IMG/VR virus record: IMGVR_UViG_3300050016_000116
Coordinates: 1-64,000 of that record
Direction: 5' to 3' (one strand)
Source: a virus
Length of the DNA stretch: 64,000 nt
Part shown: positions 1-64,000 of the stretch, piece by piece
Position numbering within the stretch: position 1 is the stretch's first letter
How the letters are laid out: each line of letters opens with the position of its first letter
The notes under the pieces: generated by a model
Seen by the model: the letters and a program-made list of their open reading frames with translations, nothing else
Databases searched by the model: none
What the model was told of the DNA's origin: nothing
Position numbers and translations under genes: made by a program

Positions 1-132
1 CACTCCTCGCCGCACTCGCCGCACTCGCCGCACTCGCCGCACTCCTCGCCGCACTCGCCGCACTCGCCGCACTCGCCGCACTCGCCGCACTCCTCGCCGC
101 ACTCGCCGCACTCGCCGCACTCGCCGCCGCAC
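1..132. repeat. Tandem 9/12-bp repeat (CACTCGCCG / CACTCCTCGCCG)n
   Basis: Directly visible; encodes AAS/AARS units in the minus-strand CDS. Confidence 0.95.
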
Positions 133-565
133 TCTCATCAACTTTCTCTCCCTTCGTCAGTGGGATGAGAACATCGGCGCACTTCTTGATTGCATCCTTC
201 ACAAGAGGATGAACAATCCCGGGATTCACTTTCTCATCGGTCAGAAGCCAATGTAAGAATTGCCACCCGACTCGTGACAAGTCTGAACCGGGTTTGATTG
301 CAGTCATGAACCTGACTGGCCACGCTTTCGCTTTCCCATTGGGCAGTCCCTCGAAGATGCAATCTTCCAGACGCGCAAGCATCTGAGGGATTCCAAAGCG
401 GGATTCGTACTCGACGTGGTTGTTGGAGTGGATAGTGCAACCGACTGCACAACCCTTCCCCTTTTCCCAATACACCCCCTTGATGATCTCATCTGCTTCA
501 GCGTGTTTTCGGAGCTGTTTGATGATCTTCGTCTTCTCTGTTCGCTTCCCGTGGTACGCGATCAT
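1..565 (-). CDS. Phage hypothetical protein with C-terminal (Ala-Ala-Ser)n repeat; runs off the left window edge, so it is absent from the ORF track
   Basis: Minus-strand ATG at 565 preceded by GAGAGGT; open frame MIAYHGKRTEKTKIIKQLRKHAEADEIIKGVYWEKGKGCAVGCTIH...LARLEDCIFEGLP...DESAAASAASAAS to position 1. Confidence 0.8.
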   Translation of the reverse strand, partial: MIAYHGKRTEKTKIIKQLRKHAEADEIIKGVYWEKGKGCAVGCTIHSNNHVEYESRFGIPQMLARLEDCIFEGLPNGKAKAWPVRFMTAIKPGSDLSRVGWQFLHWLLTDEKVNPGIVHPLVKDAIKKCADVLIPLTKGEKVDESAAASAASAASAARSAASAASAASAASAARSAASAASAASAARS

Positions 566-586
566 AGTTCTACCTCTCTCCGCAAC

Positions 587-595
587 GAGTGCCGT
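587..595 (-). promoter_or_regulatory. ACGGCACTC motif, minus-strand copy
   Basis: GAGTGCCGT at 587-595, pointing toward the minus-strand gene starting at 565. Confidence 0.7.
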
Positions 596-611
596 CGTGT
601 AGACTCCGGGC

Positions 612-3236
612 ATGGCGCTCCCGGGAAAAGGTACGTTCTATCCAAGCTGCAAGATGCGGCTCACCATCCGCTTTGAGGAGTTCGGGGACGTCTCGAAGAT
701 TGCAGCTCCTCCCGCGCTAACGACCAAGGCGCTCAGTGGTCTCGGAGGGAACAGGAACACTCTACAGGTCATCGCAGATCCAGCGAACCCGGGAGCGCTC
801 CTGCTCAGTTCGAAAGGGCAGACCCAGGCGCAGCCGTCCACACAGCAGTCATCCTCTTCTGATGACCTCACCTTCGACGTCACGGTTATCCCGAAGACGT
901 TGGACTGGAGCCTGAACGGGATCCGGACCGCAGACCAAGTCACCGCCACCGTCCTCTTCACCGATCTCCCCATTGACCCGCGCACTGTCCGGTCTGTCGC
1001 GGTGGAGGTCTTCATGGGGACGGTCACCGAGGCGGACTGGAATGCAGGCATCCAGGGAAAGCGCCGTGACGGTCCCACCATCGCTGGACAAGGAGAGCCG
1101 CTCAACCTTCTCTCCGACCAGTACGTTGATGGGAATGGGGCTCAGCGCACCAACTCCCGCTTTCAAGGATGGGTCGACAAGTGGAGTGTCGACTTCAAGA
1201 AAGAGGAGTTCATCATCCACCTTGAATGCACGGACAACATACGTCTGTTCATCAACCAGGAGGCTTCCCCTTCCCACGTCATCTCGATGGCAGACCCACT
1301 CGACAAGGCAGTGGCGAACTACCTGGCGAACTTCCCCCAATTCAACGGGCTCTCCGTCCAGTACCTCCCGGTGAACACCGCTCCCCCCGTCCTGAAGAAC
1401 GTGCTCCTCAACACCGCGTTCCGCCCGAACCTTGGTCCTCAACCGACCGGGGGAGGCGCTACGACGCAGCGGATGAGTGTGTGGGACTACCTGACGGACG
1501 TGTGCCGATCCATCGGTCACTCGATTCGGATTGTTGGGACTCGGGTTGTCATCCAACCAGTTCGTTCACTCACATCGAGTGCGAGCACGCAGCGACCGGA
1601 CGATCCCTACCGCCCCAGGAACGTGGATGGGACCGACTACCCGTACCGCACGGTCATCTACGGGTGGAACGTCAAAGAGATGAAGATGTCGCGCCAGTAC
1701 GCGAAGAAGGCACCAACGAATGTGGAGGTGAGGTGCTTTCCGGGAGACACGATCGTTTCAGCCAGGGGCATCGAGCGCATCTACCGTCGTCCCTACTCGG
1801 GGATGATGGTAGCGGCCGACACGAAGGGGACCGGGACTCTCTCCGGAACCCCGAATCACCCAATACTCACCACGCGGGGGTGGGTTCCTCTTGGAGAACT
1901 CCAAGAGGGAGACCACCTTGTCGGCTGCTCTTTCGGTGAGCGGCGAAGCATCCGAGACCCATATGTAGATGCAGGACCAACCCAGCTTTCCAAGCTCTTC
2001 GCTGCGCTTTTGAATGTAGGAGCTGCGAAACGGGTTCGCACCACTGACGACGACTTCCACGGCGATGGGACGGAGACCGAGATCGACGTTGTAGATGTCG
2101 ACGGCTTGTTGGGGAACCGGCTTGAACCCGCGGGAGCGGAGCCACTTCTCCAGTCGCTTTTCTCCGAATCCAATGAGAGCTTTCGTTTTCTGAAGCGCCT
2201 TCGCGCGAGCTACGAGCGAACGGTGAACTTGGTCACGAGGAAGCTTCTTGCCGCGTACCGAGTCTTGAGCCGACTTGGCGATGTTTCGTTTTTCCTCCGT
2301 GGTCATGCGACTGAACCGCAGTTGGCTGGCATCGCAGAGTCCTCGCAACGGAACTCCGTTGCGCTTGAAGATGCGCCTGAAAGTGATCTCGGGGCGTCCT
2401 TCTACGCGCGAGATGGAAGTGATCGATTCCCCGGCGAGGTAACGTTTCACGAGGTCATCAAGATTCGGAAGTACGAGTGGTCGGGTCACGTCTACAACCT
2501 CCAGACTGCTTCTGAGTGGTACATCGCCGGGGGGATCATAACTCATAATTGTTACCAGACTGACCGCAAGGTCGTGATGGTGTCGCGCTGGCCCGCGAAC
2601 AACAAGACCTCTCCCAACGCCGGACGCCTCACGAGTCCCATCCCCGGCAACGCGCAGCCGGACAACAAGTGGACCGTGTTCAACGTCTCGGGCATCAAGG
2701 ACCAAGCGACGCTCGACACCATCGCGCAGTCCACCTACGAAGCTCTCGGACGTCAGGAGTTCGAAGTGGAGGTGGAGACGGACGATCTCACTTCCTTCGG
2801 TGGGGACAACACGGACCCGGACATCTTTGACATGACCGCGGGTGACACGTTCGAGGTCTTCACCCAGCGTGACAAGAACGAGCGCAGCTCTGTCACCTAC
2901 GCAGAGACGAAGCTCTCTGCTCTCTCACTCAACTCCGCGTACATGCAAACGCTCGGGTTCTCCGCGGAGTTCGCGAACCGCTACGCCAAGGCGTACACCA
3001 ACGCGGGCTTCCTCACGACGTTCCGACTCCGGAACATGAAGGTGCGGTGGTCGATCGAGGGAGGGGACGGAGGAGGCATCGCGTTCAGACTTCTCGGGGT
3101 GAACTACCTTGAGGTGAGGATGGACAAGAGCCTCCCTGCTGGTCAGGAGCCTGGTACGTCTGCTCCCACCGCTACTCCAGCGCTTCCTGCCAACAACCAA
3201 CCGCAGTCCACGAACCCGACGATCGAGTTTCCATGA
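612..3236 (+). CDS. Baseplate hub / late-control-D-like tail protein, intein-containing
   Basis: 874 aa, first gene of a baseplate cluster; hub-like FQGWVDKW..IHLECTD and SVWDYLTDVCRSIG segments; intein at aa 375-646. Confidence 0.65.
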   Translation: MALPGKGTFYPSCKMRLTIRFEEFGDVSKIAAPPALTTKALSGLGGNRNTLQVIADPANPGALLLSSKGQTQAQPSTQQSSSSDDLTFDVTVIPKTLDWSLNGIRTADQVTATVLFTDLPIDPRTVRSVAVEVFMGTVTEADWNAGIQGKRRDGPTIAGQGEPLNLLSDQYVDGNGAQRTNSRFQGWVDKWSVDFKKEEFIIHLECTDNIRLFINQEASPSHVISMADPLDKAVANYLANFPQFNGLSVQYLPVNTAPPVLKNVLLNTAFRPNLGPQPTGGGATTQRMSVWDYLTDVCRSIGHSIRIVGTRVVIQPVRSLTSSASTQRPDDPYRPRNVDGTDYPYRTVIYGWNVKEMKMSRQYAKKAPTNVEVRCFPGDTIVSARGIERIYRRPYSGMMVAADTKGTGTLSGTPNHPILTTRGWVPLGELQEGDHLVGCSFGERRSIRDPYVDAGPTQLSKLFAALLNVGAAKRVRTTDDDFHGDGTETEIDVVDVDGLLGNRLEPAGAEPLLQSLFSESNESFRFLKRLRASYERTVNLVTRKLLAAYRVLSRLGDVSFFLRGHATEPQLAGIAESSQRNSVALEDAPESDLGASFYARDGSDRFPGEVTFHEVIKIRKYEWSGHVYNLQTASEWYIAGGIITHNCYQTDRKVVMVSRWPANNKTSPNAGRLTSPIPGNAQPDNKWTVFNVSGIKDQATLDTIAQSTYEALGRQEFEVEVETDDLTSFGGDNTDPDIFDMTAGDTFEVFTQRDKNERSSVTYAETKLSALSLNSAYMQTLGFSAEFANRYAKAYTNAGFLTTFRLRNMKVRWSIEGGDGGGIAFRLLGVNYLEVRMDKSLPAGQEPGTSAPTATPALPANNQPQSTNPTIEFP
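1734..2549 (+). mobile_element. Intein (272 aa) in baseplate-hub-like protein
   Basis: Block A CFPGDTIV, block B GTPNHPILTTRGW, block F GHVYNLQT, block G GIITHN followed by Cys+1 (NVEVR|CYQTDRK). Confidence 0.92.
1758..2489 (-). CDS. Antisense Vsr/DUF559-like (PD-(D/E)XK) homing-endonuclease candidate nested inside the intein
   Basis: GTG at 2489 with GGAGG 8 nt upstream; HTH-like LDDLVKRYLAGESITSIS, basic linker, then GEKRLEKWLRSRG..QQAVDIYNVDLG..IAVEV..EELGKLGWSCIYIW; stop at 1758 lies within the intein. Confidence 0.75.
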   Translation of the reverse strand: MTRPLVLPNLDDLVKRYLAGESITSISRVEGRPEITFRRIFKRNGVPLRGLCDASQLRFSRMTTEEKRNIAKSAQDSVRGKKLPRDQVHRSLVARAKALQKTKALIGFGEKRLEKWLRSRGFKPVPQQAVDIYNVDLGLRPIAVEVVVSGANPFRSSYIQKRSEELGKLGWSCIYIWVSDASPLTERAADKVVSLLEFSKRNPPPRGEYWVIRGSGESPGPLRVGRYHHPRVGTTVDALDAPG

Positions 3237-4300
3237 ACCTCTCCGAGATGGACATCGCATCCCTTCGGGACCTCTTCTCGGGTCCTGGAGTGGATACGCG
3301 TTCGTGGCTGGAGTACGGGCAGGTTCAACCCGACAGCGGGGACTCGCACTCGGTCCGCTTCAACGATGAGGACGGCAACCCTCTGCCCCAGGGGGTCATG
3401 GTGGACGTGAAGCTCCAACCGGGAGGGATCATCCTTCCTTGCCGGGTTGGAGGACATCTAGCGGGCACGGGTGAGGCTGAGTATTCGCCATTCGGTCCTG
3501 GTGACGAAGTGCTTGTGGCGATTCCTTCGGGGGACGAGCGCCAGGGAGGGGTCATCATCTCCCGGCTCACGAATACCTACGACACGTTCCCGCGTCAGGT
3601 CGCTGGGCAGGATGTCACACTCAACAACGTCACCTTCAAGCGGCTCAAGACCCCCTACATCCTGGAGACAGCGGCTTCCTATCTCGTGCGCTCAGCGCTC
3701 ACGGGCGCGCAGCTCGCGATGGACGCATCGGGCAACCTCTTCTTCTCCGATGGGGAAGGGTCACTGCTCTCGATCTCGCAGAGCGTCATCACTCTCCAGA
3801 CCCCGAAGGGGGAAGCGCTTCTCCAGATCGATCCAGTCGGGTTCAGCGTCGCTCTCCAGTCGAATGCAACGAGCCTTGTGCTCGATGACGCGAACGGGTC
3901 TAACTTCCTCTCCGGCAACACCCTCTCGATCGGAACACTCGGGATCAATCCAGGGCAGCACGCGGTTACGCTCGAACAGGTGCTCGGTATCATCGCGAAC
4001 ACGATCTGCATGCTCGGGAACACTCTCGCCTTCGACCAGCTCGGACCGTACGCTTCGGCCGCGTGGAGTGCGGGCGCGCCCGCACTCCTCACCGCGATCT
4101 TTGCGGGCGTGATACCGGGCTGCGTCCTACCGACCCCCGTTGGGACGGGGGGTCTCCCAGGTGGGCTCCTCGATGCGCTCGGGTTGGCAGTGCTTCTTCC
4201 CGTTGCGCTCGGGCAACCAGATCTGCACGGTCCCGACAAGCCGATTCCCGTTCCTGCACCCTTCGCTCCCGGACTTGGGCGCGGGGGTCTGTTCATTTAG
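3233..4300 (+). CDS. Baseplate spike / gpV-like protein
   Basis: N-terminal OB-fold-like segment (PFGPGDEVLVAIPSGD..GGVIISRL) followed by beta-rich repeats; position after the hub gene. Confidence 0.65.
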   Translation: MNLSEMDIASLRDLFSGPGVDTRSWLEYGQVQPDSGDSHSVRFNDEDGNPLPQGVMVDVKLQPGGIILPCRVGGHLAGTGEAEYSPFGPGDEVLVAIPSGDERQGGVIISRLTNTYDTFPRQVAGQDVTLNNVTFKRLKTPYILETAASYLVRSALTGAQLAMDASGNLFFSDGEGSLLSISQSVITLQTPKGEALLQIDPVGFSVALQSNATSLVLDDANGSNFLSGNTLSIGTLGINPGQHAVTLEQVLGIIANTICMLGNTLAFDQLGPYASAAWSAGAPALLTAIFAGVIPGCVLPTPVGTGGLPGGLLDALGLAVLLPVALGQPDLHGPDKPIPVPAPFAPGLGRGGLFI

Positions 4301-4334
4301 TGAAGCGGCTAGGATCATTCGCTACATTCGTCTG

Positions 4335-4676
4335 GTGCCCCAATTCCAACTAGGCGTCACCCCTCCTCCGCTTCCCGTTCTCCCGGTCAATCTCGGAGGA
4401 GGGGACTTCAACGTTGGGGTGAGCTTGTTGCCACCCCCCATCGTGCTCCCCTGTGGGTTCACGATCGCGCTTCCCAAGATCGTCTTGGGGCTCAACCTCG
4501 GTCTTCTGCTCAAGCTCCTTCTCGGGCTCCAGCTCCCCTCGTTCTTCTTCGCGTTCTCAATCTCCTGCGACCTCTCGAACCCCATCAACATCACCGCGGG
4601 GTTGAGTCTTCCGTTCGGGGGTGGGAGAGTTCCAAACGCGCCTCCCGATCCAGATCTCGATGACAGCTTCCCCTGA
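4335..4676 (+). CDS. Hypothetical Pro/Leu-rich protein in baseplate cluster
   Basis: Part of ORF 4140..4676; probable GTG start at 4335. Confidence 0.5.
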   Translation: MPQFQLGVTPPPLPVLPVNLGGGDFNVGVSLLPPPIVLPCGFTIALPKIVLGLNLGLLLKLLLGLQLPSFFFAFSISCDLSNPINITAGLSLPFGGGRVPNAPPDPDLDDSFP

Positions 4677-4677
4677 C

Positions 4678-4699
4678 ATTGGCAAAGCGCTTTTCGAAT
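4678..4699. repeat. Dispersed palindrome copy (ATTGGCAAAGCGCTTTTCGAAT)
   Basis: Member of the 14-copy AAAGCGCTTT family. Confidence 0.85.
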
Positions 4700-4709
4700 C
4701 GAGGACAAC

Positions 4710-5648
4710 TTGGGCAATCTCGCACTGACGATCGGATTCGGCGCAGAACCGTGGGGAGACGGACCCTCGGGATGGGGCAGTCCCGTCCCCACCGACAACC
4801 TGGAACTACTCTCGGCAGTAGCGATCCGTGAGAACGTCTTCCAGCTCACATTCTCGCTGCCCATCTACCTCTCGGGATTGCTCGACCTCCCGGATGGATC
4901 AATCCCATCGAAGTACGCAATCGCGGCGATCAACACGACAGGACTCGATGGGAACCGGGTGCGCCCGGTCACTGCGGTCAACGTGGCCTACGCGCAGCCC
5001 ATCTCAGCCGGGGGAGACCTTCCGAACGGAGCGACGTACGGAGCAGTGCTCGACGTGACCACGGACCGGCCAATGAGCCCGTACCCGTGCCAGTACCAGA
5101 TCACGCTCACGAACCTGTTCGACACGACTCTCGCATCTGCACTCGACCCACTGAACTCCTCCCTCGCAGTGCTCGCGGTGTGGAGGCAGTTCGTCCCTCC
5201 CCAAGTGCAGCTCCCGACACCTACGCGTGACTTCGCCAACCCGCAGACCCTCTCCGCGGTGCTTGACCCTCTCCCGAACCCAGGCAACCCCCTCAACCTC
5301 GGCATCTTCCCGGTCGCGGATGGGGACTACGCCCTGGACCAGGGACTCGTGAGCTACAAGAAGCGTGTCTTTCGTCGGCTCGTCACGAAGCCAGGTGGGT
5401 TCCTGCATCTCGGACAGAGCTACGGGGTTGGGATCGGGCTCCACGGAAAGCAGCTTGCGAAGCCGTCCACACGCAACTCTCTCGCTTCGAACGCGGAGAG
5501 TCAGATCGGACAGGAGCCGGAGACAGAAGCTTGCACCGTGAACGCAGTGGTCGATGCGAATGCTCCGGGACTCACACGATTCGTCATCCTCGCGAAGACC
5601 AAAGGCGGACAGGTCTCGAAGTTCACGGCTGCATTCCCTCCCCCGTAG
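4710..5648 (+). CDS. Baseplate wedge gp25/gpW-like protein with N-terminal Ig-like domain
   Basis: C-terminal DYALDQGLVSYKKRVFRRLVTKPGGFLHLGQSYGVGI resembles gp25-like domains; lies upstream of baseplate J. Confidence 0.6.
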   Translation: MGNLALTIGFGAEPWGDGPSGWGSPVPTDNLELLSAVAIRENVFQLTFSLPIYLSGLLDLPDGSIPSKYAIAAINTTGLDGNRVRPVTAVNVAYAQPISAGGDLPNGATYGAVLDVTTDRPMSPYPCQYQITLTNLFDTTLASALDPLNSSLAVLAVWRQFVPPQVQLPTPTRDFANPQTLSAVLDPLPNPGNPLNLGIFPVADGDYALDQGLVSYKKRVFRRLVTKPGGFLHLGQSYGVGIGLHGKQLAKPSTRNSLASNAESQIGQEPETEACTVNAVVDANAPGLTRFVILAKTKGGQVSKFTAAFPPP

Positions 5649-5747
5649 CAGTGACGCTCTACCGCTGGTAGAGTCTGCGAATGATGGACTCAGCTACTAC
5701 CTCCACTTGGAGTGGTGAGAATCTTCATTGGGGAAAGGTATAGTCGA

Positions 5748-6917
5748 GTGGACCTCCCCTCGCGTCTCACTTTGTACAGCATTGGGCGGGACTACATCGT
5801 ATCGAGGAACACGAAGATCGACCCGGGGCAGGTCGATGTCCTCGGATCGGATGCCAACGTCTTCGTCGGTTCCAACTCCGTCATCGGTGCATCGATCGTC
5901 CGCCAGCTCGGGTACGCGGCAGCGCGGATGTTCCTCGATGGGGCGGTGGGGGACGATCTTGATCGTCTCGCGTTCGATCGCTACGGGATGACCAGGAAGG
6001 GAGCGAGCGCGGCTCTCGGTTCTGTCTCGTTCACGCGCCCTACCTTCGGAGCGGGCGGTGGAAGTCTTCTCGTAGGGACCATTCTCCAGACGCTCACGGG
6101 GGTTCAGTACATCACGACCACCGCAGCGACATTCGGACCGACCGATCTCGGGACTCCGACCGCGAACGTGCGCGCGGTCCAGGCAGGGAAGGCGTCTCAG
6201 GTCGGCATCAACTCGATCACGAAGATCATCCCATCTCCCGCTGCACCCCTCTTCGACCCGTCGATCATCGTCACTAATCCCCTCGCGACAGCAGGCGGGG
6301 AGGACACGGAGAATGACGACATCTTCCGGGCGCGCATCCGCAACTTCTGGAACACGGCGCGCCGCGGTGTCCTCTCTGCGATCGAGTTCGGCGCGACGAG
6401 TGTGCCCGGTGTCGTCTCAGCGCAGGCGTTCGAGTTCTTCACCGGGGGAGGGTTCCCAGCTCGAATCGTGGCGCTCTACATCGCGGATTCGAGCGGAGTA
6501 GCAAGTCAGGCGCTCGCAGCGCTCGTAGATGCGTCCCTTCAGGACTTCCGTGCAGCGGGCATCACTGTCCTCATCTTCACCAGTCTCCCATTCATCGTGA
6601 GCGTGCAGCTCAAGCTCGCATTCGAGACTGGCGTGGACACCATCACCCTTTCCAACACCATCCTCGCGGCGGTGGTCAGCTTCATCAACTCCATCCCCGT
6701 CAACTCTCCGCTCTACCTGAACCAACTCGGCGCAGTGCTCGCGCGGTTCGTCTCTCTCGGGCTTGTGCCTGGTGACTCGTCTGTCGTCTCTCCGGTGGGA
6801 GACGTCTTCCCGACTCCCGGTCAGACCATTCGCGCGACTCCCCAGAGCGTCACGTTGGCTCCCACGAGTACAGCTCAACCCAGGTCTCTTCTGCTCAGAG
6901 CTTCGCGGCTCATCTGA
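5748..6917 (+). CDS. Baseplate J-like protein
   Basis: FLDGAVGDDLDRLA, ASAALGSVSFTR, NPLATAGGEDTENDDIFRARI motifs. Confidence 0.88.
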   Translation: MDLPSRLTLYSIGRDYIVSRNTKIDPGQVDVLGSDANVFVGSNSVIGASIVRQLGYAAARMFLDGAVGDDLDRLAFDRYGMTRKGASAALGSVSFTRPTFGAGGGSLLVGTILQTLTGVQYITTTAATFGPTDLGTPTANVRAVQAGKASQVGINSITKIIPSPAAPLFDPSIIVTNPLATAGGEDTENDDIFRARIRNFWNTARRGVLSAIEFGATSVPGVVSAQAFEFFTGGGFPARIVALYIADSSGVASQALAALVDASLQDFRAAGITVLIFTSLPFIVSVQLKLAFETGVDTITLSNTILAAVVSFINSIPVNSPLYLNQLGAVLARFVSLGLVPGDSSVVSPVGDVFPTPGQTIRATPQSVTLAPTSTAQPRSLLLRASRLI

Positions 6918-8854
6918 TGAGCGTCACATCGGGACCTCTCAGCGTTGCTGACTTGCTTGCGATCTGGACGCAGGCAGTAGACGAAAGCTATGCGCAGCCG
7001 TTCCTTGCAGTGGGAGAGGGGAACGGACTCGAAGCGTACACGCAGGCATTCGCGCAATACGCGCGCATCAGCACTGCAATCGATGTCACGACGCAAGCGT
7101 GCTTCACGCTCCCCTGGAGTGGGCAGACGAACCTTCCCGCATCAGGAGCCAACCTATCCACCGTCACGCTCACCTTCCAGCGCTCGAAGCGCATGGACCA
7201 ACCGCTCATCCTCTCTGCGGGCACGGTCTTCTACGATGAACAGGTGAACGACTGGAGCGAGACGGGAAGTGTCCCCGTGCTCAGCGGGCTCCGGTACACC
7301 CTCCAACAGGATCTCGTCTTCCAACCGGGGGACATGGGCCCGCTCACCGCGGTCGCTCAGGCAGAGAAAGCTGGCTACAGCTACAACAACCCGCTTCCTG
7401 GAGCGATCCGTGTGGTCGACCAGGAAGGGACTCAGTTCACGAACATCGATGCGACGGTGCTCGTGCAGGTTCCTGTCGCGGTTGACCCGGGGAGCATGAG
7501 TTTCTTCCAGCTCCAAGTCTTCAACGCGCCCGACGTCGTCATCCCAGCGCACGTTGGGCAATACTTCCAATTCACGTCGGGTGTGAACGCGGGACCGACC
7601 ATCTACCACGCGATCGGGTACGTGCCTCCGAACCCACCCGCGAATGGAGGCACCCTCACCTTCGAGTCCTTGGTTACGATCGTGAGTCACTTCACCACGG
7701 GGACGTTCGTTCCAGGGGAAGTGGTGCAGGTCAACGGTCCCATCATCGGGAGCATCGCGGGGTATCTGCTCTATCGTGGCGGGTACGTCCTCAATGGGAA
7801 CTTCACTGCGACGTACGCAGTGCGGTGCGGAACATTGGGGACGACAGACACTCTCCAAGGACTGACGAGTGGAGCGACGGGAAACGTCACCTCGATCCTC
7901 ACAACCCCTTTGGCGGGAGAGACGAGTGACGCAACCTGGGTCATCCTTGATTGGATTCAAGACCTCGGACTCACGGTCACGAACAAGCAGCAACCAACCG
8001 GGGGAACGTTCCCGATGCTCGACGGGATCGGGATCGACAAGAATCTCCCACGTCAGTTCGGGGAGATGGATCCTGGGTACCGCACACGCATCTCTCGAAT
8101 CGCCGATGTCGTTTCCCCCAACGCGATTCGCAGATCTCTCAACCAGACACTTGGGGCGATTCCCTGGTGCTTTCGGGAAGTGGGGTATCCCCTCCTCCCG
8201 GGGTTCTTCTATGATCACGACTTCTACGACTACGATGCAGTGTTGTTCACCCCCACACTTCTCGGGTTCGCAGGGTTCCTCAATGGGGAAAAGGTTTTCC
8301 AGACCCAAGCAGGTGGACAGGTAGCAGTCGGGCGTGCGCTCAACCGAGCAGAGCAGATTGCTCACGCCGGCGTGAGCACGGGCATCCTCAACAACGTGTT
8401 CTACATCCCCGGTGCAGCAGGGACGACGGGTGTGCCCAACATCAACGAGTTCATCGGGGTTGCGAACATCTGGACAACTCCCTTCGTGACCGGACTTCCT
8501 TGTATTGGGAAGGTGAGCGGGACCTCCACCACCCCGGCATCTCTCGCGGGAGGTATCTCGGTCATCCCAACGAATCGTTGGCGTGTGTACCTCGACTATC
8601 TCCGGTTCAGAGCCTACTTCCTCGTCTCTCTACCGCGCCTGGGAGCAGGAGACTTTGGGTTCTTCTACGGCGCTGGGAATGGGTCGTACGGGCTACTCAA
8701 CTTCTACGATCTCCCAGGAGCGCTCAACGACTTCTACGACGGGTTCCCCGTCACTGTCGCCACGCTCTACCGAAACGTCTACAACGCGATAGACAAGATT
8801 CGAGCAAGTGGCGTGTACTTCGAGTTCGCCCCGGCAGATTCCCCGTGCGTGTGA
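6917..8854 (+). CDS. Baseplate wedge / tail protein (gpI-like region)
   Basis: 645 aa, coupled to J; MLDGIGIDKNLPRQFGEMDPGYRTRI and C-terminal AIDKIRASGV. Confidence 0.6.
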   Translation: MSVTSGPLSVADLLAIWTQAVDESYAQPFLAVGEGNGLEAYTQAFAQYARISTAIDVTTQACFTLPWSGQTNLPASGANLSTVTLTFQRSKRMDQPLILSAGTVFYDEQVNDWSETGSVPVLSGLRYTLQQDLVFQPGDMGPLTAVAQAEKAGYSYNNPLPGAIRVVDQEGTQFTNIDATVLVQVPVAVDPGSMSFFQLQVFNAPDVVIPAHVGQYFQFTSGVNAGPTIYHAIGYVPPNPPANGGTLTFESLVTIVSHFTTGTFVPGEVVQVNGPIIGSIAGYLLYRGGYVLNGNFTATYAVRCGTLGTTDTLQGLTSGATGNVTSILTTPLAGETSDATWVILDWIQDLGLTVTNKQQPTGGTFPMLDGIGIDKNLPRQFGEMDPGYRTRISRIADVVSPNAIRRSLNQTLGAIPWCFREVGYPLLPGFFYDHDFYDYDAVLFTPTLLGFAGFLNGEKVFQTQAGGQVAVGRALNRAEQIAHAGVSTGILNNVFYIPGAAGTTGVPNINEFIGVANIWTTPFVTGLPCIGKVSGTSTTPASLAGGISVIPTNRWRVYLDYLRFRAYFLVSLPRLGAGDFGFFYGAGNGSYGLLNFYDLPGALNDFYDGFPVTVATLYRNVYNAIDKIRASGVYFEFAPADSPCV

Positions 8855-8866
8855 AAGGATAGGACC

Positions 8867-10525
8867 ATGTCGTCTTCCGGTGGCAAGCAGCTTCAGATGA
8901 ACCCGCTCGAAAGGGCGCTCAGCATGGACATCAACCGCCTTCAGGAGTTTGCGGGTTCGAACCTGTCGACCGTGCTTCAAGCACTGTTCGACAACGGTAC
9001 GGGATTCGATGATGTCTGGGCTGGCGCTCAGCTCATCGTGAACTCGACGGTGGGCAACCCTGCGTTCGCAGAGGTGCTCGCTGGCATCGTCTTCGTCCCC
9101 ACCAACGCTGCCACCGCTTGCACCGTCCTTGGTGGTCTCGTGGCGATGCTCGATCCGGACACCACGCCGAACCCGGATGACAGTCAGTACAAGGTCATCA
9201 CCGATCCGGGCACGAACTCGACGCTCACCCCTTCGCTCGTCTTCACTGCCAACGCTTCTGGCTCGATTCGCATCGATGTCCTGGAGTGCAGCAGGGTGCA
9301 ACCAGACACGGTCATCGAGACTGACAACCGGGACGTCTACAACCCCGTGCTCGGGACATTCACCGCGGTCACCCTCAACAAGGTCACGCAGGCGAATCTC
9401 CAGTACCGCATCCGTCTCGGAGTCGGGGGAGCTGGATTCCCGGGGACAGCAGCGGGGTGGATGCCGATCTGCGTGATGAGCGTTCCGACCGGCACGGTGA
9501 ATTGGGACAACGTCTGCATCTGGGATGTGCGCCCACTTCTCGAAGACCGGGTGAAGGCGCCGCTGAACGCTTCCGTCGACATGCCCCGTGGGCGTGGCGG
9601 GATGTTCTACTCGTTCTCGACCGCAGCCGGGTTCTACATGACCGGGCTCACCAACGTTGCCTACGTCTCCCGCTTCCTGGGAGGGAGGGTCGGCAGAGGG
9701 TCACCGGGCGCTGACTCCTCGGGTGGTGTGGAGGTCAACTTTGTCGACTTCAACGACACTGCGAACCAAGAGCTGGCGATGTCAACAGCCGATGGGCTGA
9801 AGCACATCTACTTGCTCACCCCCTTCGGGCTTCCCAGGTGGGCGCGGTTCACGGACGCAGCAGTGGGAGTGCGCCAGGCGCGCAGCCCACGCGGCATCAT
9901 GCTCATGTCCGCAGTGGGACCGGCGCACGCGTACGGTGTGCCGTCTGCCCCCATCACGTTCCCTGCAATCTTCGGCTTCGGTGCCGCCACTACACTCGCT
10001 GGTGTGTGTATCGCCAGTGTGCAGATGACAGCAACCGTGCTGCGTCGACAGACATGCGCGGCTGGCAAGGTCGGGCTCGATATCTTGTTCTCTTCCATTT
10101 CGGTAGGTGGTTCAGGATTCGGTGGCCAACCTCCGACCAGCGTGTTCACGCTCACGGAGAACGTCAACCTTCCAGCCGGCGTGCGGCGAGTTCACCTCCT
10201 CGCGCAGGGAACGTTCACGACCGCGAGCGGTGTGGCGAACTCCTTCTATGGCAACCCCCGGGTGAGCATCGGACCGGCAGGGAATCCCACCGAAGCCGTG
10301 GTGGTCGACCTCTCTACTCAAGTCAGCCAGAACCCTGGTGGCGGTGCCTTCGGAGCCACGTATAAATGGGACTTCTGGATCGAGCTACCGAATGACTACC
10401 CCGCCACCACGCCCGACGCCTACACGGTGACGATCGACTTCGACCTCGCGAACCTCTCCACGCCGGGTCTCACGTCAGTGAATCCAATTCTCATCGTCAT
10501 GGGCTGGGAGTATGGTGACCTCTGA
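8867..10525 (+). CDS. Putative tail fiber / virion structural protein
   Basis: 552 aa, beta/Gly/Thr-rich, follows baseplate genes; RIDVLEC..IWDVRP N-terminal attachment-like segment. Confidence 0.55.
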   Translation: MSSSGGKQLQMNPLERALSMDINRLQEFAGSNLSTVLQALFDNGTGFDDVWAGAQLIVNSTVGNPAFAEVLAGIVFVPTNAATACTVLGGLVAMLDPDTTPNPDDSQYKVITDPGTNSTLTPSLVFTANASGSIRIDVLECSRVQPDTVIETDNRDVYNPVLGTFTAVTLNKVTQANLQYRIRLGVGGAGFPGTAAGWMPICVMSVPTGTVNWDNVCIWDVRPLLEDRVKAPLNASVDMPRGRGGMFYSFSTAAGFYMTGLTNVAYVSRFLGGRVGRGSPGADSSGGVEVNFVDFNDTANQELAMSTADGLKHIYLLTPFGLPRWARFTDAAVGVRQARSPRGIMLMSAVGPAHAYGVPSAPITFPAIFGFGAATTLAGVCIASVQMTATVLRRQTCAAGKVGLDILFSSISVGGSGFGGQPPTSVFTLTENVNLPAGVRRVHLLAQGTFTTASGVANSFYGNPRVSIGPAGNPTEAVVVDLSTQVSQNPGGGAFGATYKWDFWIELPNDYPATTPDAYTVTIDFDLANLSTPGLTSVNPILIVMGWEYGDL

Positions 10526-10547
10526 TTCGAAAAGCGCTTTTCGAATC
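10524..10547. repeat. Perfect 24-bp palindrome GATTCGAAAAGCGCTTTTCGAATC
   Basis: Directly visible; overlaps the stop codon of the preceding gene. Confidence 0.95.
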
Positions 10548-10680
10548 CACCTGGGGAAGTGGGCGTAAGAACCCACCGCGCTGCACCTAGGAGCCTCTCA
10601 GACGCGCTTTGGGGTCAGGGTATGACCGAACCCATGGGGAGCCCCTTCACGGGGCTCCTAGGGGCTGCTAGAAGAACCTC

Positions 10681-11001
10681 ATGAACAAGATCAAGGCGCT
10701 CCTCGCGATTCAGCTCTGGAAGGGTTCCAAGTTCGACATCGGGCACTTGATGCTCGCGGTCACCTTCCTCATCACCTACCTCCCGCAGTTCCAGACCGTC
10801 CTGGATGGAATGGGGCTCACGAAGTACGACACGGTCATTCCGGAGGTCGTGAAGATCCTCACGTCTCTGCGACTGCTCTACAAGCAGTGGGCCCCGGACA
10901 GTGTGGCAGCAGCAAGTGATGCAGCCAAGGCACCGGCCAACACTGTCGCGCTCGAACGCGCAACCCAGGTCTCTTCTGCGAGCGACACGAAGAAGTCGTG
11001 A
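10681..11001 (+). CDS. Small membrane protein, holin-like
   Basis: 106 aa with hydrophobic segments; follows tail genes. Confidence 0.45.
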   Translation: MNKIKALLAIQLWKGSKFDIGHLMLAVTFLITYLPQFQTVLDGMGLTKYDTVIPEVVKILTSLRLLYKQWAPDSVAAASDAAKAPANTVALERATQVSSASDTKKS

Positions 11002-11164
11002 TTCCGTCTCCAGACGACACGTGGCCAGTACCTTCCCCGGAGTTGCTTCCGCGGGATGGGATGACTCTGCCTTCGTTGGGAGCCGCGGAGGGAATGGAGA
11101 TCTGGCTCGATGAGAGCGAGCTGGATTGGGATGATGACTCCGAGGTCGAGTGGAAGGAGGGCTC

Positions 11165-11428
11165 ATGAAGCTGCGTACGGTTCTCCTTCTCGACTTCCTC
11201 GCAACGGTTCTGCTCACCACCCTCCTTGGGTTGCTTCTCGCCGGATGCCCAGCAGCGATTGCCGGCGCGACGACAGCTTGCAAGGTGGTCAGCGTCATCG
11301 ACCAGGCGTGCATGGTCCTGACGTTCATCGGGTCAGACGGGAAGCCGCACACGGTCACGTTCAGCCAACGTGAGCTGAACGAGTGGGGGTCGTACGTCGA
11401 AGCCAAGCACGCGACAGATCCGAAGTGA
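11165..11428 (+). CDS. Putative lipoprotein (spanin-like)
   Basis: MKLR + hydrophobic stretch + lipobox LLAGC; RBS GGAGG. Confidence 0.55.
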   Translation: MKLRTVLLLDFLATVLLTTLLGLLLAGCPAAIAGATTACKVVSVIDQACMVLTFIGSDGKPHTVTFSQRELNEWGSYVEAKHATDPK

Positions 11429-11643
11429 AGCTACTCGCTGCGATTGGCTACGCGCTCACCCTCACCTCTTCTCTTCCTGCTGAACCTCCTTCAGTTCTCT
11501 CTCCGGATCCCTGGCTCTCAGGAGGGAGTGTCTACCGAGGAAGAGTCCATCTCGGGATTCGTCCCGCAGTGACCCTTACCAATGAAGGACCCGAGTGGGG
11601 AGTAGGGGGGACTCTTCAGGTGACTCTCTTCACTCCCTGGTGA
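11425..11643 (+). CDS. Small exported hypothetical protein
   Basis: GTG overlapping the previous stop; signal-peptide-like N-terminus. Confidence 0.4.
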   Translation: MKLLAAIGYALTLTSSLPAEPPSVLSPDPWLSGGSVYRGRVHLGIRPAVTLTNEGPEWGVGGTLQVTLFTPW

Positions 11644-12040
11644 GTCTCTTCCCATGACTTCCCCAATAGGACGCCCAAGAGGGGTCGTCCCTGGTTCTCA
11701 TCTCCTGCTGGGAGAGGAACGAACTCGCGACAGCTCTATGGTGAGAGTCTCCGAGGGTACGCGGGGTGGTGAAGCTCCCTCCCTTGGGCTTGGTACGTGA
11801 GGGGTTCACTTCGACTGCGGTACAGGGGTGAGGTTCCGCTTACCGGGATTGCGCTGACGGGGGTACGTCGTGCGGGACGCCCAATGGGTATTGCTCCCAT
11901 TGCCGGGTTGGGACCAGTGCTCACTCCAGGCTCTCTACTTCCTCCCATTCGCATCACATGAGGATGCCCGCGGGGGGTTCGTTCGATGTAGTAGGGGGGT
12001 CTCATCGGTCTACGTGACCAAGAGCGGGTCACGAGATGGG

Positions 12041-12108
12041 GAGTGCCGTGCTCTTTCGGTTGAGCTGAGAATGGCAAAGCGCTTTGCCAATGACGGCAAT
12101 CGGGGAGG
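12041..12108. promoter_or_regulatory. Divergent ACGGCA(C/A)TC motifs flanking a palindrome
   Basis: Minus-strand ACGGCACTC 12049-12041, palindrome TGGCAAAGCGCTTTGCCA 12072-12089, plus-strand ACGGCAATC 12093 then 7 nt to ATG 12109. Confidence 0.7.
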
Positions 12109-12630
12109 ATGAAGCCCACCTCCCGGACTCAGCGCTTGCTTGACCTTGCGAAGAGAATCGCAGCGCTCGAAGATCGGTTGCGCGATCTGCACGTCGAGTT
12201 CGCACGCGCGCTGAATGGGGAAGAGAACCAGACACCCGATTGGGCGTTGTGTAATGCCCGTTTGATTCGCCCATCGCGGCGGAAGTACAAGACGCAGAGG
12301 AGCGTCGTGCAGGCAGTGCTCGATGGGTCGGAGCATCCCCTGGACAGCTACGCGGTGGCTCAAGAGACCAAGCTCCCGTTGGACAACGTTCGCACCCTTC
12401 TCTCGAAGCTCACCGATCTGGGGAGCGCGAAGCGGATATCCACCGGGCTCTACATCACGGCACTAGCGAAGGATGGACGAGAAGACGGAAGTAGACGTGA
12501 AGGAGGTGGTAGCGACGATCCGCAGCAACCTCCGGGGAGCAGTGGGGGACCTTCGGAACGTGAGCACGGTCCTGGACGCGTTCGAGATGCTGGTGAAGGC
12601 ATCGACGCAGACGGCACTCCGAAGGGGTGA
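12109..12630 (+). CDS. Winged-helix DNA-binding protein
   Basis: VQAVLDGSEHPLDSYAVAQETKLPLDNVRTLLSKLTDLGSAKRISTGLY is wHTH-like; the 3' part overlaps an ORF starting at 12473. Confidence 0.6.
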   Translation: MKPTSRTQRLLDLAKRIAALEDRLRDLHVEFARALNGEENQTPDWALCNARLIRPSRRKYKTQRSVVQAVLDGSEHPLDSYAVAQETKLPLDNVRTLLSKLTDLGSAKRISTGLYITALAKDGREDGSRREGGGSDDPQQPPGSSGGPSEREHGPGRVRDAGEGIDADGTPKG

Positions 12631-14195
12631 GCGAAGCGCGCATCATCCTAGACAACCGGATCCGCATCCGCACGGACGACGTTCCCGAGGATGCGATCCG
12701 TTCTCTCAAGCAGGAGTTCGAACACTCCAACCCGGAGTTCTTCAAGCGGCGTGCGCTCGGGTTCTACGTCGGGAACATTCCCAAGGAAGTGAAGACGTGG
12801 AGCGAGGAGCATCACGTTGGCGCGCACTGGCTCTCCCTTCCCCGTGGTGGACTCGCCCGCGTTCGGAAGGTGCTCGATGACCACGACGTAGACAGGAACT
12901 TCGAGGACAAGCGCACGACGGGGGAGAAGGTCAACATCCCGGACCACAAGCTCACCCCCTACCCATTCCAGGAGCGGCTCATTGCAGCCGCGCTGGAGAA
13001 GGGGACGTGCCTTCTCAGAGCCCCCACGGCAGCCGGTAAGACGTGCATCGCTTTCGCGCTCGCATCTCGCCTGAAGCTCCAGACGCTCGTGGTGGTTCCG
13101 AACCGGGCGATCTTGGACCAGTGGGTGCGTAGGGCTCAGAAGGAGCTGGGGCTGCGAAAGAAGGACATCGGCATCATCCAGGGCTCCCGGTACAAGCTCG
13201 CACCCCTCACCATCGCCATGGCCCCGTCCTTGGCCGCTAAGGGGGTCTCTGGGGCTCTTGCTCGCTCCTTTGGGCTCGTGCTGTTCGATGAGGTGCAGAG
13301 GGCTCCTGCGGCATCCTTCTTCGCAGCAATCGACCCCTTCACCGCCAAGTACCGGATCGGGGTCTCTGCGGACCATCGGCGCAAGGATGGGAAGGAGTTC
13401 ATGACGGTGGACCTCTTCGGACCCGTGGCAGCGGAGGTCAGCAGGAAGGAGCTGATCGACGCGGGGTACATCCTTGATGTTGAGGTCCGGGTCATCCCGA
13501 CCGAGTTCAAGGCGCCTTGGTACGGGAGACCGGATGATGAGGATCCCGAGGATGAAGACGAGAACGAGAAAGTTGGAAAAGCGCTTTTCGAAACCCCCGA
13601 AGAGAAGAACATAGACACCAATCGGTTGTACGCGGAGATGGCGGAGGACGACGCGCGCAACACCCTAGTTGTGGATTCGACACTCTGGGGTGTGGATGAC
13701 CAGAAAGAGATCACGCTCGTCATGTCCCACCGACGCGAGCATTGTCGGTTGTTGGAGCGGCTCATCATCTACCGAGGCGGGAAAGTCGCGGGTACGCAGG
13801 ACACTGCGCGCATTCGAGCTGGCTTCCTCATTGGAGGGCCAGCGGATCATCTCGTCTTCGAGCGTACGGTCACCGAGATCGAGGCAGGGCGCATCGACGT
13901 AGCGGTGGGAACGTTCCAGGCGATTGGCACTGGTCTCGATCTGCCAAAGGCAGCAGTCTGCGTCGCTGCCATGCCTATCGCTGCCAATCGGTACTTCTTC
14001 AATCAGGTGCGTGGACGCATCTGCCGTGCTCCCAAGGGGAAGCGAGGAGCGTGGATGGTCTACCTCTGGGACCAGCACGTCTTTGGCGATAAGCATGTTC
14101 GCAATCTTCTCAACTGGAATCGCAATGTGGTTGTTTGGGACCACGGGAAGTGGATTGACGCGAAGACGTGGCTTCGAGCGCGAAGAGTGAAGTAG
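12627..14195 (+). CDS. Superfamily 2 helicase
   Basis: Q-motif PYPFQ, Walker A APTAAGKT, DEVQ, motif V GTGLDLP, motif VI QVRGRICR. Confidence 0.88.
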   Translation: MSEARIILDNRIRIRTDDVPEDAIRSLKQEFEHSNPEFFKRRALGFYVGNIPKEVKTWSEEHHVGAHWLSLPRGGLARVRKVLDDHDVDRNFEDKRTTGEKVNIPDHKLTPYPFQERLIAAALEKGTCLLRAPTAAGKTCIAFALASRLKLQTLVVVPNRAILDQWVRRAQKELGLRKKDIGIIQGSRYKLAPLTIAMAPSLAAKGVSGALARSFGLVLFDEVQRAPAASFFAAIDPFTAKYRIGVSADHRRKDGKEFMTVDLFGPVAAEVSRKELIDAGYILDVEVRVIPTEFKAPWYGRPDDEDPEDEDENEKVGKALFETPEEKNIDTNRLYAEMAEDDARNTLVVDSTLWGVDDQKEITLVMSHRREHCRLLERLIIYRGGKVAGTQDTARIRAGFLIGGPADHLVFERTVTEIEAGRIDVAVGTFQAIGTGLDLPKAAVCVAAMPIAANRYFFNQVRGRICRAPKGKRGAWMVYLWDQHVFGDKHVRNLLNWNRNVVVWDHGKWIDAKTWLRARRVK

Positions 14196-14236
14196 ACTCT
14201 CTTTTCCCTGCGGGGAAAGGACGGCACTCGAAGGAC

Positions 14237-15133
14237 ATGCGAAAACGATCTGAGGTTGCCCAAGATTCGCGTCAGCAGGATCTCCCCCACACTGCACCGA
14301 AGCCTCCCGAGTCAGGACCGAAGACCACCACGCAGATCCCAGAGGGGTTCTGGGTCGAGCAAGGAACTCTCTTCACCCGTTGTCCGGACTGCGGACTCGT
14401 GCAGTCAACGGAGACGGGCAGGAAGAAGCTGCAAGAGGATGGACGAGTGGCCCGTCAGTGCGTCCGGTGCCGCGGGAACATCGATCCCACGTTCCAGGTC
14501 TCCGCGGCTCTCCTGAGTCACTGCGAGGGGATGCAGTCGGGTGGGAAGAAGAGCCCGAAGCCGGAAGCAGAGAAAGCTCCCGAGGGCGAGGGGTGCGCTG
14601 AGTGCGGTACGCGTCTCACGCAGACGAGCATTGGTGTCTTCTGCCCACGAGGGTGCGAGCAGAAGCCGAAGGCAGAGGAACCGAAGAAGGAGACGACAAA
14701 ACCCAAGTCGGCGGAGGAGCGAGCGACCGCAGCGGAGGCACGTCAGTCAACTCCTCTCCCCGCGGAGAAGACCACCATCAAGCAGGAGTTCAAGCAGGAG
14801 TTCAAGGAAGCTGATCCCGACAAGGTCTCCCGGACGATGCAAGAGAGTTTGCGGAAGGTGAAGGACAATGTAGCTCCTTCGTCACGCAACGAACCGATCG
14901 ACGCCTACGCGGACACGGTCACCGTCACGTTCGGCAAGGAGACGTTCTGCCCGGTGCGTGACAACTTCTTCGGCTTCGGGGAGTTCACGATGACCACGAA
15001 GGTTCGCCCCGGGGAGACCCCTCTGGAAGCGATGCGCCGTCTCCAGTCCGATCTCGACATCTTCGCCGAGGAAGAGTTCAAGCGGAAGCTCAAGGGCTTC
15101 ACCTCCCGACTCGACCGCGCGAAGGAGGGTTGA
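14237..15133 (+). CDS. Hypothetical protein with Zn-ribbon motifs
   Basis: CPDC/CVRC and CAEC/CPRGC pairs; starts MRKRSEV 7 nt after ACGGCACTC. Confidence 0.7.
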   Translation: MRKRSEVAQDSRQQDLPHTAPKPPESGPKTTTQIPEGFWVEQGTLFTRCPDCGLVQSTETGRKKLQEDGRVARQCVRCRGNIDPTFQVSAALLSHCEGMQSGGKKSPKPEAEKAPEGEGCAECGTRLTQTSIGVFCPRGCEQKPKAEEPKKETTKPKSAEERATAAEARQSTPLPAEKTTIKQEFKQEFKEADPDKVSRTMQESLRKVKDNVAPSSRNEPIDAYADTVTVTFGKETFCPVRDNFFGFGEFTMTTKVRPGETPLEAMRRLQSDLDIFAEEEFKRKLKGFTSRLDRAKEG

Positions 15134-15609
15134 TGAGCGCCGTGGCCAGGAAGTTCCCCGAGGAGCCGGAGTCAGGGGAGCTTCAGAAGTTCCTGCACCG
15201 TTCGGAGAAGACGAAGAACCGATCGCTGGGGGAGGCAGCGTGGCGCAAGGCCAAGGAGGACGCAGCCAGGCGCATGGAGAGCACGGATTGGACCGGGTCT
15301 CAGTGCCGGACCTTCCTTGCGGCCTACGCACTCCTCCATGAGCAGATCTACGGGGTCGAAGCAGAGGAGCTGACCCCGACCGAGCGACAGTTCGCGCTCC
15401 CGATCATCGGCAACTTCCTGCACCGGAAGTTCAACGACGATCCGAACCTCCTCGCAGCGTTCCTCCGATGGGTGTGGGTGCGCGAGAAGGGACGCGAGGA
15501 GTGGCGGCGGCAGAACAACCAGCCAGGACGTCGCATCCTCTGGCGCCTCCAGTTCTCGGGTTCGCTCCTCACCGACTACAAGCTGGATCTCGCGCGAGGT
15601 CGGCGGTGA
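15130..15609 (+). CDS. Hypothetical protein (replication module)
   Basis: 159 aa ORF, coupled, typical codon usage. Confidence 0.65.
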   Translation: MMSAVARKFPEEPESGELQKFLHRSEKTKNRSLGEAAWRKAKEDAARRMESTDWTGSQCRTFLAAYALLHEQIYGVEAEELTPTERQFALPIIGNFLHRKFNDDPNLLAAFLRWVWVREKGREEWRRQNNQPGRRILWRLQFSGSLLTDYKLDLARGRR

Positions 15610-15830
15610 GACGCGTCACGGTCAAGCGCGCAGACTCCGGCTTCCCGAGTCAGACGAGACCTCACGAGGTTGAGGTGAGGTGGTTCAAGCTGCTGAGCTT
15701 CACGCCCCAACCGGGTTCGCACTGCATCACCGCCCGTCGTGAAGCGGAGTCCGCGTTCAAGGCGAGAGAGCAGTGGGCGAAGGAGCTGCATTGTGACCCG
15801 CAGACCCTCACGGTGGAGCTGGACGAGTGA
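15606..15830 (+). CDS. Hypothetical protein
   Basis: GTGA overlaps at both ends. Confidence 0.5.
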   Translation: MRRVTVKRADSGFPSQTRPHEVEVRWFKLLSFTPQPGSHCITARREAESAFKAREQWAKELHCDPQTLTVELDE

Positions 15831-16087
15831 GGAGGTTCGATCACGTCCTCATGGGAAACGGTTCGGGGGATGGGGAGGTCTACGAGGTCTTCGATCCTCC
15901 CTGGTGGAAGCTCCTGCGCTGGCTCTCGTGGTGGTTCCTCTTCCGCGGTCGAGCCAGGGGAGTCCTCACCATCCTCATCTCCGGTAAGCCAAGGAACGTG
16001 CGTTGCAGACAGGTCCCTCGTGTCATCCCGCATCCCATCACCTACCCCACAAGCCGAAGCTTCTACCGTTCCCCCGATGACACCTGA
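15827..16087 (+). CDS. Hypothetical protein
   Basis: Coupled 86 aa ORF. Confidence 0.5.
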   Translation: MRRFDHVLMGNGSGDGEVYEVFDPPWWKLLRWLSWWFLFRGRARGVLTILISGKPRNVRCRQVPRVIPHPITYPTSRSFYRSPDDT

Positions 16088-16206
16088 GTCTTCATGCGCA
16101 AGCCGAAGCGAAAGCTGACTGAGCAGGATTGGCGCGATGTGTTCACCGCCCGTTGTCGTTCCAAGCGCGGTGAACGTCTCACCGCAGCAGCACGAGCGAG
16201 ACGCTA

Positions 16207-17694
16207 GTGCGCAAGCGATCGGAAGTGGATGAGGAACGCCCGACGACTGAGTTCAAGGTCCCGGTCGACACCACGAATGAAGCAATCGTGGTTGCGGCCG
16301 CTTTCACGGTGGATGCAGAGCTGCGGACCAAGCTCCTGGCCCGACTCCCCCCTGAGACCTTCTTCGTAGACGCTCACCGTGCCCTCTGGTGGGCCCTAGG
16401 AGAGCTTCAGCGGCGCAGGTTGGCCCTCTCCTGGGATACGGTCCAAAGCCTCGTAGGAGACCGCGTACGCCCGGCGTTCATGGCGGAACTCCTCTCCCCC
16501 GCTCCCTCGGAGCAGACACTCCAGAATCTCGACTTTCACGTCAACGCGCTCCAGTGGGATCGAAAGCGCTCCACGATCGCGTCTGGTCCTCTTTCCTCGC
16601 TCTTGGAGGCGTTCTCCGACACGACCGCGGCACCGGAGCGAGTCCGGGCGCTCGCGCGGTCGGTCGCAGAGGGTCTCGCGGGGTACGCAGAGAAGCAGTA
16701 CGTGTACGACCCGGCAGCGCTCGTTGCGGAGACGATGACGGACATCCGGAAGCGCATCAACGGCAGGGAGGTGTGGCCCTACGGTATCCCTGGGCTCGAC
16801 TACTTCGAGGCAGATCTCTCAGGGACCAGGAAGCGCCGGATGATCCCTGGGTGTGCCCCGGGACAGATCACGTTCATCACGGGTGTCCCGAGGAGTGGCA
16901 AGAGCACGGTGGCGGGGCATGTTGCTCTCGGGCAGGCGAAGCTCAAGAGGCGCACGGCCTACGGAGCCTGGGAGGTGCAGGCCCCGATGACGATCGCGAT
17001 CCTCGCCTGCATCCATCTCAACTGGCCCCACGCAGACTTCCTGGATCCCGAGGGGAACCCAAAGGGGGTGGATCCGGAGCATCTGGTCCTCCTTGAAGAC
17101 ACGATGCACGAGATCTTGAAGTACGTGGTGTTCATCAAGAACCCCTTCCGGCGCTCTTCTGGGGAGAAACGCTCCAACGATCGCAACCTGGATCTTGTGC
17201 AAGCGGTGCTCGCGGACACGGGAGCTTCGGTGTTCATTGCCGATATGTGGCGGCGTTGCCTCGTGTCCTCGAAGCCGGATGACGAGGAGGAAGCGATCTT
17301 CAGGCAGCAGGCGATGCTGGAGGAGATGGGGATCCACGGGTTCTTCGTCCACCAGCAGACCCACAAGGACATGAAGCGGCGCGACAAGCGACCCACGACC
17401 GATGGGTTGAAAGGGTCGGGCGCGTTCTTCGAGTCCGCAGACTCCGTGATCGGCATTCACCGTCAGGCGCTCTGGAAGGACGTGGAAGACGACACTATGG
17501 AGATGATCATCCTCAAGCAGCGCTACGGGGGAGGTCCCTACGCGGTCGAGTTCAACTGGAACCCGGCACTCCGTTCCTTGAAGGGTGGACGTTCGACCAA
17601 GTACGACTTCAGCGACAGCGAAGGGAACGAAGCGACCCTGAGCAACTTCAAGGCTCCGGGAGTGAGTGGAGACCGACGTGGCAGCAAACGTTGA
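16207..17694 (+). CDS. dnaB: Replicative DNA helicase, DnaB-like
   Basis: N-terminal LPPETFFVDAHRALW; Walker A TGVPRSGKST; RPTTDGLKGSGAFFESADSVIGIHR; IILKQRYG. Confidence 0.88.
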   Translation: MRKRSEVDEERPTTEFKVPVDTTNEAIVVAAAFTVDAELRTKLLARLPPETFFVDAHRALWWALGELQRRRLALSWDTVQSLVGDRVRPAFMAELLSPAPSEQTLQNLDFHVNALQWDRKRSTIASGPLSSLLEAFSDTTAAPERVRALARSVAEGLAGYAEKQYVYDPAALVAETMTDIRKRINGREVWPYGIPGLDYFEADLSGTRKRRMIPGCAPGQITFITGVPRSGKSTVAGHVALGQAKLKRRTAYGAWEVQAPMTIAILACIHLNWPHADFLDPEGNPKGVDPEHLVLLEDTMHEILKYVVFIKNPFRRSSGEKRSNDRNLDLVQAVLADTGASVFIADMWRRCLVSSKPDDEEEAIFRQQAMLEEMGIHGFFVHQQTHKDMKRRDKRPTTDGLKGSGAFFESADSVIGIHRQALWKDVEDDTMEMIILKQRYGGGPYAVEFNWNPALRSLKGGRSTKYDFSDSEGNEATLSNFKAPGVSGDRRGSKR

Positions 17695-18622
17695 GCGGAT
17701 TCTGAAGCGGCTCAAGATCGACGCTGAGAAGCGGGGGGATGAGTGGTTCGCGCTCTGCCTCAATCACGAGGAGCAGACTGCGAGCTGGCACATCAAGGAT
17801 GACCCGGACTCGAAGCGGCACGGGCTCCACAACTGCTGGAGTTGCGGGTTTTCGGGAGACCTCATCGATCTCATCCGGTTCGTTCGTGGCTGCGCGTTCC
17901 CGACCGCGAAGGAGTGGCTGGGCGGTGAGGTGGAGACACCCGAGGAGGAGAAGAAGGTAGCGCCAGTGCGGGTGGAGGTTGTTCCCCGGAGCACACAAAC
18001 AAAGCGCTTCGTGTTCCCCTCTGAGGTCGAGTTCGGATTGCTGGAGACCTTCCCTTCTCCGGCGAAGCGCTACTTGCGGGAGCGAGGGGTCACCGCGAAC
18101 GAAGTGCTGCTGTTCCGTCTTGGGTACGCGACCCACGGACGACTCGAAGGACGGATCATCCTCACGACGTGGCATGATCCGAAGAGGGCAGCGAGCTACA
18201 TGGCGCGCGACTTCTGCGAGAACGGCAAGCGCTACCTCTACCCAGCAGCGCACGAGAACGCGAACTTGGATGCGCTCTTCGGTTCCCACCTCTGGCAGCA
18301 GCACATCCAGGATGAGATCTACGTCACTGAGGGTGCCTTCAACGCGATGGCGATTCGCCGTGCTCTCGGGGAGTACACGAATGTTGCGGCGATCGGAGGA
18401 TCGTCTCTGCGTTCTGCCCACGCGCGAGCGTTGGCGCGGTTCGCCAAGGTCGTACTCGTCACCGACTCGGACAAGGCGGGGGACAAGGCAGCGAAGGAGC
18501 TGCGAGCGGCTCTGGCTCGTCACACGTCTGTTCTTCGTGTTAGGTTACCTCTGCCGAAAGGTCAGGACGCGAACGATGTGTCCAGCCCCACTCTGCGGAG
18601 CATGCTCGGAGCAAGACCGTGA
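17666..18622 (+). CDS. DNA primase (Zn-binding + TOPRIM)
   Basis: CLNH..CWSC zinc site; YVTEGAFNAM; VTDSDKAG; GQDAND. Confidence 0.88.
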   Translation: METDVAANVERILKRLKIDAEKRGDEWFALCLNHEEQTASWHIKDDPDSKRHGLHNCWSCGFSGDLIDLIRFVRGCAFPTAKEWLGGEVETPEEEKKVAPVRVEVVPRSTQTKRFVFPSEVEFGLLETFPSPAKRYLRERGVTANEVLLFRLGYATHGRLEGRIILTTWHDPKRAASYMARDFCENGKRYLYPAAHENANLDALFGSHLWQQHIQDEIYVTEGAFNAMAIRRALGEYTNVAAIGGSSLRSAHARALARFAKVVLVTDSDKAGDKAAKELRAALARHTSVLRVRLPLPKGQDANDVSSPTLRSMLGARP

Positions 18623-18849
18623 CCGACGAAACGTACAGGAAAGGGATCCTCGCAGTCCTCTGGCGCAACGCTGGCCGGCAGCAGACCGCTGCGGCTGAGT
18701 TCGGGGTCGACATCCGGATGTTCCTGAAGGAATGCCGGCAGTACGGCATCACGACCGCGGACATCAAGAAGATCCGCAACTACTGCTCCTCCCGCTTCAC
18801 CCTCACCGATTCGAAAAGCGCTTTGCGAATCACGGCACTCCCCGGGTAG
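18619..18849 (+). CDS. Small HTH-like protein
   Basis: Fis-like QQTAAAEFGVDIRMFLKECRQYGI. Confidence 0.5.
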   Translation: MTDETYRKGILAVLWRNAGRQQTAAAEFGVDIRMFLKECRQYGITTADIKKIRNYCSSRFTLTDSKSALRITALPG

Positions 18850-18854
18850 AGCAG

Positions 18855-19139
18855 ATGCCGTACCGCAAGCCCACCCTCTCCCCGATTGTCCTTGTGGACC
18901 CCGAGAAAGCTCGGCGGTTGATCCGCAAGGCGTTCCGCGATGCGCTCTGCAAGCGCGGGGAAGCCTGCAAAGCTCTCGACTGTTCGACGTCTACGCTCCA
19001 GGGTTGGATCCGGCAGCTCGGGATGGAGCAAGAGCTTCTCGATCTGGAGGAGACTGCGAAGAAGGAGGGTTGGCACCACGGAGACGTTGGTGGACGTCCT
19101 CCCGGAAAGGTGGGGAGGCGTTTGCATGTTCCGGAGTAA
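18855..19139 (+). CDS. Small HTH-like protein
   Basis: GEACKALDCSTSTLQGWIRQLG. Confidence 0.55.
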   Translation: MPYRKPTLSPIVLVDPEKARRLIRKAFRDALCKRGEACKALDCSTSTLQGWIRQLGMEQELLDLEETAKKEGWHHGDVGGRPPGKVGRRLHVPE

Positions 19140-19629
19140 CGCAGCGATGAAGACGAAGGACCTCCTCACGAAGACCCGCACTGCTTCTGCGCATGTCGTG
19201 TACGTGCGTTCGACTGCGCGCGTGGAAGCGATCCGGGCGATCCGTGAGCTGGAGAAAGCTCTGCAAGCAGCTCTCGCCGGGGACACGATCCGAGGTCTCC
19301 CGGATGCGCTCTCGTTCCGTCACGATCCCCCGCTCCAGGCACTTCGAGTCGGCTCTGAGACCAACTGGCTCCCTCTCGACGGGAGGGAAGTCCTTCTGCT
19401 CTCTCGACGCGGTGAGCTTCTCTTCGGACGAGTGCTCGGGCAGGGACGCTATTGCACGCGCGAGGTCGGTGACGAGGAGTTGCGCGCTCAGGACCTCGAA
19501 CACGTCACCAGGACGGTGCAGCGGGCTCTGGTGACGCATCTCGCGCGGACGGAGAAGGTAGCCGCGAACTACGAGACCGCTTCGAACCTCGCGCAAACAC
19601 TGGCGAAGGCAGTGGGTTTTCGGCTGTAG
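19126..19629 (+). CDS. Hypothetical protein
   Basis: ORF with GGAGG RBS. Confidence 0.55.
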   Translation: MFRSNAAMKTKDLLTKTRTASAHVVYVRSTARVEAIRAIRELEKALQAALAGDTIRGLPDALSFRHDPPLQALRVGSETNWLPLDGREVLLLSRRGELLFGRVLGQGRYCTREVGDEELRAQDLEHVTRTVQRALVTHLARTEKVAANYETASNLAQTLAKAVGFRL

Positions 19630-19746
19630 AAAAAAGATCGTAAAAAGGTGTTGCGAAGCTTCGAGAAAGGATTATCTTCTCTCTCGACCTCACCGAACTC
19701 TCCCGAACAAGGGAGGCTCTTTCGGGGTCAGGAGGATTCGAAGATG
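19629..19746 (+). promoter_or_regulatory. Host sigma70-type (early) promoter/leader module, copy 1
   Basis: A-tracts, TTGCGA-N16-TATCTT, leader ending CAGGAGGATTCGAAGATG; homologous to 47886-47997. Confidence 0.7.
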
Positions 19747-19896
19747 ACAAAGGAGCAGAAGATTCTTGCGGCGATGCGCGCTCATTCCGATCCCGCCATT
19801 CGTGCAGCCGCGGAGAAGGTCGCGAAGGTTCCCGGTTGGAAGGCTCAGGATATGGTCGTGGTTCTCCGTGAGATGCTCGCCGCGGTGCAGTCGTGA
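19744..19896 (+). CDS. Small early protein (50 aa)
   Basis: Strong AGGAGG RBS; MTKEQKILAAMRAH. Confidence 0.65.
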   Translation: MTKEQKILAAMRAHSDPAIRAAAEKVAKVPGWKAQDMVVVLREMLAAVQS

Positions 19897-20405
19897 TCTC
19901 CCGCGGGCGCATCCGGGAGTTCCGGAACCAGGCGTACGAGGTCGGGAACCTCCTCCACGCCGCGGTCGCAGAGCTGGTGATGGATCGCAGCGCGTCCTTC
20001 CTCGACCTCACCGACAAGATGGACTCTGCGGAGCGTGCAGAGGTCCGGTCGGTCGTCGGCGGAGGGGAGACGATGAGCGAGGGTGGCAACCCCATCGGCG
20101 ACAAGCACCGCGCGATGGTCGCGGTCGAGATGTGGATCGAGGAAGAGGAAGCGGCGCGAACCGCGGGCTACGTCGTGACCTACACGACGGCTCCGAGCGA
20201 CTACGATTGGTTCGGGACCAAGGCGCTCATCGAGAACGTCGGGATGACGACGGGGGCTCACCCCAAGACGATCCGCAAGGTCCACGGACCGGCTGACCTA
20301 GTTGAGGCGCAGCGTGGTCGCTACGGCTCTGGGCTCCACATGGCCGCGGACGAGATCGAGTGGAAGAAGCTGGTGGACTACAAGCTGGTCACGGTGCTCC
20401 CGTGA
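19893..20405 (+). CDS. Hypothetical protein
   Basis: Coupled 170 aa ORF. Confidence 0.65.
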   Translation: MISRGRIREFRNQAYEVGNLLHAAVAELVMDRSASFLDLTDKMDSAERAEVRSVVGGGETMSEGGNPIGDKHRAMVAVEMWIEEEEAARTAGYVVTYTTAPSDYDWFGTKALIENVGMTTGAHPKTIRKVHGPADLVEAQRGRYGSGLHMAADEIEWKKLVDYKLVTVLP

Positions 20406-20749
20406 GCATCACCTTCTCCCCCTCGTCATTCAAAGTGCCGGAAGAGGAGATCTTCAACCTCTCGAACATGAACGCTCTCGCGTTCCTCTCCTTCCTCGGG
20501 TTCGTCGCCACCTACGAGGGGCAGGAGACCATCCCGACCATCCGGCAGAAGATCATGGTTACTCGCGCGACCATGGACACACGGGTCAGGAAGTTCACGC
20601 GCCCGTCCACCGACACGCAGCGACCCTGGCAGTGCAGGGTCATCGATCAGGGGATCGACAACGAATACTTCGAGCGCCGTCTCAACCACTTCGCGAAACT
20701 TGTGGAGGCTTGGGCAAAGCTGGGCGCTACGCACATCTCTTGGGGTTGA
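20402..20749 (+). CDS. Hypothetical protein
   Basis: GTGA coupling; FNLSNMNALAFLSFLG...ISWG. Confidence 0.6.
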   Translation: MSITFSPSSFKVPEEEIFNLSNMNALAFLSFLGFVATYEGQETIPTIRQKIMVTRATMDTRVRKFTRPSTDTQRPWQCRVIDQGIDNEYFERRLNHFAKLVEAWAKLGATHISWG

Positions 20750-20835
20750 GGTTCTAGGGAACTCGACTTCGTGATTGGTTTCGGTTTACTACTCTCCTCC
20801 CGGGCTGCGGCCCACTACTCGAAAGGTTCCAAGTC

Positions 20836-22005
20836 ATGCTCCACCACCATTCCCAGGCAGACTACAAGACCACCGTGTCCGAGGCAGCGCGCCTTGCCCG
20901 CACGATGATGGAGAAGAAGATCGAGACGGGCCGCGCCAGTGCCGGCGCTCTCCTCGAACACGTGAACACGTGCATGCCCACCGACGTCGTGGCGCGCGGT
21001 TCCGCGATGCAGTTCACCATGGGGGAGAAGGGACTCTCCCTCGGGTTGAAGTCGGTCAACGAGGACCCTTACTCGATCCACGGGCACGCTCTTTCGCAGC
21101 TCGCAGCCACGGCTCACATCCCCCTCGCGTACCTGCGTTCGAACCTCGACAGCACCTCCACCGCCCGGAAGGACCTCGCGATCCGCATCCTCAACGACCA
21201 CTACGCCAAGCCCGGCTTCTACGTCGCGAAGGAGGACGAGAAGGATCTCTCTCGCTCACGCTTCCTGGTGCGCTCGGTCCACGGTCAGACCCGCGCAGTG
21301 CTCTCCGACCGCTATCGCCGGCTGGACTCTCGCCCCCTCGTGGAGGCATTCGCCGAGTCCTGCCAGGCTCTCGGTGCAGTTCCGGTCGAAGGGGTCGTCA
21401 CCGACACGCGCGTTGCGCTGAAGGCGTTCCTCCCCATGGTCTTCGAGCCGGTCGAAGGGGAGGTCATGTGCCTCGGAGTCGAGTGGAGCAACTCCGACTT
21501 CGGTGCAGGCAAGCACGGGCTGCGCGCCTTCATCTACCGTCTCTGGTGCTCCAACGGGGCGTGCATGGAGGACATGCTCTCTCAGGTCCACTTCGGCGGT
21601 CGCCTGGCCGATGACATCGAGTTCTCGGATCGCACCTTCCGACTCGACACGCAGGCGCAGGTTTCGGCGCTGAAGGACATCGTCTACGCAGCTCTCGCCC
21701 CGAAGGGCGTCAACACCCTCCTCGCCACCATCAAGTCGGCGGACGAGCAGGAGATCGAGTGGAGGAAGATCTCCACCGTCCTTGGCAAGAAGCTCCTGAA
21801 GGACGAGATGAAGCTGGTCCGGGATGCCTTCGAGTCCGACGACGTCATCAACCTCCCTGCTAAGAAGAGCATCTGGCGCGCGAGCAATGCGGTCTCGTGG
21901 ATCGCGGGCAAGGTGGAGGACCAGGACCGGAGGTTGGAGCTTCAGCGCTTCGCCGGTCAGGTCATTCACGGGAAGAACGAGCAGGCTGACGAGGTTGCGG
22001 CCTAG
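20836..22005 (+). CDS. DUF932-like protein
   Basis: RAVLSDRYRRLD and WSNSDFGAG..FIYRLWCSNG motifs. Confidence 0.7.
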   Translation: MLHHHSQADYKTTVSEAARLARTMMEKKIETGRASAGALLEHVNTCMPTDVVARGSAMQFTMGEKGLSLGLKSVNEDPYSIHGHALSQLAATAHIPLAYLRSNLDSTSTARKDLAIRILNDHYAKPGFYVAKEDEKDLSRSRFLVRSVHGQTRAVLSDRYRRLDSRPLVEAFAESCQALGAVPVEGVVTDTRVALKAFLPMVFEPVEGEVMCLGVEWSNSDFGAGKHGLRAFIYRLWCSNGACMEDMLSQVHFGGRLADDIEFSDRTFRLDTQAQVSALKDIVYAALAPKGVNTLLATIKSADEQEIEWRKISTVLGKKLLKDEMKLVRDAFESDDVINLPAKKSIWRASNAVSWIAGKVEDQDRRLELQRFAGQVIHGKNEQADEVAA

Positions 22006-22095
22006 CGGCTCTCCGGGGGGAGGGTCAGGGGGAGACTTGGGTTGGACACCCGGGCTCTTCCTGACCCCCTTCCTGGCCCGGGAAACCCCACCCTC

Positions 22096-22758
22096 ATGCA
22101 GACCATCGACGACTACTTCACTGCGCTTCGGACGGGCACCATCGACGCGCAGACCTTCTTTCAGGGCACTGATTCTCTCTGGCTACGTCTGTCCCGCTAC
22201 CTCCTCCGGCGCTTCAAGAGCCCGGTGTGGGTTACGGAGGATGAGTTGGCCCAGGACCTCCGGATGGGCGCCTGGAAAGCCGTCTGGGACTACGAGGAGA
22301 CGATGAGCAACGGTCGGTCGCTCGCGCGGTACGCAGAGTGGCATGCGGTCGACAAGGCGAAGAAGCGCCTGCACAAGTACCGAGGCGCGAAGCTCTCGGG
22401 CAACGCAGACGCCAACCCTTCGCGGTTCGAGACTCCCCTGTCTGCACTCGGGGATGACGAGACCACGATGGAGTGGCTGGAGGGGCTGGCGGTCACTGCG
22501 GCCACCCAGCTCGAAGACTGCGCCCGGTCAGAGCTTCTCCGGCGCATCGACAAGGTGTTCAACAACGACGGAGCACGGTACGTCGCTCGTCTCCTTCTCG
22601 ACAATGGGGGGAACGTGGAGGAGACCGCGATCGGGGTGTTCCAGGATGAGGTGGCGATGCGCCGTTGCAGGTTGACGCAACGGGAGCCACGCGAGGTCGG
22701 GAGGTTCGTGGCTACTACCGCGGTGGCGGTGGCCGTGTTGCTACAGGAGAGCGCCTAG
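22096..22758 (+). CDS. Sigma-factor-like protein (sigma70 region-2-like)
   Basis: EDELAQDLRMGAWKAVWDY....SLARYAEWHAVDKAKKRL resembles sigma region 2. Confidence 0.6.
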   Translation: MQTIDDYFTALRTGTIDAQTFFQGTDSLWLRLSRYLLRRFKSPVWVTEDELAQDLRMGAWKAVWDYEETMSNGRSLARYAEWHAVDKAKKRLHKYRGAKLSGNADANPSRFETPLSALGDDETTMEWLEGLAVTAATQLEDCARSELLRRIDKVFNNDGARYVARLLLDNGGNVEETAIGVFQDEVAMRRCRLTQREPREVGRFVATTAVAVAVLLQESA

Positions 22759-22775
22759 AGCGCTGGAGAGACGTC

Positions 22776-24020
22776 ATGACAACGACAGTGGACGCAACGA
22801 AGAAGGGCCCCGGAGTGAAGAAGGCAGCAGGTGGACGAGCGAACGGCATCACGGGCATCCTGGTGGAGTGCTTGAACCGCGCGCTCATCCTGAAGGCGCT
22901 CATCGCCCGGGGCATCATCGACAAGGACGACGTGGACGATGGCGACACGACCACGGAGACACTTTCGGTCCAGCTCTGGTCCGACATCACCGAGAAAACG
23001 GTGCTCAAGGATCAATGTCGTTGCAAACAGTGCAGGGGCATCGGATCGTACGCAGACGACTTGTGCCCCTACTGCGGGCACGACACGGCAGAAGACGTAG
23101 ACGCATCACCCGCAACTCCCGAGGCGCCTGCTGCGAAAGCAGCGGGGGAAGAGAAACCCATGAAGATGAGCGAGACCACCGAGATGAAGAAGGACAAGCC
23201 GGCGAAGGAGAAGACGAACGGCGCTGCTGCGAAGGCAGACACCGGCAGCGCGGCGATCGTCAAGGACGACACGAAGACGTCCAGCATGACGTTCACGGAG
23301 CGCGATCTCGACACCGCGATCCGCGACATCCAGGCCCTCAAGGGAGCCGGCGCAGTCTCGATGTACCTCCTGGGCAAGCGGCTCTCCGAGGTCCACGCGG
23401 GCATCTGGAAGCTGCGCACGGAGAAGGACGACAAGGGCAAGGAGAAGCCCAAGTACAAGACTTTCGAGGCGTTTTGCACGGCGGAGATCGGGATGACCCC
23501 CGCCAACGCCTACTCCCTCATGGACGTCTCCACGCACTACTCCGAGGAGCAAGTGCGCGCCTGGGGGACCTCCAAGCTGGATCTCGTGCTCAAGGCCCCG
23601 GTGGAGAACCGCAAGGAGCTGGAGGAGAAGATTGCCAAGGGTGCTTCGCACCGCGAGATCAAGGAGGAGGTGCAGAAGATCAAGAAGAAGACGGGCCACG
23701 TACGTGAGACCCGCTCTGCCTCCGGTCGCGGCGGCAAGCGCTCCGCGGCTGCAACGAAGCCGTCGAAGAAGGCAGCGATCACGGTCGCCAACCTCATCGG
23801 CACTGCGACGGTGAAGCTGTTCCGCAAGCCCCCCAGCATCACCGGCATCACCCCCGAGAAGATCGACGGGCTCCCCCGCGCCAAGAAGGTGGGTGACACC
23901 CCCTTCGGCTACGAAGAGCTGCCCAACGGGGTCATCCGCTACTACACCCTCGATTCGACCCCCGGAGGAGAGCTGTTCATCCGGATCGTGACGAAGCACG
24001 CGGAGGAGACCGAGGAGTAG
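22776..24020 (+). CDS. Lys-rich DNA-binding protein (Zn ribbon + DUF3102-like region)
   Basis: CKQC..CPYC; YLLGKRLSEV..YKTFEAFCTAEIGMTPANAYSLM. Confidence 0.6.
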   Translation: MTTTVDATKKGPGVKKAAGGRANGITGILVECLNRALILKALIARGIIDKDDVDDGDTTTETLSVQLWSDITEKTVLKDQCRCKQCRGIGSYADDLCPYCGHDTAEDVDASPATPEAPAAKAAGEEKPMKMSETTEMKKDKPAKEKTNGAAAKADTGSAAIVKDDTKTSSMTFTERDLDTAIRDIQALKGAGAVSMYLLGKRLSEVHAGIWKLRTEKDDKGKEKPKYKTFEAFCTAEIGMTPANAYSLMDVSTHYSEEQVRAWGTSKLDLVLKAPVENRKELEEKIAKGASHREIKEEVQKIKKKTGHVRETRSASGRGGKRSAAATKPSKKAAITVANLIGTATVKLFRKPPSITGITPEKIDGLPRAKKVGDTPFGYEELPNGVIRYYTLDSTPGGELFIRIVTKHAEETEE

Positions 24021-24031
24021 AACACACGAGA

Positions 24032-24053
24032 GGGCGAACCTTCGGGTTCGCCC
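24032..24053 (+). terminator. GC hairpin with TTCG loop, probable terminator
   Basis: GGGCGAACC-TTCG-GGTTCGCCC followed by GTCTTGTT. Confidence 0.55.
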
Positions 24054-24179
24054 GTCTTGTTCAGCCTACGTCGCTCGGGGCTGCGTTCGGGGTTTTTGCC
24101 GGCGCGGACGATAAAACGACAGGAGGCGAGGAGCCCTGCACCCCGATCCCACCGGGAGGACGTAGGCTGAACAAGACGG
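24052..24179. repeat. 21-bp perfect inverted repeat enclosing 86 bp
   Basis: CCGTCTTGTTCAGCCTACGTC (24052-24072) / GACGTAGGCTGAACAAGACGG (24159-24179). Confidence 0.9.
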
Positions 24180-24191
24180 CACTCTCTGCGC

Positions 24192-26555
24192 ATGGAGCTA
24201 CTCAACGCGTATCTGGTCAACGACCATTCGATCGCTACCGTCACCAGGGATGAGACCGGGAGAAGAGTCCTGCGTCACGTTCCTGCGGAGTGGGTGGCTT
24301 TCTTCCTAGGGACGGATGTGGACGAGGATCTGCGGAGACAGCTCCGCACCAGCGTCTATGTCTCGGGGGTGCGGGACGAGAAAGGGGGTTGGGTTCGTGT
24401 TGCCTTCGTCAACAAGGTGGCGCGCGAGGACTTCTGCCTGGGCAGGCGCTCCTTCGTCTCCCAGCTCGGTCTGAAGACCTACGAGGCAGACGTCTCTCCC
24501 GTCATCCGGTGGATGGTCGACCATGACGTGAAGGTCGCGAAGCCGCGCCGCGCGTACCTTGATCTTGAAACAGACTCCCGTGTCCCTTTCTCGAAGAAGG
24601 AGCAGATGCGAGTCCTCTGCTTCGCAATCGAGGATGAGGACGAGACAGTCCAAGCCGGGATCCTGGAGGAGAACACCGACCGCAGTGAGAAGCAGCTCCT
24701 AGACCGGCTCTGGCGAGCGCTACAGCCCTACGACCAAGTGCTTGCGTGGAACGGGGATGGGTTCGACTTCCCGGTGCTCTTCGCGAGGTCTGCGGATCGA
24801 GGGGTGGATGTTGACGCGCGGATGTGGCTTTGGCTCGACCATCTGGAGCTGTACGCGCGCATGAACAAGAACGCTTCCGAGTCCGCGGAAGAGAAGCGAT
24901 CGATGCGTCTCAATGACATCGCGTTCGCAGAGCTGAAGATGGGCAAGGAGGAAACACCCGACTTTGTTGTGGAGAGGTTCGGGGCGAAGGGACTCGGAGC
25001 GCTCTCCTGGCAGCTCTGGGAAGCGGGTGGGGACTTCTCCGATGCACTCGAACGGTACAACTACCGGGACACCGATCTGCTCCGGCGCATCGAGAAGAAG
25101 ACGGGCTATGTGGGGGTCTTCGACGCGCTCTGCGAGGCGTGTGGGATCTTCGGGGACACGAACGGGCTGAACCCGACACACCAGGTTGACGGCTTCCTCT
25201 TCCGCCTTGGGAAAGAGCGGGGGATGCACTTCGCAACGAAGAGCTTCTACGAGGGGTCGGAGAAGTTCAAAGGTGCGTTCGTCATGGAGCCGAAGGTGAA
25301 CGGCATCATGCGTGACGTCCACGTGTGCGACTTCAAGAGCCTCTACCCGAGCATCATCCTCACGTGGAACATGAGTCCGGAGACGAAGAGGACGGGAGGC
25401 GCGGGAGCCTCGGACACCATCTCGTTCTCCCCCCTCACCAACGTCTACTTCTCCACGGTCGATGAAGGGATCCTCCCCGAAGCTCTTCGGGAGATGATCC
25501 GACTTCGCAAGCAGTGGAGCGACATCAAGAGTCAGTGCGCCCCGGGAACTCCCGAGTGGCACGACGCGAACCGGAAGAGCATGGCCTACAAGGTCGCTGC
25601 CAACTCATTCTACGGCGTGGTCGGGTCTCCTTTCTCCCGGTTCTTCGACCGTCAGGTGGCTGAGTCCTGCACGCAATGCGGAGTGTGGCTCATCAGGAAG
25701 ACGATCGAGATGGTGGAGGATCAGGGGTGGAGCGCGATCTACGGCGACACCGACTCCGTTTTTGTGACGGGCTGCACCGAGGATGAGTTCAGGCACTTCA
25801 CGGAGTGGTGCAATGAGAATCTCTACCCGGAGTTGCTCCAGGGCGTAGGGTGCAAGGAGAACCACATCAAGCTCGCATACGAGAAGCAGTTTGACCGGCT
25901 CGTGATGACCTCGGCCAAGCGTTACATCGCGAGCTACGTTCACGCAGACGGGAAGCGTGCGACGAAGGACTCCAAGCCGGAGATCAAGGGGCTGGAGTTC
26001 AAGCGCGGGGACACCGCGATCCTCGCAACGAACCTACAAGCGGAAGTCATCGACCTTCTCGTAGGAGGGCTCCACTTCAACGACCTTGGGCCTACGGAAG
26101 ATCTCGCCCACTACCACGACGCGCTAGCGCGTGTTCGCTCCCACGTCCTCACCGACACGTTGCCCGTGGAAGAGATCCGCATATCCAAGCAGCTCACGAA
26201 GCCGATCCGCGAGTACGTGAAGAAGCTCAAGAAGGATGGGAACGAAGCGGCGCAGCCGGCGCACGTTCAGGTGGCGAAGATCCTGGAGAAGCGCGGGGAA
26301 GCGGTCGGAGAGGGGACGCGCATCGAGTACATCGTGGCGGACGGGGCAGCGAAGCCTGCGAAGAACATCCCCACGAGCGACTACACGGGTGTCGAGGTCG
26401 ACCGCTACCACCTCTGGGAGAACTTGGTGTTTCCTGCGACCGAGCGGCTGCTACAGGCAGCGTTCCCGACCCACGATTGGGATTCGTGGGGGAAGGTTCG
26501 CCCGAAGAAGGAACGGGCAGCGCGGAAGACGAAGCAGACGGCACTCCTTGGGTGA
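24192..26555 (+). CDS. polB: DNA polymerase family B
   Basis: ExoI DLETD, ExoII WNGDGFD, ExoIII YNYRD; DFKSLYPS; KVAANSFYG; YGDTDS. Confidence 0.95.
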   Translation: MELLNAYLVNDHSIATVTRDETGRRVLRHVPAEWVAFFLGTDVDEDLRRQLRTSVYVSGVRDEKGGWVRVAFVNKVAREDFCLGRRSFVSQLGLKTYEADVSPVIRWMVDHDVKVAKPRRAYLDLETDSRVPFSKKEQMRVLCFAIEDEDETVQAGILEENTDRSEKQLLDRLWRALQPYDQVLAWNGDGFDFPVLFARSADRGVDVDARMWLWLDHLELYARMNKNASESAEEKRSMRLNDIAFAELKMGKEETPDFVVERFGAKGLGALSWQLWEAGGDFSDALERYNYRDTDLLRRIEKKTGYVGVFDALCEACGIFGDTNGLNPTHQVDGFLFRLGKERGMHFATKSFYEGSEKFKGAFVMEPKVNGIMRDVHVCDFKSLYPSIILTWNMSPETKRTGGAGASDTISFSPLTNVYFSTVDEGILPEALREMIRLRKQWSDIKSQCAPGTPEWHDANRKSMAYKVAANSFYGVVGSPFSRFFDRQVAESCTQCGVWLIRKTIEMVEDQGWSAIYGDTDSVFVTGCTEDEFRHFTEWCNENLYPELLQGVGCKENHIKLAYEKQFDRLVMTSAKRYIASYVHADGKRATKDSKPEIKGLEFKRGDTAILATNLQAEVIDLLVGGLHFNDLGPTEDLAHYHDALARVRSHVLTDTLPVEEIRISKQLTKPIREYVKKLKKDGNEAAQPAHVQVAKILEKRGEAVGEGTRIEYIVADGAAKPAKNIPTSDYTGVEVDRYHLWENLVFPATERLLQAAFPTHDWDSWGKVRPKKERAARKTKQTALLG

Positions 26556-26577
26556 TTCGAAAAGCGCTTTTCGAATC
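26554..26577. repeat. Perfect 24-bp palindrome, 7 nt after ACGGCACTC (26538)
   Basis: GATTCGAAAAGCGCTTTTCGAATC overlapping the polB stop. Confidence 0.95.
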
Positions 26578-26589
26578 TCTGGAGGTCCG

Positions 26590-27279
26590 ATGCGACGAAG
26601 AAGTGAAGCAGCAGATAAGAGTGATGAACCGAAGGATGCGCGCAGCGATATGCGCGAGCACACGACTCCCGAACCCGAGAAGAACATCGCAGACAAGTTG
26701 AACGAGAAGCTGGAGGGGAAGACCCTGAAGGAGGAGATGGACAAGAACGCTCCCCAGCGGCGTGACCATGTGGAGTTCGAACGTGCGAACAAGCGGGCTC
26801 CTGCACCCCTGCACGAGGGGTTCGAGAAGATCGTGGAGACCCTCTTCGTGGAGAAGCCGTTCGAGGTCTACCAGAAGCTCGAAGCGGCTCTCAAGGTCGG
26901 TGACGACCGCGGTGAGCACTCAGCGCTCAACCGCTCCCTCGACAACGCGGAGAGCAACGCGCGTCTCGCTCACCGTCTCTGGATGACCGCCAAGGTCGAG
27001 CGGGAGAGGTGGGAGATCGAGAATGGGATCATCTTCGGGGCGATGAAGCACGAGGCGTCCAAGACCCTTCAGCGGGAGAAAGACCAAGGGCTGCGTTCGA
27101 AGCAGATCACCGATGCTGACGTCGAGACGATGTGCGCCGTCATCTTCCCGGACGAGTACAAGGCGCAGGAGGTGAAGCGGAAGAAGGTGAAGGCAGTGGA
27201 GGAGTCCATGGCCAACCTCACGGAGATGTGGATCTCTCGATGCCGCTCGCTCAACGCGATGCTCTCCAAGTCGCGATGA
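26590..27279 (+). CDS. Helical hypothetical protein (possible recombination mediator)
   Basis: GGAGG RBS; MRRRSEA start; coiled-coil with KQITDADVE; between polB and the SSB/recA genes. Confidence 0.65.
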   Translation: MRRRSEAADKSDEPKDARSDMREHTTPEPEKNIADKLNEKLEGKTLKEEMDKNAPQRRDHVEFERANKRAPAPLHEGFEKIVETLFVEKPFEVYQKLEAALKVGDDRGEHSALNRSLDNAESNARLAHRLWMTAKVERERWEIENGIIFGAMKHEASKTLQREKDQGLRSKQITDADVETMCAVIFPDEYKAQEVKRKKVKAVEESMANLTEMWISRCRSLNAMLSKSR

Positions 27280-27578
27280 TCGTCCATGGGACGGTTGTTC
27301 TGACGGTCGAGATCGTCTGCACTTCCTGCATGCGCACACTCACCCTGTCGAAGTCCCCACCTCCCGATTCTCTCTTCACCGGCAACAACACGCAGCAAGC
27401 GTCCTACTGGTACCGAGGGATGGTGATGTCGATCGAGGGAGACGCGAAACGACGGGAGTGGGGAGTAGTTGGGGACTCACACGATTCGCAGCAGAACGAG
27501 TGCTCATGGTGCAGGCATAGGAGGACTGATCCCTCAATCGGAGATGCACCGATTGACCCGCCAATCCCGAGAACGTGA
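27276..27578 (+). CDS. Hypothetical Cys-containing protein
   Basis: ATGA coupling; CTSC..CSWC. Confidence 0.5.
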   Translation: MIVHGTVVLTVEIVCTSCMRTLTLSKSPPPDSLFTGNNTQQASYWYRGMVMSIEGDAKRREWGVVGDSHDSQQNECSWCRHRRTDPSIGDAPIDPPIPRT

Positions 27579-27615
27579 CGGCACTCCCCTCTTCAGAGAC
27601 CACGAAGGAGCGAAC

Positions 27616-28932
27616 ATGAGTCGAGCGATGGTTCCCAACAGCGTAGATGCGTTCCTGAAGCACCGGACCACGGAGCGGTCTGGAGGACGTCTGAAGTGGA
27701 AGGACAACACTCCTCCCCGAGTCGACGTGTGGATGCACAAGTTGGTCATCCCCATCGCGCTCTGGTCCCACCCGTTCCCGCGGCTCGTGGTGCGGGAGAA
27801 CAAGAAGGAGGACACGTCCAAGACGGAGGTGTGGGGAGGGGATCTGAACTGCCGGGAGGACGAAGCGATTCTCATCCGCCAGTACAAGCGCAACGATGAC
27901 GGTTCGCGGCGTGCTCCTCCGAAGTCGTGTCCGCAGTGCAAGCTGGTGGAGACGGTTCGGGAGATGATCGAGGAGGGCCAGTTGGACTGGACCAAGGTGA
28001 TCTTTCGGTTCGACGGAGACGAGGACCGACGCGTCATCCACGCGGGAGGTCTCTGCGGGCTGTTCGACGATCGCGACAACGACATGAGCGATGAGGCGAA
28101 GGAACAGCTTCGCGAAGCCGGCATCAAGCTCGGCGGCAAGGAGGGAGCGTGGCGCGAGAAGGGCATGGCGAAGTGCGCCTACGTCTTCGCCGTCGTGGAC
28201 AACGACGATCCCGGAGCTGGCATCCAGATCACGACCGAGGCGCAGATGCTCGGGGACCGGGTGAAGGATGTCATCAACGACACCATCGAGAGCCTGGAGG
28301 ATCCGGTGGCTGGCAACCCCTTCCTCTCGCCCTACGCGGTCCGGTGGGAGTTCAATGACGCGAAGGGGATCCCCTGGGACAAGATGTACAAGGCGCGGCG
28401 GATGGAGAAGATCGTTCTCACTCCCGAGATCGAGAAGCTCATCTCTTCGCCACGCCCGGACCTTTCCCACGTCACGGAGTTGCCGAACCTCAAGAGCATG
28501 CGCGCGACGCTGGAGAAGCACTGCACGCTGAAGGAGATGCCCTGGGACCACATCTTCGACGTGCAGGTAGACGAGGAAGAGAACAAGGACGACTTCCCTC
28601 CGAAGGAGGAGAAGAAGCCACGCGGGCGCATCCCGGAGGTCTCCACGAAGGAGAAGGAAGAGAAGCCGAAACGCGCTCAGCCCAAGCCTCCCGCATCCGA
28701 GCCGGAGATCGACAACAACGCGCCGGCAGACGTGGACCCTGACAGCGACGACTGCCCGATCTGCAAGGACCAGTCGAAGTGCCCGCACATCGGGTGTGAC
28801 GACTGCAACCAGCCCATCCTCCCCACCGACGCGAAGTGTAAGCACTGCGGGCACGTCTACCGCGTTGAACCCGAGGAGCAGGCACCCAAGGGTCGGAAGC
28901 GGGCGCGCGAGACCGGCGACAAGGTGGACTGA
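27616..28932 (+). CDS. Putative single-stranded DNA-binding protein (gp32-like) with C-terminal Zn ribbons
   Basis: CPQC, YVFAVVD, GNPF.. core, acidic tail; immediately upstream of recA. Confidence 0.5.
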   Translation: MSRAMVPNSVDAFLKHRTTERSGGRLKWKDNTPPRVDVWMHKLVIPIALWSHPFPRLVVRENKKEDTSKTEVWGGDLNCREDEAILIRQYKRNDDGSRRAPPKSCPQCKLVETVREMIEEGQLDWTKVIFRFDGDEDRRVIHAGGLCGLFDDRDNDMSDEAKEQLREAGIKLGGKEGAWREKGMAKCAYVFAVVDNDDPGAGIQITTEAQMLGDRVKDVINDTIESLEDPVAGNPFLSPYAVRWEFNDAKGIPWDKMYKARRMEKIVLTPEIEKLISSPRPDLSHVTELPNLKSMRATLEKHCTLKEMPWDHIFDVQVDEEENKDDFPPKEEKKPRGRIPEVSTKEKEEKPKRAQPKPPASEPEIDNNAPADVDPDSDDCPICKDQSKCPHIGCDDCNQPILPTDAKCKHCGHVYRVEPEEQAPKGRKRARETGDKVD

Positions 28933-31169
28933 TGCGAAAGCGCGTGAAGGAGAAGGAGGAGCGTGCGGCGTCGCAGAAGCGGGTCACGGGACTCGCGGCT
29001 GCGGCCAAGGCGTTCGGAGCGTTCCGCCCGGCAACGGAGGTGCTGAAGCGAGTTCGGGCGGTCCCAACGCGGTTCGTGCAGTTCGATCACGCCACACGAG
29101 TTGGTGGATTCCCGATCGAGCGCTTCTCCCTCCTTCACGGTCCCTCCAATGAGGGGAAGGCCCAGCCTACTTCGGAGTCTGTTCTGACTCCGAGTGGATG
29201 GGTCCCGATTGGAGAGCTTTGTGTAGGGGATAAGGTCATTGGAAGTTCTGGCGAAGCAACGCGCGTTACAGGAGTTTTTCCGCAGGGGCGTAAGAAGATT
29301 GTGCGCGTGGTCCTCGATGATGGGACGAGTACAAGGTGCTGCAAAGAACACCTTTGGTTTACGACCACGATTGTGGAGTTGAATCGTGGTCGTTACGTTC
29401 GACTTCCACGTCCGGGAAGGAGTCGTGTCACAACTGGAAAGGAAGGGAAGGGGAGCGTCAAGAAGACGGAGGACATTGCACGTACTATTGACGATGGGCA
29501 CTATCTTCCGGCTCATGGTGTAGTTCAGTTCGATCTTGGTCTCCCGGATCCATTGCCCCTCGATCCGTACACGTTGGGTGCCTTGTTGGGAGATGGGTCA
29601 TTGACCGTCAACTCTCCCTTTCTCACATCGAGCGACTACGAGATCATGCACTCGGTTGCTGGGGGAGTGCGGGCAGTCGGAGATTGGGTCACTTGGGTAG
29701 AAGGAAAGACCTGTCTTGGGCTGCGCATCAATGGTGGTCGGACGCGGGAGATTCTGAAGAAGTTGGGAATCTGGGGTCACAAGTCAGACACGAAGACGGT
29801 TCCTGACACATACCTCTTTGCTTCTCCCGAGAAGCGATTGGATCTGCTTCGCGGTCTTATGGACACCGATGGGACGTTGAACAGTTCCACGACTAACGCT
29901 CAGTTTTGTACGACGTCGGTACATCTGCGTGATGCTGTTCTTCACTTGGTTCGCTCTCTTGGAGGTAGCGCGACTTTTTGGTTGAAGGAGACTCCGACGT
30001 TGCCAGCTTGGATTGTCGGGATCTGCTTCCAAGATGGGACGTGCCCGTTTCGTCTCAGGCGCAAGGCTGAGAAGTGGACGAGGATGCGAAAGCGGGTTGT
30101 TCGACGTCGAATCGTGAGAGTGGAGGATTGTGGGGAGAGTCAGTGTGTTTGCATACGGGTTGCAGCGAAGGATTCGCTGTATCTGACGGAAGACTTCATC
30201 CCAACTCACAACTCTCTATGGGCATTGGGACTCGTGGCGTCCTTCCTCCAGCGGGAGCACTTCGCGCTCTACGTGGACGCAGAGCGAACTACCCCGATCG
30301 ATTGGGTGCAGAACCTCCTCGGTCCTCTGCACTCCCATCCAGGCTTCTACGCGATCCGTCCGGACAACTACGAGGACACGATCGGAAAGGTGCGCTCCTT
30401 CCTGAACCTCGTGGCGCAGGTTCGGGCTGATGGGACTGTCCCACCGGACACCAGTGCGATCGTGGTGGTTGACAGCCTCAAGAAGCTAGTCCCGAAGGAT
30501 CTCATGGCGGAGATCCTGGAGGAGGTGAAGAAGCCAGCGGAGATCACCGCGGGGAGGGATCGGAAGGGGCAGATCCAGGCGAAGATGAATGCAGCTTGGA
30601 TGGACGAGTTGGTCCCCCTCCTCGAACACGCTCAGGCAGGCTTCCTCGCAATCGCCCGGGAGATGATCGATCCGGACAACACCGACGTCTGGGCGAAGAA
30701 GGCAGGGACCAACTACAAGGTCGGCGGAGGCACCGCGATCTACTACGACGCATCCCTGGTGGTTCGGGTCGAGCGCGATGGGTGGGTGGCGAAGAAGAGT
30801 GCGGAGAAGGGGGTCAGAGACATCACCTACGGGGAGCGCCACAAGGTCACTGTCCGGAAGACGAAGATCGGCGGGAAGGAAGGGCGGGACACGGTCTGCT
30901 ACTTCCACTCTTCCAACGGAGTCCTCATCCCCGAAGGGTTCGACCGAGCCAGGGACGTGCTGGAACTCGGGGTCAAGTTCGGGGTCATCGAGCAGTCAGG
31001 CGCCTGGTTCTCGTTCGAGGGAGAGAAGCTCGGAGCTGGGCTGCATGCGGTAGTGAAGGCGCTCACGGAGCACCCGGAGCTGCTGGCGACGATCGAGTCA
31101 GTGGTGCGTGGGCAGTTCCGGAAGGTGGAACCCGAGGACTTCGATCCCGAGCCAGGGGAAGTGACGTGA
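28932..31169 (+). CDS. recA: RecA-like recombinase with intein
   Basis: GGFPIERFSLLHGPSNEGK|S, YVDAE, IVVVDS, GGGTAIYYDASL, QSGAWFSFEGEKLG. Confidence 0.92.
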   Translation: MRKRVKEKEERAASQKRVTGLAAAAKAFGAFRPATEVLKRVRAVPTRFVQFDHATRVGGFPIERFSLLHGPSNEGKAQPTSESVLTPSGWVPIGELCVGDKVIGSSGEATRVTGVFPQGRKKIVRVVLDDGTSTRCCKEHLWFTTTIVELNRGRYVRLPRPGRSRVTTGKEGKGSVKKTEDIARTIDDGHYLPAHGVVQFDLGLPDPLPLDPYTLGALLGDGSLTVNSPFLTSSDYEIMHSVAGGVRAVGDWVTWVEGKTCLGLRINGGRTREILKKLGIWGHKSDTKTVPDTYLFASPEKRLDLLRGLMDTDGTLNSSTTNAQFCTTSVHLRDAVLHLVRSLGGSATFWLKETPTLPAWIVGICFQDGTCPFRLRRKAEKWTRMRKRVVRRRIVRVEDCGESQCVCIRVAAKDSLYLTEDFIPTHNSLWALGLVASFLQREHFALYVDAERTTPIDWVQNLLGPLHSHPGFYAIRPDNYEDTIGKVRSFLNLVAQVRADGTVPPDTSAIVVVDSLKKLVPKDLMAEILEEVKKPAEITAGRDRKGQIQAKMNAAWMDELVPLLEHAQAGFLAIAREMIDPDNTDVWAKKAGTNYKVGGGTAIYYDASLVVRVERDGWVAKKSAEKGVRDITYGERHKVTVRKTKIGGKEGRDTVCYFHSSNGVLIPEGFDRARDVLELGVKFGVIEQSGAWFSFEGEKLGAGLHAVVKALTEHPELLATIESVVRGQFRKVEPEDFDPEPGEVT
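29160..30212 (+). mobile_element. Class 3-type intein with LAGLIDADG endonuclease in the RecA P-loop
   Basis: Starts AQP; block B HLW, block F CVCIRV, ends PTHN|S; LGALLGDG and LLRGLMDTDG. Confidence 0.92.
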
Positions 31170-31525
31170 GTTGGATCCGAGATGCGATCCGGATCTTAGT
31201 CTGCGGCATTCTGCGTGAGCGACGTCACAAGAGGGGCAAGCGAGCTTCTCTGGGACTCGTTCCGAAGTTCGATGCGTATCTCCAGCAGCGGCGCCTCTAC
31301 GACTTCCCGGTATGTGAGCAGCTAGCAGAGCGCCAGGACCGACTCATCAAGCGGCATCCCCACGTGCACATGAGTCAGATGACCGTGTTGGATCCGAGAC
31401 TCGGGATTGCGGAACGACATCGGTACGGACGGTCGACAGCACCCGTCCAACTTCCTCCACCTCCCCTTGCAGCTCTCCCACCGAAGAAGCCTGCGATGAT
31501 CACCGCGAAGAAGGGATCCAAGTGA
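31166..31525 (+). CDS. Hypothetical protein
   Basis: GTGA coupling at both ends. Confidence 0.5.
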   Translation: MSWIRDAIRILVCGILRERRHKRGKRASLGLVPKFDAYLQQRRLYDFPVCEQLAERQDRLIKRHPHVHMSQMTVLDPRLGIAERHRYGRSTAPVQLPPPPLAALPPKKPAMITAKKGSK

Positions 31526-32241
31526 AGCTTCTCTGCACGTCAGACTGGCACGGGGACCACATCACCGAGGGTGTCTCCCGGTTCGAGGACATCGCGAAGG
31601 CAGTGGAGCAGACGGTGCGCGCTGCGGTGGATGAGAAGGTGGACCACTACTGCTTCCTCGGAGACCTCGCAGACCCGGACAAGAGCATGACGGTGTTCCG
31701 CACCATTGGTCTTGCGCAGGATGTTGCGATGGAGCTGCGCCAGTATCCGATCTGCTCCCACTGGCTCGCGGGTAACCACGACGTCATCGAGGATGGGTCC
31801 GACACAACTACTCTCACCCCTCTCCGCTCTCTTCAGCTCGAAGGGCTCACCCACGTCTACGAGAACCCTGGCTACGTCAAGCTCTCAGCGGGACCGGAGC
31901 CGACACGTCTTCTTGCGCTCCCCTACACCGCGACGAGCAACCCCTACGACCCTGTCCACTTCGCGAGCAACGAACTCGATTCCCAGGACACCCTCATCGT
32001 CCTCTCCCATCTCAACCTCTCCGGCATCACCCCGGGCTCAGAGACGAAGGAGATCCCGAGAGGGCGGGAGGTCTGTCTGCCATTCGGGATGTTCCGTTCA
32101 CGTCCGGGGAAGACGATCTTGCTGAGCGGCCACTACCACGAGCGCCAGCGCTACGAGAACGTAGAGATCGTCGGATCTCTGGTTCGGCTCTCCTTCGGGG
32201 AAGAGGGGCACACCCCCGGCTTCCTCATCCTGGAGGTCTAG
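31522..32241 (+). CDS. SbcD/Mre11-like metallophosphoesterase (nuclease domain only)
   Basis: SDWH, LGDLAD, GNHD, SH, SGHYH, VGS..SFGEE. Confidence 0.88.
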   Translation: MKLLCTSDWHGDHITEGVSRFEDIAKAVEQTVRAAVDEKVDHYCFLGDLADPDKSMTVFRTIGLAQDVAMELRQYPICSHWLAGNHDVIEDGSDTTTLTPLRSLQLEGLTHVYENPGYVKLSAGPEPTRLLALPYTATSNPYDPVHFASNELDSQDTLIVLSHLNLSGITPGSETKEIPRGREVCLPFGMFRSRPGKTILLSGHYHERQRYENVEIVGSLVRLSFGEEGHTPGFLILEV

Positions 32242-32247
32242 GACACC

Positions 32248-32745
32248 ATGAGGAAGCGCTCAGGAGCCTCTCAGACGTGTCCGGACCCCTCTGAGGCTTC
32301 GGACCCCCATACCACCCCCCAAGACGCGTCTGAGTGGCAGCAGGGAGCAGACGCGAGGGATTCGAAAAGCGCTTTTCGAATGCGCTTCATCCCGACGAAG
32401 GACGCGAAGACGTTTCTTACGATCGGTCCCGAGGGTGATGATTGGACAGGGGAAGACTATCCGGAGTGCGAGTTCATTCCAGCGACTTTTGTTCGGTTGC
32501 GACCTCCTCCCGGAGTGACTCAGGACTACATCGAGCGGATGCGCAAAGGAGCAGAGAAAGCTGGAGCGGTGGTGAAGTACCTCCCCGCGACAGAGGCAGC
32601 GGTGGTCACCGACCAAGCTGCACCCGTCACCGATGCGAAGAGCATCCGGGAGACGGTCTCGCAGCTCGTGGAGGAAGCGCGAACCTCTGACCGAGAAGCG
32701 CTCTCAGCGCTGGTTGAATCCACTCTCGCCAAGGTGTCCCTATGA
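32248..32745 (+). CDS. Probable C-terminal (capping) part of the SbcD-like protein as a separate ORF
   Basis: Same frame as the upstream gene after a single TAG; RFIPT..FLTI..FVRL; alternative start 32380. Confidence 0.55.
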   Translation: MRKRSGASQTCPDPSEASDPHTTPQDASEWQQGADARDSKSAFRMRFIPTKDAKTFLTIGPEGDDWTGEDYPECEFIPATFVRLRPPPGVTQDYIERMRKGAEKAGAVVKYLPATEAAVVTDQAAPVTDAKSIRETVSQLVEEARTSDREALSALVESTLAKVSL

Positions 32746-33167
32746 GACCGAGCTTCCGATCCATCTACATGAACCTTGCTTCCAACATGAGCGAGCGGTC
32801 GACTTGCGCCAGGCTCCACGTGGGCTGCGTCATCTCCTCCCCGGACTTCCGGCGCATCTACGCAGTCGGGTACAACGGGAACGCATCCGGGACGAGGAAC
32901 GAGTGTGACCTCACGGGGGAGGCTGCGGTGGGCAACTGCGGGTGCCTCCACGCGGAGGAGAACGCGATCATCAACTGCGACACACCGCGCGAGCGGGAGA
33001 AGATCGTGTTTTGCACGAACCTCCCATGCCTCATGTGCGCCAAGAGGCTCATCAACCTCGGAGGAGTCCGCGACGTCTACTTCAAGGAGGACTATCGGAA
33101 GAAGGAAGGGCAGGAGCTTCTGACCCGGGTGGGGATCCGAGTCGTCCAGTTCGCTGGTGACTCCTGA
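32742..33167 (+). CDS. dCMP deaminase
   Basis: RSTCARLHVG, GYNG, HAEENA, PCLMC. Confidence 0.92.
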   Translation: MRPSFRSIYMNLASNMSERSTCARLHVGCVISSPDFRRIYAVGYNGNASGTRNECDLTGEAAVGNCGCLHAEENAIINCDTPREREKIVFCTNLPCLMCAKRLINLGGVRDVYFKEDYRKKEGQELLTRVGIRVVQFAGDS

Positions 33168-35083
33168 TGTGGATCAAGAAGTTGCGACTCCACAACTGGA
33201 TGTCCTTCCGCGGGGAGATGGTGCTGGACCTTGAGCCCAAGATCTACGCTCTCTCTGCGCGCCACGTGAAGGACCCAGGGCGTTCCAACTTCCTCGGCAA
33301 GTCAGCTCTCCTGGAAGCAATCTTCTTCGCGCTCACCGGCAAGCTCAACCCGGATCGGCATCTCGGGGCAGACGGGTGGGTGTCGGATGGGGAGAAGGAA
33401 GGAGCCGTCTCTATCGTCTTCAACGACGGGAAGGAGATCCGACGCGAGCGCAAGAAGACCACGCAGATCTACTTCGACAAGGCGAAGGGGGACGAAGCGC
33501 AAGCGCTCATTGACGGGTTTGTGGGGCTCACCCCAGAGGACTTCCTGGCTACCTGCTACTTCCAGCAACGCCAGATGGCCCGGTTGGTACTCGCAGATCC
33601 GGGGGAGCGGATGAAGTACGTGCGCGCCTGGTTTCAGCTCGAACCTCTCGAACGAGGGGAGGAGATGCTGCGCGATGAGGCGGCACGTCTTGCTGCGGAG
33701 ATCGAGCAGTGCAACGCGAGCATCCGGAGCACCACCGAGGTAGAAGCACGCGAGGGAACACTGGAGGGGCTGAAGGAGGTTCTTCTCCAACTAGAGCGCG
33801 ATCTGGAGATCGTTATCGACAGGGAGGCGCGACTCACAACGCTCGTGCGCGAGAACGATGACCGGATGCGCGCCAAGGGGAGGGTGAAGGAGCACGAGGA
33901 GATCAAGCGGGAGATCGCAGAGCTTGAGACCCAGATGGAGCAGATGGCGTCACACACTGCTGCCATGATGCTCACTGAGGCACGCGAGGTCGCGACGAAG
34001 GCTCACACCAAGTTCTCTGACGTTCACCGTCAGCTTGAACAGAAGAAGAAGCTTTCCCTCAAGCAGTTCGATGGGCACTGTCCGGTGGGGGAGATGAAGT
34101 GCCCGGTCACGAAGGAACTCAACTCCCAGACTGCCCACAACGCGAAGCTGGTCACCGAGGTCGAGAAGGAGCTGGCAGTGGCCCGGGAAGATCTCGATGA
34201 CGCGAAGTCATCCGAGCGGAGTGCCGACTTGAAGATGCAGAGTGTGGAGCGGATACGAACCCGCATTGAGGAGCTTCAGAATCGGGAAGTGAAGCTCTCG
34301 ATTCTCATCTCTGAGGTCGACCCAATCCCCCCTGCGGATCCCGAAGATCTCCAAGCACGTCTCTCCAGAGCTTCTCAACAGGTTGGGGACAAACGTTCTG
34401 CGTTTCGTCTCCGCCAAGAGGGACTTGGACTTGTGGAGAACGCACGAGCGCAACGGGAGAAGTACACCGCGAAGAAGGAAGGCTACGAGAAGCAGCTCCA
34501 GACACACCGGGAAGCGATCGTCATCTTCGGCAAGCAGGGAGCCCAGCGACGAGTGGCGGAGCCCGCTCTCAGGGAGATCCAGAACGGGGGCAACGCGATG
34601 CTCCAGGAGTGCTCCATTCCTCTCGACTTCGAGATCTCCTGGTCTCGGGAGGGAGCGGGACCGGCGAAGACGTGTGACGCCTGCGGCTCCCCTTTCCCAG
34701 CTTCTCGTGCGGTGAAGGAGTGCTCCCGGTGCAAGACACCCAGAGGTCAGCTCCTCGTGAACAAGCTGGACCTCATCCTCTCCGAGCAGTCAGGCGCAGC
34801 AGAAGACCTCATCGGCGCTAGTATCCAGTTTGCTGCGTCAGCTTGGCTCCGGAGACGTCGCGGTAGCTTCTGGTCGACAGCGCTCCTGGACGAGCCAGCG
34901 GGGCAGTTGGACGAGACGCACCGCGCTGCGTTCGCATCCCATCTCGCGGCGCTCCTCGGGACTCGCTACGGGTTCGAGCAAGCGATCGTCACCGCGCACC
35001 ACCGCTCATTCCTCGATGTGCTCCCAGGCAAGATCGAGATTCTGCACGACGGCAAACGAGCGACAGCGAGGGTCGTCATATGA
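33167..35083 (+). CDS. SbcC/Rad50-like ATPase
   Basis: KLRLHNWMSF, SNFLGKS, zinc-hook-like CPVGEMKC, SGAAEDL signature, LLDEP, TAHH. Confidence 0.88.
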   Translation: MWIKKLRLHNWMSFRGEMVLDLEPKIYALSARHVKDPGRSNFLGKSALLEAIFFALTGKLNPDRHLGADGWVSDGEKEGAVSIVFNDGKEIRRERKKTTQIYFDKAKGDEAQALIDGFVGLTPEDFLATCYFQQRQMARLVLADPGERMKYVRAWFQLEPLERGEEMLRDEAARLAAEIEQCNASIRSTTEVEAREGTLEGLKEVLLQLERDLEIVIDREARLTTLVRENDDRMRAKGRVKEHEEIKREIAELETQMEQMASHTAAMMLTEAREVATKAHTKFSDVHRQLEQKKKLSLKQFDGHCPVGEMKCPVTKELNSQTAHNAKLVTEVEKELAVAREDLDDAKSSERSADLKMQSVERIRTRIEELQNREVKLSILISEVDPIPPADPEDLQARLSRASQQVGDKRSAFRLRQEGLGLVENARAQREKYTAKKEGYEKQLQTHREAIVIFGKQGAQRRVAEPALREIQNGGNAMLQECSIPLDFEISWSREGAGPAKTCDACGSPFPASRAVKECSRCKTPRGQLLVNKLDLILSEQSGAAEDLIGASIQFAASAWLRRRRGSFWSTALLDEPAGQLDETHRAAFASHLAALLGTRYGFEQAIVTAHHRSFLDVLPGKIEILHDGKRATARVVI

Positions 35084-35652
35084 GGAAGCGTGTTGCTCCC
35101 ATCCGGGCAGAACAACCGATGCCCAATGGCGGACTCGCGACGATCGGGTTGGACCTCTCGCTCAGGCGCTCTGCCTTCTGCGTCATCCCGTCAACGTGGA
35201 GCCCGGGGGATTGGGAGCGACTTCACACGGGAGTCGTCCAGCCAGAAGGAGATGGGATTCTCCGCATCGCAGCGATCATTGAGTCGTTTTCAATGGTCGT
35301 AGATGGGGTCTATCGAGGGGAGTTGGTCAAGCACGTCTTCATCGAGCAGTACGCGTGGAGCGCGATGGGCAGTTCGTCCAAGCAGCACGAGATCATGGAG
35401 ATGGGGGGAGCGCTCAAGCTGAGGCTCTATCAGAAGTTCGGGCTGTTCACGACATCGTTCAATGCGTCTTCTGCGCGCAAGACTCTCTTCGGCAAGCTCC
35501 CGAGGATGAAGCGAGCGGAGTGGAAGAAGTTCGTGGTTCACCAGCTTCAGAAGATGGGAGCCCCATGGGATGATGACGACACGTGCGATGCGTTCGTGAT
35601 CGCGAACCACGGGCGCGGTGAGCTTGGACTCCCGGTGCTCTCCGTGGGGTGA
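35080..35652 (+). CDS. RuvC-like Holliday junction resolvase
   Basis: IGLDLSL, VFIEQY, DDTCDAFVIA. Confidence 0.8.
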   Translation: MRKRVAPIRAEQPMPNGGLATIGLDLSLRRSAFCVIPSTWSPGDWERLHTGVVQPEGDGILRIAAIIESFSMVVDGVYRGELVKHVFIEQYAWSAMGSSSKQHEIMEMGGALKLRLYQKFGLFTTSFNASSARKTLFGKLPRMKRAEWKKFVVHQLQKMGAPWDDDDTCDAFVIANHGRGELGLPVLSVG

Positions 35653-35689
35653 AGGTTCGTGGTAGGTTCTCGGTTCTCTGGAGGCGCAC

Positions 35690-36385
35690 ATGAGGAAGAG
35701 GGAAGAGAAGAAGGTCACGGAAGGACCGAGGTTCACGGGAGCCCTTCCCACGCTCACGGCGCTCCCGGTCGTGAAGCCGAATACGTGGAACCCGTTCGCG
35801 ATGACCCCCTTCATGCGGGAGTCTCTCAAGCACGGGCTCCAGACGGATGGGTGGCTCTCTTCCCAATCACTTCTCATCTGGGCGTCTGACGAGAAGGGGA
35901 AGAGCAAGAACATCATCATCGACGGTGAGCACCGCTGGACGGTGGCTCTGGAGCTGGGCTTCAAGGAAGGTCCGATGGTCTTCCTGCATAAGATCACCGA
36001 GGCCGAGGCGAAGAAGCTCACTGCGGCGCTGAACAACAAGCACGGGCGTCCGGACGATGACAAGATGGGTGCTCTGCTCCGCTCCATCCAGTCCGAGGAG
36101 GCACCGACTTCGCTGGACGTCGGTATCGAGAATGACCAGCTGATGAAGCTCCTCGCAGAGCCCAAGATCCCGATGAAGGATCCGGACGGACCGGGTGCCA
36201 ACGGGAAGCCGGAGTCCCACGATCCTCTCCCTGCGTCCAACGCGAGGATGGTGCAGCTCTACTTCGTGAAGGAGACCCACGAGGAGTTCACGAAGCTCAC
36301 GCGTGCGCTCGCAGAGAGGTACAACGTGAAGAACACAACCGACGCTGTTCTCGAAGCGTGCCGCCAGGCTTACAAGAAGAAGTAG
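35690..36385 (+). CDS. ParB/Srx-like protein
   Basis: PNTWNP, IIIDGEHRW, LNNKHG. Confidence 0.85.
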   Translation: MRKREEKKVTEGPRFTGALPTLTALPVVKPNTWNPFAMTPFMRESLKHGLQTDGWLSSQSLLIWASDEKGKSKNIIIDGEHRWTVALELGFKEGPMVFLHKITEAEAKKLTAALNNKHGRPDDDKMGALLRSIQSEEAPTSLDVGIENDQLMKLLAEPKIPMKDPDGPGANGKPESHDPLPASNARMVQLYFVKETHEEFTKLTRALAERYNVKNTTDAVLEACRQAYKKK

Positions 36386-36389
36386 CCAC

Positions 36390-37265
36390 GTGCTCGTCCA
36401 GCTTCGCTCCCAGGCTTCCGCAGACGAGGTCAAGAAGCTCATCGCTTCCCGACCCGCACCCGAGCACGCGTCCCTCTTCCTCACGCAAGAGGCGACGATC
36501 TACAAGCCGAACGGGGACCGACTTCTGACGCTCGTGCGAGGGGGCATCTCCGAGAAGACCGCGGAGAGAGCGCGACCCTTCTATCACTCCCTCCACACTG
36601 TCATGACTCGCAATCGCGGTGCCTACGCTGGCGCCAGAAGGGCTCGCCCGGTCAGGAGCAACGGTACCCTGTCCAACACCTTTGAGACCGTCCCGGTGCG
36701 TTCCTGCATCCTCGGAGCTATGGATCGCTACCCTCGCAATCCCTTCTGCCGGCAGGCAGCGATCGTCGGGCAAGATCCTGAGGGATGGGAGATCGGACAG
36801 GAGCTTGTGCGGGAGGTCTCAGACGTCTTCAAGAGCCACTACCCCGAGCGGTTCCTCATCCAGCAGGCAATCGCAGAGACCACCCACAAGGACTACATCA
36901 TCAAGGGCACCCCCTTCACGACCATCACCGTGAACAACACGGTTCCTGCGGCCTATCACCGCGACGCTGGCGACTTCAAGCCGGGCTTCGGGGTCATGAC
37001 GGTTCTTCGGCGTGGCATCTACCGAGGGTGTGAGTTGGTCCTCCCTGCGTTCGGCGTGGCAGTCGACCTCCAGGACCGGGACGTCATCCTGTTCGATGTC
37101 CACGAGGTCCACGCCAATCTCCCTTTCATCGCGACGCAGGGGAAAGAGGTGGAGGATTGGGAAAGGATTAGCATAGTAGCGTATTATAGAGAACGAATGA
37201 TAGATTGCCTTCCACCTCGGGAAGAGGTTGAGAGGGCGAATAATCTACATGGGACGGTTCGATGA
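36390..37265 (+). CDS. 2OG-Fe(II) dioxygenase, TET/JBP (5-methylpyrimidine dioxygenase)-like
   Basis: FTTITVN..AYHRDAGD (HxD), LFDVHEVHAN (distal His), RISIVAYYRE. Confidence 0.85.
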   Translation: MLVQLRSQASADEVKKLIASRPAPEHASLFLTQEATIYKPNGDRLLTLVRGGISEKTAERARPFYHSLHTVMTRNRGAYAGARRARPVRSNGTLSNTFETVPVRSCILGAMDRYPRNPFCRQAAIVGQDPEGWEIGQELVREVSDVFKSHYPERFLIQQAIAETTHKDYIIKGTPFTTITVNNTVPAAYHRDAGDFKPGFGVMTVLRRGIYRGCELVLPAFGVAVDLQDRDVILFDVHEVHANLPFIATQGKEVEDWERISIVAYYRERMIDCLPPREEVERANNLHGTVR

Positions 37266-37306
37266 TCCCGCTGAGTTTTGGAGGAACGTAAAGAAGCGGT
37301 CTGGAA

Positions 37307-38227
37307 GTGATGAGACAACGGCCATTCTTGGGTGCATCTGGGTCGTTAGATGACGACTTCAAGACGTTCGCCAAGGCGCAGATCAAGACAGGAGACCTTG
37401 ACCCGACCTACTGGCTCCTGAAGCGAGCCTACGCGCGGGAAGGTCTTACGAAGGACATCGCTCTCTGGCGCACGCTTCTCTACGTGACTTGGTACCACCT
37501 CGGGTCATCGGAGAAGATGTGGACCCTTTTCCGATTCCCTCAGAAGATCCGTGAGCAGTTCGTGAAGGGACTCTCCACGGGAACGGAGCGAAGAGGGTTC
37601 AGGGGGAACGTCAACGCGGCTGCGTTCATCAACGACGTCCTGAACCGTGCTGCTACTTGCGGGGGAACTCTTCACGGGTGGATTGAACGAGTCGCAGGAG
37701 GGCACCTCTGGGCTTTTGGATGGAACAACATTCAGGTTGAGCTGATGATGGTGAAGAACGCAGGACCGTGGGCGAGCTACAAGTGGGCTGACCTTCTCAA
37801 GAACGTTCACAACTACGACATCACTGCGCCCGATCTCGGAGTCGGAGGAGGGAGCGCGACAGCGGGACCTATCCCGGGGATGGTTCGGCTCACTGGCAAG
37901 GACTGGAAGCAGTGCGCAACGGACATAGGACTTCAGTGCGCGCTTCTCGATCGCTACGTGGCGGAGGGTGTTCCCTTCTCGGGTCTCGACCAGTTGGAGA
38001 CGGCGCTCTGCGACTTCAACTCGCTCTGCAAGGGCGGGTACTACGTGGGGCACGACATCGACGGGATGATGAGTAATCTGCCTCCGAACAGTCCTCTCTG
38101 GCTCTCCCGAGACGTCTTCACCGAGTCAGTGCGCGGTGAGCGCCAAGGGTGGAACGGGGTTCGGAAGGAGCGGAAGAGCGTCTACAAGAACACGGGGCGA
38201 ATCATCCTCCCTTGGGAGCAGATGTGA
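37307..38227 (+). CDS. aGPT-Pplase clade 2 / amino acid:DNA transferase-like
   Basis: GDLDPTY, TGTERRGFRG, GPWASYKWAD, GPIPG, LETALCDF..GGYYVGHDI. Confidence 0.8.
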   Translation: MMRQRPFLGASGSLDDDFKTFAKAQIKTGDLDPTYWLLKRAYAREGLTKDIALWRTLLYVTWYHLGSSEKMWTLFRFPQKIREQFVKGLSTGTERRGFRGNVNAAAFINDVLNRAATCGGTLHGWIERVAGGHLWAFGWNNIQVELMMVKNAGPWASYKWADLLKNVHNYDITAPDLGVGGGSATAGPIPGMVRLTGKDWKQCATDIGLQCALLDRYVAEGVPFSGLDQLETALCDFNSLCKGGYYVGHDIDGMMSNLPPNSPLWLSRDVFTESVRGERQGWNGVRKERKSVYKNTGRIILPWEQM

Positions 38228-39117
38228 TTCACCTTCAGGGCATGGGGGTAGTCGGTTCCCTTCTCGCGTGGCAGCTCCTCCAGCGGAAGGTTCCCTTCAC
38301 GTGGAACGATGCAGAGACCAACATCAACGCGTGGAGCGCCAGCACGGGCTGTATCTATCCTTCGGGAGACCCACTCGACACCATTGCCTACAACGTCTGG
38401 AAGAATTGGGTAGCCAGTCCTCCGTGGAGGGTACCCGGGATGGTCGAGACGTCGGGCTACTGGTTCTGCACGAAGTCAGCTCCCAACGGGTTGAAGGGCG
38501 GGATCGAGGCTCAGGTGGGACCTCTCCGGCGCTCCACCTTCCCTGCGATGAACTTCAACGCGCAGGCGTTCGTGGCCATGACCAGGAAGATGTTCGCGAT
38601 GAAGCGGCTCACGTACTCAGCACCACGCGCAAAGAAGGTCGTGGTCACGCACGGATTCGGGGAGCGGCTTCACCACTACGTCTGGGGTTGGCATCGGAAG
38701 GTGAGGCTTCGCTTCCACGAGGACTTGGTCAACGCGGAGTTCTGCAAGCGCATGACCATCTCCCTCACGCGCGGGCGGTTCGTCATGGCGTACGCCTATC
38801 CCATGCCTGGCTATCCTGAGTGGTACTACGCGGGTTCTGACCGGGTGGTGCAGAAGACCGCCAAGGAGCTTGAGGTGCTCCCGAAGTATGAGGCGTGGCG
38901 CCGCAACTTCACGTCACTCTCGGGTGGGTTGATCGAGATCATGGAGGAGGGGGGAATCGCGCAGGGGTGGAGACCCGCAGGTCGTCCTGACGATGATGCG
39001 ATGGTCATGGAACTCACTGGACGGTTCGGGTCAGTGTTGGTCAAGCCTCAACGAGGGAACGGGGTTCGGCACGCTCCTCTGGTCTGTCGAGCGGTGATGA
39101 CAGCGTTGGGCTTCTGA
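38224..39117 (+). CDS. FAD-dependent oxidoreductase
   Basis: N-terminal GMGVVGSLLAWQL (GxGxxG), AWSASTG, GWRP, GNGVRHAP. Confidence 0.75.
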   Translation: MIHLQGMGVVGSLLAWQLLQRKVPFTWNDAETNINAWSASTGCIYPSGDPLDTIAYNVWKNWVASPPWRVPGMVETSGYWFCTKSAPNGLKGGIEAQVGPLRRSTFPAMNFNAQAFVAMTRKMFAMKRLTYSAPRAKKVVVTHGFGERLHHYVWGWHRKVRLRFHEDLVNAEFCKRMTISLTRGRFVMAYAYPMPGYPEWYYAGSDRVVQKTAKELEVLPKYEAWRRNFTSLSGGLIEIMEEGGIAQGWRPAGRPDDDAMVMELTGRFGSVLVKPQRGNGVRHAPLVCRAVMTALGF

Positions 39118-39132
39118 CGGCACTCTCGGGGG

Positions 39133-39657
39133 ATGAACATGATCCTCTACGTTGTCGGTGCGCCTGGATGCGGGAAGACCACCCTGGTTCGTCGACTCCT
39201 GGAAGCGGACAACTACTTCAACGTTCGACCGAAGTGGACGATCGGGAACGGGCAGAAGGTCTGCGCAGCGGGGCACTATACGGGTGGAACGTTTGATGGA
39301 GCCGACACGGTTCCGTACAACGGGTTTCAGCTGGCGCTCGACTTCTGGAAGGCGAACCTCATCAACTTCGAGCTGACGATCTTCGATGGGGATCGCTTCA
39401 GCGACAAGCGCACGATCGAGTTCTTCCAGTCTCAACCCGTCCACCAGCGGGTGATTCACTGCATCGCATCTGCGCAGCTCCTCGCAGAGCGCCGGCAGGA
39501 GCGAGGTTCGACTCAGAACCCCTCGTGGATGAAGGGACGGGAGACGAAGTCTGAGCGCTTTGCCACTGACCTCTTCTCACCCGAGGACAACCGACTCATT
39601 CTCCAGATGCACGAGAAGCCGGAGAACTTGGAGCGGAAGGTGCGGAAGTGGCTCTGA
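39133..39657 (+). CDS. P-loop kinase (5-hmU DNA kinase-like)
   Basis: VVGAPGCGKTT, GHY...FDGADT, IFDGDR, RRQERGSTQNPSWMKGRETK. Confidence 0.78.
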   Translation: MNMILYVVGAPGCGKTTLVRRLLEADNYFNVRPKWTIGNGQKVCAAGHYTGGTFDGADTVPYNGFQLALDFWKANLINFELTIFDGDRFSDKRTIEFFQSQPVHQRVIHCIASAQLLAERRQERGSTQNPSWMKGRETKSERFATDLFSPEDNRLILQMHEKPENLERKVRKWL

Positions 39658-40061
39658 CCCCTTTCGCCCGATGGTGGCGGAAGGTCCGAGAATCACTTCA
39701 GGCGCGGTACTACGAGGGGCCACACCCTCCACGCAGGCTCAATGAGATCGTCCTAGCGTTTGCCAACGAGCACCCCGCAGCCACACGTCTGGAGTGGGTG
39801 ACGTTCGCGATCGAGCACGCACGGGAGACCTACCGAACGGGATGGGTGCGGGGAATGGAGTACACCGAGCGGTCTCCCGAGGAGCGCACGGCAATTCGCA
39901 CCGCCGATCCCGATGCAGCCGCGGACATGCTTGATCCGGACTGGAAGTGGCAGCCAGCGATCAACCTGGAGTACGACCCTCACGCGGTCCCCATTGCGCA
40001 GCCAGGGGAACGTGAAGCGATCGAGAGAATGTTCACGAAACCGAAGGAGAAGAAGACATGA
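39648..40061 (+). CDS. Hypothetical protein
   Basis: Overlapping 137 aa ORF. Confidence 0.6.
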   Translation: MALTPFARWWRKVRESLQARYYEGPHPPRRLNEIVLAFANEHPAATRLEWVTFAIEHARETYRTGWVRGMEYTERSPEERTAIRTADPDAAADMLDPDWKWQPAINLEYDPHAVPIAQPGEREAIERMFTKPKEKKT

Positions 40062-40486
40062 CCGAAGAGACGAAGTGGGATCCGCAGTCGCTCCTGGGCA
40101 AGTTCGTGCTCTATGTGCCGGCGAAGTTCATCGGGAGGGTCACCGACTTCTTCGATGGGACTACGAAGAAGTTCACTTCCCCCATCAACAACCAGCAAGT
40201 GAAGGGTCCTGTTCTCCAGATCGATGGGCAGCACCATCTCGTCGCAGTCGAGTCCTCGTTCATCGAGCTTCAGGAGGGGGAGGCAGCGTTCTTCGCTGCG
40301 GTCCAGCAGGCGCTCACCGGAGCGCTCGCAGAGGTCGTGAAGATCGGGGCGGAGATGAAGATCCCCCCTCCGACCCTCGCACTCCTCCTCGTAGCCACAC
40401 TGCGGACGCAGGGCATGGCTTTGGAGGCATTCCACAAGAACGATCTCCCCCAGCAGGCACCTCCCGAGACGGCATTCCAGGGGTAA
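40058..40486 (+). CDS. Hypothetical protein
   Basis: AAGGAG RBS, 142 aa. Confidence 0.65.
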   Translation: MTEETKWDPQSLLGKFVLYVPAKFIGRVTDFFDGTTKKFTSPINNQQVKGPVLQIDGQHHLVAVESSFIELQEGEAAFFAAVQQALTGALAEVVKIGAEMKIPPPTLALLLVATLRTQGMALEAFHKNDLPQQAPPETAFQG

Positions 40487-40525
40487 GGCGCGATTCGAAA
40501 AGCGCTTTTCGAATGGAGACCGACC

Positions 40526-40774
40526 ATGGCAGACCTTCCCCCGCAGAACCCAGGCTTGACCTCCAACGCGGCTCACAACGCGGCTGCTGCGCTCGTGGAG
40601 ATGTACCGGGGCATCCTCGTGGACAACGAGCGGGAGAAGCAACTGCTGCGGATCCGGTTGCTGCGTCTGGAGGACGAGATCAAGAACATCAGGACTCTCT
40701 ACGCGAACGTGGTGGGTGTGCAGCCGAAGGTGAGTGTCGCTGACCCGCTACCCGAGGAACCGGAGCACGACTGA
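40526..40774 (+). CDS. Hypothetical coiled-coil protein
   Basis: GGAG RBS just after palindrome 40493-40514. Confidence 0.6.
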   Translation: MADLPPQNPGLTSNAAHNAAAALVEMYRGILVDNEREKQLLRIRLLRLEDEIKNIRTLYANVVGVQPKVSVADPLPEEPEHD

Positions 40775-41133
40775 TGCGCGGCTTCCTCTCCAAGACGTTC
40801 CAGGAACAGCTCCGGGTCTTCGACCAGGAGAAGGGGATCGATCATCGCCTGGACTTCTGGGTGGAGCAGTTCGGGGGTGGAGCCGGGGCTTGGCTCCTCT
40901 GGAACTATCGCAAGCAGATCCACAACGCGGGTGCGGTCGACTTCCAGATCCCCAGGGAGATCCCCACACCTAACTGGATGCGAGTTGCACTTGAGGCGAT
41001 CAAGAGACTCCCTTACTGGTCCGTGAATATCGTTGGAGGAACGAAGGACCCCATGAGGCGCTTCCGAGTTCGCTGGCATCGTCACGGTCACTTCAAACGC
41101 AAGCCGTCCCTACCCCCGGAGCAACTCTCATGA
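40774..41133 (+). CDS. Hypothetical protein
   Basis: Coupled 119 aa ORF. Confidence 0.55.
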   Translation: MRGFLSKTFQEQLRVFDQEKGIDHRLDFWVEQFGGGAGAWLLWNYRKQIHNAGAVDFQIPREIPTPNWMRVALEAIKRLPYWSVNIVGGTKDPMRRFRVRWHRHGHFKRKPSLPPEQLS

Positions 41134-42731
41134 CAATGGTGAATTATTCGGTTCTTGATCACGGCTACTTGGGACTAGTGGAGAGCTGGGGGAGTGACGA
41201 GCGCATCGTGGAGGCGGCGCGCATGTCGACGGGCAAGGGTTTCCTAGGGTGGGGGCCGAGCACCGTTTGCCAGTGTGGTCGGGAGGTCACTGAAGCCAAC
41301 GCGCTTGATCATCGCGAGTGCGGCTCACCCACGAAGTTCACGACGAGCCCCGGTGACGAGAAGCTCCTTCGCTACCTCTGGGAGAACAAGCACGCGACGC
41401 CATTCGAGATGGCGGGGATGACGATCGAGGTGCAGGCGCCCATCTTCGTCTTCCGGGAGTGGCACCGGCACCGAACGCAATGCCTCGTCGGCGAGACGAT
41501 GATCGCTTGCGTCTCGCCGAATGGCACGACCTATCAGCGCAGCATCAAGAACATCTTCGACCTCAAGTACGGTGGTGTCGAAGACACGCAACCGCGAACG
41601 AGGAACGGGACGAGCCGGGGTGGCACGCCCGTCAGACGAGAGGCGCGGCGGGTGGTCCCGTGGCGCAAGCGTGTTCTGCCCAACTGCCAGGCGCGCGCTC
41701 TCCGCGTGCTCAACGAGACGACGGGAGAGTTCGAGACAGCGCCGATGGCCGACGTTTGGGAGTCGGGCACGAAGCCCGTCTTCTGCGTGAAGACTGAGAC
41801 CGGGCGCACCGTCGAGGCGAGCGCTGAGCACCCGTTCTTCACGCGCGACGGCTGGAAGAAGCTCAAGGAGCTTCGCGTCGGCGATTCGCTTGCTCGCATC
41901 GGCGTCGTCGCTACGCGTGAGCGACCGCTCCCTCCGGCGCTCCGGGCCGGCATCGGCGTGTGGACATCGATGATGAGGGCTCGCCTCATTCGGCAGCCGA
42001 CGGACTTTTGTTATCTCTGCGAGACGGAGTTCAAGTTCTCGATCCTCGAACTCGACCACGTCGTGCCGGTGTCGGCGGACCTGTTGCGGGCGCTCGACGC
42101 GACGAACCTCCGCCCCATCTGCCCGCGATGCCACAAGAACAAGAGCGCTGCGGAGCAGCCCTCACGGGAGGGGATGACTCGCCGAGGCGTACGGTGGGAG
42201 CGCGTCGTCGAGGTCCGCGAAGTCGGCGACGCGCCTACCTACGACATCGAGGTCGACGGGCCGCACCACAACTTCGTCGCCAACGGGCTAGTGGTCCACA
42301 ACAGCTACAACGAGATGAGCAGTCGCTACATGCCGCTACCGGACGTGAACTACATCCCGAGTGTTGAGAGGTTGATGCTCAATTCGAAGACGAACAAGCA
42401 GGCGGGGACGGTAAAGGGCTCGGAGGAGATGACTGAGCCGAAGGCTGGGGCGGTGCGTCATGCGCTGTCGCTCCTCTACGGGGACCAGCAGCGTGCATAT
42501 GAGGAGTTCCTCAAGTGGGGCGTCCCGAAGGAGCTAGCCCGCGTCCACCTTCCCGTGGGTCGCTACTCGCGGATGCGCGCGAGCGCGAACCTGCGCAACT
42601 GGCTCGCGTTCCTCACGCTCCGGATGGACGAGAAAGCTCAGTGGGAGATCCGTCAGTACGCGAATGTAGTGGGGGAGATCATCTCTGCACAATTCCCGCG
42701 TACGTGGGCACTCTTCTCTGAGAAGCGCTGA
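41130..42731 (+). CDS. thyX: Flavin-dependent thymidylate synthase with intein
   Basis: AARMS, HATPFEM, PIFVFREWHRHRTQ|SYNEMSSRY, KELARVHLP, NLRNW..LR..AQWEIR. Confidence 0.95.
   Translation: MTMVNYSVLDHGYLGLVESWGSDERIVEAARMSTGKGFLGWGPSTVCQCGREVTEANALDHRECGSPTKFTTSPGDEKLLRYLWENKHATPFEMAGMTIEVQAPIFVFREWHRHRTQCLVGETMIACVSPNGTTYQRSIKNIFDLKYGGVEDTQPRTRNGTSRGGTPVRREARRVVPWRKRVLPNCQARALRVLNETTGEFETAPMADVWESGTKPVFCVKTETGRTVEASAEHPFFTRDGWKKLKELRVGDSLARIGVVATRERPLPPALRAGIGVWTSMMRARLIRQPTDFCYLCETEFKFSILELDHVVPVSADLLRALDATNLRPICPRCHKNKSAAEQPSREGMTRRGVRWERVVEVREVGDAPTYDIEVDGPHHNFVANGLVVHNSYNEMSSRYMPLPDVNYIPSVERLMLNSKTNKQAGTVKGSEEMTEPKAGAVRHALSLLYGDQQRAYEEFLKWGVPKELARVHLPVGRYSRMRASANLRNWLAFLTLRMDEKAQWEIRQYANVVGEIISAQFPRTWALFSEKR
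41481..42302 (+). mobile_element. Intein with in-frame HNH endonuclease in thyX
   Basis: CLVGET, ASAEHPFFT, CYLC..LDHVVP..NLRPICPRCH, TYDIEV..VVHN|S. Confidence 0.93.
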
Positions 42732-43537
42732 TGCGCGAGGTCATCATTGTTCCCCCAGAGAACTCGGCGCGAAAGGGGCGATCGTTCCGCGCAGTCTGTC
42801 TTGCGACGATTGAAGCGGACACACTCTGGGGGGAGACCATCACTGACGACACGCGCCCGGTGCTTGCGGTGTTCGCGGGTTCGGACCAGGAGATGCGTCC
42901 CTTCCAGGCGAACCTGCGAATGGGGAGGAAGGCGAACATCATCAACGCGGGCAGGAACTCCTACCGGAAGAAGACAGACCGGATGGAGTTCCTGCGGTCA
43001 GTCGATTACGAGTACACGTGGCAGCGGGAAGCAGAGGGATCGATCCTCACCGTGCGGCTCTCGGAGCTATTCATGCTCGACCCGGGGATGGTCGACCCAT
43101 GGGGCGCCAAGTTCATCGTCCTCCCCTCCTCCACGTGGGCAGCAGAGCAGACGATCGATCCCACTCCCGCGGTGATGCACGTGCGAGGTCTTGGGTTCAA
43201 GGGTATCGAGCATGAACAGCTCACTGCTCTCGTGCCTCTTGCCGCTCTCTTCGCGGTATATCTCGACCGGCGCACGCGTTGTCCAATCGTCATGGACGAA
43301 CGGTTCTACCTCCAGCTCTTCTGCGCCAGTCTCGGGCAAGGACTCGCATCGTTCGCGTGGGACGGGAGGTACAGCGAGGACTTCGGGGTGAACAAGTCGT
43401 TCAAGTTCTCGCAGGACACGGACGACGTTGGGTGCTTCGCGAAGGGTGTCGCGTTCAAGGCGAACCACGAGCAGATTGAGACCCTTCTCGCAGAGCAAAC
43501 CACCTACTTCTTCGAGGCTACTCATGGCGCGTCCTGA
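42731..43537 (+). CDS. Hypothetical protein coupled to the MTase-helicase
   Basis: 268 aa, overlaps the next gene. Confidence 0.65.
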   Translation: MREVIIVPPENSARKGRSFRAVCLATIEADTLWGETITDDTRPVLAVFAGSDQEMRPFQANLRMGRKANIINAGRNSYRKKTDRMEFLRSVDYEYTWQREAEGSILTVRLSELFMLDPGMVDPWGAKFIVLPSSTWAAEQTIDPTPAVMHVRGLGFKGIEHEQLTALVPLAALFAVYLDRRTRCPIVMDERFYLQLFCASLGQGLASFAWDGRYSEDFGVNKSFKFSQDTDDVGCFAKGVAFKANHEQIETLLAEQTTYFFEATHGAS

Positions 43538-46500
43538 ATCGCAGGCATTTGCCGGGTTCTTCCCGACACCACTGCATCTCCTCCCGCGCATCGCACGTCT
43601 GCTCTCTCCCAGGAGAGAGGAAGGTGCTGAGACATCGATTCTTGATCCCTGCGCGGGGGAGGGTCATGCGGTCGTGGAGCTGGCGAAGTACCTCTGCAAG
43701 CGCAGTCCGAACATCTTCGTGTGTGAGATGGAGTTCACGCGCTACGAAGCGCTTGAGAAGACACTCAGAGGAGTCGGGTGCTGGAAGAACGTTCTCCACG
43801 GAGACGCATTCCGGGTCACGTTCAAGAAGGGGAGCAATGAGGGGGTCTCTGTTCTCTACCTGAACCCTCCCTACGACACGCACCCGGTCTACGGACGGTT
43901 GGAGCACAAGTTCCTGGAGAGGTTCACCGACACCCTCAAGGATGGTGGGATTCTCTTCTACGTGGTTCCGTACTACTCCCTCAAGGCATCGGCGGACTTC
44001 TTCGCCTCACGATTCTCTGAGCTGCACTGCTACAAGTTCCCGGGCTCCGACTTTGAGGCGTTCAAGCAAGTTGTCTTGGTCGGGCAGAAGGGAAGTGGAC
44101 TATTCGGGGAGAGCAACAAGAAGCTGCGCCAAGACGTGCTCACGTGGGCGGAGGACCCGGAGCGAATCCAGAAGCTCCCAGCGATCCCGGAGCCGCTCTG
44201 GGAGGTCCCTTCTTCCCCGCGGTACCACGATGGGTTGGAGGAGTGGATCATCCGCCCGGTCGACATCACGGCGCTCACGAAGAAGGTGCGCCCATGGATG
44301 CAGTCAGCTCGGAATGGAGCGCTCATCCCCATCCCGGGGATCGTTCCCGATCTCCCGGTCCAAGAGATGCTCCTGCGCCAGTACCCCGTAGCGACCCCTC
44401 CTAGACCCGCGCACATCGCGGCAGGCATCGCATCAGGCATCTTCAACGGAGCCCGTCTGAAGCCATCCTACCGCGAAAGAAGGGCACTCCCGGCTCTCCT
44501 CGTGAAGGGGTGCTTTGACAAGGAGTACCGGACGGTGGAGGAGAAGAAGGACAAGAACGGGAACACCAAGGGTCTCGTTCAGGTTCAGCAGCCGAAGCTG
44601 GTCACCACCGTGCTCGACCTCTCAACGTTCCGCTACCACGTGCTCAAGAGTGGTGTGGAGCCCTGTAAGGGTATCCCCAAGGTCGAGACGATGAGCGTGG
44701 CAGACCTCATCGAGCACTATGGGGACTCGATGACGGGGGTGATGGGGGTGCAGTGCCCGGTGCTCTACGACCCGAGAAGGGACGCGGACTCCATCCCCAT
44801 CCCGGAGACACCCAGGAAGCTCTTCAACGCCCAAGCGCACGCGGTTCGAGCGCTGGTGAAGCTTCTCGGAGGACCATCATCGACGAAGAGGAAGCGAAGG
44901 GGGAAGGCAGCGATCCTCCTGGGGGAGATTGGGGTAGGCAAGAGCACGGTCGCAGCAATGGCAGCAGAGACCATCAAGGCGAAGCGCATCCTCATCATGT
45001 GCCCACCTCACCTCTTGACCTCGTGGACGAACGAGTGCGCGGCAGTGCTCCCGCACGCAGAGGTGGTCGTCCTCAACAATGTGGAGGACGTGGACGCGCT
45101 CGTTTCGAGGAAGCAGCGGAGGGGGACGACCAAGCGCACGATCGTCACGCTCCTCACACGCGAGACAGCGAAGCTATCGCACTCCCGGGAAGGAGTTGGG
45201 GGAACTTGCCCGAAGTGCGGGTCATCCCTTCCCTTCGACCCCGAGGATCTTGCGAAGAAGCGGGAGCGCTGCGAGCACATCCCCAAGACACCCTCCAACA
45301 AGCTCGCAGAGATCTCCATCCGACTTGGCTATCGGCTCCTCCCGTTCTCGGGGGACGTGGCTGCATACTTCGGTGGGTTCTTCGACAAGCAGCGCGCGAA
45401 TGCCTACGACTCGATGGAGAAGCGGCCGCAATTCCGAGGGCTCACCCTCGGGGAGCTGGATGACGCGCTCGTGGAGCTTCTCATGCTTCTCCCGCAGTCT
45501 CTCGACAGCGAGACGCGTACCAAGGTCGAGAATGCGATCGTGGTCATCCTCCATGCAGCGGGAGACGAGGAGCGCACGTTGAAGACAGCGGCAATCGTCG
45601 CTGCGAACAACAACTCATGGACCCACTTCGAGCAGGACTTGCTCCTCTTGCTTCCTCCTGGCGATCCGCGGGTAGCGCAGTTCATCAAGGAAGTGAAGGA
45701 AGCTGAGAAGCCCAAGAGCTACGGCGGTGACGTTTGGCACGCGTTCGAACAGCGAGTGCAGGATTCGAAGGAGGGGAAGGCAAAGGCAGGTTCGATCGAT
45801 GTCTCCTGGGCATCGGGGGAGCTGATGCTGCACTCGAAGTGCAAGCGCGGGTCTCTCGAAGCAGCACGTGCAGCGTTCATTGGGATTCGGGTTTTCTCCA
45901 CCTTCGAGGATGGTGAGCCGTGCGGGGAGTTCCTCTTCCAGGCAGTTCCGACCCCGAGACGTGTTGCGCTCTCTTCCTACATCACGAAGTACCACCCGGA
46001 GCTGTTCGACTTCCTCGTGCTCGACGAAGGACACGAGTACAGCTCTGACTCCAGCGCGCAGAGCTTCGCTGCCCACCGTCTCACCGCACTCGGGCTCCCC
46101 ACGATCTTGATGACCGGGACGATCATGAACGGGTACGCAGAGAGCTTGTTCACGAACCTCTGGGCGCTCTCCCCCGCGTTTCGTTCGGAGTTCGATCGCA
46201 ACGAGCGCCAGCGGTTCATCGACCGCTACGGGTATCGCAAGCGAATCGTGGAGGACCGGGACAAGGAGACCAAACAAGTGGTCGAGTTCGGTTCGCAGTC
46301 GGATCGAGTGGTCCGCTCAGAGCGGGTTGTCGGCAATGCTCCCGGGCTCCTCCCGCTCTTCCTCCTGCGCCACCTTCTCCCCATCTCCGTCACGCTCCAC
46401 AAGACGGACTTGGCGATCGATCTCCCTCCCCTGCGTCAGGAGAGGTTCCGCGTGAAGCCGACAATCAAGCAGCACCAGTTCTACGACCAGCTCAAGGATG

Positions 46501-47258
46501 CTCTGGTGACGCAGATCAAGGCAGACCGTTACGTGGAAGGACTTGCGGGGAAGCTCTGGGGTCAGCTTGCAGAGCTACCGTCCTACTTGGACCGGGCGCA
46601 CGAGGGGTTTGAGATTCGCTACCCGGAGTCGGTGGGTGGAGCCATTGTGGCAAGCGTTCCCCCTCTCCCGCTCACCCCCGTGCTCCCAAAGGAGCGATGG
46701 ATCCTCGACAAGGTGCAGAGCGAGCTGGACGAGGGAAGGAACGTGATGGTGTTCTCTTGGCACCTCTCGCTCCTCCCGCGACTTCAGCGGCTCATCTCCG
46801 AACACATCGGGGAGGACGTTCCTATCCTCTTCGCGGACAAGGTCCCGACAGCGAAGCGCCAGGATTGGATCGATCGCGAGGTCATCCGGAAGGGAGCGCG
46901 GGTGATGTGCGCGAACCCTGTCGCTATCCAGACGGGGCTCAACAACTTGGTCTACTTCGCCACGGAGATCTGGCACGAGAACCCGGCGTGCAACCCCATC
47001 ACCTACCGCCAAGCGGTCGGGCGGGTGGATCGTATCGGGCAGAAGAAGGACACACGGATCTTCTTCCCGATCTACGAGGAGACACTCCAGGAAGCGCTCT
47101 ACGACCTCCTGATGAAGAAGGTCGCTGTTTCCGTCAGCACGGATGGACTAGATCCCGAGTCAGCACTTCAGGCAGCGGGAGCCGGAGAGGACGAGTACAT
47201 GATGGGTCTGTCGATTGGTCGGCAGCTCTGGAAGATGATGAACGAAGAGGCAGCATGA
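43524..47258 (+). CDS. DNA methyltransferase (DUF6094-like) - SNF2-type helicase fusion
   Basis: GFFPTP, LDPCAGEG, YLNPPY; GEIGVGKS, LDEGH, MTGT, QTGLN, QAVGRVDRIGQ. Confidence 0.85.
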   Translation: MARPESQAFAGFFPTPLHLLPRIARLLSPRREEGAETSILDPCAGEGHAVVELAKYLCKRSPNIFVCEMEFTRYEALEKTLRGVGCWKNVLHGDAFRVTFKKGSNEGVSVLYLNPPYDTHPVYGRLEHKFLERFTDTLKDGGILFYVVPYYSLKASADFFASRFSELHCYKFPGSDFEAFKQVVLVGQKGSGLFGESNKKLRQDVLTWAEDPERIQKLPAIPEPLWEVPSSPRYHDGLEEWIIRPVDITALTKKVRPWMQSARNGALIPIPGIVPDLPVQEMLLRQYPVATPPRPAHIAAGIASGIFNGARLKPSYRERRALPALLVKGCFDKEYRTVEEKKDKNGNTKGLVQVQQPKLVTTVLDLSTFRYHVLKSGVEPCKGIPKVETMSVADLIEHYGDSMTGVMGVQCPVLYDPRRDADSIPIPETPRKLFNAQAHAVRALVKLLGGPSSTKRKRRGKAAILLGEIGVGKSTVAAMAAETIKAKRILIMCPPHLLTSWTNECAAVLPHAEVVVLNNVEDVDALVSRKQRRGTTKRTIVTLLTRETAKLSHSREGVGGTCPKCGSSLPFDPEDLAKKRERCEHIPKTPSNKLAEISIRLGYRLLPFSGDVAAYFGGFFDKQRANAYDSMEKRPQFRGLTLGELDDALVELLMLLPQSLDSETRTKVENAIVVILHAAGDEERTLKTAAIVAANNNSWTHFEQDLLLLLPPGDPRVAQFIKEVKEAEKPKSYGGDVWHAFEQRVQDSKEGKAKAGSIDVSWASGELMLHSKCKRGSLEAARAAFIGIRVFSTFEDGEPCGEFLFQAVPTPRRVALSSYITKYHPELFDFLVLDEGHEYSSDSSAQSFAAHRLTALGLPTILMTGTIMNGYAESLFTNLWALSPAFRSEFDRNERQRFIDRYGYRKRIVEDRDKETKQVVEFGSQSDRVVRSERVVGNAPGLLPLFLLRHLLPISVTLHKTDLAIDLPPLRQERFRVKPTIKQHQFYDQLKDALVTQIKADRYVEGLAGKLWGQLAELPSYLDRAHEGFEIRYPESVGGAIVASVPPLPLTPVLPKERWILDKVQSELDEGRNVMVFSWHLSLLPRLQRLISEHIGEDVPILFADKVPTAKRQDWIDREVIRKGARVMCANPVAIQTGLNNLVYFATEIWHENPACNPITYRQAVGRVDRIGQKKDTRIFFPIYEETLQEALYDLLMKKVAVSVSTDGLDPESALQAAGAGEDEYMMGLSIGRQLWKMMNEEAA

Positions 47259-47485
47259 GTGAGGAGAGGTCATGGCAAGAGTATCGACCACGGTGGGCTC
47301 AGCACGTCAGAGGCGAGCACACGACAAGAGGACTGACCCCGAGCGACAGCCAGGTGTGGAAGGTGACGTGCGAGACGTGCGGGGAGACGTACGGACCCCT
47401 CCCCTGCAACACGGGGATGGTGCGCAACCACATCGCGAAGTTCGCGCTTCAGCACGCACATCGGGATCCTCTTCTCCCGAAGTGA
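47255..47485 (+). CDS. Small Zn-finger-like protein
   Basis: CETC..H..H; coupled. Confidence 0.55.
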   Translation: MSEERSWQEYRPRWAQHVRGEHTTRGLTPSDSQVWKVTCETCGETYGPLPCNTGMVRNHIAKFALQHAHRDPLLPK

Positions 47486-47895
47486 AGCGGGTCCCGGTCG
47501 ACTTCCGTTACGATGCGGTGAACCCGGACTTCCTTCTGGCGCTCGCGAAGATCGGATCGTACGCGTCGGAAAAGTACGGGAGCTGGTCGCAATACACCGG
47601 AGCACGTCTCCTCGGAGATAAGGATCCCGTCAATCACATCTACGAACACCTCCGGCAGTACCAGATGAACGAGGGGTACGATCACTTTGACGGAGACGTG
47701 CGCTGGCATCTCGTCGCGGTCGCTTACAATGCCATGATGAGCTTCTGGTACCACTCGAAGTGGGGCGCGCTTCGTCACCCCCTCGACCTCAAGGAGGATT
47801 CGAAAAGCGCTTTTCGAACCGGGGAGGTTCGCTCCGTTCCCGGCATCCGCATCTACGAGTTTCCAGGGGAAAAGAAGCCCTCCAAGAAAAAGTAA
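47482..47895 (+). CDS. dATP/dGTP diphosphohydrolase-like (DUF5664-like)
   Basis: RYDAV..LAKIGSYASEKYG..HL..E.YD...HLVAVAYNAMM. Confidence 0.65.
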   Translation: MKRVPVDFRYDAVNPDFLLALAKIGSYASEKYGSWSQYTGARLLGDKDPVNHIYEHLRQYQMNEGYDHFDGDVRWHLVAVAYNAMMSFWYHSKWGALRHPLDLKEDSKSAFRTGEVRSVPGIRIYEFPGEKKPSKKK

Positions 47896-47997
47896 GAAAA
47901 GAACTTGCGAAGCTTCGCAGAAGGTTTATAGTCTCTCTTGTCCCCGCCGCTCTCCGAGAGAAACGGAGCGCTTCCGGGGCAGGAGGATACGAAGATG
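47886..47997 (+). promoter_or_regulatory. Host sigma70-type (early) promoter/leader module, copy 2
   Basis: A-tracts, TTGCGA-N16-TATAGT, leader ending CAGGAGGATACGAAGATG. Confidence 0.75.
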
Positions 47998-49164
47998 AAC
48001 ATCGCGCAGCTCCAGGCTCTCCGGTCGTTGGCTCTTCCCCTCACGGGCCGCCTGTGCGCTACGAGGCACTGATGGTTGCTCGAACATCGAAGGCGAGCCA
48101 CGGCGCGGCGGTGAAGTTGATCGTGGGCGACACGCGCGACGAGTTGCAGCGGCTCTCTGCCGGGATGTTCAACTGTTGCGTAACGAGCCCCCCGTACTGG
48201 GGACTCCGCGACTACGGGCACAAGACGCAGATCGGCGCAGAGGACACCGTGGACGCCTACATTGCTTCGCTCGTGCAAGTGTTCCGTGAGGTGCGGCGCA
48301 CGTTGCGTGACGACGGTACCCTCTGGCTCAACATCGGAGACAGCTACACGAGCGGCAACCGCACGTGGCGCGACCCGGACAAAAAGAACCCGGCGCGCGG
48401 GATGAGCTACCGTGCCCCAACCCCAAAGGGGTTGAAGCCGAAGGATCTGATCGGCGTGCCGTGGCGCCTGGCGTTCGCTCTCCAGGCGGACGGGTGGTTC
48501 TTGCGGTCGGACATCATCTGGTACAAGCCCAACTGCCAGCCCGAATCGGTGAAGGATCGTCCGACCCAGTCGCACGAGTACATCTTTCTGCTCTCCAAGT
48601 CGCAGGACTACTACTACGACACGGAGTCGGTCCGGCAGCCCACGAAGGACGGGCGCTCTACGCGCATGCGTCGCTCGGTGTGGGAGGTCAACACGGAGCC
48701 GTACGCAGGGGCGCATTTCGCCGTGTTCCCGCCGTCACTCGTCCGGCCATGCGTCCTCGCAGGCAGTCCGAAGAGCGGTCTTGTGCTGGACCCGTTCTTC
48801 GGCTCCGGCGCTCTCGGCGTCGCGTGCCTTGAGACGGATCGTTCCTGCATCGGTATCGAGGTAAAGGAGGAGTACGCGGAGCTGGCTAGGGAGCGGCTGC
48901 GAGGTCTCCAGCTTGGGCTACTAGGATGAGCGCGCGAATTGCCAGTCAGCGTGTACGACGCATGCGCTCTTTTGGAGGTGGCGAACCTGGAGCTTCCGCT
49001 CCGTCCCACCGTCGAAGTACAACTCGAACAGTGGCTTTCCGTCGTTCCCTAGGACTTCGCAGGTACCCGGTCGTGGCATCTGCCGGCTCTCGTCCATCAT
49101 CGTCAGCTCTACATCCACGGCCATGTACGTCGGGGTCGAAAGGGACGGCTATGTCCACTCGTGA
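47995..49164 (+). pseudogene. Small early gene apparently interrupted by the MTase cassette (5' MNIAQLQALRSL..., 3' MYVGVERDGYVHS*)
   Basis: 25-aa ORF 47995-48072 after a strong RBS; orphan tail 49123-49164. Confidence 0.45.
48072..48929 (+). CDS. DNA methyltransferase (N4-C/N6-A, beta class)
   Basis: VTSPPYWG, WYKPN, HFAVFP, LDPFFGSG. Confidence 0.92.
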   Translation: MVARTSKASHGAAVKLIVGDTRDELQRLSAGMFNCCVTSPPYWGLRDYGHKTQIGAEDTVDAYIASLVQVFREVRRTLRDDGTLWLNIGDSYTSGNRTWRDPDKKNPARGMSYRAPTPKGLKPKDLIGVPWRLAFALQADGWFLRSDIIWYKPNCQPESVKDRPTQSHEYIFLLSKSQDYYYDTESVRQPTKDGRSTRMRRSVWEVNTEPYAGAHFAVFPPSLVRPCVLAGSPKSGLVLDPFFGSGALGVACLETDRSCIGIEVKEEYAELARERLRGLQLGLLG

Positions 49165-49179
49165 AGCAGGGAGGGCGTC

Positions 49180-49560
49180 ATGACCAAGTGTCAGTGTGGG
49201 AAGGAGTACCGGAAGGGGACTCTTGCAGTCGTGGTTGGGGGTCCCAGCAAGAAGCTCGCGGGCAAGAGGGTTTGTCCGGAGTGCGCTGCGGGCGGGATCC
49301 TCCTCGTCGCATCGAAGCGTCCCGTTGTTCACTCCGACGATGGTTCGATTGCGAGGGAGGAGCGAACAATCCTCCGCTCAGCTCTGAAGCCCATCATCAA
49401 GAATCTGGATGCTCAGGTGAAGGCGTTGACCATGACAGAACGTCCTGCCGGCTCGCTCTCACCTGAGCAAGTAGAGGCAGTGCAGTTCGTCAAGGGCAAG
49501 ATCGAAGGCATGGAGAACATGCTGGCAGTCCTCAAGAACGCAGCGAAGGAGGCGTCATGA
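49180..49560 (+). CDS. Hypothetical protein with Zn ribbon
   Basis: CQC..CPEC; GGGAGG RBS. Confidence 0.65.
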   Translation: MTKCQCGKEYRKGTLAVVVGGPSKKLAGKRVCPECAAGGILLVASKRPVVHSDDGSIAREERTILRSALKPIIKNLDAQVKALTMTERPAGSLSPEQVEAVQFVKGKIEGMENMLAVLKNAAKEAS

Positions 49561-49772
49561 TCACCGAACTTCAGGCTGCTTCTCGCAATTACCAGCGAGC
49601 GCTGGAAGACCAAGAGATCATCCTTCACTTCGGGTACGAGGTACCCGTTTCGGTCTTGCTCCGGATCGTCGAGACCAGAACGGTTCTCACGAAGCTCATT
49701 CTGAGTGTCCTGAAGCCCTCTCCTGCGCCTTTCGACCCCTCTTCCAGCTCCGAGTCCATCCCCTTCCCTTGA
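49557..49772 (+). CDS. Hypothetical protein
   Basis: AAGGAGG RBS. Confidence 0.55.
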   Translation: MITELQAASRNYQRALEDQEIILHFGYEVPVSVLLRIVETRTVLTKLILSVLKPSPAPFDPSSSSESIPFP

Positions 49773-49979
49773 GTGCGTCCTAAGGCATCCTAGGCGCAGC
49801 AATCACGTACGGTCCCCTAAGCAATACCGCGCTGAGGTAACACGTCGCGACGTGTCCTCGGAAAGGCAACGGGACGGGCGGACAGCGAACGGTAACGTGC
49901 TGGTCCGCCACTATTCTTTCATCCCCCCTCACTCTGGGGTAGGCTTCTCCGGTAACTCAACCAACGGAGAAGCTACCCC

Positions 49980-51134
49980 ATGGCAGTCCTCGCGCTCCTT
50001 CCTGCGTACCTCATCAACCAAGTTGCAATCGGTGGTGGGGCGTCTGGTCCCCTGGTGCTTCGAGCTGGAGAGAAGATCTCCGACTCTGCAACCCTTGCAT
50101 TGGTGCTTGGTGCCGGTGGGCAGGTTGCATCGACGTCGGATCCCATCGTGTCCGCTGCGCAGTTGGTCGTCACCAAGTTGCGTGCGAACGGAGCAGATGA
50201 GCGGATCTGCAACGAGATGATGATCGCAGCACTGGCTGCATCGTTCGGTTCGGGCGAGGGCAACGCGGAGTTCGGCGATGGGTCGGATGGAGCCGTCGTG
50301 TTTGACGGTGTCGCAACCGTCCTCGGTCTCGTCCCTTCCACGAAGGCGTACACCCTCACGAAGGACATCTTTGTGAAGACTGCCGTAGTGGCAGCGGGTG
50401 CGATCATCATCGGCGCGGGCTTCCGGATCTTCGCCTCGGTGTCTCTCACGAACAACGGGACCATCCACAACGGCGGCAACCCGGGACTCATCGGTTCCGC
50501 GGGAGCGGGCGGCGCAGCGGGTGGCGCAGTCGCAGCCGGTTCTCTCGGTGGAGGTAGCGCCGGAGGAGCGGGTGGGTCTGCGGGTGTCGGAGCGGCTGGC
50601 GCGGCTCAGACGGCCAACACGGGCTTCCCGGGTGGCACTGGCATCGGCGGTGTCGGTGGAGGGGACGGCACGCACCTCGGTGGTGCAGCCGGCACGTGGA
50701 GCGCGATGGCAGCCGCGGACGGTAACTTCCGCACCCTCTCTGCGGCGGTCAACGGCTGGGTCATCAGCGGTGCCGGCACCACCTTCACGCTCAAGGGTGG
50801 GTCGGGCGGTGGCGGTGGCGCTTCCGACAACGCAGACGGTGGCGGCGGTGGCGGTGGGTCGGGCGCAGGCGTGATGGTCATCGCGGCCTACTTGCTCATC
50901 AACAACGGCGTCATCCACTGCAACGGGGGACTCGGCGGAGCTGGCTTCTCGCCCGGCAACAACGCGGGTGGGGGTGCTGGCGGCGGCGCAGGCGACCTCA
51001 TCACGGTGGCGCGCACCTACTTGGGCACGGGCACCTACTCGGTCGCAGGGGGTGTCGGTGGCGCCAAGGTCGGAGCTGCGGGAGTCGCGGGGCTCCCCGG
51101 AGCGGTCGGAACGTTCCTCCAGCTCGCGGCCTGA
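49980..51134 (+). CDS. Glycine-rich protein (virion/fiber-like)
   Basis: FGDGSDG followed by extensive GGxGG repeats. Confidence 0.75.
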   Translation: MAVLALLPAYLINQVAIGGGASGPLVLRAGEKISDSATLALVLGAGGQVASTSDPIVSAAQLVVTKLRANGADERICNEMMIAALAASFGSGEGNAEFGDGSDGAVVFDGVATVLGLVPSTKAYTLTKDIFVKTAVVAAGAIIIGAGFRIFASVSLTNNGTIHNGGNPGLIGSAGAGGAAGGAVAAGSLGGGSAGGAGGSAGVGAAGAAQTANTGFPGGTGIGGVGGGDGTHLGGAAGTWSAMAAADGNFRTLSAAVNGWVISGAGTTFTLKGGSGGGGGASDNADGGGGGGGSGAGVMVIAAYLLINNGVIHCNGGLGGAGFSPGNNAGGGAGGGAGDLITVARTYLGTGTYSVAGGVGGAKVGAAGVAGLPGAVGTFLQLAA

Positions 51135-51188
51135 TTCGAAAAGCGCTTTTCGAAAGGACGGCACTCGGGTGGGTAGGAGGATTCCCTC

Positions 51189-51635
51189 ATGCCCACTCAA
51201 GTGTCGGATCAGTTTCGCGAGCAGCTTCTCATCTCGGTAGTCACTGCTCTCGTTCGGGAGCACGCGAACACGCAGGATCAGCCTTCGTGGATCGATGTAG
51301 CCGGTGAAGCAGAGATTCTTGTGGAAGCGGTCATCGCTCGGGAGGAGCGACGGCTGACCAAGGACTCCCTTGCGTTCGTCGACCAAGCGCTCAGCGCGTT
51401 CAACGACCTCACCGAGAAGAAGGAGTGGCGCAAAGCAGGCGTCCTCTTGGCGCTCTTCAAGCAAGGGCTCAGTGCCACATGCTCTGCCCCTCTCCAGGTC
51501 GTCAACGCGGCGCTCCTCGGTCTGATGCAGGGGAAGTCCCCGGGGAGCATCGGATCCGAGGAGGTGGCGACGGTGTTGGAGATGTTCACCAACGCCAAGC
51601 GACAGCTCGAAGCTGACTTGGGTATCCCGCAGTGA
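51189..51635 (+). CDS. Hypothetical protein
   Basis: TAGGAGG RBS after palindrome and ACGGCACTC. Confidence 0.65.
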   Translation: MPTQVSDQFREQLLISVVTALVREHANTQDQPSWIDVAGEAEILVEAVIAREERRLTKDSLAFVDQALSAFNDLTEKKEWRKAGVLLALFKQGLSATCSAPLQVVNAALLGLMQGKSPGSIGSEEVATVLEMFTNAKRQLEADLGIPQ

Positions 51636-52018
51636 ACGACAGAACCGAGGTCAAGTTTGGTGCAGCAACGATCCTAGTCAGGGAGGAGACGTTCTGGAAC
51701 GTGGAGCTGAGCTTCCCCAACGGACCTCGGTTCAGCCTTCACAACTTCCCCGTGCATGTCGAGTTGGTGTCGCTCTACGACTCCTTTCAGCAGCATTACA
51801 AGTGGGAAGTGGTCCTCCACGTCTGCGATCGGGTCACGAAGAGACCGACCACGATTCGCCGCATCTTCCTGGTGGACAGGTACGTGGCTGACCGCGAACC
51901 CACTTACTTTAGCTACGCGGTTCATTGTTCGATTCTCGAAGTGCTCCGGCACGAGCTGGACGAAGCTTTCCACTTCCAAGGGGAGCGCATCTACGACCCG
52001 CACAAGGATGAACCGTGA
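51632..52018 (+). CDS. Hypothetical protein
   Basis: LRHELDEAFHFQGERIYDPH. Confidence 0.65.
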   Translation: MNDRTEVKFGAATILVREETFWNVELSFPNGPRFSLHNFPVHVELVSLYDSFQQHYKWEVVLHVCDRVTKRPTTIRRIFLVDRYVADREPTYFSYAVHCSILEVLRHELDEAFHFQGERIYDPHKDEP

Positions 52019-52314
52019 TGAGGAAGCGATCCGAGGTCACCGCTACCCCCCTGCACAAACCACCCCCGACCCAGAAGGACCGGACGAAGCAGGAGGTGAG
52101 GAAGCTCCTGGCCCAATACGACCTCCTCCGCGCCTCCCAGACAGCCCTAGGACGCGTTTTCAGGGAGCCGGATGACTCTTCCCTCACCTTCACCGAGCGG
52201 GGCCATTACAACGTCACCCAGGACCTTCTTTCGGAGCTGCTGACCCGGCTCTTCATGGAGGTACAGAAGCTCCAGTGCTCGAAGTGCGCGGACACTTGGG
52301 AAGAAGCCACATGA
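52015..52314 (+). CDS. Hypothetical protein with MRKRSEV N-terminus
   Basis: Coupled ORF. Confidence 0.6.
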   Translation: MMRKRSEVTATPLHKPPPTQKDRTKQEVRKLLAQYDLLRASQTALGRVFREPDDSSLTFTERGHYNVTQDLLSELLTRLFMEVQKLQCSKCADTWEEAT

Positions 52315-52699
52315 CCCGGGAGCTTCTCTTCTGCACCAAGATGGTTGTCCTAGCTGTCTTCCTCTTGCTTCAGATCTACGGGTATCTCAAGTTTCATCGA
52401 TGAATGCCCCCATCGACATCGCGTTGTGCATCCACTGCGACTCCCTCACGCTCAACGCGGTCTCCGACAAGTGCAACTGCGGCGGCGAACTCTACCCCAG
52501 CACGAAGCGAGTTCCCCCTGGCACCCGAATCCGGCAGATGCGTCCCTGCTCAACGAATCGCGGATCGTCTTCTCAAGGAAGAGGGGGACGACCTCTCGAC
52601 GCTCGTGCGAAAGATACAGCAGGGATGGGGAACGAAGTAACCTGCACTCTGCACGTGTAATTACCTTCTCTGAAGGTTCTGAGTTAGAATTGGAAAACC

Positions 52700-53278
52700 A
52701 TGGGTAAGAGAGCAGACACCATCGAGAAGCCTTACATCACGCATCCCAACGGAAAGCAGATCATCCGATGGGCAAAGCGGGAGGTCTTCAAGCACGAGGT
52801 CTTCATCGAGAAGCTGATGCTCTCTGCTTGTTCCGAGAGGCAGATCGAATCCCTCTGTGCGCAGGAGCTAGGACTCAAGACACTGCGCACCCGCATCCTC
52901 CGTCACCGCATCCTCGAACGGTGGAAGCTCGCGGGTGCAGCGGAGTCGGAGACGAACCGCATCCAGGCTCAGAGGCGCATCCAGAGGAACATCACCGACG
53001 TTCACTCCGAGTTCGCAGCGGACATCCCGAAGATGAGCGCGGCTGCGAAGCACTCTGCCCTCGCGCGCTACGAGTCGATCCTCATCCAGCTCCAGGGCAC
53101 TTCTGCCCCCATCCAGATCAACATGGACGTCACGGTGTCGGCGAACCTCCAGGGTGTCATCGCCAACCTCACCCCCGAGCAGACGCAGAAGTACATCACC
53201 CGGGCGAAGGAGCGGGCTCTCAAAGCCGCGGAGTACGACAGGCTTCACGGCAACGATGTTCCTGACGCAGCGGAGTGA
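52700..53278 (+). CDS. Possible terminase small subunit
   Basis: 192 aa helical protein directly upstream of terL; LQGTSAPIQINMDV. Confidence 0.5.
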   Translation: MGKRADTIEKPYITHPNGKQIIRWAKREVFKHEVFIEKLMLSACSERQIESLCAQELGLKTLRTRILRHRILERWKLAGAAESETNRIQAQRRIQRNITDVHSEFAADIPKMSAAAKHSALARYESILIQLQGTSAPIQINMDVTVSANLQGVIANLTPEQTQKYITRAKERALKAAEYDRLHGNDVPDAAE

Positions 53279-53413
53279 ATCGCAAAGCGCTTTGCCAAAC
53301 GGCACTCTCTCCTCGGAGGTAGCGAAGGTCCAACCCAGCGGCCCCCTCTTCGCCGTGACGTCTCGCTGAGACCATCCTAGAGGCGCCTAGGAGCCGCGTG
53401 CTAGCTTCTCGGG

Positions 53414-55168
53414 ATGAAGTCAGCACGCAGGCGCGCGCCCGAACCCTCTCCCCCCAAGCCTGATTCGAAAAGCGCTTTTCGAAACTCCTCAACTTCTGGA
53501 GCCCAAGTGCTCGAAGCGGGGGATGTAGCGCTCGCTTCCATCCTTCGGGATGAAGTCTTCGCAGACGCGATGAAGGCAAGGGAGGACATCTTCACGTTCT
53601 TCGAGTTCGTGATGCGTCGCTTCGACAAGCGTGAGCCCATCCAGCTTGCAGCGCATCAACGTGTGCTCCTGGAGTTCTTCATGGCGCACGATCGTTCTGT
53701 CGCAATGTGTCCGGTCGGTTCCTCGAAGACGTGGATCGCGGTTGGGCTTGCGCTCTTCTTCCTTGGTCAGAACCCCGAGTCACGAGGGGCAGTTGTCTCT
53801 GCGACCGAGGGGCAGGCGAAGAAGTTCGTGCAGCTTGTTCGCGGGTACATCACTGAGTCCCCCGAGCTGAGGATGGTCTTCCCTCACCTCATCCCTTCGC
53901 AGAGGGACGGAGAGCAGTGGACGCAGACAAGCATCACCGTGCAGAGGTCAGTCGGCATCAAGGATGCGTCTCTCACCGCGTACGGGATTGACAGCCCTTC
54001 GATCGTCGGTTCTCGTCTCGCCTGGGTCATTGTCGACGACATCCTCAGTGACGAGAACACGTACACCCCCGAGTCACGTGACCACGTCCTTCGGCTCTTG
54101 AACGGGCAGGTTCTCTCCCGTCTCGATCCCATCGGCTCCAAGGTCATCATGATCAACACCCCCTGGCATCCTGACGACGTGGTTCATCACGCCAGGGACA
54201 AGCGCGGGTGGGCGACAATCCGCATGGACATCTACGGTGACATCGAGGTCTGGGACGACGCCTCCACGGAGATCGAGACCCATCCGCACTACGGGAAGTA
54301 TTGGGACAGCGACATGCTCCGTCCCGCAGAGCCGGCGAACACGAACAACCGCTGCTGCCGACTCGTCGCGCACGAACCCGACCCTGACAACTCGGTTCCC
54401 CTTTGGCCGGAGGAGCGCCCGATCGAGTGGATTGAGAACACGAAGCGGGAGCTGAACTTCAACACCCTTGTCTTCAATCGCAACTACCGCTGCCTAGTGC
54501 GCGATGACGAGAGCAGCATGTGCAAGCAAGTTTTCGTGGACCGCTGCTTGAAGATGGCGCGTGACCTCGGCATCTACGGTCTCGTCTCGGTCTACAAGGG
54601 CCCTTACCTCACGTTTACCGGGGTGGACCTCGCGTTTGCAGAGCACGACAAGGCGGATGAGACCGCGTTCTTCACCTTTGAGGCGAGACCGGGCGGCATC
54701 AACGTCATCTTGGACATCGAGATCGGACGTTGGGACAGTCCGACCGTCATCCAAAAGATCATCGACAAGCAGAAGGCATTCAACAGCACGGTCAGGGTCG
54801 AGAGCAACGCTGCGCAGATTGCGATCAAGCAGTTCGCGCTCCAGAGGGACAAGAGCTTGCCTATCAAGGCGCACATGACGGGAAGGGCGAAAGCTCACCC
54901 CGAGTACGGCGTGCCGGGGCTCTTCTCGGAGATGGAGAATGCGGCGTGGGTTCTCCCGAACTCCCCCCGTGGTCAGCAGAGCCCGCAGATCGAGCGCTTC
55001 ATCCGGGACTGCCTTCACTACGTCCCGAGCAAGCACACCGCGGACATCCTCATGGCCGCGTACTTCGCCCGGGAACAGAAGCGCGAGTGGATGGGGCTCT
55101 CGGGGAAGGGCAACCAGGCAGGTACCCCGGGGCAACCGTCTGCTATCGCGGGGGTCATGTCTCGGTAG
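53414..55168 (+). CDS. terL: Terminase large subunit
   Basis: AAHQ, PVGSSKT, GSR..VIVDDI, NTPWHPDD, TGVDLA..DETA, VESNAAQ, HTADILMA. Confidence 0.88.
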   Translation: MKSARRRAPEPSPPKPDSKSAFRNSSTSGAQVLEAGDVALASILRDEVFADAMKAREDIFTFFEFVMRRFDKREPIQLAAHQRVLLEFFMAHDRSVAMCPVGSSKTWIAVGLALFFLGQNPESRGAVVSATEGQAKKFVQLVRGYITESPELRMVFPHLIPSQRDGEQWTQTSITVQRSVGIKDASLTAYGIDSPSIVGSRLAWVIVDDILSDENTYTPESRDHVLRLLNGQVLSRLDPIGSKVIMINTPWHPDDVVHHARDKRGWATIRMDIYGDIEVWDDASTEIETHPHYGKYWDSDMLRPAEPANTNNRCCRLVAHEPDPDNSVPLWPEERPIEWIENTKRELNFNTLVFNRNYRCLVRDDESSMCKQVFVDRCLKMARDLGIYGLVSVYKGPYLTFTGVDLAFAEHDKADETAFFTFEARPGGINVILDIEIGRWDSPTVIQKIIDKQKAFNSTVRVESNAAQIAIKQFALQRDKSLPIKAHMTGRAKAHPEYGVPGLFSEMENAAWVLPNSPRGQQSPQIERFIRDCLHYVPSKHTADILMAAYFAREQKREWMGLSGKGNQAGTPGQPSAIAGVMSR

Positions 55169-55184
55169 CGGCATTCCTTTGGGT

Positions 55185-55469
55185 ATGAACTACCTTGTCA
55201 CTGCCCCAAGTCCCACACGGCTCTCCTACCTCTTCGTCCGCCCCAACGGGAAGGGAGCGCAAGCGCGCTGGCTGAACTTCACTGGGCTCGTCCTCCGGTA
55301 CTTGAGCCGGTATGACATCACGATCGCGCATCATCCCTCTGACCTAGATCCACCGGTCTGGACGGGACGTAGGTGGGAGCCGTACAAGCCGCACTTCTTC
55401 GCCGGCAACCTCCTCGTGGACCTCGCGGATGCGAAGCCGGTCATCATCAGCGAGGCTTGGGACCGATGA
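55185..55469 (+). CDS. Hypothetical protein
   Basis: ATG after a GCGGCATTC motif variant. Confidence 0.55.
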   Translation: MNYLVTAPSPTRLSYLFVRPNGKGAQARWLNFTGLVLRYLSRYDITIAHHPSDLDPPVWTGRRWEPYKPHFFAGNLLVDLADAKPVIISEAWDR

Positions 55470-55548
55470 AGCGATTCAAGCGCTCCAACTTCCCTGAGTC
55501 GGTCCAACTCCCTCACGGTTCAATCCGAGACCAGGGAGCAACCAGCGC

Positions 55549-55731
55549 TTCAGTCGGGTTCACTTCTTCAATGGCGGAGATCTCACGTCGGTTCTCAGTG
55601 CAGTGCATTCCCTCTCCGGGGACCATCTACGCAGCGGCACGGGCTATCGAACGTGAGTGCGATGGGCGCACGGTGGAGTTCCGTGGGATTCAGTCGGGTT
55701 CACTTCTTCAATGGCGGAGATCTCACGTCGG
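55549..55731. repeat. 43-bp perfect direct repeat, 140-bp period
   Basis: TTCAGTCGGGTTCACTTCTTCAATGGCGGAGATCTCACGTCGG at 55549-55591 and 55689-55731. Confidence 0.95.
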
Positions 55732-55946
55732 ACGGGCGATTCGCGTGAGGCAGCGCTACCTTCGTCTACTTGCAGCGGAGATGTGGAGGACATCGTCATC
55801 CGTTTCGACGGAGGAGATGCAGGAGTTGGTTCGCAAAGCGCTTTGCCAATCCCTTCCTCCCCTCACTGACCAAGGGTGCGAACCAACCCCCTGGCGCTTG
55901 CGGAGAGCAGACGGCACTCTTTGGCCATGTGCGTATTCTTACTCAC

Positions 55947-56141
55947 ATGGCGACGATCACCGTGAAGAAAGCCGGGTACCGATGCGAACGATGCGAGCAC
56001 GAGTGGTCCCCACGAGGGCCACGAGCGGAGAACCTGCCTCGGGGCGTGGCTGCCGAGGACGTGAAGCCGCGCATCTGCCCCAAGTGCAAGTCGGCGTACT
56101 GGGAGACCGCAAAGCGGACGACCACGAAGGACGGAAAGTGA
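55947..56141 (+). CDS. Small Zn-ribbon protein
   Basis: YRCERCEHEWSPR..PRICPKCKSAYW. Confidence 0.7.
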   Translation: MATITVKKAGYRCERCEHEWSPRGPRAENLPRGVAAEDVKPRICPKCKSAYWETAKRTTTKDGK

Positions 56142-56196
56142 TGGCCCCGGCGCTTTCACTCTTGTGCGCGGGCGGCGAGAGGGTGACGTGGCGATC

Positions 56197-56964
56197 ATGA
56201 CCGAGCGTCGAGGAGCCACCGCCCTAAAGCTTGTCGCCGAGCCACCGCCGCCTGTTCGGCTTGTGCGGCGGAAGGGAAAGAAGCCCAGGAAAGCCCCGGT
56301 TGGCGTCGCTACAAACGACCTCATCTTCAGCGCGCACGTAGGGTCTAACGCCGCCGTCTTCCCGATGGTCCTCGCCCTCTACGTGCCTGAGAAGAGCGTC
56401 GTAGCGGACGTCACGCATGGCAAAGGGGCGTTCTGGCGCGGCATCCCCAAGGCGCAGTACGACGTTCGGGCCACCGATCTCAAGTCAGGGACGGATTGTC
56501 GCAAGCTCCCCTACAAGGACGCGGTGATCGATTGCGTCGTCCTCGACCCGCCGTACATGCACACGCCTGGCGGCACGGCCCATGATGGGCACCAGAACTT
56601 CGAGGGGTACTACCAGAACAACGCAGCGGCCTCGAACCTCAAGTACCACGAAGCGGTGCTCGACCTTTACTACGGCGCCGGCCGCGAGGCGCTTCGAGTG
56701 CTCCGGGATGACGGCATCTTCATCGTCAAGTGCCAGGACGAGGTTTGCGCGAACAAGCAACGGCTAACCCACGTGGAGCTGGTCGTCGAGTACGCAAGGT
56801 ACGGGTTCGTGGTTGAGGACTGCTTCGTGCTAGTTCGGACCAATCGGCCCGGCGTAAGCCGGATGCTGAAGCAGCGCCACGCACGGAAGAACCACTCCTA
56901 TTTCATGGTGTTCCGAAAGCGACGACAGCCTCGTCAGAGTGTGTCGGCTTCGAGGAAGAAGTGA
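56197..56964 (+). CDS. DNA methyltransferase-like protein
   Basis: ADVTHGKGAFW, VLDPPY, EALRVLRDDGIFIVKCQD, HARKNHSY. Confidence 0.8.
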   Translation: MTERRGATALKLVAEPPPPVRLVRRKGKKPRKAPVGVATNDLIFSAHVGSNAAVFPMVLALYVPEKSVVADVTHGKGAFWRGIPKAQYDVRATDLKSGTDCRKLPYKDAVIDCVVLDPPYMHTPGGTAHDGHQNFEGYYQNNAAASNLKYHEAVLDLYYGAGREALRVLRDDGIFIVKCQDEVCANKQRLTHVELVVEYARYGFVVEDCFVLVRTNRPGVSRMLKQRHARKNHSYFMVFRKRRQPRQSVSASRKK

Positions 56965-58319
56965 CCGAACCCCTTGACGTCGATCTTCGGGTACTCGCTC
57001 GACATCGCCGAGTAGCCGGTTGGGATGTCGAGGTAGTAGACGCGCGTGAGCCAAGCGATGAACATCTGGTAGATCCTCCACTGGTCTGGAAGACACTCGC
57101 CCATCTCACGTTCAAGGGGAACCTGAAGGCCACCCGATACGGGTGGCTCCGACTCACCCCGGCTTACTCCGTACATCTAGTCGCCGAGTTGCTTGAGACC
57201 AAGTTGGCGGAGGGCGATCAAGTGCTCGACCCATTCTGCGGCACAGGAACGACGGCGCTTGTTTGCGCAGAGCGCGGTATTTCGTGCGACACGACGGACA
57301 TCAACCCGTTCCTGCTATGGCTCGCGAGGGCAAAGACCGCGACCTACACGGCATCGCACGTGAGAGCGTTCAACGAAAAGGCGGCCGTCGTTCGCAAGAC
57401 GATGCTCCGGGCAAACGGGCATGCGCCGTGGGCGCCGCCGCTTCATCAGATCGAGAAGTGGTGGAGCGGACGCACCCTCGCAAGCCTCGCTCGTGGAATG
57501 GAGATCATTCGATCCGAGAAAGGGCCGACGGGCGACCTCCTGCGAATCGCGTTCTGCCGGACGATGATCGAACGGGCAAACGTGAGCTTCGGCCACCAGT
57601 CGATGTCCTTCAAGAAGCCAGAGGACGCGCTCTCTCTGTTACCCGATGCCGAAGACGAGCGTGACGTGGCCACGGCTTGGTCTAAAGCCGTCGAAGCCAT
57701 CGCCGGAGCGGCGCGGTCAGACATTCTCGTAGAACCGAAGCCTGTCTTGTGCGACGCCCGCGACCTTCGGACAGCTCTCAAACCGAACACGTACGGGTGC
57801 GTGATCACCTCGCCGCCGTACCCGAACAGAATGAGCTACATCCGCGAGCTTCGCCCGTACATGTACTGGCTAGGCTACCTGGAGGACGGCCGTGCAGCAG
57901 GTGAGCTTGACTGGCTGGCCATCGGCGGCACGTGGGGCTGCGCCACAAGCAACGTTGCGAAGTGGACACCGAGCACGCCTGTGGAGATCCCCTACAAGGG
58001 CTTCACTGAGATCATCGGCGCTATCACGGCCACCGGCCCCAAAGCGAAAGTGCTCGGCCGCTACGTCGCCAAGTATTTTCACGACATGGTCGGGCACTGC
58101 GAGTCACTCTTCGCCGTGACCGCACCCGGAGGGGCCGTGCACTACATCGTCGGGAACTCGAAGTTCTACGATGTCATGTTGCCGGTGGAGGGCATCTATG
58201 CCGCGATGTTCGAGTCGGTTGGGTTCAAGAACGTTGAGATCAAGACGATCCGCAAGCGGACTTCAAAAAAGGAGTTGTTCGAGTATGTCGTCAGCGCTCG
58301 CAAGCCACTCAGGCGGTAA
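56961..58319 (+). CDS. DNA methyltransferase (N4-cytosine-type, alpha arrangement)
   Basis: YGWLRLTPAYS, VLDPFCGTGTT, VITSPPYPN, YIVGNS. Confidence 0.88.
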   Translation: MTEPLDVDLRVLARHRRVAGWDVEVVDAREPSDEHLVDPPLVWKTLAHLTFKGNLKATRYGWLRLTPAYSVHLVAELLETKLAEGDQVLDPFCGTGTTALVCAERGISCDTTDINPFLLWLARAKTATYTASHVRAFNEKAAVVRKTMLRANGHAPWAPPLHQIEKWWSGRTLASLARGMEIIRSEKGPTGDLLRIAFCRTMIERANVSFGHQSMSFKKPEDALSLLPDAEDERDVATAWSKAVEAIAGAARSDILVEPKPVLCDARDLRTALKPNTYGCVITSPPYPNRMSYIRELRPYMYWLGYLEDGRAAGELDWLAIGGTWGCATSNVAKWTPSTPVEIPYKGFTEIIGAITATGPKAKVLGRYVAKYFHDMVGHCESLFAVTAPGGAVHYIVGNSKFYDVMLPVEGIYAAMFESVGFKNVEIKTIRKRTSKKELFEYVVSARKPLRR

Positions 58320-58666
58320 GGATCGCCTTCAAGATCGCATCTATCTCGGCTTTGATCGCCTTGAGAAGCGTGAAGAGGTACTGCCCGTCGCGGTCCGCTT
58401 CGCTCGGCATGGGGCGAATGTTGCCGAGCTGGCAAGGCGTGGGCCAAGTTCGGCATCCGCGAATTACCGGGCAGCGCGCGGAATTAGCGGGCAACCCTCA
58501 AATGGCGGGCAAAGCCCGTGCGTTCCACCGACGAACGTGACGTGTCTCTTCGCCGCGGACTGTTCGAACACGATGTGCAGCGGGACTTGGTGCTGCGACG
58601 TGGCCACGCGCCAGTGTTACGAAGGGGCGACCTCTTCCCCCTGCCCGTGAACGGCACTCTTTGGGC

Positions 58667-58867
58667 ATGAGCACCATGGCCCAAAGGAAGTTGGTTCGAG
58701 AGCTGGGACCGTACACGCTGGGGAAGGACGGTGTGTTGCGGGACAATAACGGTTTCTCGCTCGGGTTCTCCCTGCGTCCGAACGCGAACAGCAAGGAATG
58801 CGCATGGGACCGCGCGATGGTCGCGGTTCTGAATGACGTCTTGGAGATGCAGGGTCCACCGCGATGA
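58667..58867 (+). CDS. Hypothetical protein
   Basis: ATG exactly 7 nt after ACGGCACTC. Confidence 0.55.
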   Translation: MSTMAQRKLVRELGPYTLGKDGVLRDNNGFSLGFSLRPNANSKECAWDRAMVAVLNDVLEMQGPPR

Positions 58868-59166
58868 AAGACACGAAGCGCCCGAAGTGGTCCCCGGGAA
58901 CCTGCCGAACGTTGATGAGGCGAACGGCAGACGAACTCGCGAGCGAAGGACAGAAGGGGGTGAACCCCGAGTACAAGCGCGTTTTCTACGCCCAAGCCGG
59001 TGCGTTCTACTTCGCGCTCAACATGGACGCTGGCGCCAGGACGCGGGAGGACTTCGAGAACTTCCTCATGCGCGAAGTCTTGTGGACTCCCGCCAGTGCA
59101 GTCGCATCGGCGGATGAGGTCGAACGAGTCGACGCAGCGAACAAGGTCCCATATCCGAAGGGATGA
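58864..59166 (+). CDS. Hypothetical protein
   Basis: Coupled ORF. Confidence 0.55.
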   Translation: MKDTKRPKWSPGTCRTLMRRTADELASEGQKGVNPEYKRVFYAQAGAFYFALNMDAGARTREDFENFLMREVLWTPASAVASADEVERVDAANKVPYPKG

Positions 59167-59663
59167 ACCCAACAGCGGGGCGTGTTACGTTCCGCTTCAT
59201 GGTCGGTGCCGGTTACTCCTCCAACGCCGCGGTTTCGAAGTCTGCGATGGACTCCTCCAAGAAAGCGGAGGCAGCGTCATCTGCGGCGAAGGACGATTGG
59301 GAGAGCCAGAGCCGCGCGGCGAACGCGCACTACCAGGCTGCCCAGGCGCATCGTCAGGCCGGCAACGAGACGAAGGCAGCCGACCACGACAAGAAAGCCA
59401 AGATCCACGACGAGAAGGCAGTAGCCGCGCAGCGGGACCAGGGGCACGCGGAGATGGTCGGGCAGGACGCGGAGAAGCTCTCGAAGAAAGCTCACCTCGC
59501 GGCCTACGGACAGGATCCGAAGGAGCCGCGGACCGAGAAGGAGCTGCACGAGTGCGCCGCGGACATGCACGACAAGGCGAGCAAGGCGTACGACGCAGCC
59601 GGGATGGAGCGGGAAGCTCACTATCACGCAGACATGAGCAAGAACCACGCAGAGCACGCGTAA
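59163..59663 (+). CDS. Ala/His/Lys-rich helical repeat protein
   Basis: AHYQAAQAH..AADHDKKAKIH / MHDKASKAY repeats. Confidence 0.65.
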   Translation: MNPTAGRVTFRFMVGAGYSSNAAVSKSAMDSSKKAEAASSAAKDDWESQSRAANAHYQAAQAHRQAGNETKAADHDKKAKIHDEKAVAAQRDQGHAEMVGQDAEKLSKKAHLAAYGQDPKEPRTEKELHECAADMHDKASKAYDAAGMEREAHYHADMSKNHAEHA

Positions 59664-59812
59664 CCGGAGTCATTCGCAAAGCGCTTTTCGAATCAAGGAG
59701 AGCAGTGATGCTAGATACGGGTTGCGAGATGCCGAACCGCTCATACCCCCATGACATTCAGAACCTTGATCCCGAGTTCCTGAGACGTAGCAGCTCACCG
59801 CCGGAGAAGACG

Positions 59813-60463
59813 ATGGCTGACGAAGTGAAGACCGAGGATGTGAAGACGATCCTTCAGAAGCTCGATGGGCTTGCGTCCGCAGAGCTTCTCAGACGAATGC
59901 AGGGTCAACAGGTCACGGACAAACGGGAGATCCTGGAGAGTATCGATGGACTGCGAAAGGAGACCCGGACCGAGATTCAGTCCATCCGTCATTCGCAGGA
60001 CGTGACCAACACCGCAGTCAATGCGGTCACTGAGCGTGTGAAGAAGCTCGAAGTGCTGCGCTCTATCCCGCCGCGTTCCGGTTCACCGATGCCGCGCACG
60101 TACGACCTCTCCAACGTGGAGAAGACGGCCACCGGAGGGCTTCCGACAAGCGAAGCGGAGAAGCTGGTCAAGCGGCTCAATGAGCTGGAGCTGGACCAAG
60201 AGGTCATCGGTGCAGAACTTCACTCGATGGTCACCGAGCGGGATGAGGCGAAGAAGTTGGCCCTTGTGGCGCAGGAGAAGGAGCACATTGCGCAGGACAA
60301 GGAGCGCATTGCGCAGGAGCGCCAAGGGGCAATCGATCTCTACGCGCGAGGGCTGGAGAAGGAAGCGAAGCGGAAGCGGGCCAGGCTCATGAAGATCGGG
60401 GGAGCGCTTCTCCCTGTCGCGCTCGCAATCGGTGGAGCGCTCGCGAAGCTTCTTCACCTCTGA
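59813..60463 (+). CDS. Coiled-coil protein with C-terminal TM helix
   Basis: GGAGA RBS; ..KRKRARLMKIGGALLPVALAIGGALAKLLHL. Confidence 0.6.
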   Translation: MADEVKTEDVKTILQKLDGLASAELLRRMQGQQVTDKREILESIDGLRKETRTEIQSIRHSQDVTNTAVNAVTERVKKLEVLRSIPPRSGSPMPRTYDLSNVEKTATGGLPTSEAEKLVKRLNELELDQEVIGAELHSMVTERDEAKKLALVAQEKEHIAQDKERIAQERQGAIDLYARGLEKEAKRKRARLMKIGGALLPVALAIGGALAKLLHL

Positions 60464-60834
60464 TGGGCTTCGACCCACGCACCAACTCGGCGCAGCTCGC
60501 AGCCCTCGTGGCTCGTTGCGACTACAAGCAATTCGCGCTGACGAGTGTGCCCACGAAGTTGAGCAACGCGGGACATCCCTACCAAGGCGAGTTCCCGGGA
60601 CCAGCGGTGTCACCGACCGCAGTGGGGTGGACTGCGGTGTACCGAGGTCGAATCCTCAACGGCTCGCAGCAACCCCCTCTCATCGCCAGCGCTTCGGTTG
60701 CAGGTTCCTTCGGGGAAGCGGCAGTGCTCACCGCGGCAAAGGACTTCCTTGATGGACTTGACCTCATGGCAGCGAGTCAGGGAGCGAACCCCAACCCTTA
60801 CGACCCGCGCCTTGGTGGCGGACAGGCTGGCTGA
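60463..60834 (+). CDS. Hypothetical protein
   Basis: Coupled 123 aa ORF. Confidence 0.6.
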   Translation: MGFDPRTNSAQLAALVARCDYKQFALTSVPTKLSNAGHPYQGEFPGPAVSPTAVGWTAVYRGRILNGSQQPPLIASASVAGSFGEAAVLTAAKDFLDGLDLMAASQGANPNPYDPRLGGGQAG

Positions 60835-60849
60835 CGGCACTCTCTCGGG

Positions 60850-61128
60850 ATGAGCGAACACGACATCGTCATTCTCAAAGGGGTCAGCGTTGGTGAGGAT
60901 CCCATGGTTGCGGGCTTCCTCGTTCACGCAGTCATCAAGGAGTCGGTGAGACTCGTGAGCCGGCTGGTGGGAGGAGTTTGCTCAGTGACCGTTGCAGCGA
61001 GAACCCTCACCATCAAGTACCACATCCGGGACTCTGTCCCGATGGAGCAGAGGACCATCGATCTGGAGAACATCAAAGCGCTCTTCTCCGAGGTCGCGCG
61101 GGTGGCGTACAAGAAGAGCGGGGGATGA
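60850..61128 (+). CDS. Hypothetical protein
   Basis: ATG 7 nt after ACGGCACTC. Confidence 0.6.
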   Translation: MSEHDIVILKGVSVGEDPMVAGFLVHAVIKESVRLVSRLVGGVCSVTVAARTLTIKYHIRDSVPMEQRTIDLENIKALFSEVARVAYKKSGG

Positions 61129-61179
61129 ATCGACATCGGCTCAGCTTGTAGTCCTAGCTTTGAGTCGTAGGGTCTTCCC

Positions 61180-61408
61180 CATGGACCTCGTAGCGCTCTT
61201 CGTCTGGTTGCTGGTGCTCTGTCTGGTCTTGGGGCTCCTCTATTGGATCGTGACGCTGGTGGTTGCAGTGCTCCCTCCTCCCATCGCAGTGCCAGCGAGA
61301 GTCATCCTCCTCGTGATCCTCGCGCTCATCGGGATCAGTGTCCTCCTCGGTGCAGTCGGGATGTATGACGCGCCTTGGAGCTACGGGCACCATCACTTTG
61401 TTCGGTAG
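61180..61408 (+). CDS. Small two-TM membrane protein
   Basis: MDLVALFVWLLVLCLVLGLLYWIV..LPPP..VILLVILALI. Confidence 0.7.
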
Positions 61409-61459
61409 CGGGCGGAGGAAGTGAAGTCGGGTTATCCTCCGCGGAAGGAGGCTAACCCC

Positions 61460-61888
61460 ATGCCCATCACGATTCAGCTTTGCCCTCACGGGATGAACGA
61501 GAGGTCTTGTCCGACTTGCTATCGGATGAAGCCGGCAGCTCCCAAGCCCGCAGACAGTCTCCCGGGAACACGCCCAGGAGTTCCCCTGGGTAACGTCATC
61601 TCGATGGCAGACGCGTTCCAGGCGTCGCAGCGTGCCATGGCCGCGCGAGCCGCTGCTGCCCCGGCAATCAAGCGAGCGGATGGGAGCCAGGTGGCGCAGC
61701 AACAGCCCTACTCCTCCGCCAACACTGCCTCTTCCGAGGCGCACACCGAGGACGGTGTCTGGAAGCCTCCCGCTCATCCCCAGGTCGCAGACCGCCAACC
61801 GAGGCACCCGCACGAAGGCGAAGGGAAGGTGTCTTACTCGGGACCTCTCTTCGTCCCCATTGACCCGACCACGATCAAAGCGCGCTGA
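61460..61888 (+). CDS. Hypothetical protein
   Basis: AAGGAGG RBS; CPHG..CPTC. Confidence 0.65.
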   Translation: MPITIQLCPHGMNERSCPTCYRMKPAAPKPADSLPGTRPGVPLGNVISMADAFQASQRAMAARAAAAPAIKRADGSQVAQQQPYSSANTASSEAHTEDGVWKPPAHPQVADRQPRHPHEGEGKVSYSGPLFVPIDPTTIKAR

Positions 61889-61903
61889 CGGCACTCATCG
61901 GTC

Positions 61904-62560
61904 ATGAGGAAGGGAGTTGCCAATGTTCACCGACGAGCAAGCGCACTTGTTCGAGCAGTGCAGAAGGATCGCTCCGGGGATCGAGATTCATCACGAGATC
62001 TTCCGCTCGGGCATCCCCGGGATCGAAGTCCTTCCCGTGCTATGCGCGTACGCGACCCCGCAACGACCTCTCGCGCGGATACAGGCAAACGCGTGCAAGT
62101 GCGGCGCACCGAAGTGCTTGGAGGTGGCAGTGTTGCACCTTCTGACAGCGTCTCTGTTTGTCCTTCGCCAATCGAATTGACGGGCTTCTTCTCATTCCCT
62201 CCGGAGGTCGTGAGGGAATGGGAGGAGCTGTACCGACTCTCCGGGGGGACGTTCCGAGTTCATGGGTTCCTGACGAAGTGTCAGCGACCAGGAACCGTCA
62301 ATCCGAAGCCGCTGAACTACGCGGTCATGTGGAGAGCGTACTTGGCTCCGAGACGTCTCTACTTGGCGAACAAGGAGCCGGCGCAGGTTCCCGTTCTGGA
62401 CGTGGAGCAAGTCGGGCTCTTCCCGCTCGGGGGAGGTGACATCACGGATGGGATCGAGGTCTCGTCTGCGGTCGCAATCCTTCCAAGGCTCTTCAGGGAA
62501 GCGCGAACCATCATCCAGCTCGCGGCACTCCGAGCAGTGGGGAGAGGAGCAATCGCATGA
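61904..62560 (+). CDS. Hypothetical protein (possibly two genes or frameshifted)
   Basis: ATG 7 nt after ACGGCACTC; overlapped by ORF 61923-62180, which has its own RBS. Confidence 0.4.
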   Translation: MRKGVANVHRRASALVRAVQKDRSGDRDSSRDLPLGHPRDRSPSRAMRVRDPATTSRADTGKRVQVRRTEVLGGGSVAPSDSVSVCPSPIELTGFFSFPPEVVREWEELYRLSGGTFRVHGFLTKCQRPGTVNPKPLNYAVMWRAYLAPRRLYLANKEPAQVPVLDVEQVGLFPLGGGDITDGIEVSSAVAILPRLFREARTIIQLAALRAVGRGAIA

Positions 62561-62928
62561 GCAACAAGACGCTGGACGAAGCGGTGGAGGCGTTCAAGGG
62601 GGGAGCCTCCAAGCGCAAGTCGAAGAAGCCGCACGAGATTGCAGAGCTGGCCACGAAGGTCCTCAATGCGGTCGAGAAGGACCATGCAGGAGGGCTGGAG
62701 CACTTCACGGAAACGGATGAACCGTTGGTGACGGGAGAGGAAGTTCTCCAGCAGATTCTCGCCGGGAAGAAGATCGTGGCGAAGAAGCGCGAGGACGATG
62801 AGACGGCAGCACCAGAGGTGGCACTTCCCGGACAAGGTGAGCTTCCTGCTGCGCAGGAGAAGGACTTGCGGAAACCACCTACGAACAGACTCTCTATCGC
62901 GAAGAAGCCGATAGTGGAGACGGGTTGA
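62557..62928 (+). CDS. Hypothetical protein
   Basis: GAGGAG RBS. Confidence 0.65.
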   Translation: MSNKTLDEAVEAFKGGASKRKSKKPHEIAELATKVLNAVEKDHAGGLEHFTETDEPLVTGEEVLQQILAGKKIVAKKREDDETAAPEVALPGQGELPAAQEKDLRKPPTNRLSIAKKPIVETG

Positions 62929-62981
62929 AACGGTAATGCGCGCCCCTTGCGACAGAGGATGCGGGAAACGAAAGGAAGACC

Positions 62982-63317
62982 ATGACGACGGCACGTAAGA
63001 TCCGACTCGACCTTGCAACCCCTGCGGAGGTGGCCATCCGTGCGGCACAAGCCGCCGTGGAGGCGGTCCCCATACAGGGCTACGTCGACCGCGACAAGCT
63101 GACGCAGGCGGCCATCAAGATCGCAGAGGCCCTCGACCTCGTCGGGTCGTACGTGGACGAACGGATGATGGAGGCCGAACTTTGCGGGTCACGCACTCCA
63201 GGCTCGTGGAAACAGACTGCCGATACCTTCGGGCGAAGACTGCGTCACTCGAAGACGATGCCGCTCTCGGACAGCGTGGACAAGCCATGCAGTAACCCGG
63301 ACTGTTGCGAGCAATGA
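62982..63317 (+). CDS. Hypothetical protein
   Basis: RKIRLDLATPAEVAIRAAQAAVE..LTQAAIKIAEALDLVGSYVD. Confidence 0.65.
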   Translation: MTTARKIRLDLATPAEVAIRAAQAAVEAVPIQGYVDRDKLTQAAIKIAEALDLVGSYVDERMMEAELCGSRTPGSWKQTADTFGRRLRHSKTMPLSDSVDKPCSNPDCCEQ

Positions 63318-63592
63318 GCAAGATTCAGAGTGAGGTAAACGAGCGCTGGTCACGACAGCTCGGGAACCCGTGTCACAAGTCGGCCGGCACCGACCATGGA
63401 CCGAAGGTCCGTCTGAAGGAGCGAAGCGCATGACCAGGATGATGAAGCTCAATATCGTCGATGTTGGGTGTCGGCTGTTACTGATCTCAGTGTGCCTGGT
63501 GCGCGGGCTGACGTCGCACGACCACGACTGGCTGTGGATTGGAGGGCTCTTCGCGCTCTTTCTTCCGAAGTCCATCAAACACCTGATACGCA

Positions 63593-63946
63593 TGCGCGCT
63601 GGAGCGCAGGAGGAGAAGGGGACATGGCGGTAGATGCGAAGGGTCAGGAAGAGGCGCGCAAGCGGCGCGAGGTCGGGGCATGGTCGACGCCGGAGCGAGA
63701 GGCCCTACTTCAGCGCGTGCGTCCCATGACGGCACACGCAACGAAGGACGACCTCCTAGAGTTCGCACGTATCGAGTTGGAAGATGCTCTCGACAACGTC
63801 GAACCCATCGAAGGAGGGAGTCCGTTCCACGCTGGATGCTGTGTGATGCGGGCACGCGCGGCCATCGTGCGTGTACGTGATCGACTCCGTCTGTCCCCAC
63901 CCGAAGAGGCCAAATAACGTGCGCGCTGGAGCGCAGGAGGAGAAGG
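63593..63946 (+). repeat. 27-bp direct repeat (hairpin + RBS) flanking one gene
   Basis: TGCGCGCTGGAGCGCAGGAGGAGAAGG at 63593-63619 and 63920-63946. Confidence 0.92.
63624..63917 (+). CDS. Hypothetical protein between the 27-bp repeats
   Basis: MAVDAKGQEEARK.. after the repeat RBS. Confidence 0.6.
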   Translation: MAVDAKGQEEARKRREVGAWSTPEREALLQRVRPMTAHATKDDLLEFARIELEDALDNVEPIEGGSPFHAGCCVMRARAAIVRVRDRLRLSPPEEAK

Positions 63947-64000
63947 CAATGCAGTACCTACTTGTGGAGATTCTTCGAGGGGGCCGCGCGGTCGATTGTG

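Follow-up and report, generated by a model that had tools for sequence, protein, structure and literature searches.

Near the 5' end of the 64,000-nt stretch of DNA analysed here (the window; positions 1 to 64,000 of IMG/VR record IMGVR_UViG_3300050016_000116), a single open reading frame encodes an 874-aa protein that consists of two exteins and a class-1 intein, and a gene for a nuclease-like protein lies on the opposite strand, wholly within the intein (Table 1). The source is an uncultivated peat phage with a genome of approximately 100 kb, the window is about 60% GC, and the phage DNA is present in peat and permafrost metagenomes.

Table 1. Features of the intein locus (window coordinates)
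Feature	Position	Strand	Description and basis
Host gene, 874 aa	612..3236	+	ORF that contains the intein
N-extein, 374 aa	612..1733	+	baseplate-hub-like late structural protein; ORF call
Class-1 intein, 272 aa	1734..2549	+	CFPGDT...ITHN then C; Cys1, block B TPNHP, block F SGHVYNLQT, C-terminal THN, Cys+1
C-extein, 228 aa	2550..3236	+	first residue Cys+1; ORF call, homologue alignment
Antisense homing-endonuclease gene (predicted), 243 aa + stop	1758..2489	-	codon-aligned with the intein frame; homology, AF2
GTG start	2487-2489	-	reverse complement of block-F His codon CAC
Shine-Dalgarno-like GGAGG	2498..2502	-	8 nt before GTG; mirror of block-F N-L-Q codons (AAC CTC CAG)
Helix-turn-helix (HTH) DNA-binding domain	2349..2462	-	N-terminal, residues about 10-47
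Vsr-like / PD-(D/E)xK nuclease domain	1887..2180	-	residues about 104-201; invariant E110, N134, D136, E145
Tail of antisense ORF	1758..1919	-	residues about 191-243; over Hint N-terminal subdomain
Doubly constrained island	2052..2069	both	sense DFHGDG mirrors nuclease P-I/V-A-V-E-V

The N-extein has no match in Pfam or PHROG. By ESM Atlas features, its orthologues without an intein are similar to baseplate hub clusters of the Mu gp44/GpP-like type (score 0.97, to be taken as a lead only), and a baseplate J-like gene (5712-6917; phrog_6, E 3e-38) lies two genes downstream of the host gene.

The intein was recognized by Pfam Intein_splicing PF14890 (39.2 bits versus a cut-off of 35.8, E 8e-10), in agreement with the whole-genome scan, and its boundaries and content are as given in the initial annotation. 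TPNH occupies residues 39-42; C1, T39, N41, H42, N272, and C273 are invariant among 24 aligned inteins, and the splicing blocks are kept in the same alignment. Protein splicing of the precursor is predicted from these intact catalytic residues and from the structural (baseplate-region) nature of the host gene. AF2 builds the Hint ends with high confidence (pLDDT 85-97), while residues 127-231, which are poorly conserved in the alignment, fall below 50; sense residues 79-125 are intermediate (pLDDT 63-88) and form one helix and two strands. LAGLIDADG, HNH, and all other nuclease families in Pfam are without a match in the sense frame, as had been noted earlier for the first two motifs, and the middle of the intein has no confident fold. 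The sense middle is a stop-free linker that joins the two Hint halves, and the model indicates that it is probably disordered; over most of its length the sole requirement is that no stop codon be present. Inteins of this type are compact, at about 270 aa, and tolerate an arbitrary stop-free linker.

Antisense nuclease gene and its product

The antisense ORF begins and ends inside the intein, its stop lying 24 nt within the 5' end, and the two frames are in codon register such that sense position 1 corresponds to antisense position 3. Block F is recognizable in 61 loci; in 56 of them its His codon, read as the reverse complement, supplies an in-frame ATG, GTG, or TTG, and GGAGG, GGAG, or GAGG is also found upstream in 45 of those 56 loci, including loci of 42-49% GC. 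By comparison of these sequences, codons of intein block F make up both the start codon of the nuclease gene and its putative ribosome-binding site. The codon-aligned antisense frame is open in 80/80 related IMG/VR loci (a set biased to nested copies by the fetch, since Hint block B is mirrored by one of the two patterns used in the scan) and in two cultured phages, loci of 40-47% GC included, and the remaining two antisense frames are closed. Judged from these loci, the nested antisense layout is far beyond chance.

The AF2 model of the nuclease (pLDDT 91.8, dropping to 47-57 beyond residue 220) displays a Vsr-like fold, and the domains are arranged in the order of a resolvase/Hin-like HTH, a helical linker, and the nuclease domain. 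Homologues were found in 1,682 clusters at E <= 1e-3. The acidic residues E110, D136, and E145 are invariant in 79 family representatives. There is no invariant histidine in the nuclease domain in the family alignment, so that a conserved counterpart of the Vsr/EDxHD general base appears to be lacking; therefore we infer catalytic competence from the invariant set E110/N134/D136/E145. The window protein itself is only a weak match to PF18741 REase_MTES_1575 (16.7 bits versus a cut-off of 38.2, E 0.008), but 55 of the 79 representatives match this type of nuclease family at E <= 0.01 (best 1.4e-10), and Pfam HTH families match 24 of them. When PDB sequences were searched with the single protein, nothing meaningful was retrieved; the family profile matched the DUF559 structure 3hrl (E 0.0024), and 3r3p was absent from the same profile search at E <= 10. 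The initial annotation had proposed an HTH and a Vsr/DUF559-like nuclease with a GTG start and a GGAGG sequence at 8-nt spacing, and had suggested conservation of the antisense ORF, the RBS, and the catalytic residues in homologous inteins as a check. These proposals are supported: the start signals recur in most loci with a recognizable block F, and the four putative catalytic residues are invariant.

In tblastn, matches were detected beneath MuF-like minor capsid genes of the Gordonia phages Vivi2, Fosterous, Affeca, and Angelicage (E 2e-26 to 4e-21), and the ORF in Vivi2 (E 2e-26) was confirmed to run antisense. Salmonella Jerseyvirus phages likewise carry a homologous element. At all 128 cultured-phage tblastn places with a listed annotation, the overlying gene is annotated as head-morphogenesis, MuF, minor-capsid, or hypothetical. 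The intein plus antisense nuclease unit is found in unrelated exteins, i.e., MuF, UDG, UDG-PolA, and the hub-like protein.

Selection on the two strands

The frame under selection was examined in 69 loci with a rebuilt codon alignment, which led to the same conclusions as the first one. Over nuclease residues 11-190 (about nt 1920-2459) the antisense frame is favoured both by the variation at third positions and by amino-acid identity, and by this codon-position comparison it is the frame selected at the protein level throughout the nuclease core. Over the tail (Table 1) it is sense position 3 that is most variable, and the sense frame has the higher amino-acid identity, 0.49 versus 0.34 in the antisense frame; the antisense peptide GEYWVIRG there is the mirror of block B TPNHPILT. 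The tail is probably not functional nuclease sequence: selection on the sense strand (Hint block B) dominates, and the antisense reading looks like read-through. It had been claimed that both strands must stay open over about 730 bp. The openness holds, but functional dual coding is narrower than that, the antisense strand being selected only over the interval given above.

Within the selected interval, nuclease codons 141-145, opposite the sense motif DFHGDG, are near-frozen at all three positions (GCC for 58/62 Ala, GTG for 57/57 Val, GAA for 56/61 Glu; 67 loci, counted in the first codon alignment, in which seven rows ran past the nuclease stop and were mis-cut). Position 3 of the other invariant nuclease residues varies freely in these loci.

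Two explanations that deny the antisense frame its central role were weighed against this evidence. It is scarcely credible that the ORF is a by-product of GC-rich DNA, its conservation merely mirroring that of the sense-frame intein middle. The base composition of the window and the rarity of the sense codons TTA, CTA, and TCA, which are needed for antisense stops in this register, would favour such an origin, and mirror conservation does occur, as GEYWVIRG opposite block B demonstrates; however, the frame remains open at 40-47% GC, variation and identity point to the antisense strand over residues 11-190, the Pfam nuclease and HTH families recognize many members of the family, and it is the antisense protein, not the sense middle, that folds confidently as a known nuclease. 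It is very improbable, too, that the sense middle constitutes a novel in-frame endonuclease or a DNA-recognition domain that cooperates with the antisense protein. The freezing of DFHGDG at positions synonymous for the nuclease and the partial structure of residues 79-125 could be cited for such a domain, but nuclease families find no match in this frame, residues 127-231 are neither confidently modelled nor well conserved, and residues 79-125 can more simply be assigned to the rest of the Hint fold, given that its recognizable ends total only about 105 residues.

Distribution of the intein and proposed mobility

Extein relatives were not detected in a single-protein scan and were found via an alignment of three orthologues. 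The insertion site N[VI]EVR|[CS]Y is kept in all extein homologues (the intein-less junction in window terms is GAGGTGAGG|TGTTACCAG), and in 28 of the 30 homologous loci the intein is precisely absent, with an uninterrupted reading frame across the site. Intein-containing alleles are scattered among intein-less alleles in a quick tree of the extein homologues, and one close pair, L107 with the intein and L108 without it, shares 78.5% nucleotide identity in the exteins with a clean junction. Identity among the window intein and its two orthologues is about 40%, the same divergence as in their exteins, and so gives no sign of recent homing by the window copy.

We propose, with a probability of roughly 0.85, that the element is a mobile class-1 intein at N[VI]EVR|C of a baseplate-hub-like gene, the homing endonuclease of which is a separate 243-aa protein encoded in codon register on the antisense strand. 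The precursor would be translated through the linker and then spliced normally, and the nuclease would be made from an antisense transcript. Its HTH would recognize the intein-less allele, cleavage would take place near the insertion site, and recombinational repair during co-infections would copy the intein together with the nuclease gene into the empty allele. The earlier suggestion of a separate antisense nuclease gene in a mobile intein is upheld by sequence homology, by the predicted fold, by the codon-position statistics, and by the conserved start signals, and the presence/absence pattern of the intein among extein homologues fits as well; the scattered distribution is indirect support for a homing function of the predicted nuclease. 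Expression of the nuclease may be uncoupled from that of the late host gene. No sigma-70-like promoter or terminator was found on either strand in a scan of 1400-3300, a negative result that is uninformative for this uncultivated phage. One metatranscriptome library contained two short identical contigs (1780-1935 and 3059-3206), which are not evidence for antisense expression because they are strandless and DNA carry-over is possible.

An alternative is that the intein is vertically inherited and immobile, and that the antisense nuclease is slowly decaying or is kept for another role, e.g., as a DNA-binding regulator or as a nuclease against host or competitor DNA. This we consider unlikely. 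The parallel divergence of the three orthologous inteins and their exteins and the apparent lack of a conserved histidine general base are in its favour, and a preprint (10.1101/2025.01.02.630785) notes vertical-looking inheritance for some inteins with VSR-like homing endonucleases. Against it stand the clear protein-level selection on the nuclease core, the invariance of the three acidic residues, the scattered alleles with their close intein-containing and intein-less pair, and the occurrence of the unit in unrelated exteins.

Related systems and implications

Full inteins with an anti-sense VSR-like homing endonuclease have been described in actinobacteriophages by Gosselin, Arsenault and Gogarten in that same 2025 preprint; the antisense-nuclease layout is thus already on record, and the window element is a further example of it. 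Those inteins share with ours a contiguous intein with a separate antisense nuclease ORF between the splicing blocks, a nuclease of Vsr-like fold that has an additional helical region at its N-terminus, and a sense middle of no recognizable structure; they come from actinophage isolates, unlike the uncultivated peat phage studied here. The homology of the window nuclease to ORFs antisense to Gordonia phage MuF-like genes is a further point of likeness. A term search of the preprint main text returned nothing on either a codon-position test or a start codon and Shine-Dalgarno sequence embedded in block F. An endonuclease on the strand opposite the intein is also known from inteins with an anti-sense enzyme of the LAGLIDADG family instead of the Vsr-like family (Gorbalenya 1998; Gogarten et al. 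2002, both as cited in the preprint).

In the "fractured genes" (Dassa et al. 2009, PMC2677866), the two halves of a split intein are separated by a free-standing gene for a Vsr-like homing endonuclease. There too a separately translated Vsr-like nuclease gene lies inside an intein of a phage gene and overlaps the end of the intein coding sequence, but the window intein is contiguous, because its nuclease gene avoids all codons that would give sense-strand stops. I-Bth0305I (Taylor et al. 2011, PMC3239194; PDB 3R3P), the prototype EDxHD homing endonuclease, is encoded on the sense strand in a group I intron and carries NUMOD-like motifs at its N-terminus. The window nuclease has the same Vsr-like catalytic domain fold, with 16% identity over the aligned domain, but it carries a resolvase/Hin-like HTH and appears to lack a conserved His of the EDxHD motif.

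Over about 540 nt, one strand encodes a folded nuclease and the other a translatable intein linker, and at least one short stretch is protein-constrained on both strands. It is quite possible, if still tentative, that intein and antisense nuclease form an obligately co-evolved two-strand unit, in which the start and ribosome-binding site are hard-wired in block F and PVAVE is mirror-coded with a selected FHGDG, that the clade may exist in nested form only, and that it has moved as a single module into four or more unrelated genes, in phages that infect Actinobacteria, Proteobacteria, and uncultivated soil hosts; a term search of the 2025 preprint (main text) did not bring up these points. With this element, antisense-nuclease inteins are known also from a virion baseplate gene and from uncultivated phages other than actinophages. 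Gene callers miss the nuclease gene, which lies unannotated beneath "head morphogenesis" genes in more than a hundred cultured phage genomes, and the predicted nucleases are candidates for new long-site endonucleases.

The intein and its opposite strand

The IMG/VR record is 99,644 bp in total, and the window, its first 64 kb, is about 60% GC with nearly all genes on the + strand. The intein reported in the initial annotation is present exactly as described (see table), and the insert matches Pfam Intein_splicing above the curated cut-off. In the Pfam profile search the sense (intein) frame had no LAGLIDADG or HNH family match, which bears out the earlier remark on its middle part. The AlphaFold2 model of the sense frame has confident ends of the Hint splicing fold (pLDDT 85-97 at residues 1-66 and ~235-273), residues 79-125 (pLDDT 63-88) probably complete that fold, and residues 127-231 fall below pLDDT 50; no endonuclease fold was found in this frame. 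Block F of this intein has Asn where Asp stands in many inteins. The antisense ORF, whose uninterrupted course within the intein was confirmed in the sequence, shares its triplets with the sense frame (sense position 1 = antisense position 3) and reaches into the splicing blocks at both its ends.

Coordinates of the features discussed (window positions unless a related IMG/VR locus, L, is named)
Feature	Position	Strand	Remarks
Intein (272-aa insert)	1734..2549	+	Starts CFPGDT, ends ITHN, then Cys; inside 874-aa ORF 612..3236
Antisense nuclease ORF	2489->1758	-	243 codons, uninterrupted
Nuclease tail (residues 191-243)	1758-1919	-	
(D)FHGDG motif	2052-2069	+	Mirror of antisense PIAVEV stretch
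ThyX intein	about 41706-42302	+	In ThyX (Thy1) thymidylate synthase gene 41130-42731
Repetitive stretch	2-256	both	Highly repetitive; + strand reads as RRT/AAL-type repeats
Minus-strand ORF	2..613	-	Ala/Ser-rich C-terminus over the 2-256 repeats; weak tape-measure-like PHROG hit
UDG-domain copies of the module	L008:2617-4149, L025:715-4113, L058:418-5070, L068		
Longer inteins	L006:2746-3747; also, e.g., L034, L053, L057		317-335 aa; nuclease ORF with 47-66 additional N-terminal codons

The antisense ORF as a nuclease gene

Four independent lines, i.e. homology, fold, selection and the sense product, show that the antisense ORF is a real gene. Openness by itself is weak evidence, because GC-rich DNA readily leaves an antisense frame in this register without stops. 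The frame that faces the nuclease gene in codon register runs open for 411-1551 codons in 80/80 related IMG/VR loci (a sample biased to nested copies, because block B is mirrored by one of two peptide patterns with which the loci were fetched) and in the cultured phages Vivi2 (Gordonia) and BPS11Q3, and the other two frames are closed in all of them, even at 40-47% GC. The genes read in these long frames encode MuF, portal-MuF, UDG or UDG-DNA polymerase A proteins, each with an intein whose CxxxxT...HN|C boundaries can be recognised. The triplets TTA, CTA and TCA, which would be stops on the sense strand, are absent from the nuclease cores; the Leu and Ser codon usage of the individual phages would predict 213 altogether and 3.4 for the window.

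A word-indexed search gave 12 homologous proteins with E-values between 1e-33 and 5e-9; for two, the JGI name is "very-short-patch-repair endonuclease". An exhaustive search gave 1,682 homologue clusters at E <= 1e-3, of which 1,121 also pass E <= 1e-10. By tblastn the nuclease matched 125 cultured-phage records, in alignments that span 85-95% of the protein and are 24-33% identical, with hosts including Gordonia, Mycobacterium, Pseudomonas, Salmonella, Klebsiella and Vibrio. In both records inspected the match lies antisense to an annotated MuF-like head-morphogenesis gene, and the nuclease gene is unannotated (Vivi2, NC_031239.1, gp14; BPS11Q3, KX405002.1, BPS11Q3_7). The remaining records, the MK5110xx Pseudomonas phages among them, have nothing but head-morphogenesis, MuF, minor-capsid or hypothetical genes annotated where the nuclease matches; the intein itself is annotated in a few, such as Escherichia phages Snoke and fEg-Eco06. 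Homologues of 280-420 aa in the databases contain 2-3 matched stretches each, which suggests duplicated HTH modules.

The Vsr/DUF559-like assignment of the initial annotation was supported. The AlphaFold2 model of the nuclease, built on an alignment of 79 representatives, has a mean pLDDT of 91.8 (>90 from residue 10 to ~220), the family profile matches 3hrl in sequence (E 0.0024), PF18741 (REase_MTES_1575) is matched by 55/79 members at E <= 0.01, with the window's own protein below the curated cut-off (16.7 against 38.2 bits), and the putative catalytic residues E110, N134, D136 and E145 are invariant.

Selection was assessed by codon-aligning 69 distinct loci and taking the share of pairs that differ at each antisense codon position. 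In the core (residues 11-190) positions 1/2/3 differ in 0.53/0.45/0.64 of pairs, with amino-acid identity of 0.35 in the antisense and 0.22 in the sense frame; the tail behaves oppositely (0.58/0.30/0.43; identity 0.34 antisense and 0.49 sense), and its conserved antisense YWVIRG is the mirror of block B (TPNHPILT). Between the window and its two orthologous inteins the core is likewise 42-44% identical in the antisense and 27-29% in the sense frame, with the tail reversed. Thus, of the earlier claim that both strands must stay open over about 730 bp, the openness held, and conservation favours the antisense frame only in residues 11-190, the tail favouring the sense frame.

Across 67 loci, nuclease codons 141-145 (P-V/I-A-V-E) barely vary at any of their three positions (GCC 58/62 Ala, GTG 57/57 Val, GAA 56/61 Glu); at E110, L117, G121 and Q127, also invariant, position 3 varies freely. 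These counts come from a first codon alignment in which seven rows were mis-cut, and the 69-locus alignment agrees in the general analysis. The sense motif opposite, (D)FHGDG, is at least 90% conserved in the intein alignment, and we infer selection on this short stretch as protein on both strands.

Start signals within block F

The GTG start of the nuclease lies opposite the block-F His codon as its reverse complement, and GGAGG, 8 nt upstream, stands in the same relation to part of AAC CTC CAG (N-L-Q). At 56/61 loci with a locatable block F (xGHVYNLxT) the nuclease ORF opens with an in-frame ATG, GTG or TTG that reverse-complements the His codon, and 45 of these 56 have GGAGG, GGAG or GAGG at the same distance. 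The motif is built by the N-L-Q/E codons, also in 42-49% GC loci where CTC is not among the favoured Leu codons, and database homologues of 220-245 aa start at the same aligned position. The start and ribosome-binding site first proposed for the window are therefore correct and a family-wide feature. In the longer elements, too, the nuclease starts at the block-F His codon. No sigma-70-like promoter was found on either strand at 1400-3300, a consensus that may not suit the host; the sole RNA-library signal at the locus carries no strand information.

Host gene, mobility and relation to known systems

The extein, without a Pfam or PHROG match, is encoded two genes upstream of a baseplate J-like gene, and an intein-less orthologue resembles, by language-model features and as a lead only, Mu gp44/GpP-type baseplate hub clusters. 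Among 30 IMG/VR loci encoding homologues, 28 are uninterrupted across the site N[VI]EVR|[CS]Y, and the window shares its intein, at the same position, only with the contigs of L006 and L007. The three intein-bearing alleles lie apart on a quick ML tree, requiring three changes, and the intein-bearing L107 is sister to the intein-less L108 (SH-aLRT 100%; exteins 78.5% identical in nucleotides, junction exact). This scattered distribution fits homing or precise loss; it does not demonstrate recent movement of the window's own copy, since divergence among the three inteins is about that of their exteins. The module of intein and antisense nuclease also occurs in uracil-DNA-glycosylase (UDG) domains, both stand-alone ones and those joined to family A DNA polymerases, which indicates that it has switched exteins. 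In the ThyX intein of the same phage the endonuclease is a conventional HNH enzyme read in the intein's own frame (HNH E 4e-8; Intein_splicing E 4e-17), and both kinds of intein are therefore present in one phage.

Free-standing Vsr-like homing endonuclease (HEN) genes within split inteins were described by Dassa et al. 2009 (PMC2677866), and I-Bth0305I was characterised and the EDxHD family named by Taylor et al. 2011 (PMC3239194). The predicted fold of the nuclease is Vsr-like, as in I-Bth0305I, but it is not assigned to EDxHD, because it shows no conserved histidine and gave no match to 3r3p at the sequence level. The contiguous intein with an antisense Vsr-like HEN is an architecture already published: the main text of the preprint by Gosselin, Arsenault and Gogarten (bioRxiv 10.1101/2025.01.02.630785, latest version October 2025) describes full inteins with "anti-sense VSR-like" HENs in actinophages, in DNA polymerase, minor capsid, terminase and thymidylate synthase genes. 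Our literature search returned no further paper on antisense HENs in phage inteins. Relative to the elements in that main text, the host gene and phage of the window are new for the architecture, and its antisense ORF differs in overlapping the splicing blocks at both ends. Term searches of the main text found no block-F-embedded start signals, codon-position switch, stop-mirror codon avoidance or doubly constrained island. The element is genuine and well supported: it adds an instructive member to a known, recently described kind and does not make a new class.

What the first reader, a model, noticed from the sequence alone, without database searches (positions are those of the whole stretch)
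35690..39657. Pyrimidine hypermodification operon using a TET/JBP-like dioxygenase rather than a dUMP hydroxymethylase
Seen: contiguous ParB-like, TET/JBP-like 2OG-Fe(II) dioxygenase, aGPT-Pplase2-like transferase, FAD oxidoreductase and P-loop kinase genes, with dCMP deaminase and ThyX nearby and no ThyA-like hydroxymethylase in the window. Known: in phages such as M6, ViI and PaMx11, 5-hmU made at the nucleotide level is phosphorylated in DNA by a kinase and substituted by an amino acid:DNA transferase, and PaMx11 uses a flavin-dependent enzyme for further tailoring. Inference: here ordinary T (from ThyX) is oxidised post-replicatively to 5-hmU, then phosphorylated, amino-acid-substituted and FAD-processed. 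This would be a wholly DNA-level and possibly site-restricted route to a modified base. No acetyltransferase was recognised, so the end product may differ from known ones.
Basis: partly seen in the sequence, partly recalled or inferred. Interest (0 to 1): 0.76.

Follow-up and report, generated by a model that had tools for sequence, protein, structure and literature searches.

The report
Phage thymine hypermodification cassette, TET-started
An uncultured 100-kb peat-soil phage carries five tightly packed genes that most likely oxidise thymine in its finished DNA and rebuild it into an amino-bearing base; this pathway type is already published, so it is a new member of a known kind.

Summary
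All five genes lie where stated, on one strand: a ParB-like protein, a TET/JBP dioxygenase with an intact HxD..H/Arg site, an amino acid:DNA transferase (AADT), a flavoprotein and a P-loop kinase. The fourth gene has no Pfam or PHROG match. Its AlphaFold model (pLDDT 94) is a full D-amino-acid/glycine oxidase fold (Z 22-23; MnmC FAD domain Z 20). dCMP deaminase and an intein-bearing ThyX are nearby. The complete 99.6-kb genome has no ThyA-type hydroxymethylase, C5-methyltransferase or GNAT.

Lee et al. (NAR 2022) described TET_JBP replacing the hydroxymethylase. O'Toole et al. (PNAS 2026) showed that ParB-dependent phage TET/JBP enzymes make 5hmU in DNA and sit beside kinases and AADTs. The same five genes are annotated in Gordonia and Rhodococcus phages. 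This scan's notes hold 66 similar findings in at least 58 genomes.

Added here:
- The flavoprotein family (about 215 clusters) sits next to an AADT in 23 of 25 related loci (gene calling failed in the other two).
- It occurs with either TET or a ThyA-like hydroxymethylase, never both.
- It exists fused to a GNAT or a kinase.

The likely end base is non-acetylated 5-aminomethyl-dU (about 40%).

The parts
35690..36385 (+). ParB-like protein (231 aa), the presumed activator of the adjacent dioxygenase. It has a ParB/Srx nucleotide-binding domain, a short helical remnant, a disordered linker and a two-helix C-terminal domain.
   Evidence: phrog_723 E 2.8e-16. 98 homologs, several carrying PF02195. 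Invariant DGEHR-type motif. Family profile vs PDB ParB/Noc/Spo0J at 3e-5. AF2 model pLDDT 89; Foldseek to Noc/ParB/KorB at 3e-6. ParB and TET homologs share many contig lengths and are adjacent in 8 related loci.
36390..37265 (+). TET/JBP-family Fe(II)/2-oxoglutarate dioxygenase (291 aa), predicted to oxidise thymine in DNA to 5-hydroxymethyluracil.
   Evidence: PF12851 E 4.9e-23. Invariant H190-x-D192, H241 and R259 across 40 homologs, plus a conserved C-terminal extension after near-invariant C273. Family profile aligns the HRD, distal His and Arg motifs to human TET2.
37307..38227 (+). Amino acid:DNA transferase (AADT, formerly aGPT-Pplase2; 306 aa), predicted to replace the phosphate on 5-phosphomethyl-uracil with an amino acid, probably glycine.
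   Evidence: PF18724 27.5 bits against a cut-off of 26.2. phrog_6364 E 1e-21. PDB 25qc_A 'Amino acid:DNA transferase' at 8.4e-6, with the DLDPxY and GPW motifs aligned. PaMx11 gp46 at E 1e-4. 32-35% identity to the gp3/gp6 'aGPT-Pplase2' proteins of actinophages.
38224..39117 (+). Short (297 aa) DAO-fold flavoprotein of an unannotated family (alignment A1). [quoted passage not shown]
   Evidence: No Pfam or PHROG hit. Invariant GxGxxG, D29 and the GWRP motif. AF2 pLDDT 94.2. Foldseek to D-amino-acid, glycine, sarcosine and iminodiacetate oxidases at 3e-14 to 1e-9. VIA Z 22-23, rmsd 3.0-3.5 A over 273-278 residues; MnmC FAD domain Z 20.4. Adjacent to an AADT in 23 of 25 loci, the other two being gene-calling failures. 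Natural fusions to a GNAT and to a P-loop kinase.
39133..39657 (+). P-loop kinase (174 aa), predicted 5-hmU DNA kinase.
   Evidence: PF18751 Ploopntkinase3 E 3.4e-9, 36.9 bits against a cut-off of 27. Walker A GAPGCGKT. Same Pfam family as Gordonia phage Wooper gp4, annotated '5-hmU DNA kinase'. Weak hit from a PaMx11-gp49-type kinase profile, E 0.0016.
39117..39125 (+). One copy of the over-represented 9-mer ACGGCACTC, lying between the stop of the flavoprotein gene and the kinase ATG (7 nt upstream of it). Possibly a phage-specific regulatory signal inside the cassette.
   Evidence: 15 copies in the window against 0.83 expected; sequence context. Function not tested.
32742..33167 (+). dCMP deaminase, an accessory gene that supplies dUMP for dTMP synthesis. 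Not part of the cassette.
   Evidence: PF00383 E 5.9e-18.
41130..42731 (+). ThyX flavin-dependent thymidylate synthase, interrupted by an HNH-type intein. An accessory gene that supplies ordinary dTMP.
   Evidence: PF02511 in two pieces. Thy1 2.9e-36, Intein_splicing 3.7e-17 and HNH 4.1e-8.

Best explanation
The five genes form a post-replicative thymidine hypermodification cassette. None of the steps below was shown for these proteins; each is inferred from homology and context.

(1) The phage replicates with ordinary thymine. dCMP deaminase and ThyX feed dTMP, and no enzyme for a modified nucleotide pool is present.

(2) The TET/JBP dioxygenase, activated by the adjacent ParB-like protein, oxidises a sequence-selected subset of thymines in double-stranded DNA to 5-hydroxymethyluracil. 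It uses Fe(II), 2-oxoglutarate and O2. This reaction has been shown for other ParB-dependent members, not for this protein.

(3) The P-loop kinase phosphorylates the new hydroxyl group.

(4) The amino acid:DNA transferase flips out the base and displaces the phosphate with the amino group of an amino acid, most likely glycine. This gives N-alpha-glycinylthymidine.

(5) The DAO-fold flavoprotein oxidises the glycyl N-C-alpha bond. Hydrolysis then releases glyoxylate and leaves 5-aminomethyl-2'-deoxyuridine.

Because the genome has no acetyltransferase, this primary amine is probably the final base. The probable role is protection from host nucleases. A regulatory or packaging role at specific sites is not excluded.

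Confidence in the pathway as a whole is 0.7. Confidence in glycine and 5-aminomethyl-dU as the end product is about 0.4.
For: Gene arrangement: tight same-strand packing, with a 4-nt gap, a 4-nt GTGA overlap and a 15-nt gap.

Absences in the whole genome: no ThyA-family gene, no C5-methyltransferase, no GNAT and no HMUDK_hel.

Flavoprotein fold: pLDDT 94; Z 22-23 to glycine oxidase, CmiS2 and iminodiacetate oxidase; Z 20.4 to the MnmC FAD domain. All of these cleave glycine or N-carboxymethyl amines.

Census of 25 IMG/VR loci holding the flavoprotein family:
- An AADT is adjacent in 23; in the other two my gene picker dropped one of two overlapping calls.
- 10 loci carry TET (8 with ParB next to it) and no ThyA-like gene.
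- 11 loci are PaMx11-like, with a gp46-like AADT, a gp49-like kinase, HMUDK_hel and a gp51-like ThyA homolog, and no TET.
TET and the hydroxymethylase are therefore interchangeable sources of the same intermediate.

Natural fusions: flavoprotein+GNAT (P0247) mirrors PaMx11 gp47+gp48, and flavoprotein+P-loop kinase also exists (P0338).

A MAFFT alignment places the invariant GWRP Arg250 under the GIRP Arg242 of PaMx11 gp47. PMC11472151 proposes that Arg242 binds the glycyl carboxylate.

Literature:
- The kinase, AADT, FAD lyase and acetyltransferase steps were reconstituted for PaMx11 (PMC8989533) and the first two enzymes after the kinase were solved structurally (PMC11472151).
- ParB-dependent phage TET/JBP enzymes make 5hmU in vivo and in vitro and are linked with kinases and AADTs (PMC13229309).

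The same cassette is annotated in Gordonia phage Wooper gp1-5 and Rhodococcus phage Tonitrus gp1-8 (PMC11955845).
Against: - No biochemical data exist for any protein of this cassette or for the flavoprotein family.
- The AADT clears its Pfam cut-off by only 1.3 bits and is distant from the characterised glycine transferases (E 1e-4 to PaMx11 gp46). Its amino-acid donor is therefore unknown.
- The flavoprotein shows no significant sequence similarity to PaMx11 gp47 beyond the Rossmann N-terminus (hhalign probability 12%) and no PF01266 match. A shared fold does not fix the substrate.
- The kinase belongs to a different Pfam family from the PaMx11-type kinase and lacks its HMUDK_hel partner.
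- Characterised ParB-dependent enzymes also oxidise 5mC in vitro (PMC13229309).
- The record is 'linear' without end repeats, so its completeness is only an estimate.
Confidence: 0.7

Rival explanations
1. The first steps are the same (thymine to 5hmU, phosphorylation, substitution), but the chemistry at the end differs. The transferase may attach something other than glycine, or the flavoprotein may do something other than N-C-alpha cleavage, for example oxidative deamination of another adduct. The final base would then not be 5-aminomethyl-dU. This alternative is nested within the best explanation, not exclusive of it.
For: The window's AADT is only remotely related to the characterised glycine transferases. 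The flavoprotein family has a sharp boundary and no sequence bridge to gp47 or PF01266. Its top structural matches include D-amino-acid and D-aspartate oxidases, whose substrates are not N-substituted glycines. AADTs are known to use serine, glutamate and putrescine (PMC8989533).
Against: The same flavoprotein family sits between close homologs of the glycine transferase gp46 (E down to 1e-99) and the gp49-type kinase in 11 loci. That is exactly the position of gp47. A natural fusion to a GNAT implies a product with a free amine. The candidate carboxylate-binding Arg in the GxRP motif is invariant.
Confidence: 0.3
2. The dioxygenase acts on 5-methylcytosine rather than thymine, and the cassette builds a cytosine hypermodification, as in the phage TET systems of Burke et al. 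2021.
For: Phage TET/JBP clades A and B oxidise 5mC. The characterised thymine dioxygenases also oxidise 5mC in vitro (PMC13229309). The genome encodes several DNA methyltransferases.
Against: No C5-cytosine methyltransferase (PF00145) occurs anywhere in the genome. The methyltransferases present are of the N6/N4 type or DUF6094. The partner kinase and AADT families are known only on 5hmU. In related cassettes TET is replaced by a dUMP hydroxymethylase homolog, not by a cytosine enzyme. An adjacent ParB marks the thymine-oxidising subclass (PMC13229309).
Confidence: 0.05
3. The chemistry is as proposed, but the purpose is not bulk anti-restriction protection. Only a few sequence-defined thymines are marked, serving regulation, packaging or self-recognition.
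For: ParB-dependent enzymes oxidise only a fraction of thymines and show motif preference (NTG/NTA for 5mYOX176). The authors themselves raise an epigenetic-like role (PMC13229309). In actinophages the cassette sits beside the terminase at the genome end. Here a phage-specific motif lies inside the cassette.
Against: Known thymidine hypermodifications block many restriction enzymes (PMC8989533). In this phage the cassette lies among replication and recombination genes, about 14 kb from the terminase. No data exist on the fraction of thymines modified.
Confidence: 0.25
4. The five genes are neighbours by chance and do not work together.
For: None beyond the lack of experiments.
Against: The same set recurs in conserved order in distantly related phages: proteins are 30-55% identical while the rest of the genomes are unrelated. 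Natural gene fusions exist between members.
Confidence: 0.02

Closest known systems
ParB-dependent phage thymine dioxygenases (5mYOX clade C1, e.g. 5mYOX176/ParB176; O'Toole et al., PNAS 2026, PMC13229309)
   Same: A TET/JBP enzyme of about 290 aa with a conserved C-terminal extension. A small ParB-like protein, lacking a full DNA-binding domain, is encoded immediately upstream. No C5-methyltransferase. A P-loop kinase and an AADT lie next door.
   Different: No sequence of the published enzymes was available, so clade membership could not be tested by tree. That paper does not mention FAD enzymes or oxidoreductases in its main text and did not reconstitute any step after 5hmU.
Pseudomonas phage PaMx11 gp46-gp49 pathway to 5-acetylaminomethyl-dU (Lee et al., NAR 2022, PMC8989533; structures of gp46/PUGT and gp47/NGTO, PMC11472151)
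   Same: Same gene order: AADT, short (about 290 aa) two-domain flavoprotein, kinase. Same predicted chemistry up to 5-aminomethyl-dU. The DLDPxY and GPW motifs of the AADT and the GxRP Arg of the flavoprotein are kept.
   Different: 5hmU comes from a DNA-level TET/JBP plus ParB, not from a ThyA-like dUMP hydroxymethylase. There is no acetyltransferase. The flavoprotein belongs to a separate sequence family without a PF01266 match. The kinase is Ploopntkinase3 and has no HMUDK_hel partner.
Actinophage 'five-gene thymine hypermodification system' (Rhodococcus phage Tonitrus gp1-8, PMC11955845; Gordonia phages Wooper, MakoManhole, CaiB gp1-5)
   Same: The same five families, including the gene-4 flavoprotein family (31% identity, E 1e-32 to Wooper gp5).
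   Different: There the order is ParB-TET-AADT-kinase-flavoprotein, at the left genome end next to the terminase. The fifth gene is mostly annotated 'hypothetical'. The TET of this window is closer to that of a marine Pelagibacter phage (45% identity) than to the actinophage ones (about 29%). The phage here is an unrelated 100-kb lineage.
MnmC FAD domain (tRNA cmnm5U to nm5U) and glycine, iminodiacetate and CmiS2 oxidases
   Same: A DAO/GR2 two-domain flavoprotein fold over the whole length. The proposed reaction (oxidation of an N-carboxymethyl amine, release of glyoxylate) is the DNA counterpart of the MnmC reaction.
   Different: 12-16% sequence identity and about 70 residues shorter. The substrate would be a flipped-out base in double-stranded DNA.
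Trypanosome JBP1/2 and base J
   Same: Thymine in DNA is oxidised to 5hmU by a TET/JBP enzyme and then decorated.
   Different: Base J is made by glucosylation. There is no kinase or amino-acid chemistry, no ParB partner, and the setting is eukaryotic.

Membership tests
TET/JBP 5-methylpyrimidine dioxygenases (PF12851) | Match to the family model above the curated cut-off | tested here: met
   81.6 bits against a cut-off of 34.9, E 4.9e-23.
TET/JBP 5-methylpyrimidine dioxygenases (PF12851) | HxD...H iron triad and the 2-oxoglutarate-binding Arg | tested here: met
   H190, D192, H241 and R259 are invariant in 40 homologs and align to the corresponding TET2 motifs.
ParB-dependent thymine dioxygenase subclass (5mYOX clade C1) | Cognate ParB-like gene immediately adjacent | tested here: met
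   The ParB-like gene ends 4 nt before the TET start. The pairing recurs in 8 related loci and in Pelagibacter phage HTVC112P.
ParB-dependent thymine dioxygenase subclass (5mYOX clade C1) | C-terminal extension beyond the last conserved Cys | tested here: inconclusive
   A conserved 'CLSPxEELxRAK'-type tail follows near-invariant C273.
ParB-dependent thymine dioxygenase subclass (5mYOX clade C1) | No C5-cytosine methyltransferase to supply 5mC | tested here: met
   PF00145 is absent from the whole 99.6-kb record.
ParB-dependent thymine dioxygenase subclass (5mYOX clade C1) | Oxidation of thymine to 5hmU in DNA that depends on ParB | not testable with these tools
   Needs expression and nucleoside analysis.
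5mYOX-associated ParB | ParB/Srx nucleotide-binding fold | tested here: met
   Family profile vs ParB/Noc/Spo0J chains at 3e-5. Model vs Noc/ParB/KorB at 3e-6. DGEHR-type motif invariant.
5mYOX-associated ParB | C-terminal domain present; no full helix-turn-helix DNA-binding domain | tested here: met
   The model has only three short helices (residues 123-155) between the N-terminal domain and a disordered linker, then two C-terminal helices at 194-230. This rests on a prediction only.
Amino acid:DNA transferase (PF18724, formerly aGPT-Pplase2) | Match to the family model above the cut-off, and to a solved member | tested here: met
   27.5 bits against a cut-off of 26.2, a narrow margin. PDB 25qc_A at 8.4e-6, with the DLDPxY and GPW motifs aligned. 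gp46 at E 1e-4.
Amino acid:DNA transferase (PF18724, formerly aGPT-Pplase2) | Identity of the amino-acid donor (glycine) | not testable with these tools
   Inferred only from the shared flavoprotein partner in gp46-like loci.
5-hmdU DNA kinase | P-loop kinase of a family found in thymidine hypermodification clusters | tested here: met
   PF18751 at 36.9 bits against a cut-off of 27. Walker A present. Same family as Wooper gp4 and Kozie gp4.
5-hmdU DNA kinase | PaMx11/M6-type organisation with an HMUDK_hel helical-domain partner | tested here: not met
   PF18723 is absent from the genome, although it is present in the PaMx11-like loci. The kinase here is a different type.
DAO-family flavoprotein (PF01266) / PaMx11 gp47 N-alpha-GlyT oxidase | Sequence match to PF01266 or to gp47 | tested here: not met
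   No Pfam hit. hhalign against gp47 aligns only the Rossmann N-terminus, probability 12%. It is therefore not filed as a member by sequence.
DAO-family flavoprotein (PF01266) / PaMx11 gp47 N-alpha-GlyT oxidase | Two-domain DAO/GR2 fold with a dinucleotide-binding motif | tested here: met
   GxGxxG plus D29 invariant. Z 22-23, rmsd 3.0-3.5 A, 273-278 of 297 residues aligned.
DAO-family flavoprotein (PF01266) / PaMx11 gp47 N-alpha-GlyT oxidase | Position between AADT and kinase; product is a free amine that can be acetylated | tested here: met
   Synteny in 11 PaMx11-like loci. Natural fusion with a GNAT. This is indirect evidence.
DAO-family flavoprotein (PF01266) / PaMx11 gp47 N-alpha-GlyT oxidase | FAD binding and cleavage of N-alpha-glycinylthymidine | not testable with these tools
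   Needs purified protein.

The most novel reading that the evidence does not exclude
The cassette ends at free, non-acetylated 5-aminomethyl-2'-deoxyuridine. So far this base is known only as an intermediate of the PaMx11 pathway. It would be installed entirely after replication at sequence-selected thymines, by an unannotated DAO-fold flavoprotein family of about 215 clusters that pairs with AADTs regardless of how 5hmU is made. Alternatively, the flavoprotein performs a different oxidation and the base is one not yet catalogued.
Probability: 0.4. Interest if true: 0.5.

Novelty: new member of a known kind. Interest (0 to 1): 0.3.

Why it matters
Thymidine hypermodifications protect phage DNA from restriction enzymes and are sources of DNA-modifying enzymes for biotechnology. 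This locus adds a well-delimited example in which every step is predicted to occur on the polymer. It also gives a name and a testable function to a flavoprotein family that databases leave blank. The family's complementary distribution (TET or hydroxymethylase, never both) is independent genomic support for the published claim that phage TET/JBP enzymes supply 5hmU. Cultured Gordonia and Rhodococcus phages carry the same genes, so the predicted end base can be checked directly by mass spectrometry. The general concept, however, is already in the literature.

Tried and rejected
- A DNA-level search of the cassette against cultured phages gave only an 81-bp match, so there is no close cultured relative. 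PolB is at most 26% identical to any cultured phage.
- Single-sequence phmmer of the TET protein against PDB found nothing; the family profile was needed.
- The A1 profile against PDB sequences gave only non-significant N-terminal hits (E about 1). BLAST of gene 4 against Phelemich gp4 and Kozie gp3 was not significant, although both are DAO-like by Pfam or by fold.
- PaMx11 gp47/NGTO (8Z2O) did not appear among the 50 listed structural matches. That is not evidence of a different fold.
- No supplementary files of PMC13229309 are held, so 5mYOX176 and its relatives could not be aligned.
- In the four large-phage loci L026, L027, L030 and L031 the source of 5hmU was not found in the flanks. The whole records gave a ThyA-family hit in two and only sub-threshold Tet_JBP hits in two, which is inconclusive.
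- Reads: short contigs identical to parts of the cassette occur in one peat metatranscriptome library and in a permafrost metagenome. Contigs in an RNA library do not show transcription, and uncovered parts mean nothing.
- The promoter/terminator scan found nothing above background.
- Considered and rejected: ThyX as a hidden hydroxymethylase. No such activity is known, and it matches the ordinary Thy1 model.

Full report
**What is there**

The window is the first 64 kb of a 99,644-bp IMG/VR virus record that CheckV rates 100% complete. It has about 61% G+C, and almost all genes are on the + strand.

Five consecutive + strand genes lie at the coordinates of the finding:
- 35690-36385
- 36390-37265
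- 37307-38227
- 38224-39117
- 39133-39657

They are separated by a 4-nt gap, a 41-nt gap, a 4-nt GTGA overlap and a 15-nt gap.

Family assignments:
- **TET/JBP:** Pfam assigns gene 2 to Tet_JBP (E 4.9e-23).
- **AADT:** Pfam assigns gene 3 to the amino acid:DNA transferase family ADDT, the former aGPT-Pplase2 (27.5 bits against a cut-off of 26.2).
- **Kinase:** Pfam assigns gene 5 to Ploopntkinase3 (E 3.4e-9).
- **ParB-like:** PHROGs calls gene 1 ParB-like (2.8e-16).
- **Gene 4:** neither library recognises it.

**Gene 4**

The correct start is GTG 38224. This restores the first beta-strand that homologs share.

Twenty-five homologs, all unnamed, share an invariant GxGxxG, an acidic residue 18 positions later and a GWRP motif.

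The AlphaFold model is confident (pLDDT 94.2, pTM 0.91). It matches the D-amino-acid, glycine, sarcosine and iminodiacetate oxidase fold over its whole length:
- Foldseek E 3e-14 to 1e-9, TM about 0.7.
- VIA Z 22-23, rmsd 3.0-3.5 A, 273-278 residues aligned.
- The FAD domain of the tRNA enzyme MnmC scores Z 20.4.

A profile search of 1.84 billion representatives finds 215 clusters, 196 of them at E <= 1e-30. The family is compact, with a sharp edge and no bridge to the large DAO family.

**The other four proteins**

- **TET/JBP:** its family keeps H190-x-D192, H241 and R259 invariant, and a conserved tail follows a near-invariant Cys. The profile aligns these motifs to human TET2.
- **ParB-like:** its family keeps a DGEHR-type motif, and the profile hits ParB, Noc and Spo0J chains. 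The model (pLDDT 89) shows a ParB N-terminal fold, only three short helices where canonical ParB has its DNA-binding domain, a disordered linker and two C-terminal helices.
- **AADT:** it matches a solved AADT chain (25qc_A, 8.4e-6) with the DLDPxY and GPW motifs aligned. It matches PaMx11 gp46 weakly.
- **Kinase:** it has a normal Walker A motif.

**What is absent**

The whole genome lacks:
- a ThyA-family enzyme;
- a C5-cytosine methyltransferase;
- an HMUDK_hel domain;
- a GNAT acetyltransferase.

An unfiltered six-frame HMM search used profiles built from ten ThyA-like hydroxymethylase homologs, PaMx11 gp48 and a natural GNAT fusion. It also found nothing, and it showed that each cassette gene is single-copy. 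The methyltransferases present are of the N6/N4 type or DUF6094.

The two refuting conditions that could be tested in silico were therefore not met. These were a hydroxymethylase elsewhere in the genome and a source of 5mC.

**Comparative evidence**

Cultured actinophages carry the same set:
- Rhodococcus phage Tonitrus gp1-8.
- Mycobacterium phages Phelemich and Reprobate gp1-5, and Microbacterium phage Kozie gp1-4. These have other short DAO-like flavoproteins at the same position.

A scan of IMG/VR with the gene-4 profile gave 25 loci. I annotated them with profiles of the window proteins and the PaMx11 proteins:
- An AADT is called next to the flavoprotein in 23 of 25 loci. In L011 and L024 my greedy gene picker dropped one of two overlapping calls, but one search shows both genes there.
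- Ten loci have TET and no ThyA-like gene. Eight of these have ParB next to TET.
- Eleven are PaMx11-like: gp46-like AADT, the gene-4 family, gp49-like kinase, HMUDK_hel and a gp51-like ThyA homolog. None has TET.
- In four large-phage loci the source of 5hmU lies outside the flank.
- None has a gp48-like acetyltransferase.

Two natural fusions exist:
- flavoprotein plus GNAT (P0247, PF00583 1.1e-7);
- flavoprotein plus P-loop kinase (P0338).

**Mechanism**

The characterised reference is PaMx11. There a ThyA-like enzyme gives 5-hmdUMP, and gp49 phosphorylates 5hmU in DNA. gp46 then substitutes glycine, and the FAD enzyme gp47 cleaves the glycyl N-C-alpha bond to give 5-aminomethyl-dU. Finally gp48 acetylates it (PMC8989533; structures in PMC11472151).

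Here the first step is replaced by a TET/JBP enzyme with a ParB partner, and the last step is missing.

Three indirect lines argue that gene 4 is a functional counterpart of gp47:
- its position between close gp46 and gp49 homologs in eleven loci;
- its fusion to a GNAT;
- its DAO fold, with an invariant Arg in the GxRP motif that a MAFFT alignment places under gp47 Arg242. Arg242 is the residue proposed to bind the glycyl carboxylate.

I therefore expect non-acetylated 5-aminomethyl-dU as the end base, with about 40% confidence. The pathway as a whole gets about 70%. All steps are inferred for these proteins. The analogous steps were shown only in other phages.

**Comparison with the literature**

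- Lee et al. [quoted passage not shown] They drew the same inference.
- O'Toole et al. 2026 defined ParB-dependent and ParB-independent phage thymine dioxygenases. They showed ParB-dependent 5hmU formation in E. coli and in vitro, with motif preference. They stated that the ParB-dependent subclass is consistently linked with P-loop kinases and AADTs.
- This scan's own notes hold 66 similar findings in at least 58 genomes. One describes the same five-gene set in another genome.

The finding is real and the reading is sound, but it is a new member of a known kind.

**What is new**

- The flavoprotein family is defined here and its fold assigned.
- Its fixed pairing with AADTs is documented.
- TET and the hydroxymethylase show a complementary distribution.
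- The fusions make its function testable.
- 5-aminomethyl-dU, rather than the acetylated form, is predicted as the terminal base.

**Limits**

- The phage has no cultured relative. Identical fragments occur in peat and permafrost data sets.

Noticed in passing
window 41130-42731: ThyX is split by an insert of about 270 aa with Intein_splicing (3.7e-17) and HNH (4.1e-8) domains. It is an intein-bearing thymidylate synthase.
   Followed up: partly
window 28932-31169: A 745-aa RecA. The RecA_C domain lies at residues 675-729 and a LAGLIDADG-like domain at residues 303-350 (21.3 bits, just under the 22.5-bit cut-off). Probably a second intein.
   Followed up: no
window 612-3236: An 874-aa ORF with an Intein_splicing domain at residues 369-646. 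This is the third intein-like insert in the window.
   Followed up: no
window, 15 sites including 12611, 14221, 24176, 39117, 55911, 58651, 60834 and 61888: The 9-mer ACGGCACTC occurs 15 times against 0.83 expected, 13 of them on the + strand, often just upstream of start codons. One copy lies 7 nt before the kinase ATG inside the cassette.
   Followed up: partly
window 43428-47258: A 1276-aa protein that fuses a DUF6094 methyltransferase-like domain to an SNF2/ResIII helicase domain.
   Followed up: no
window 47760-48929, 56164-56964 and 56961-58319: Three ORFs have N6_N4 DNA methylase matches. The last two are adjacent and match complementary halves of the model, so they may be one split or frameshifted gene, or two genes. 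The phage invests heavily in DNA modification beyond the cassette.
   Followed up: no
proteins P0247 and P0338: These are natural fusions of the gene-4 flavoprotein family with a C-terminal GNAT acetyltransferase (456 aa) and with a P-loop kinase (643 aa).
   Followed up: partly
L026, L027, L030 and L031 (IMG/VR contigs of 79-169 kb): The flavoprotein-AADT pair stands in reversed order, downstream of a RecA gene, with no kinase or TET within 8 kb. A dCMP-deaminase-like gene lies about 1.3 kb further downstream. The kinase step and the 5hmU source in these phages are unclear.
   Followed up: partly
L009 (Pelagibacter phage HTVC112P) 4057-6279: The closest cultured-phage TET (45% identity) sits in a ParB-TET-FkbM methyltransferase trio with no kinase or AADT. 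This suggests a different downstream chemistry on 5hmU.
   Followed up: no
window 35000-41200: Short contigs identical to the cassette occur in a permafrost metagenome of another study and in a peat metatranscriptome library. The habitat is peat or permafrost soil.
   Followed up: partly
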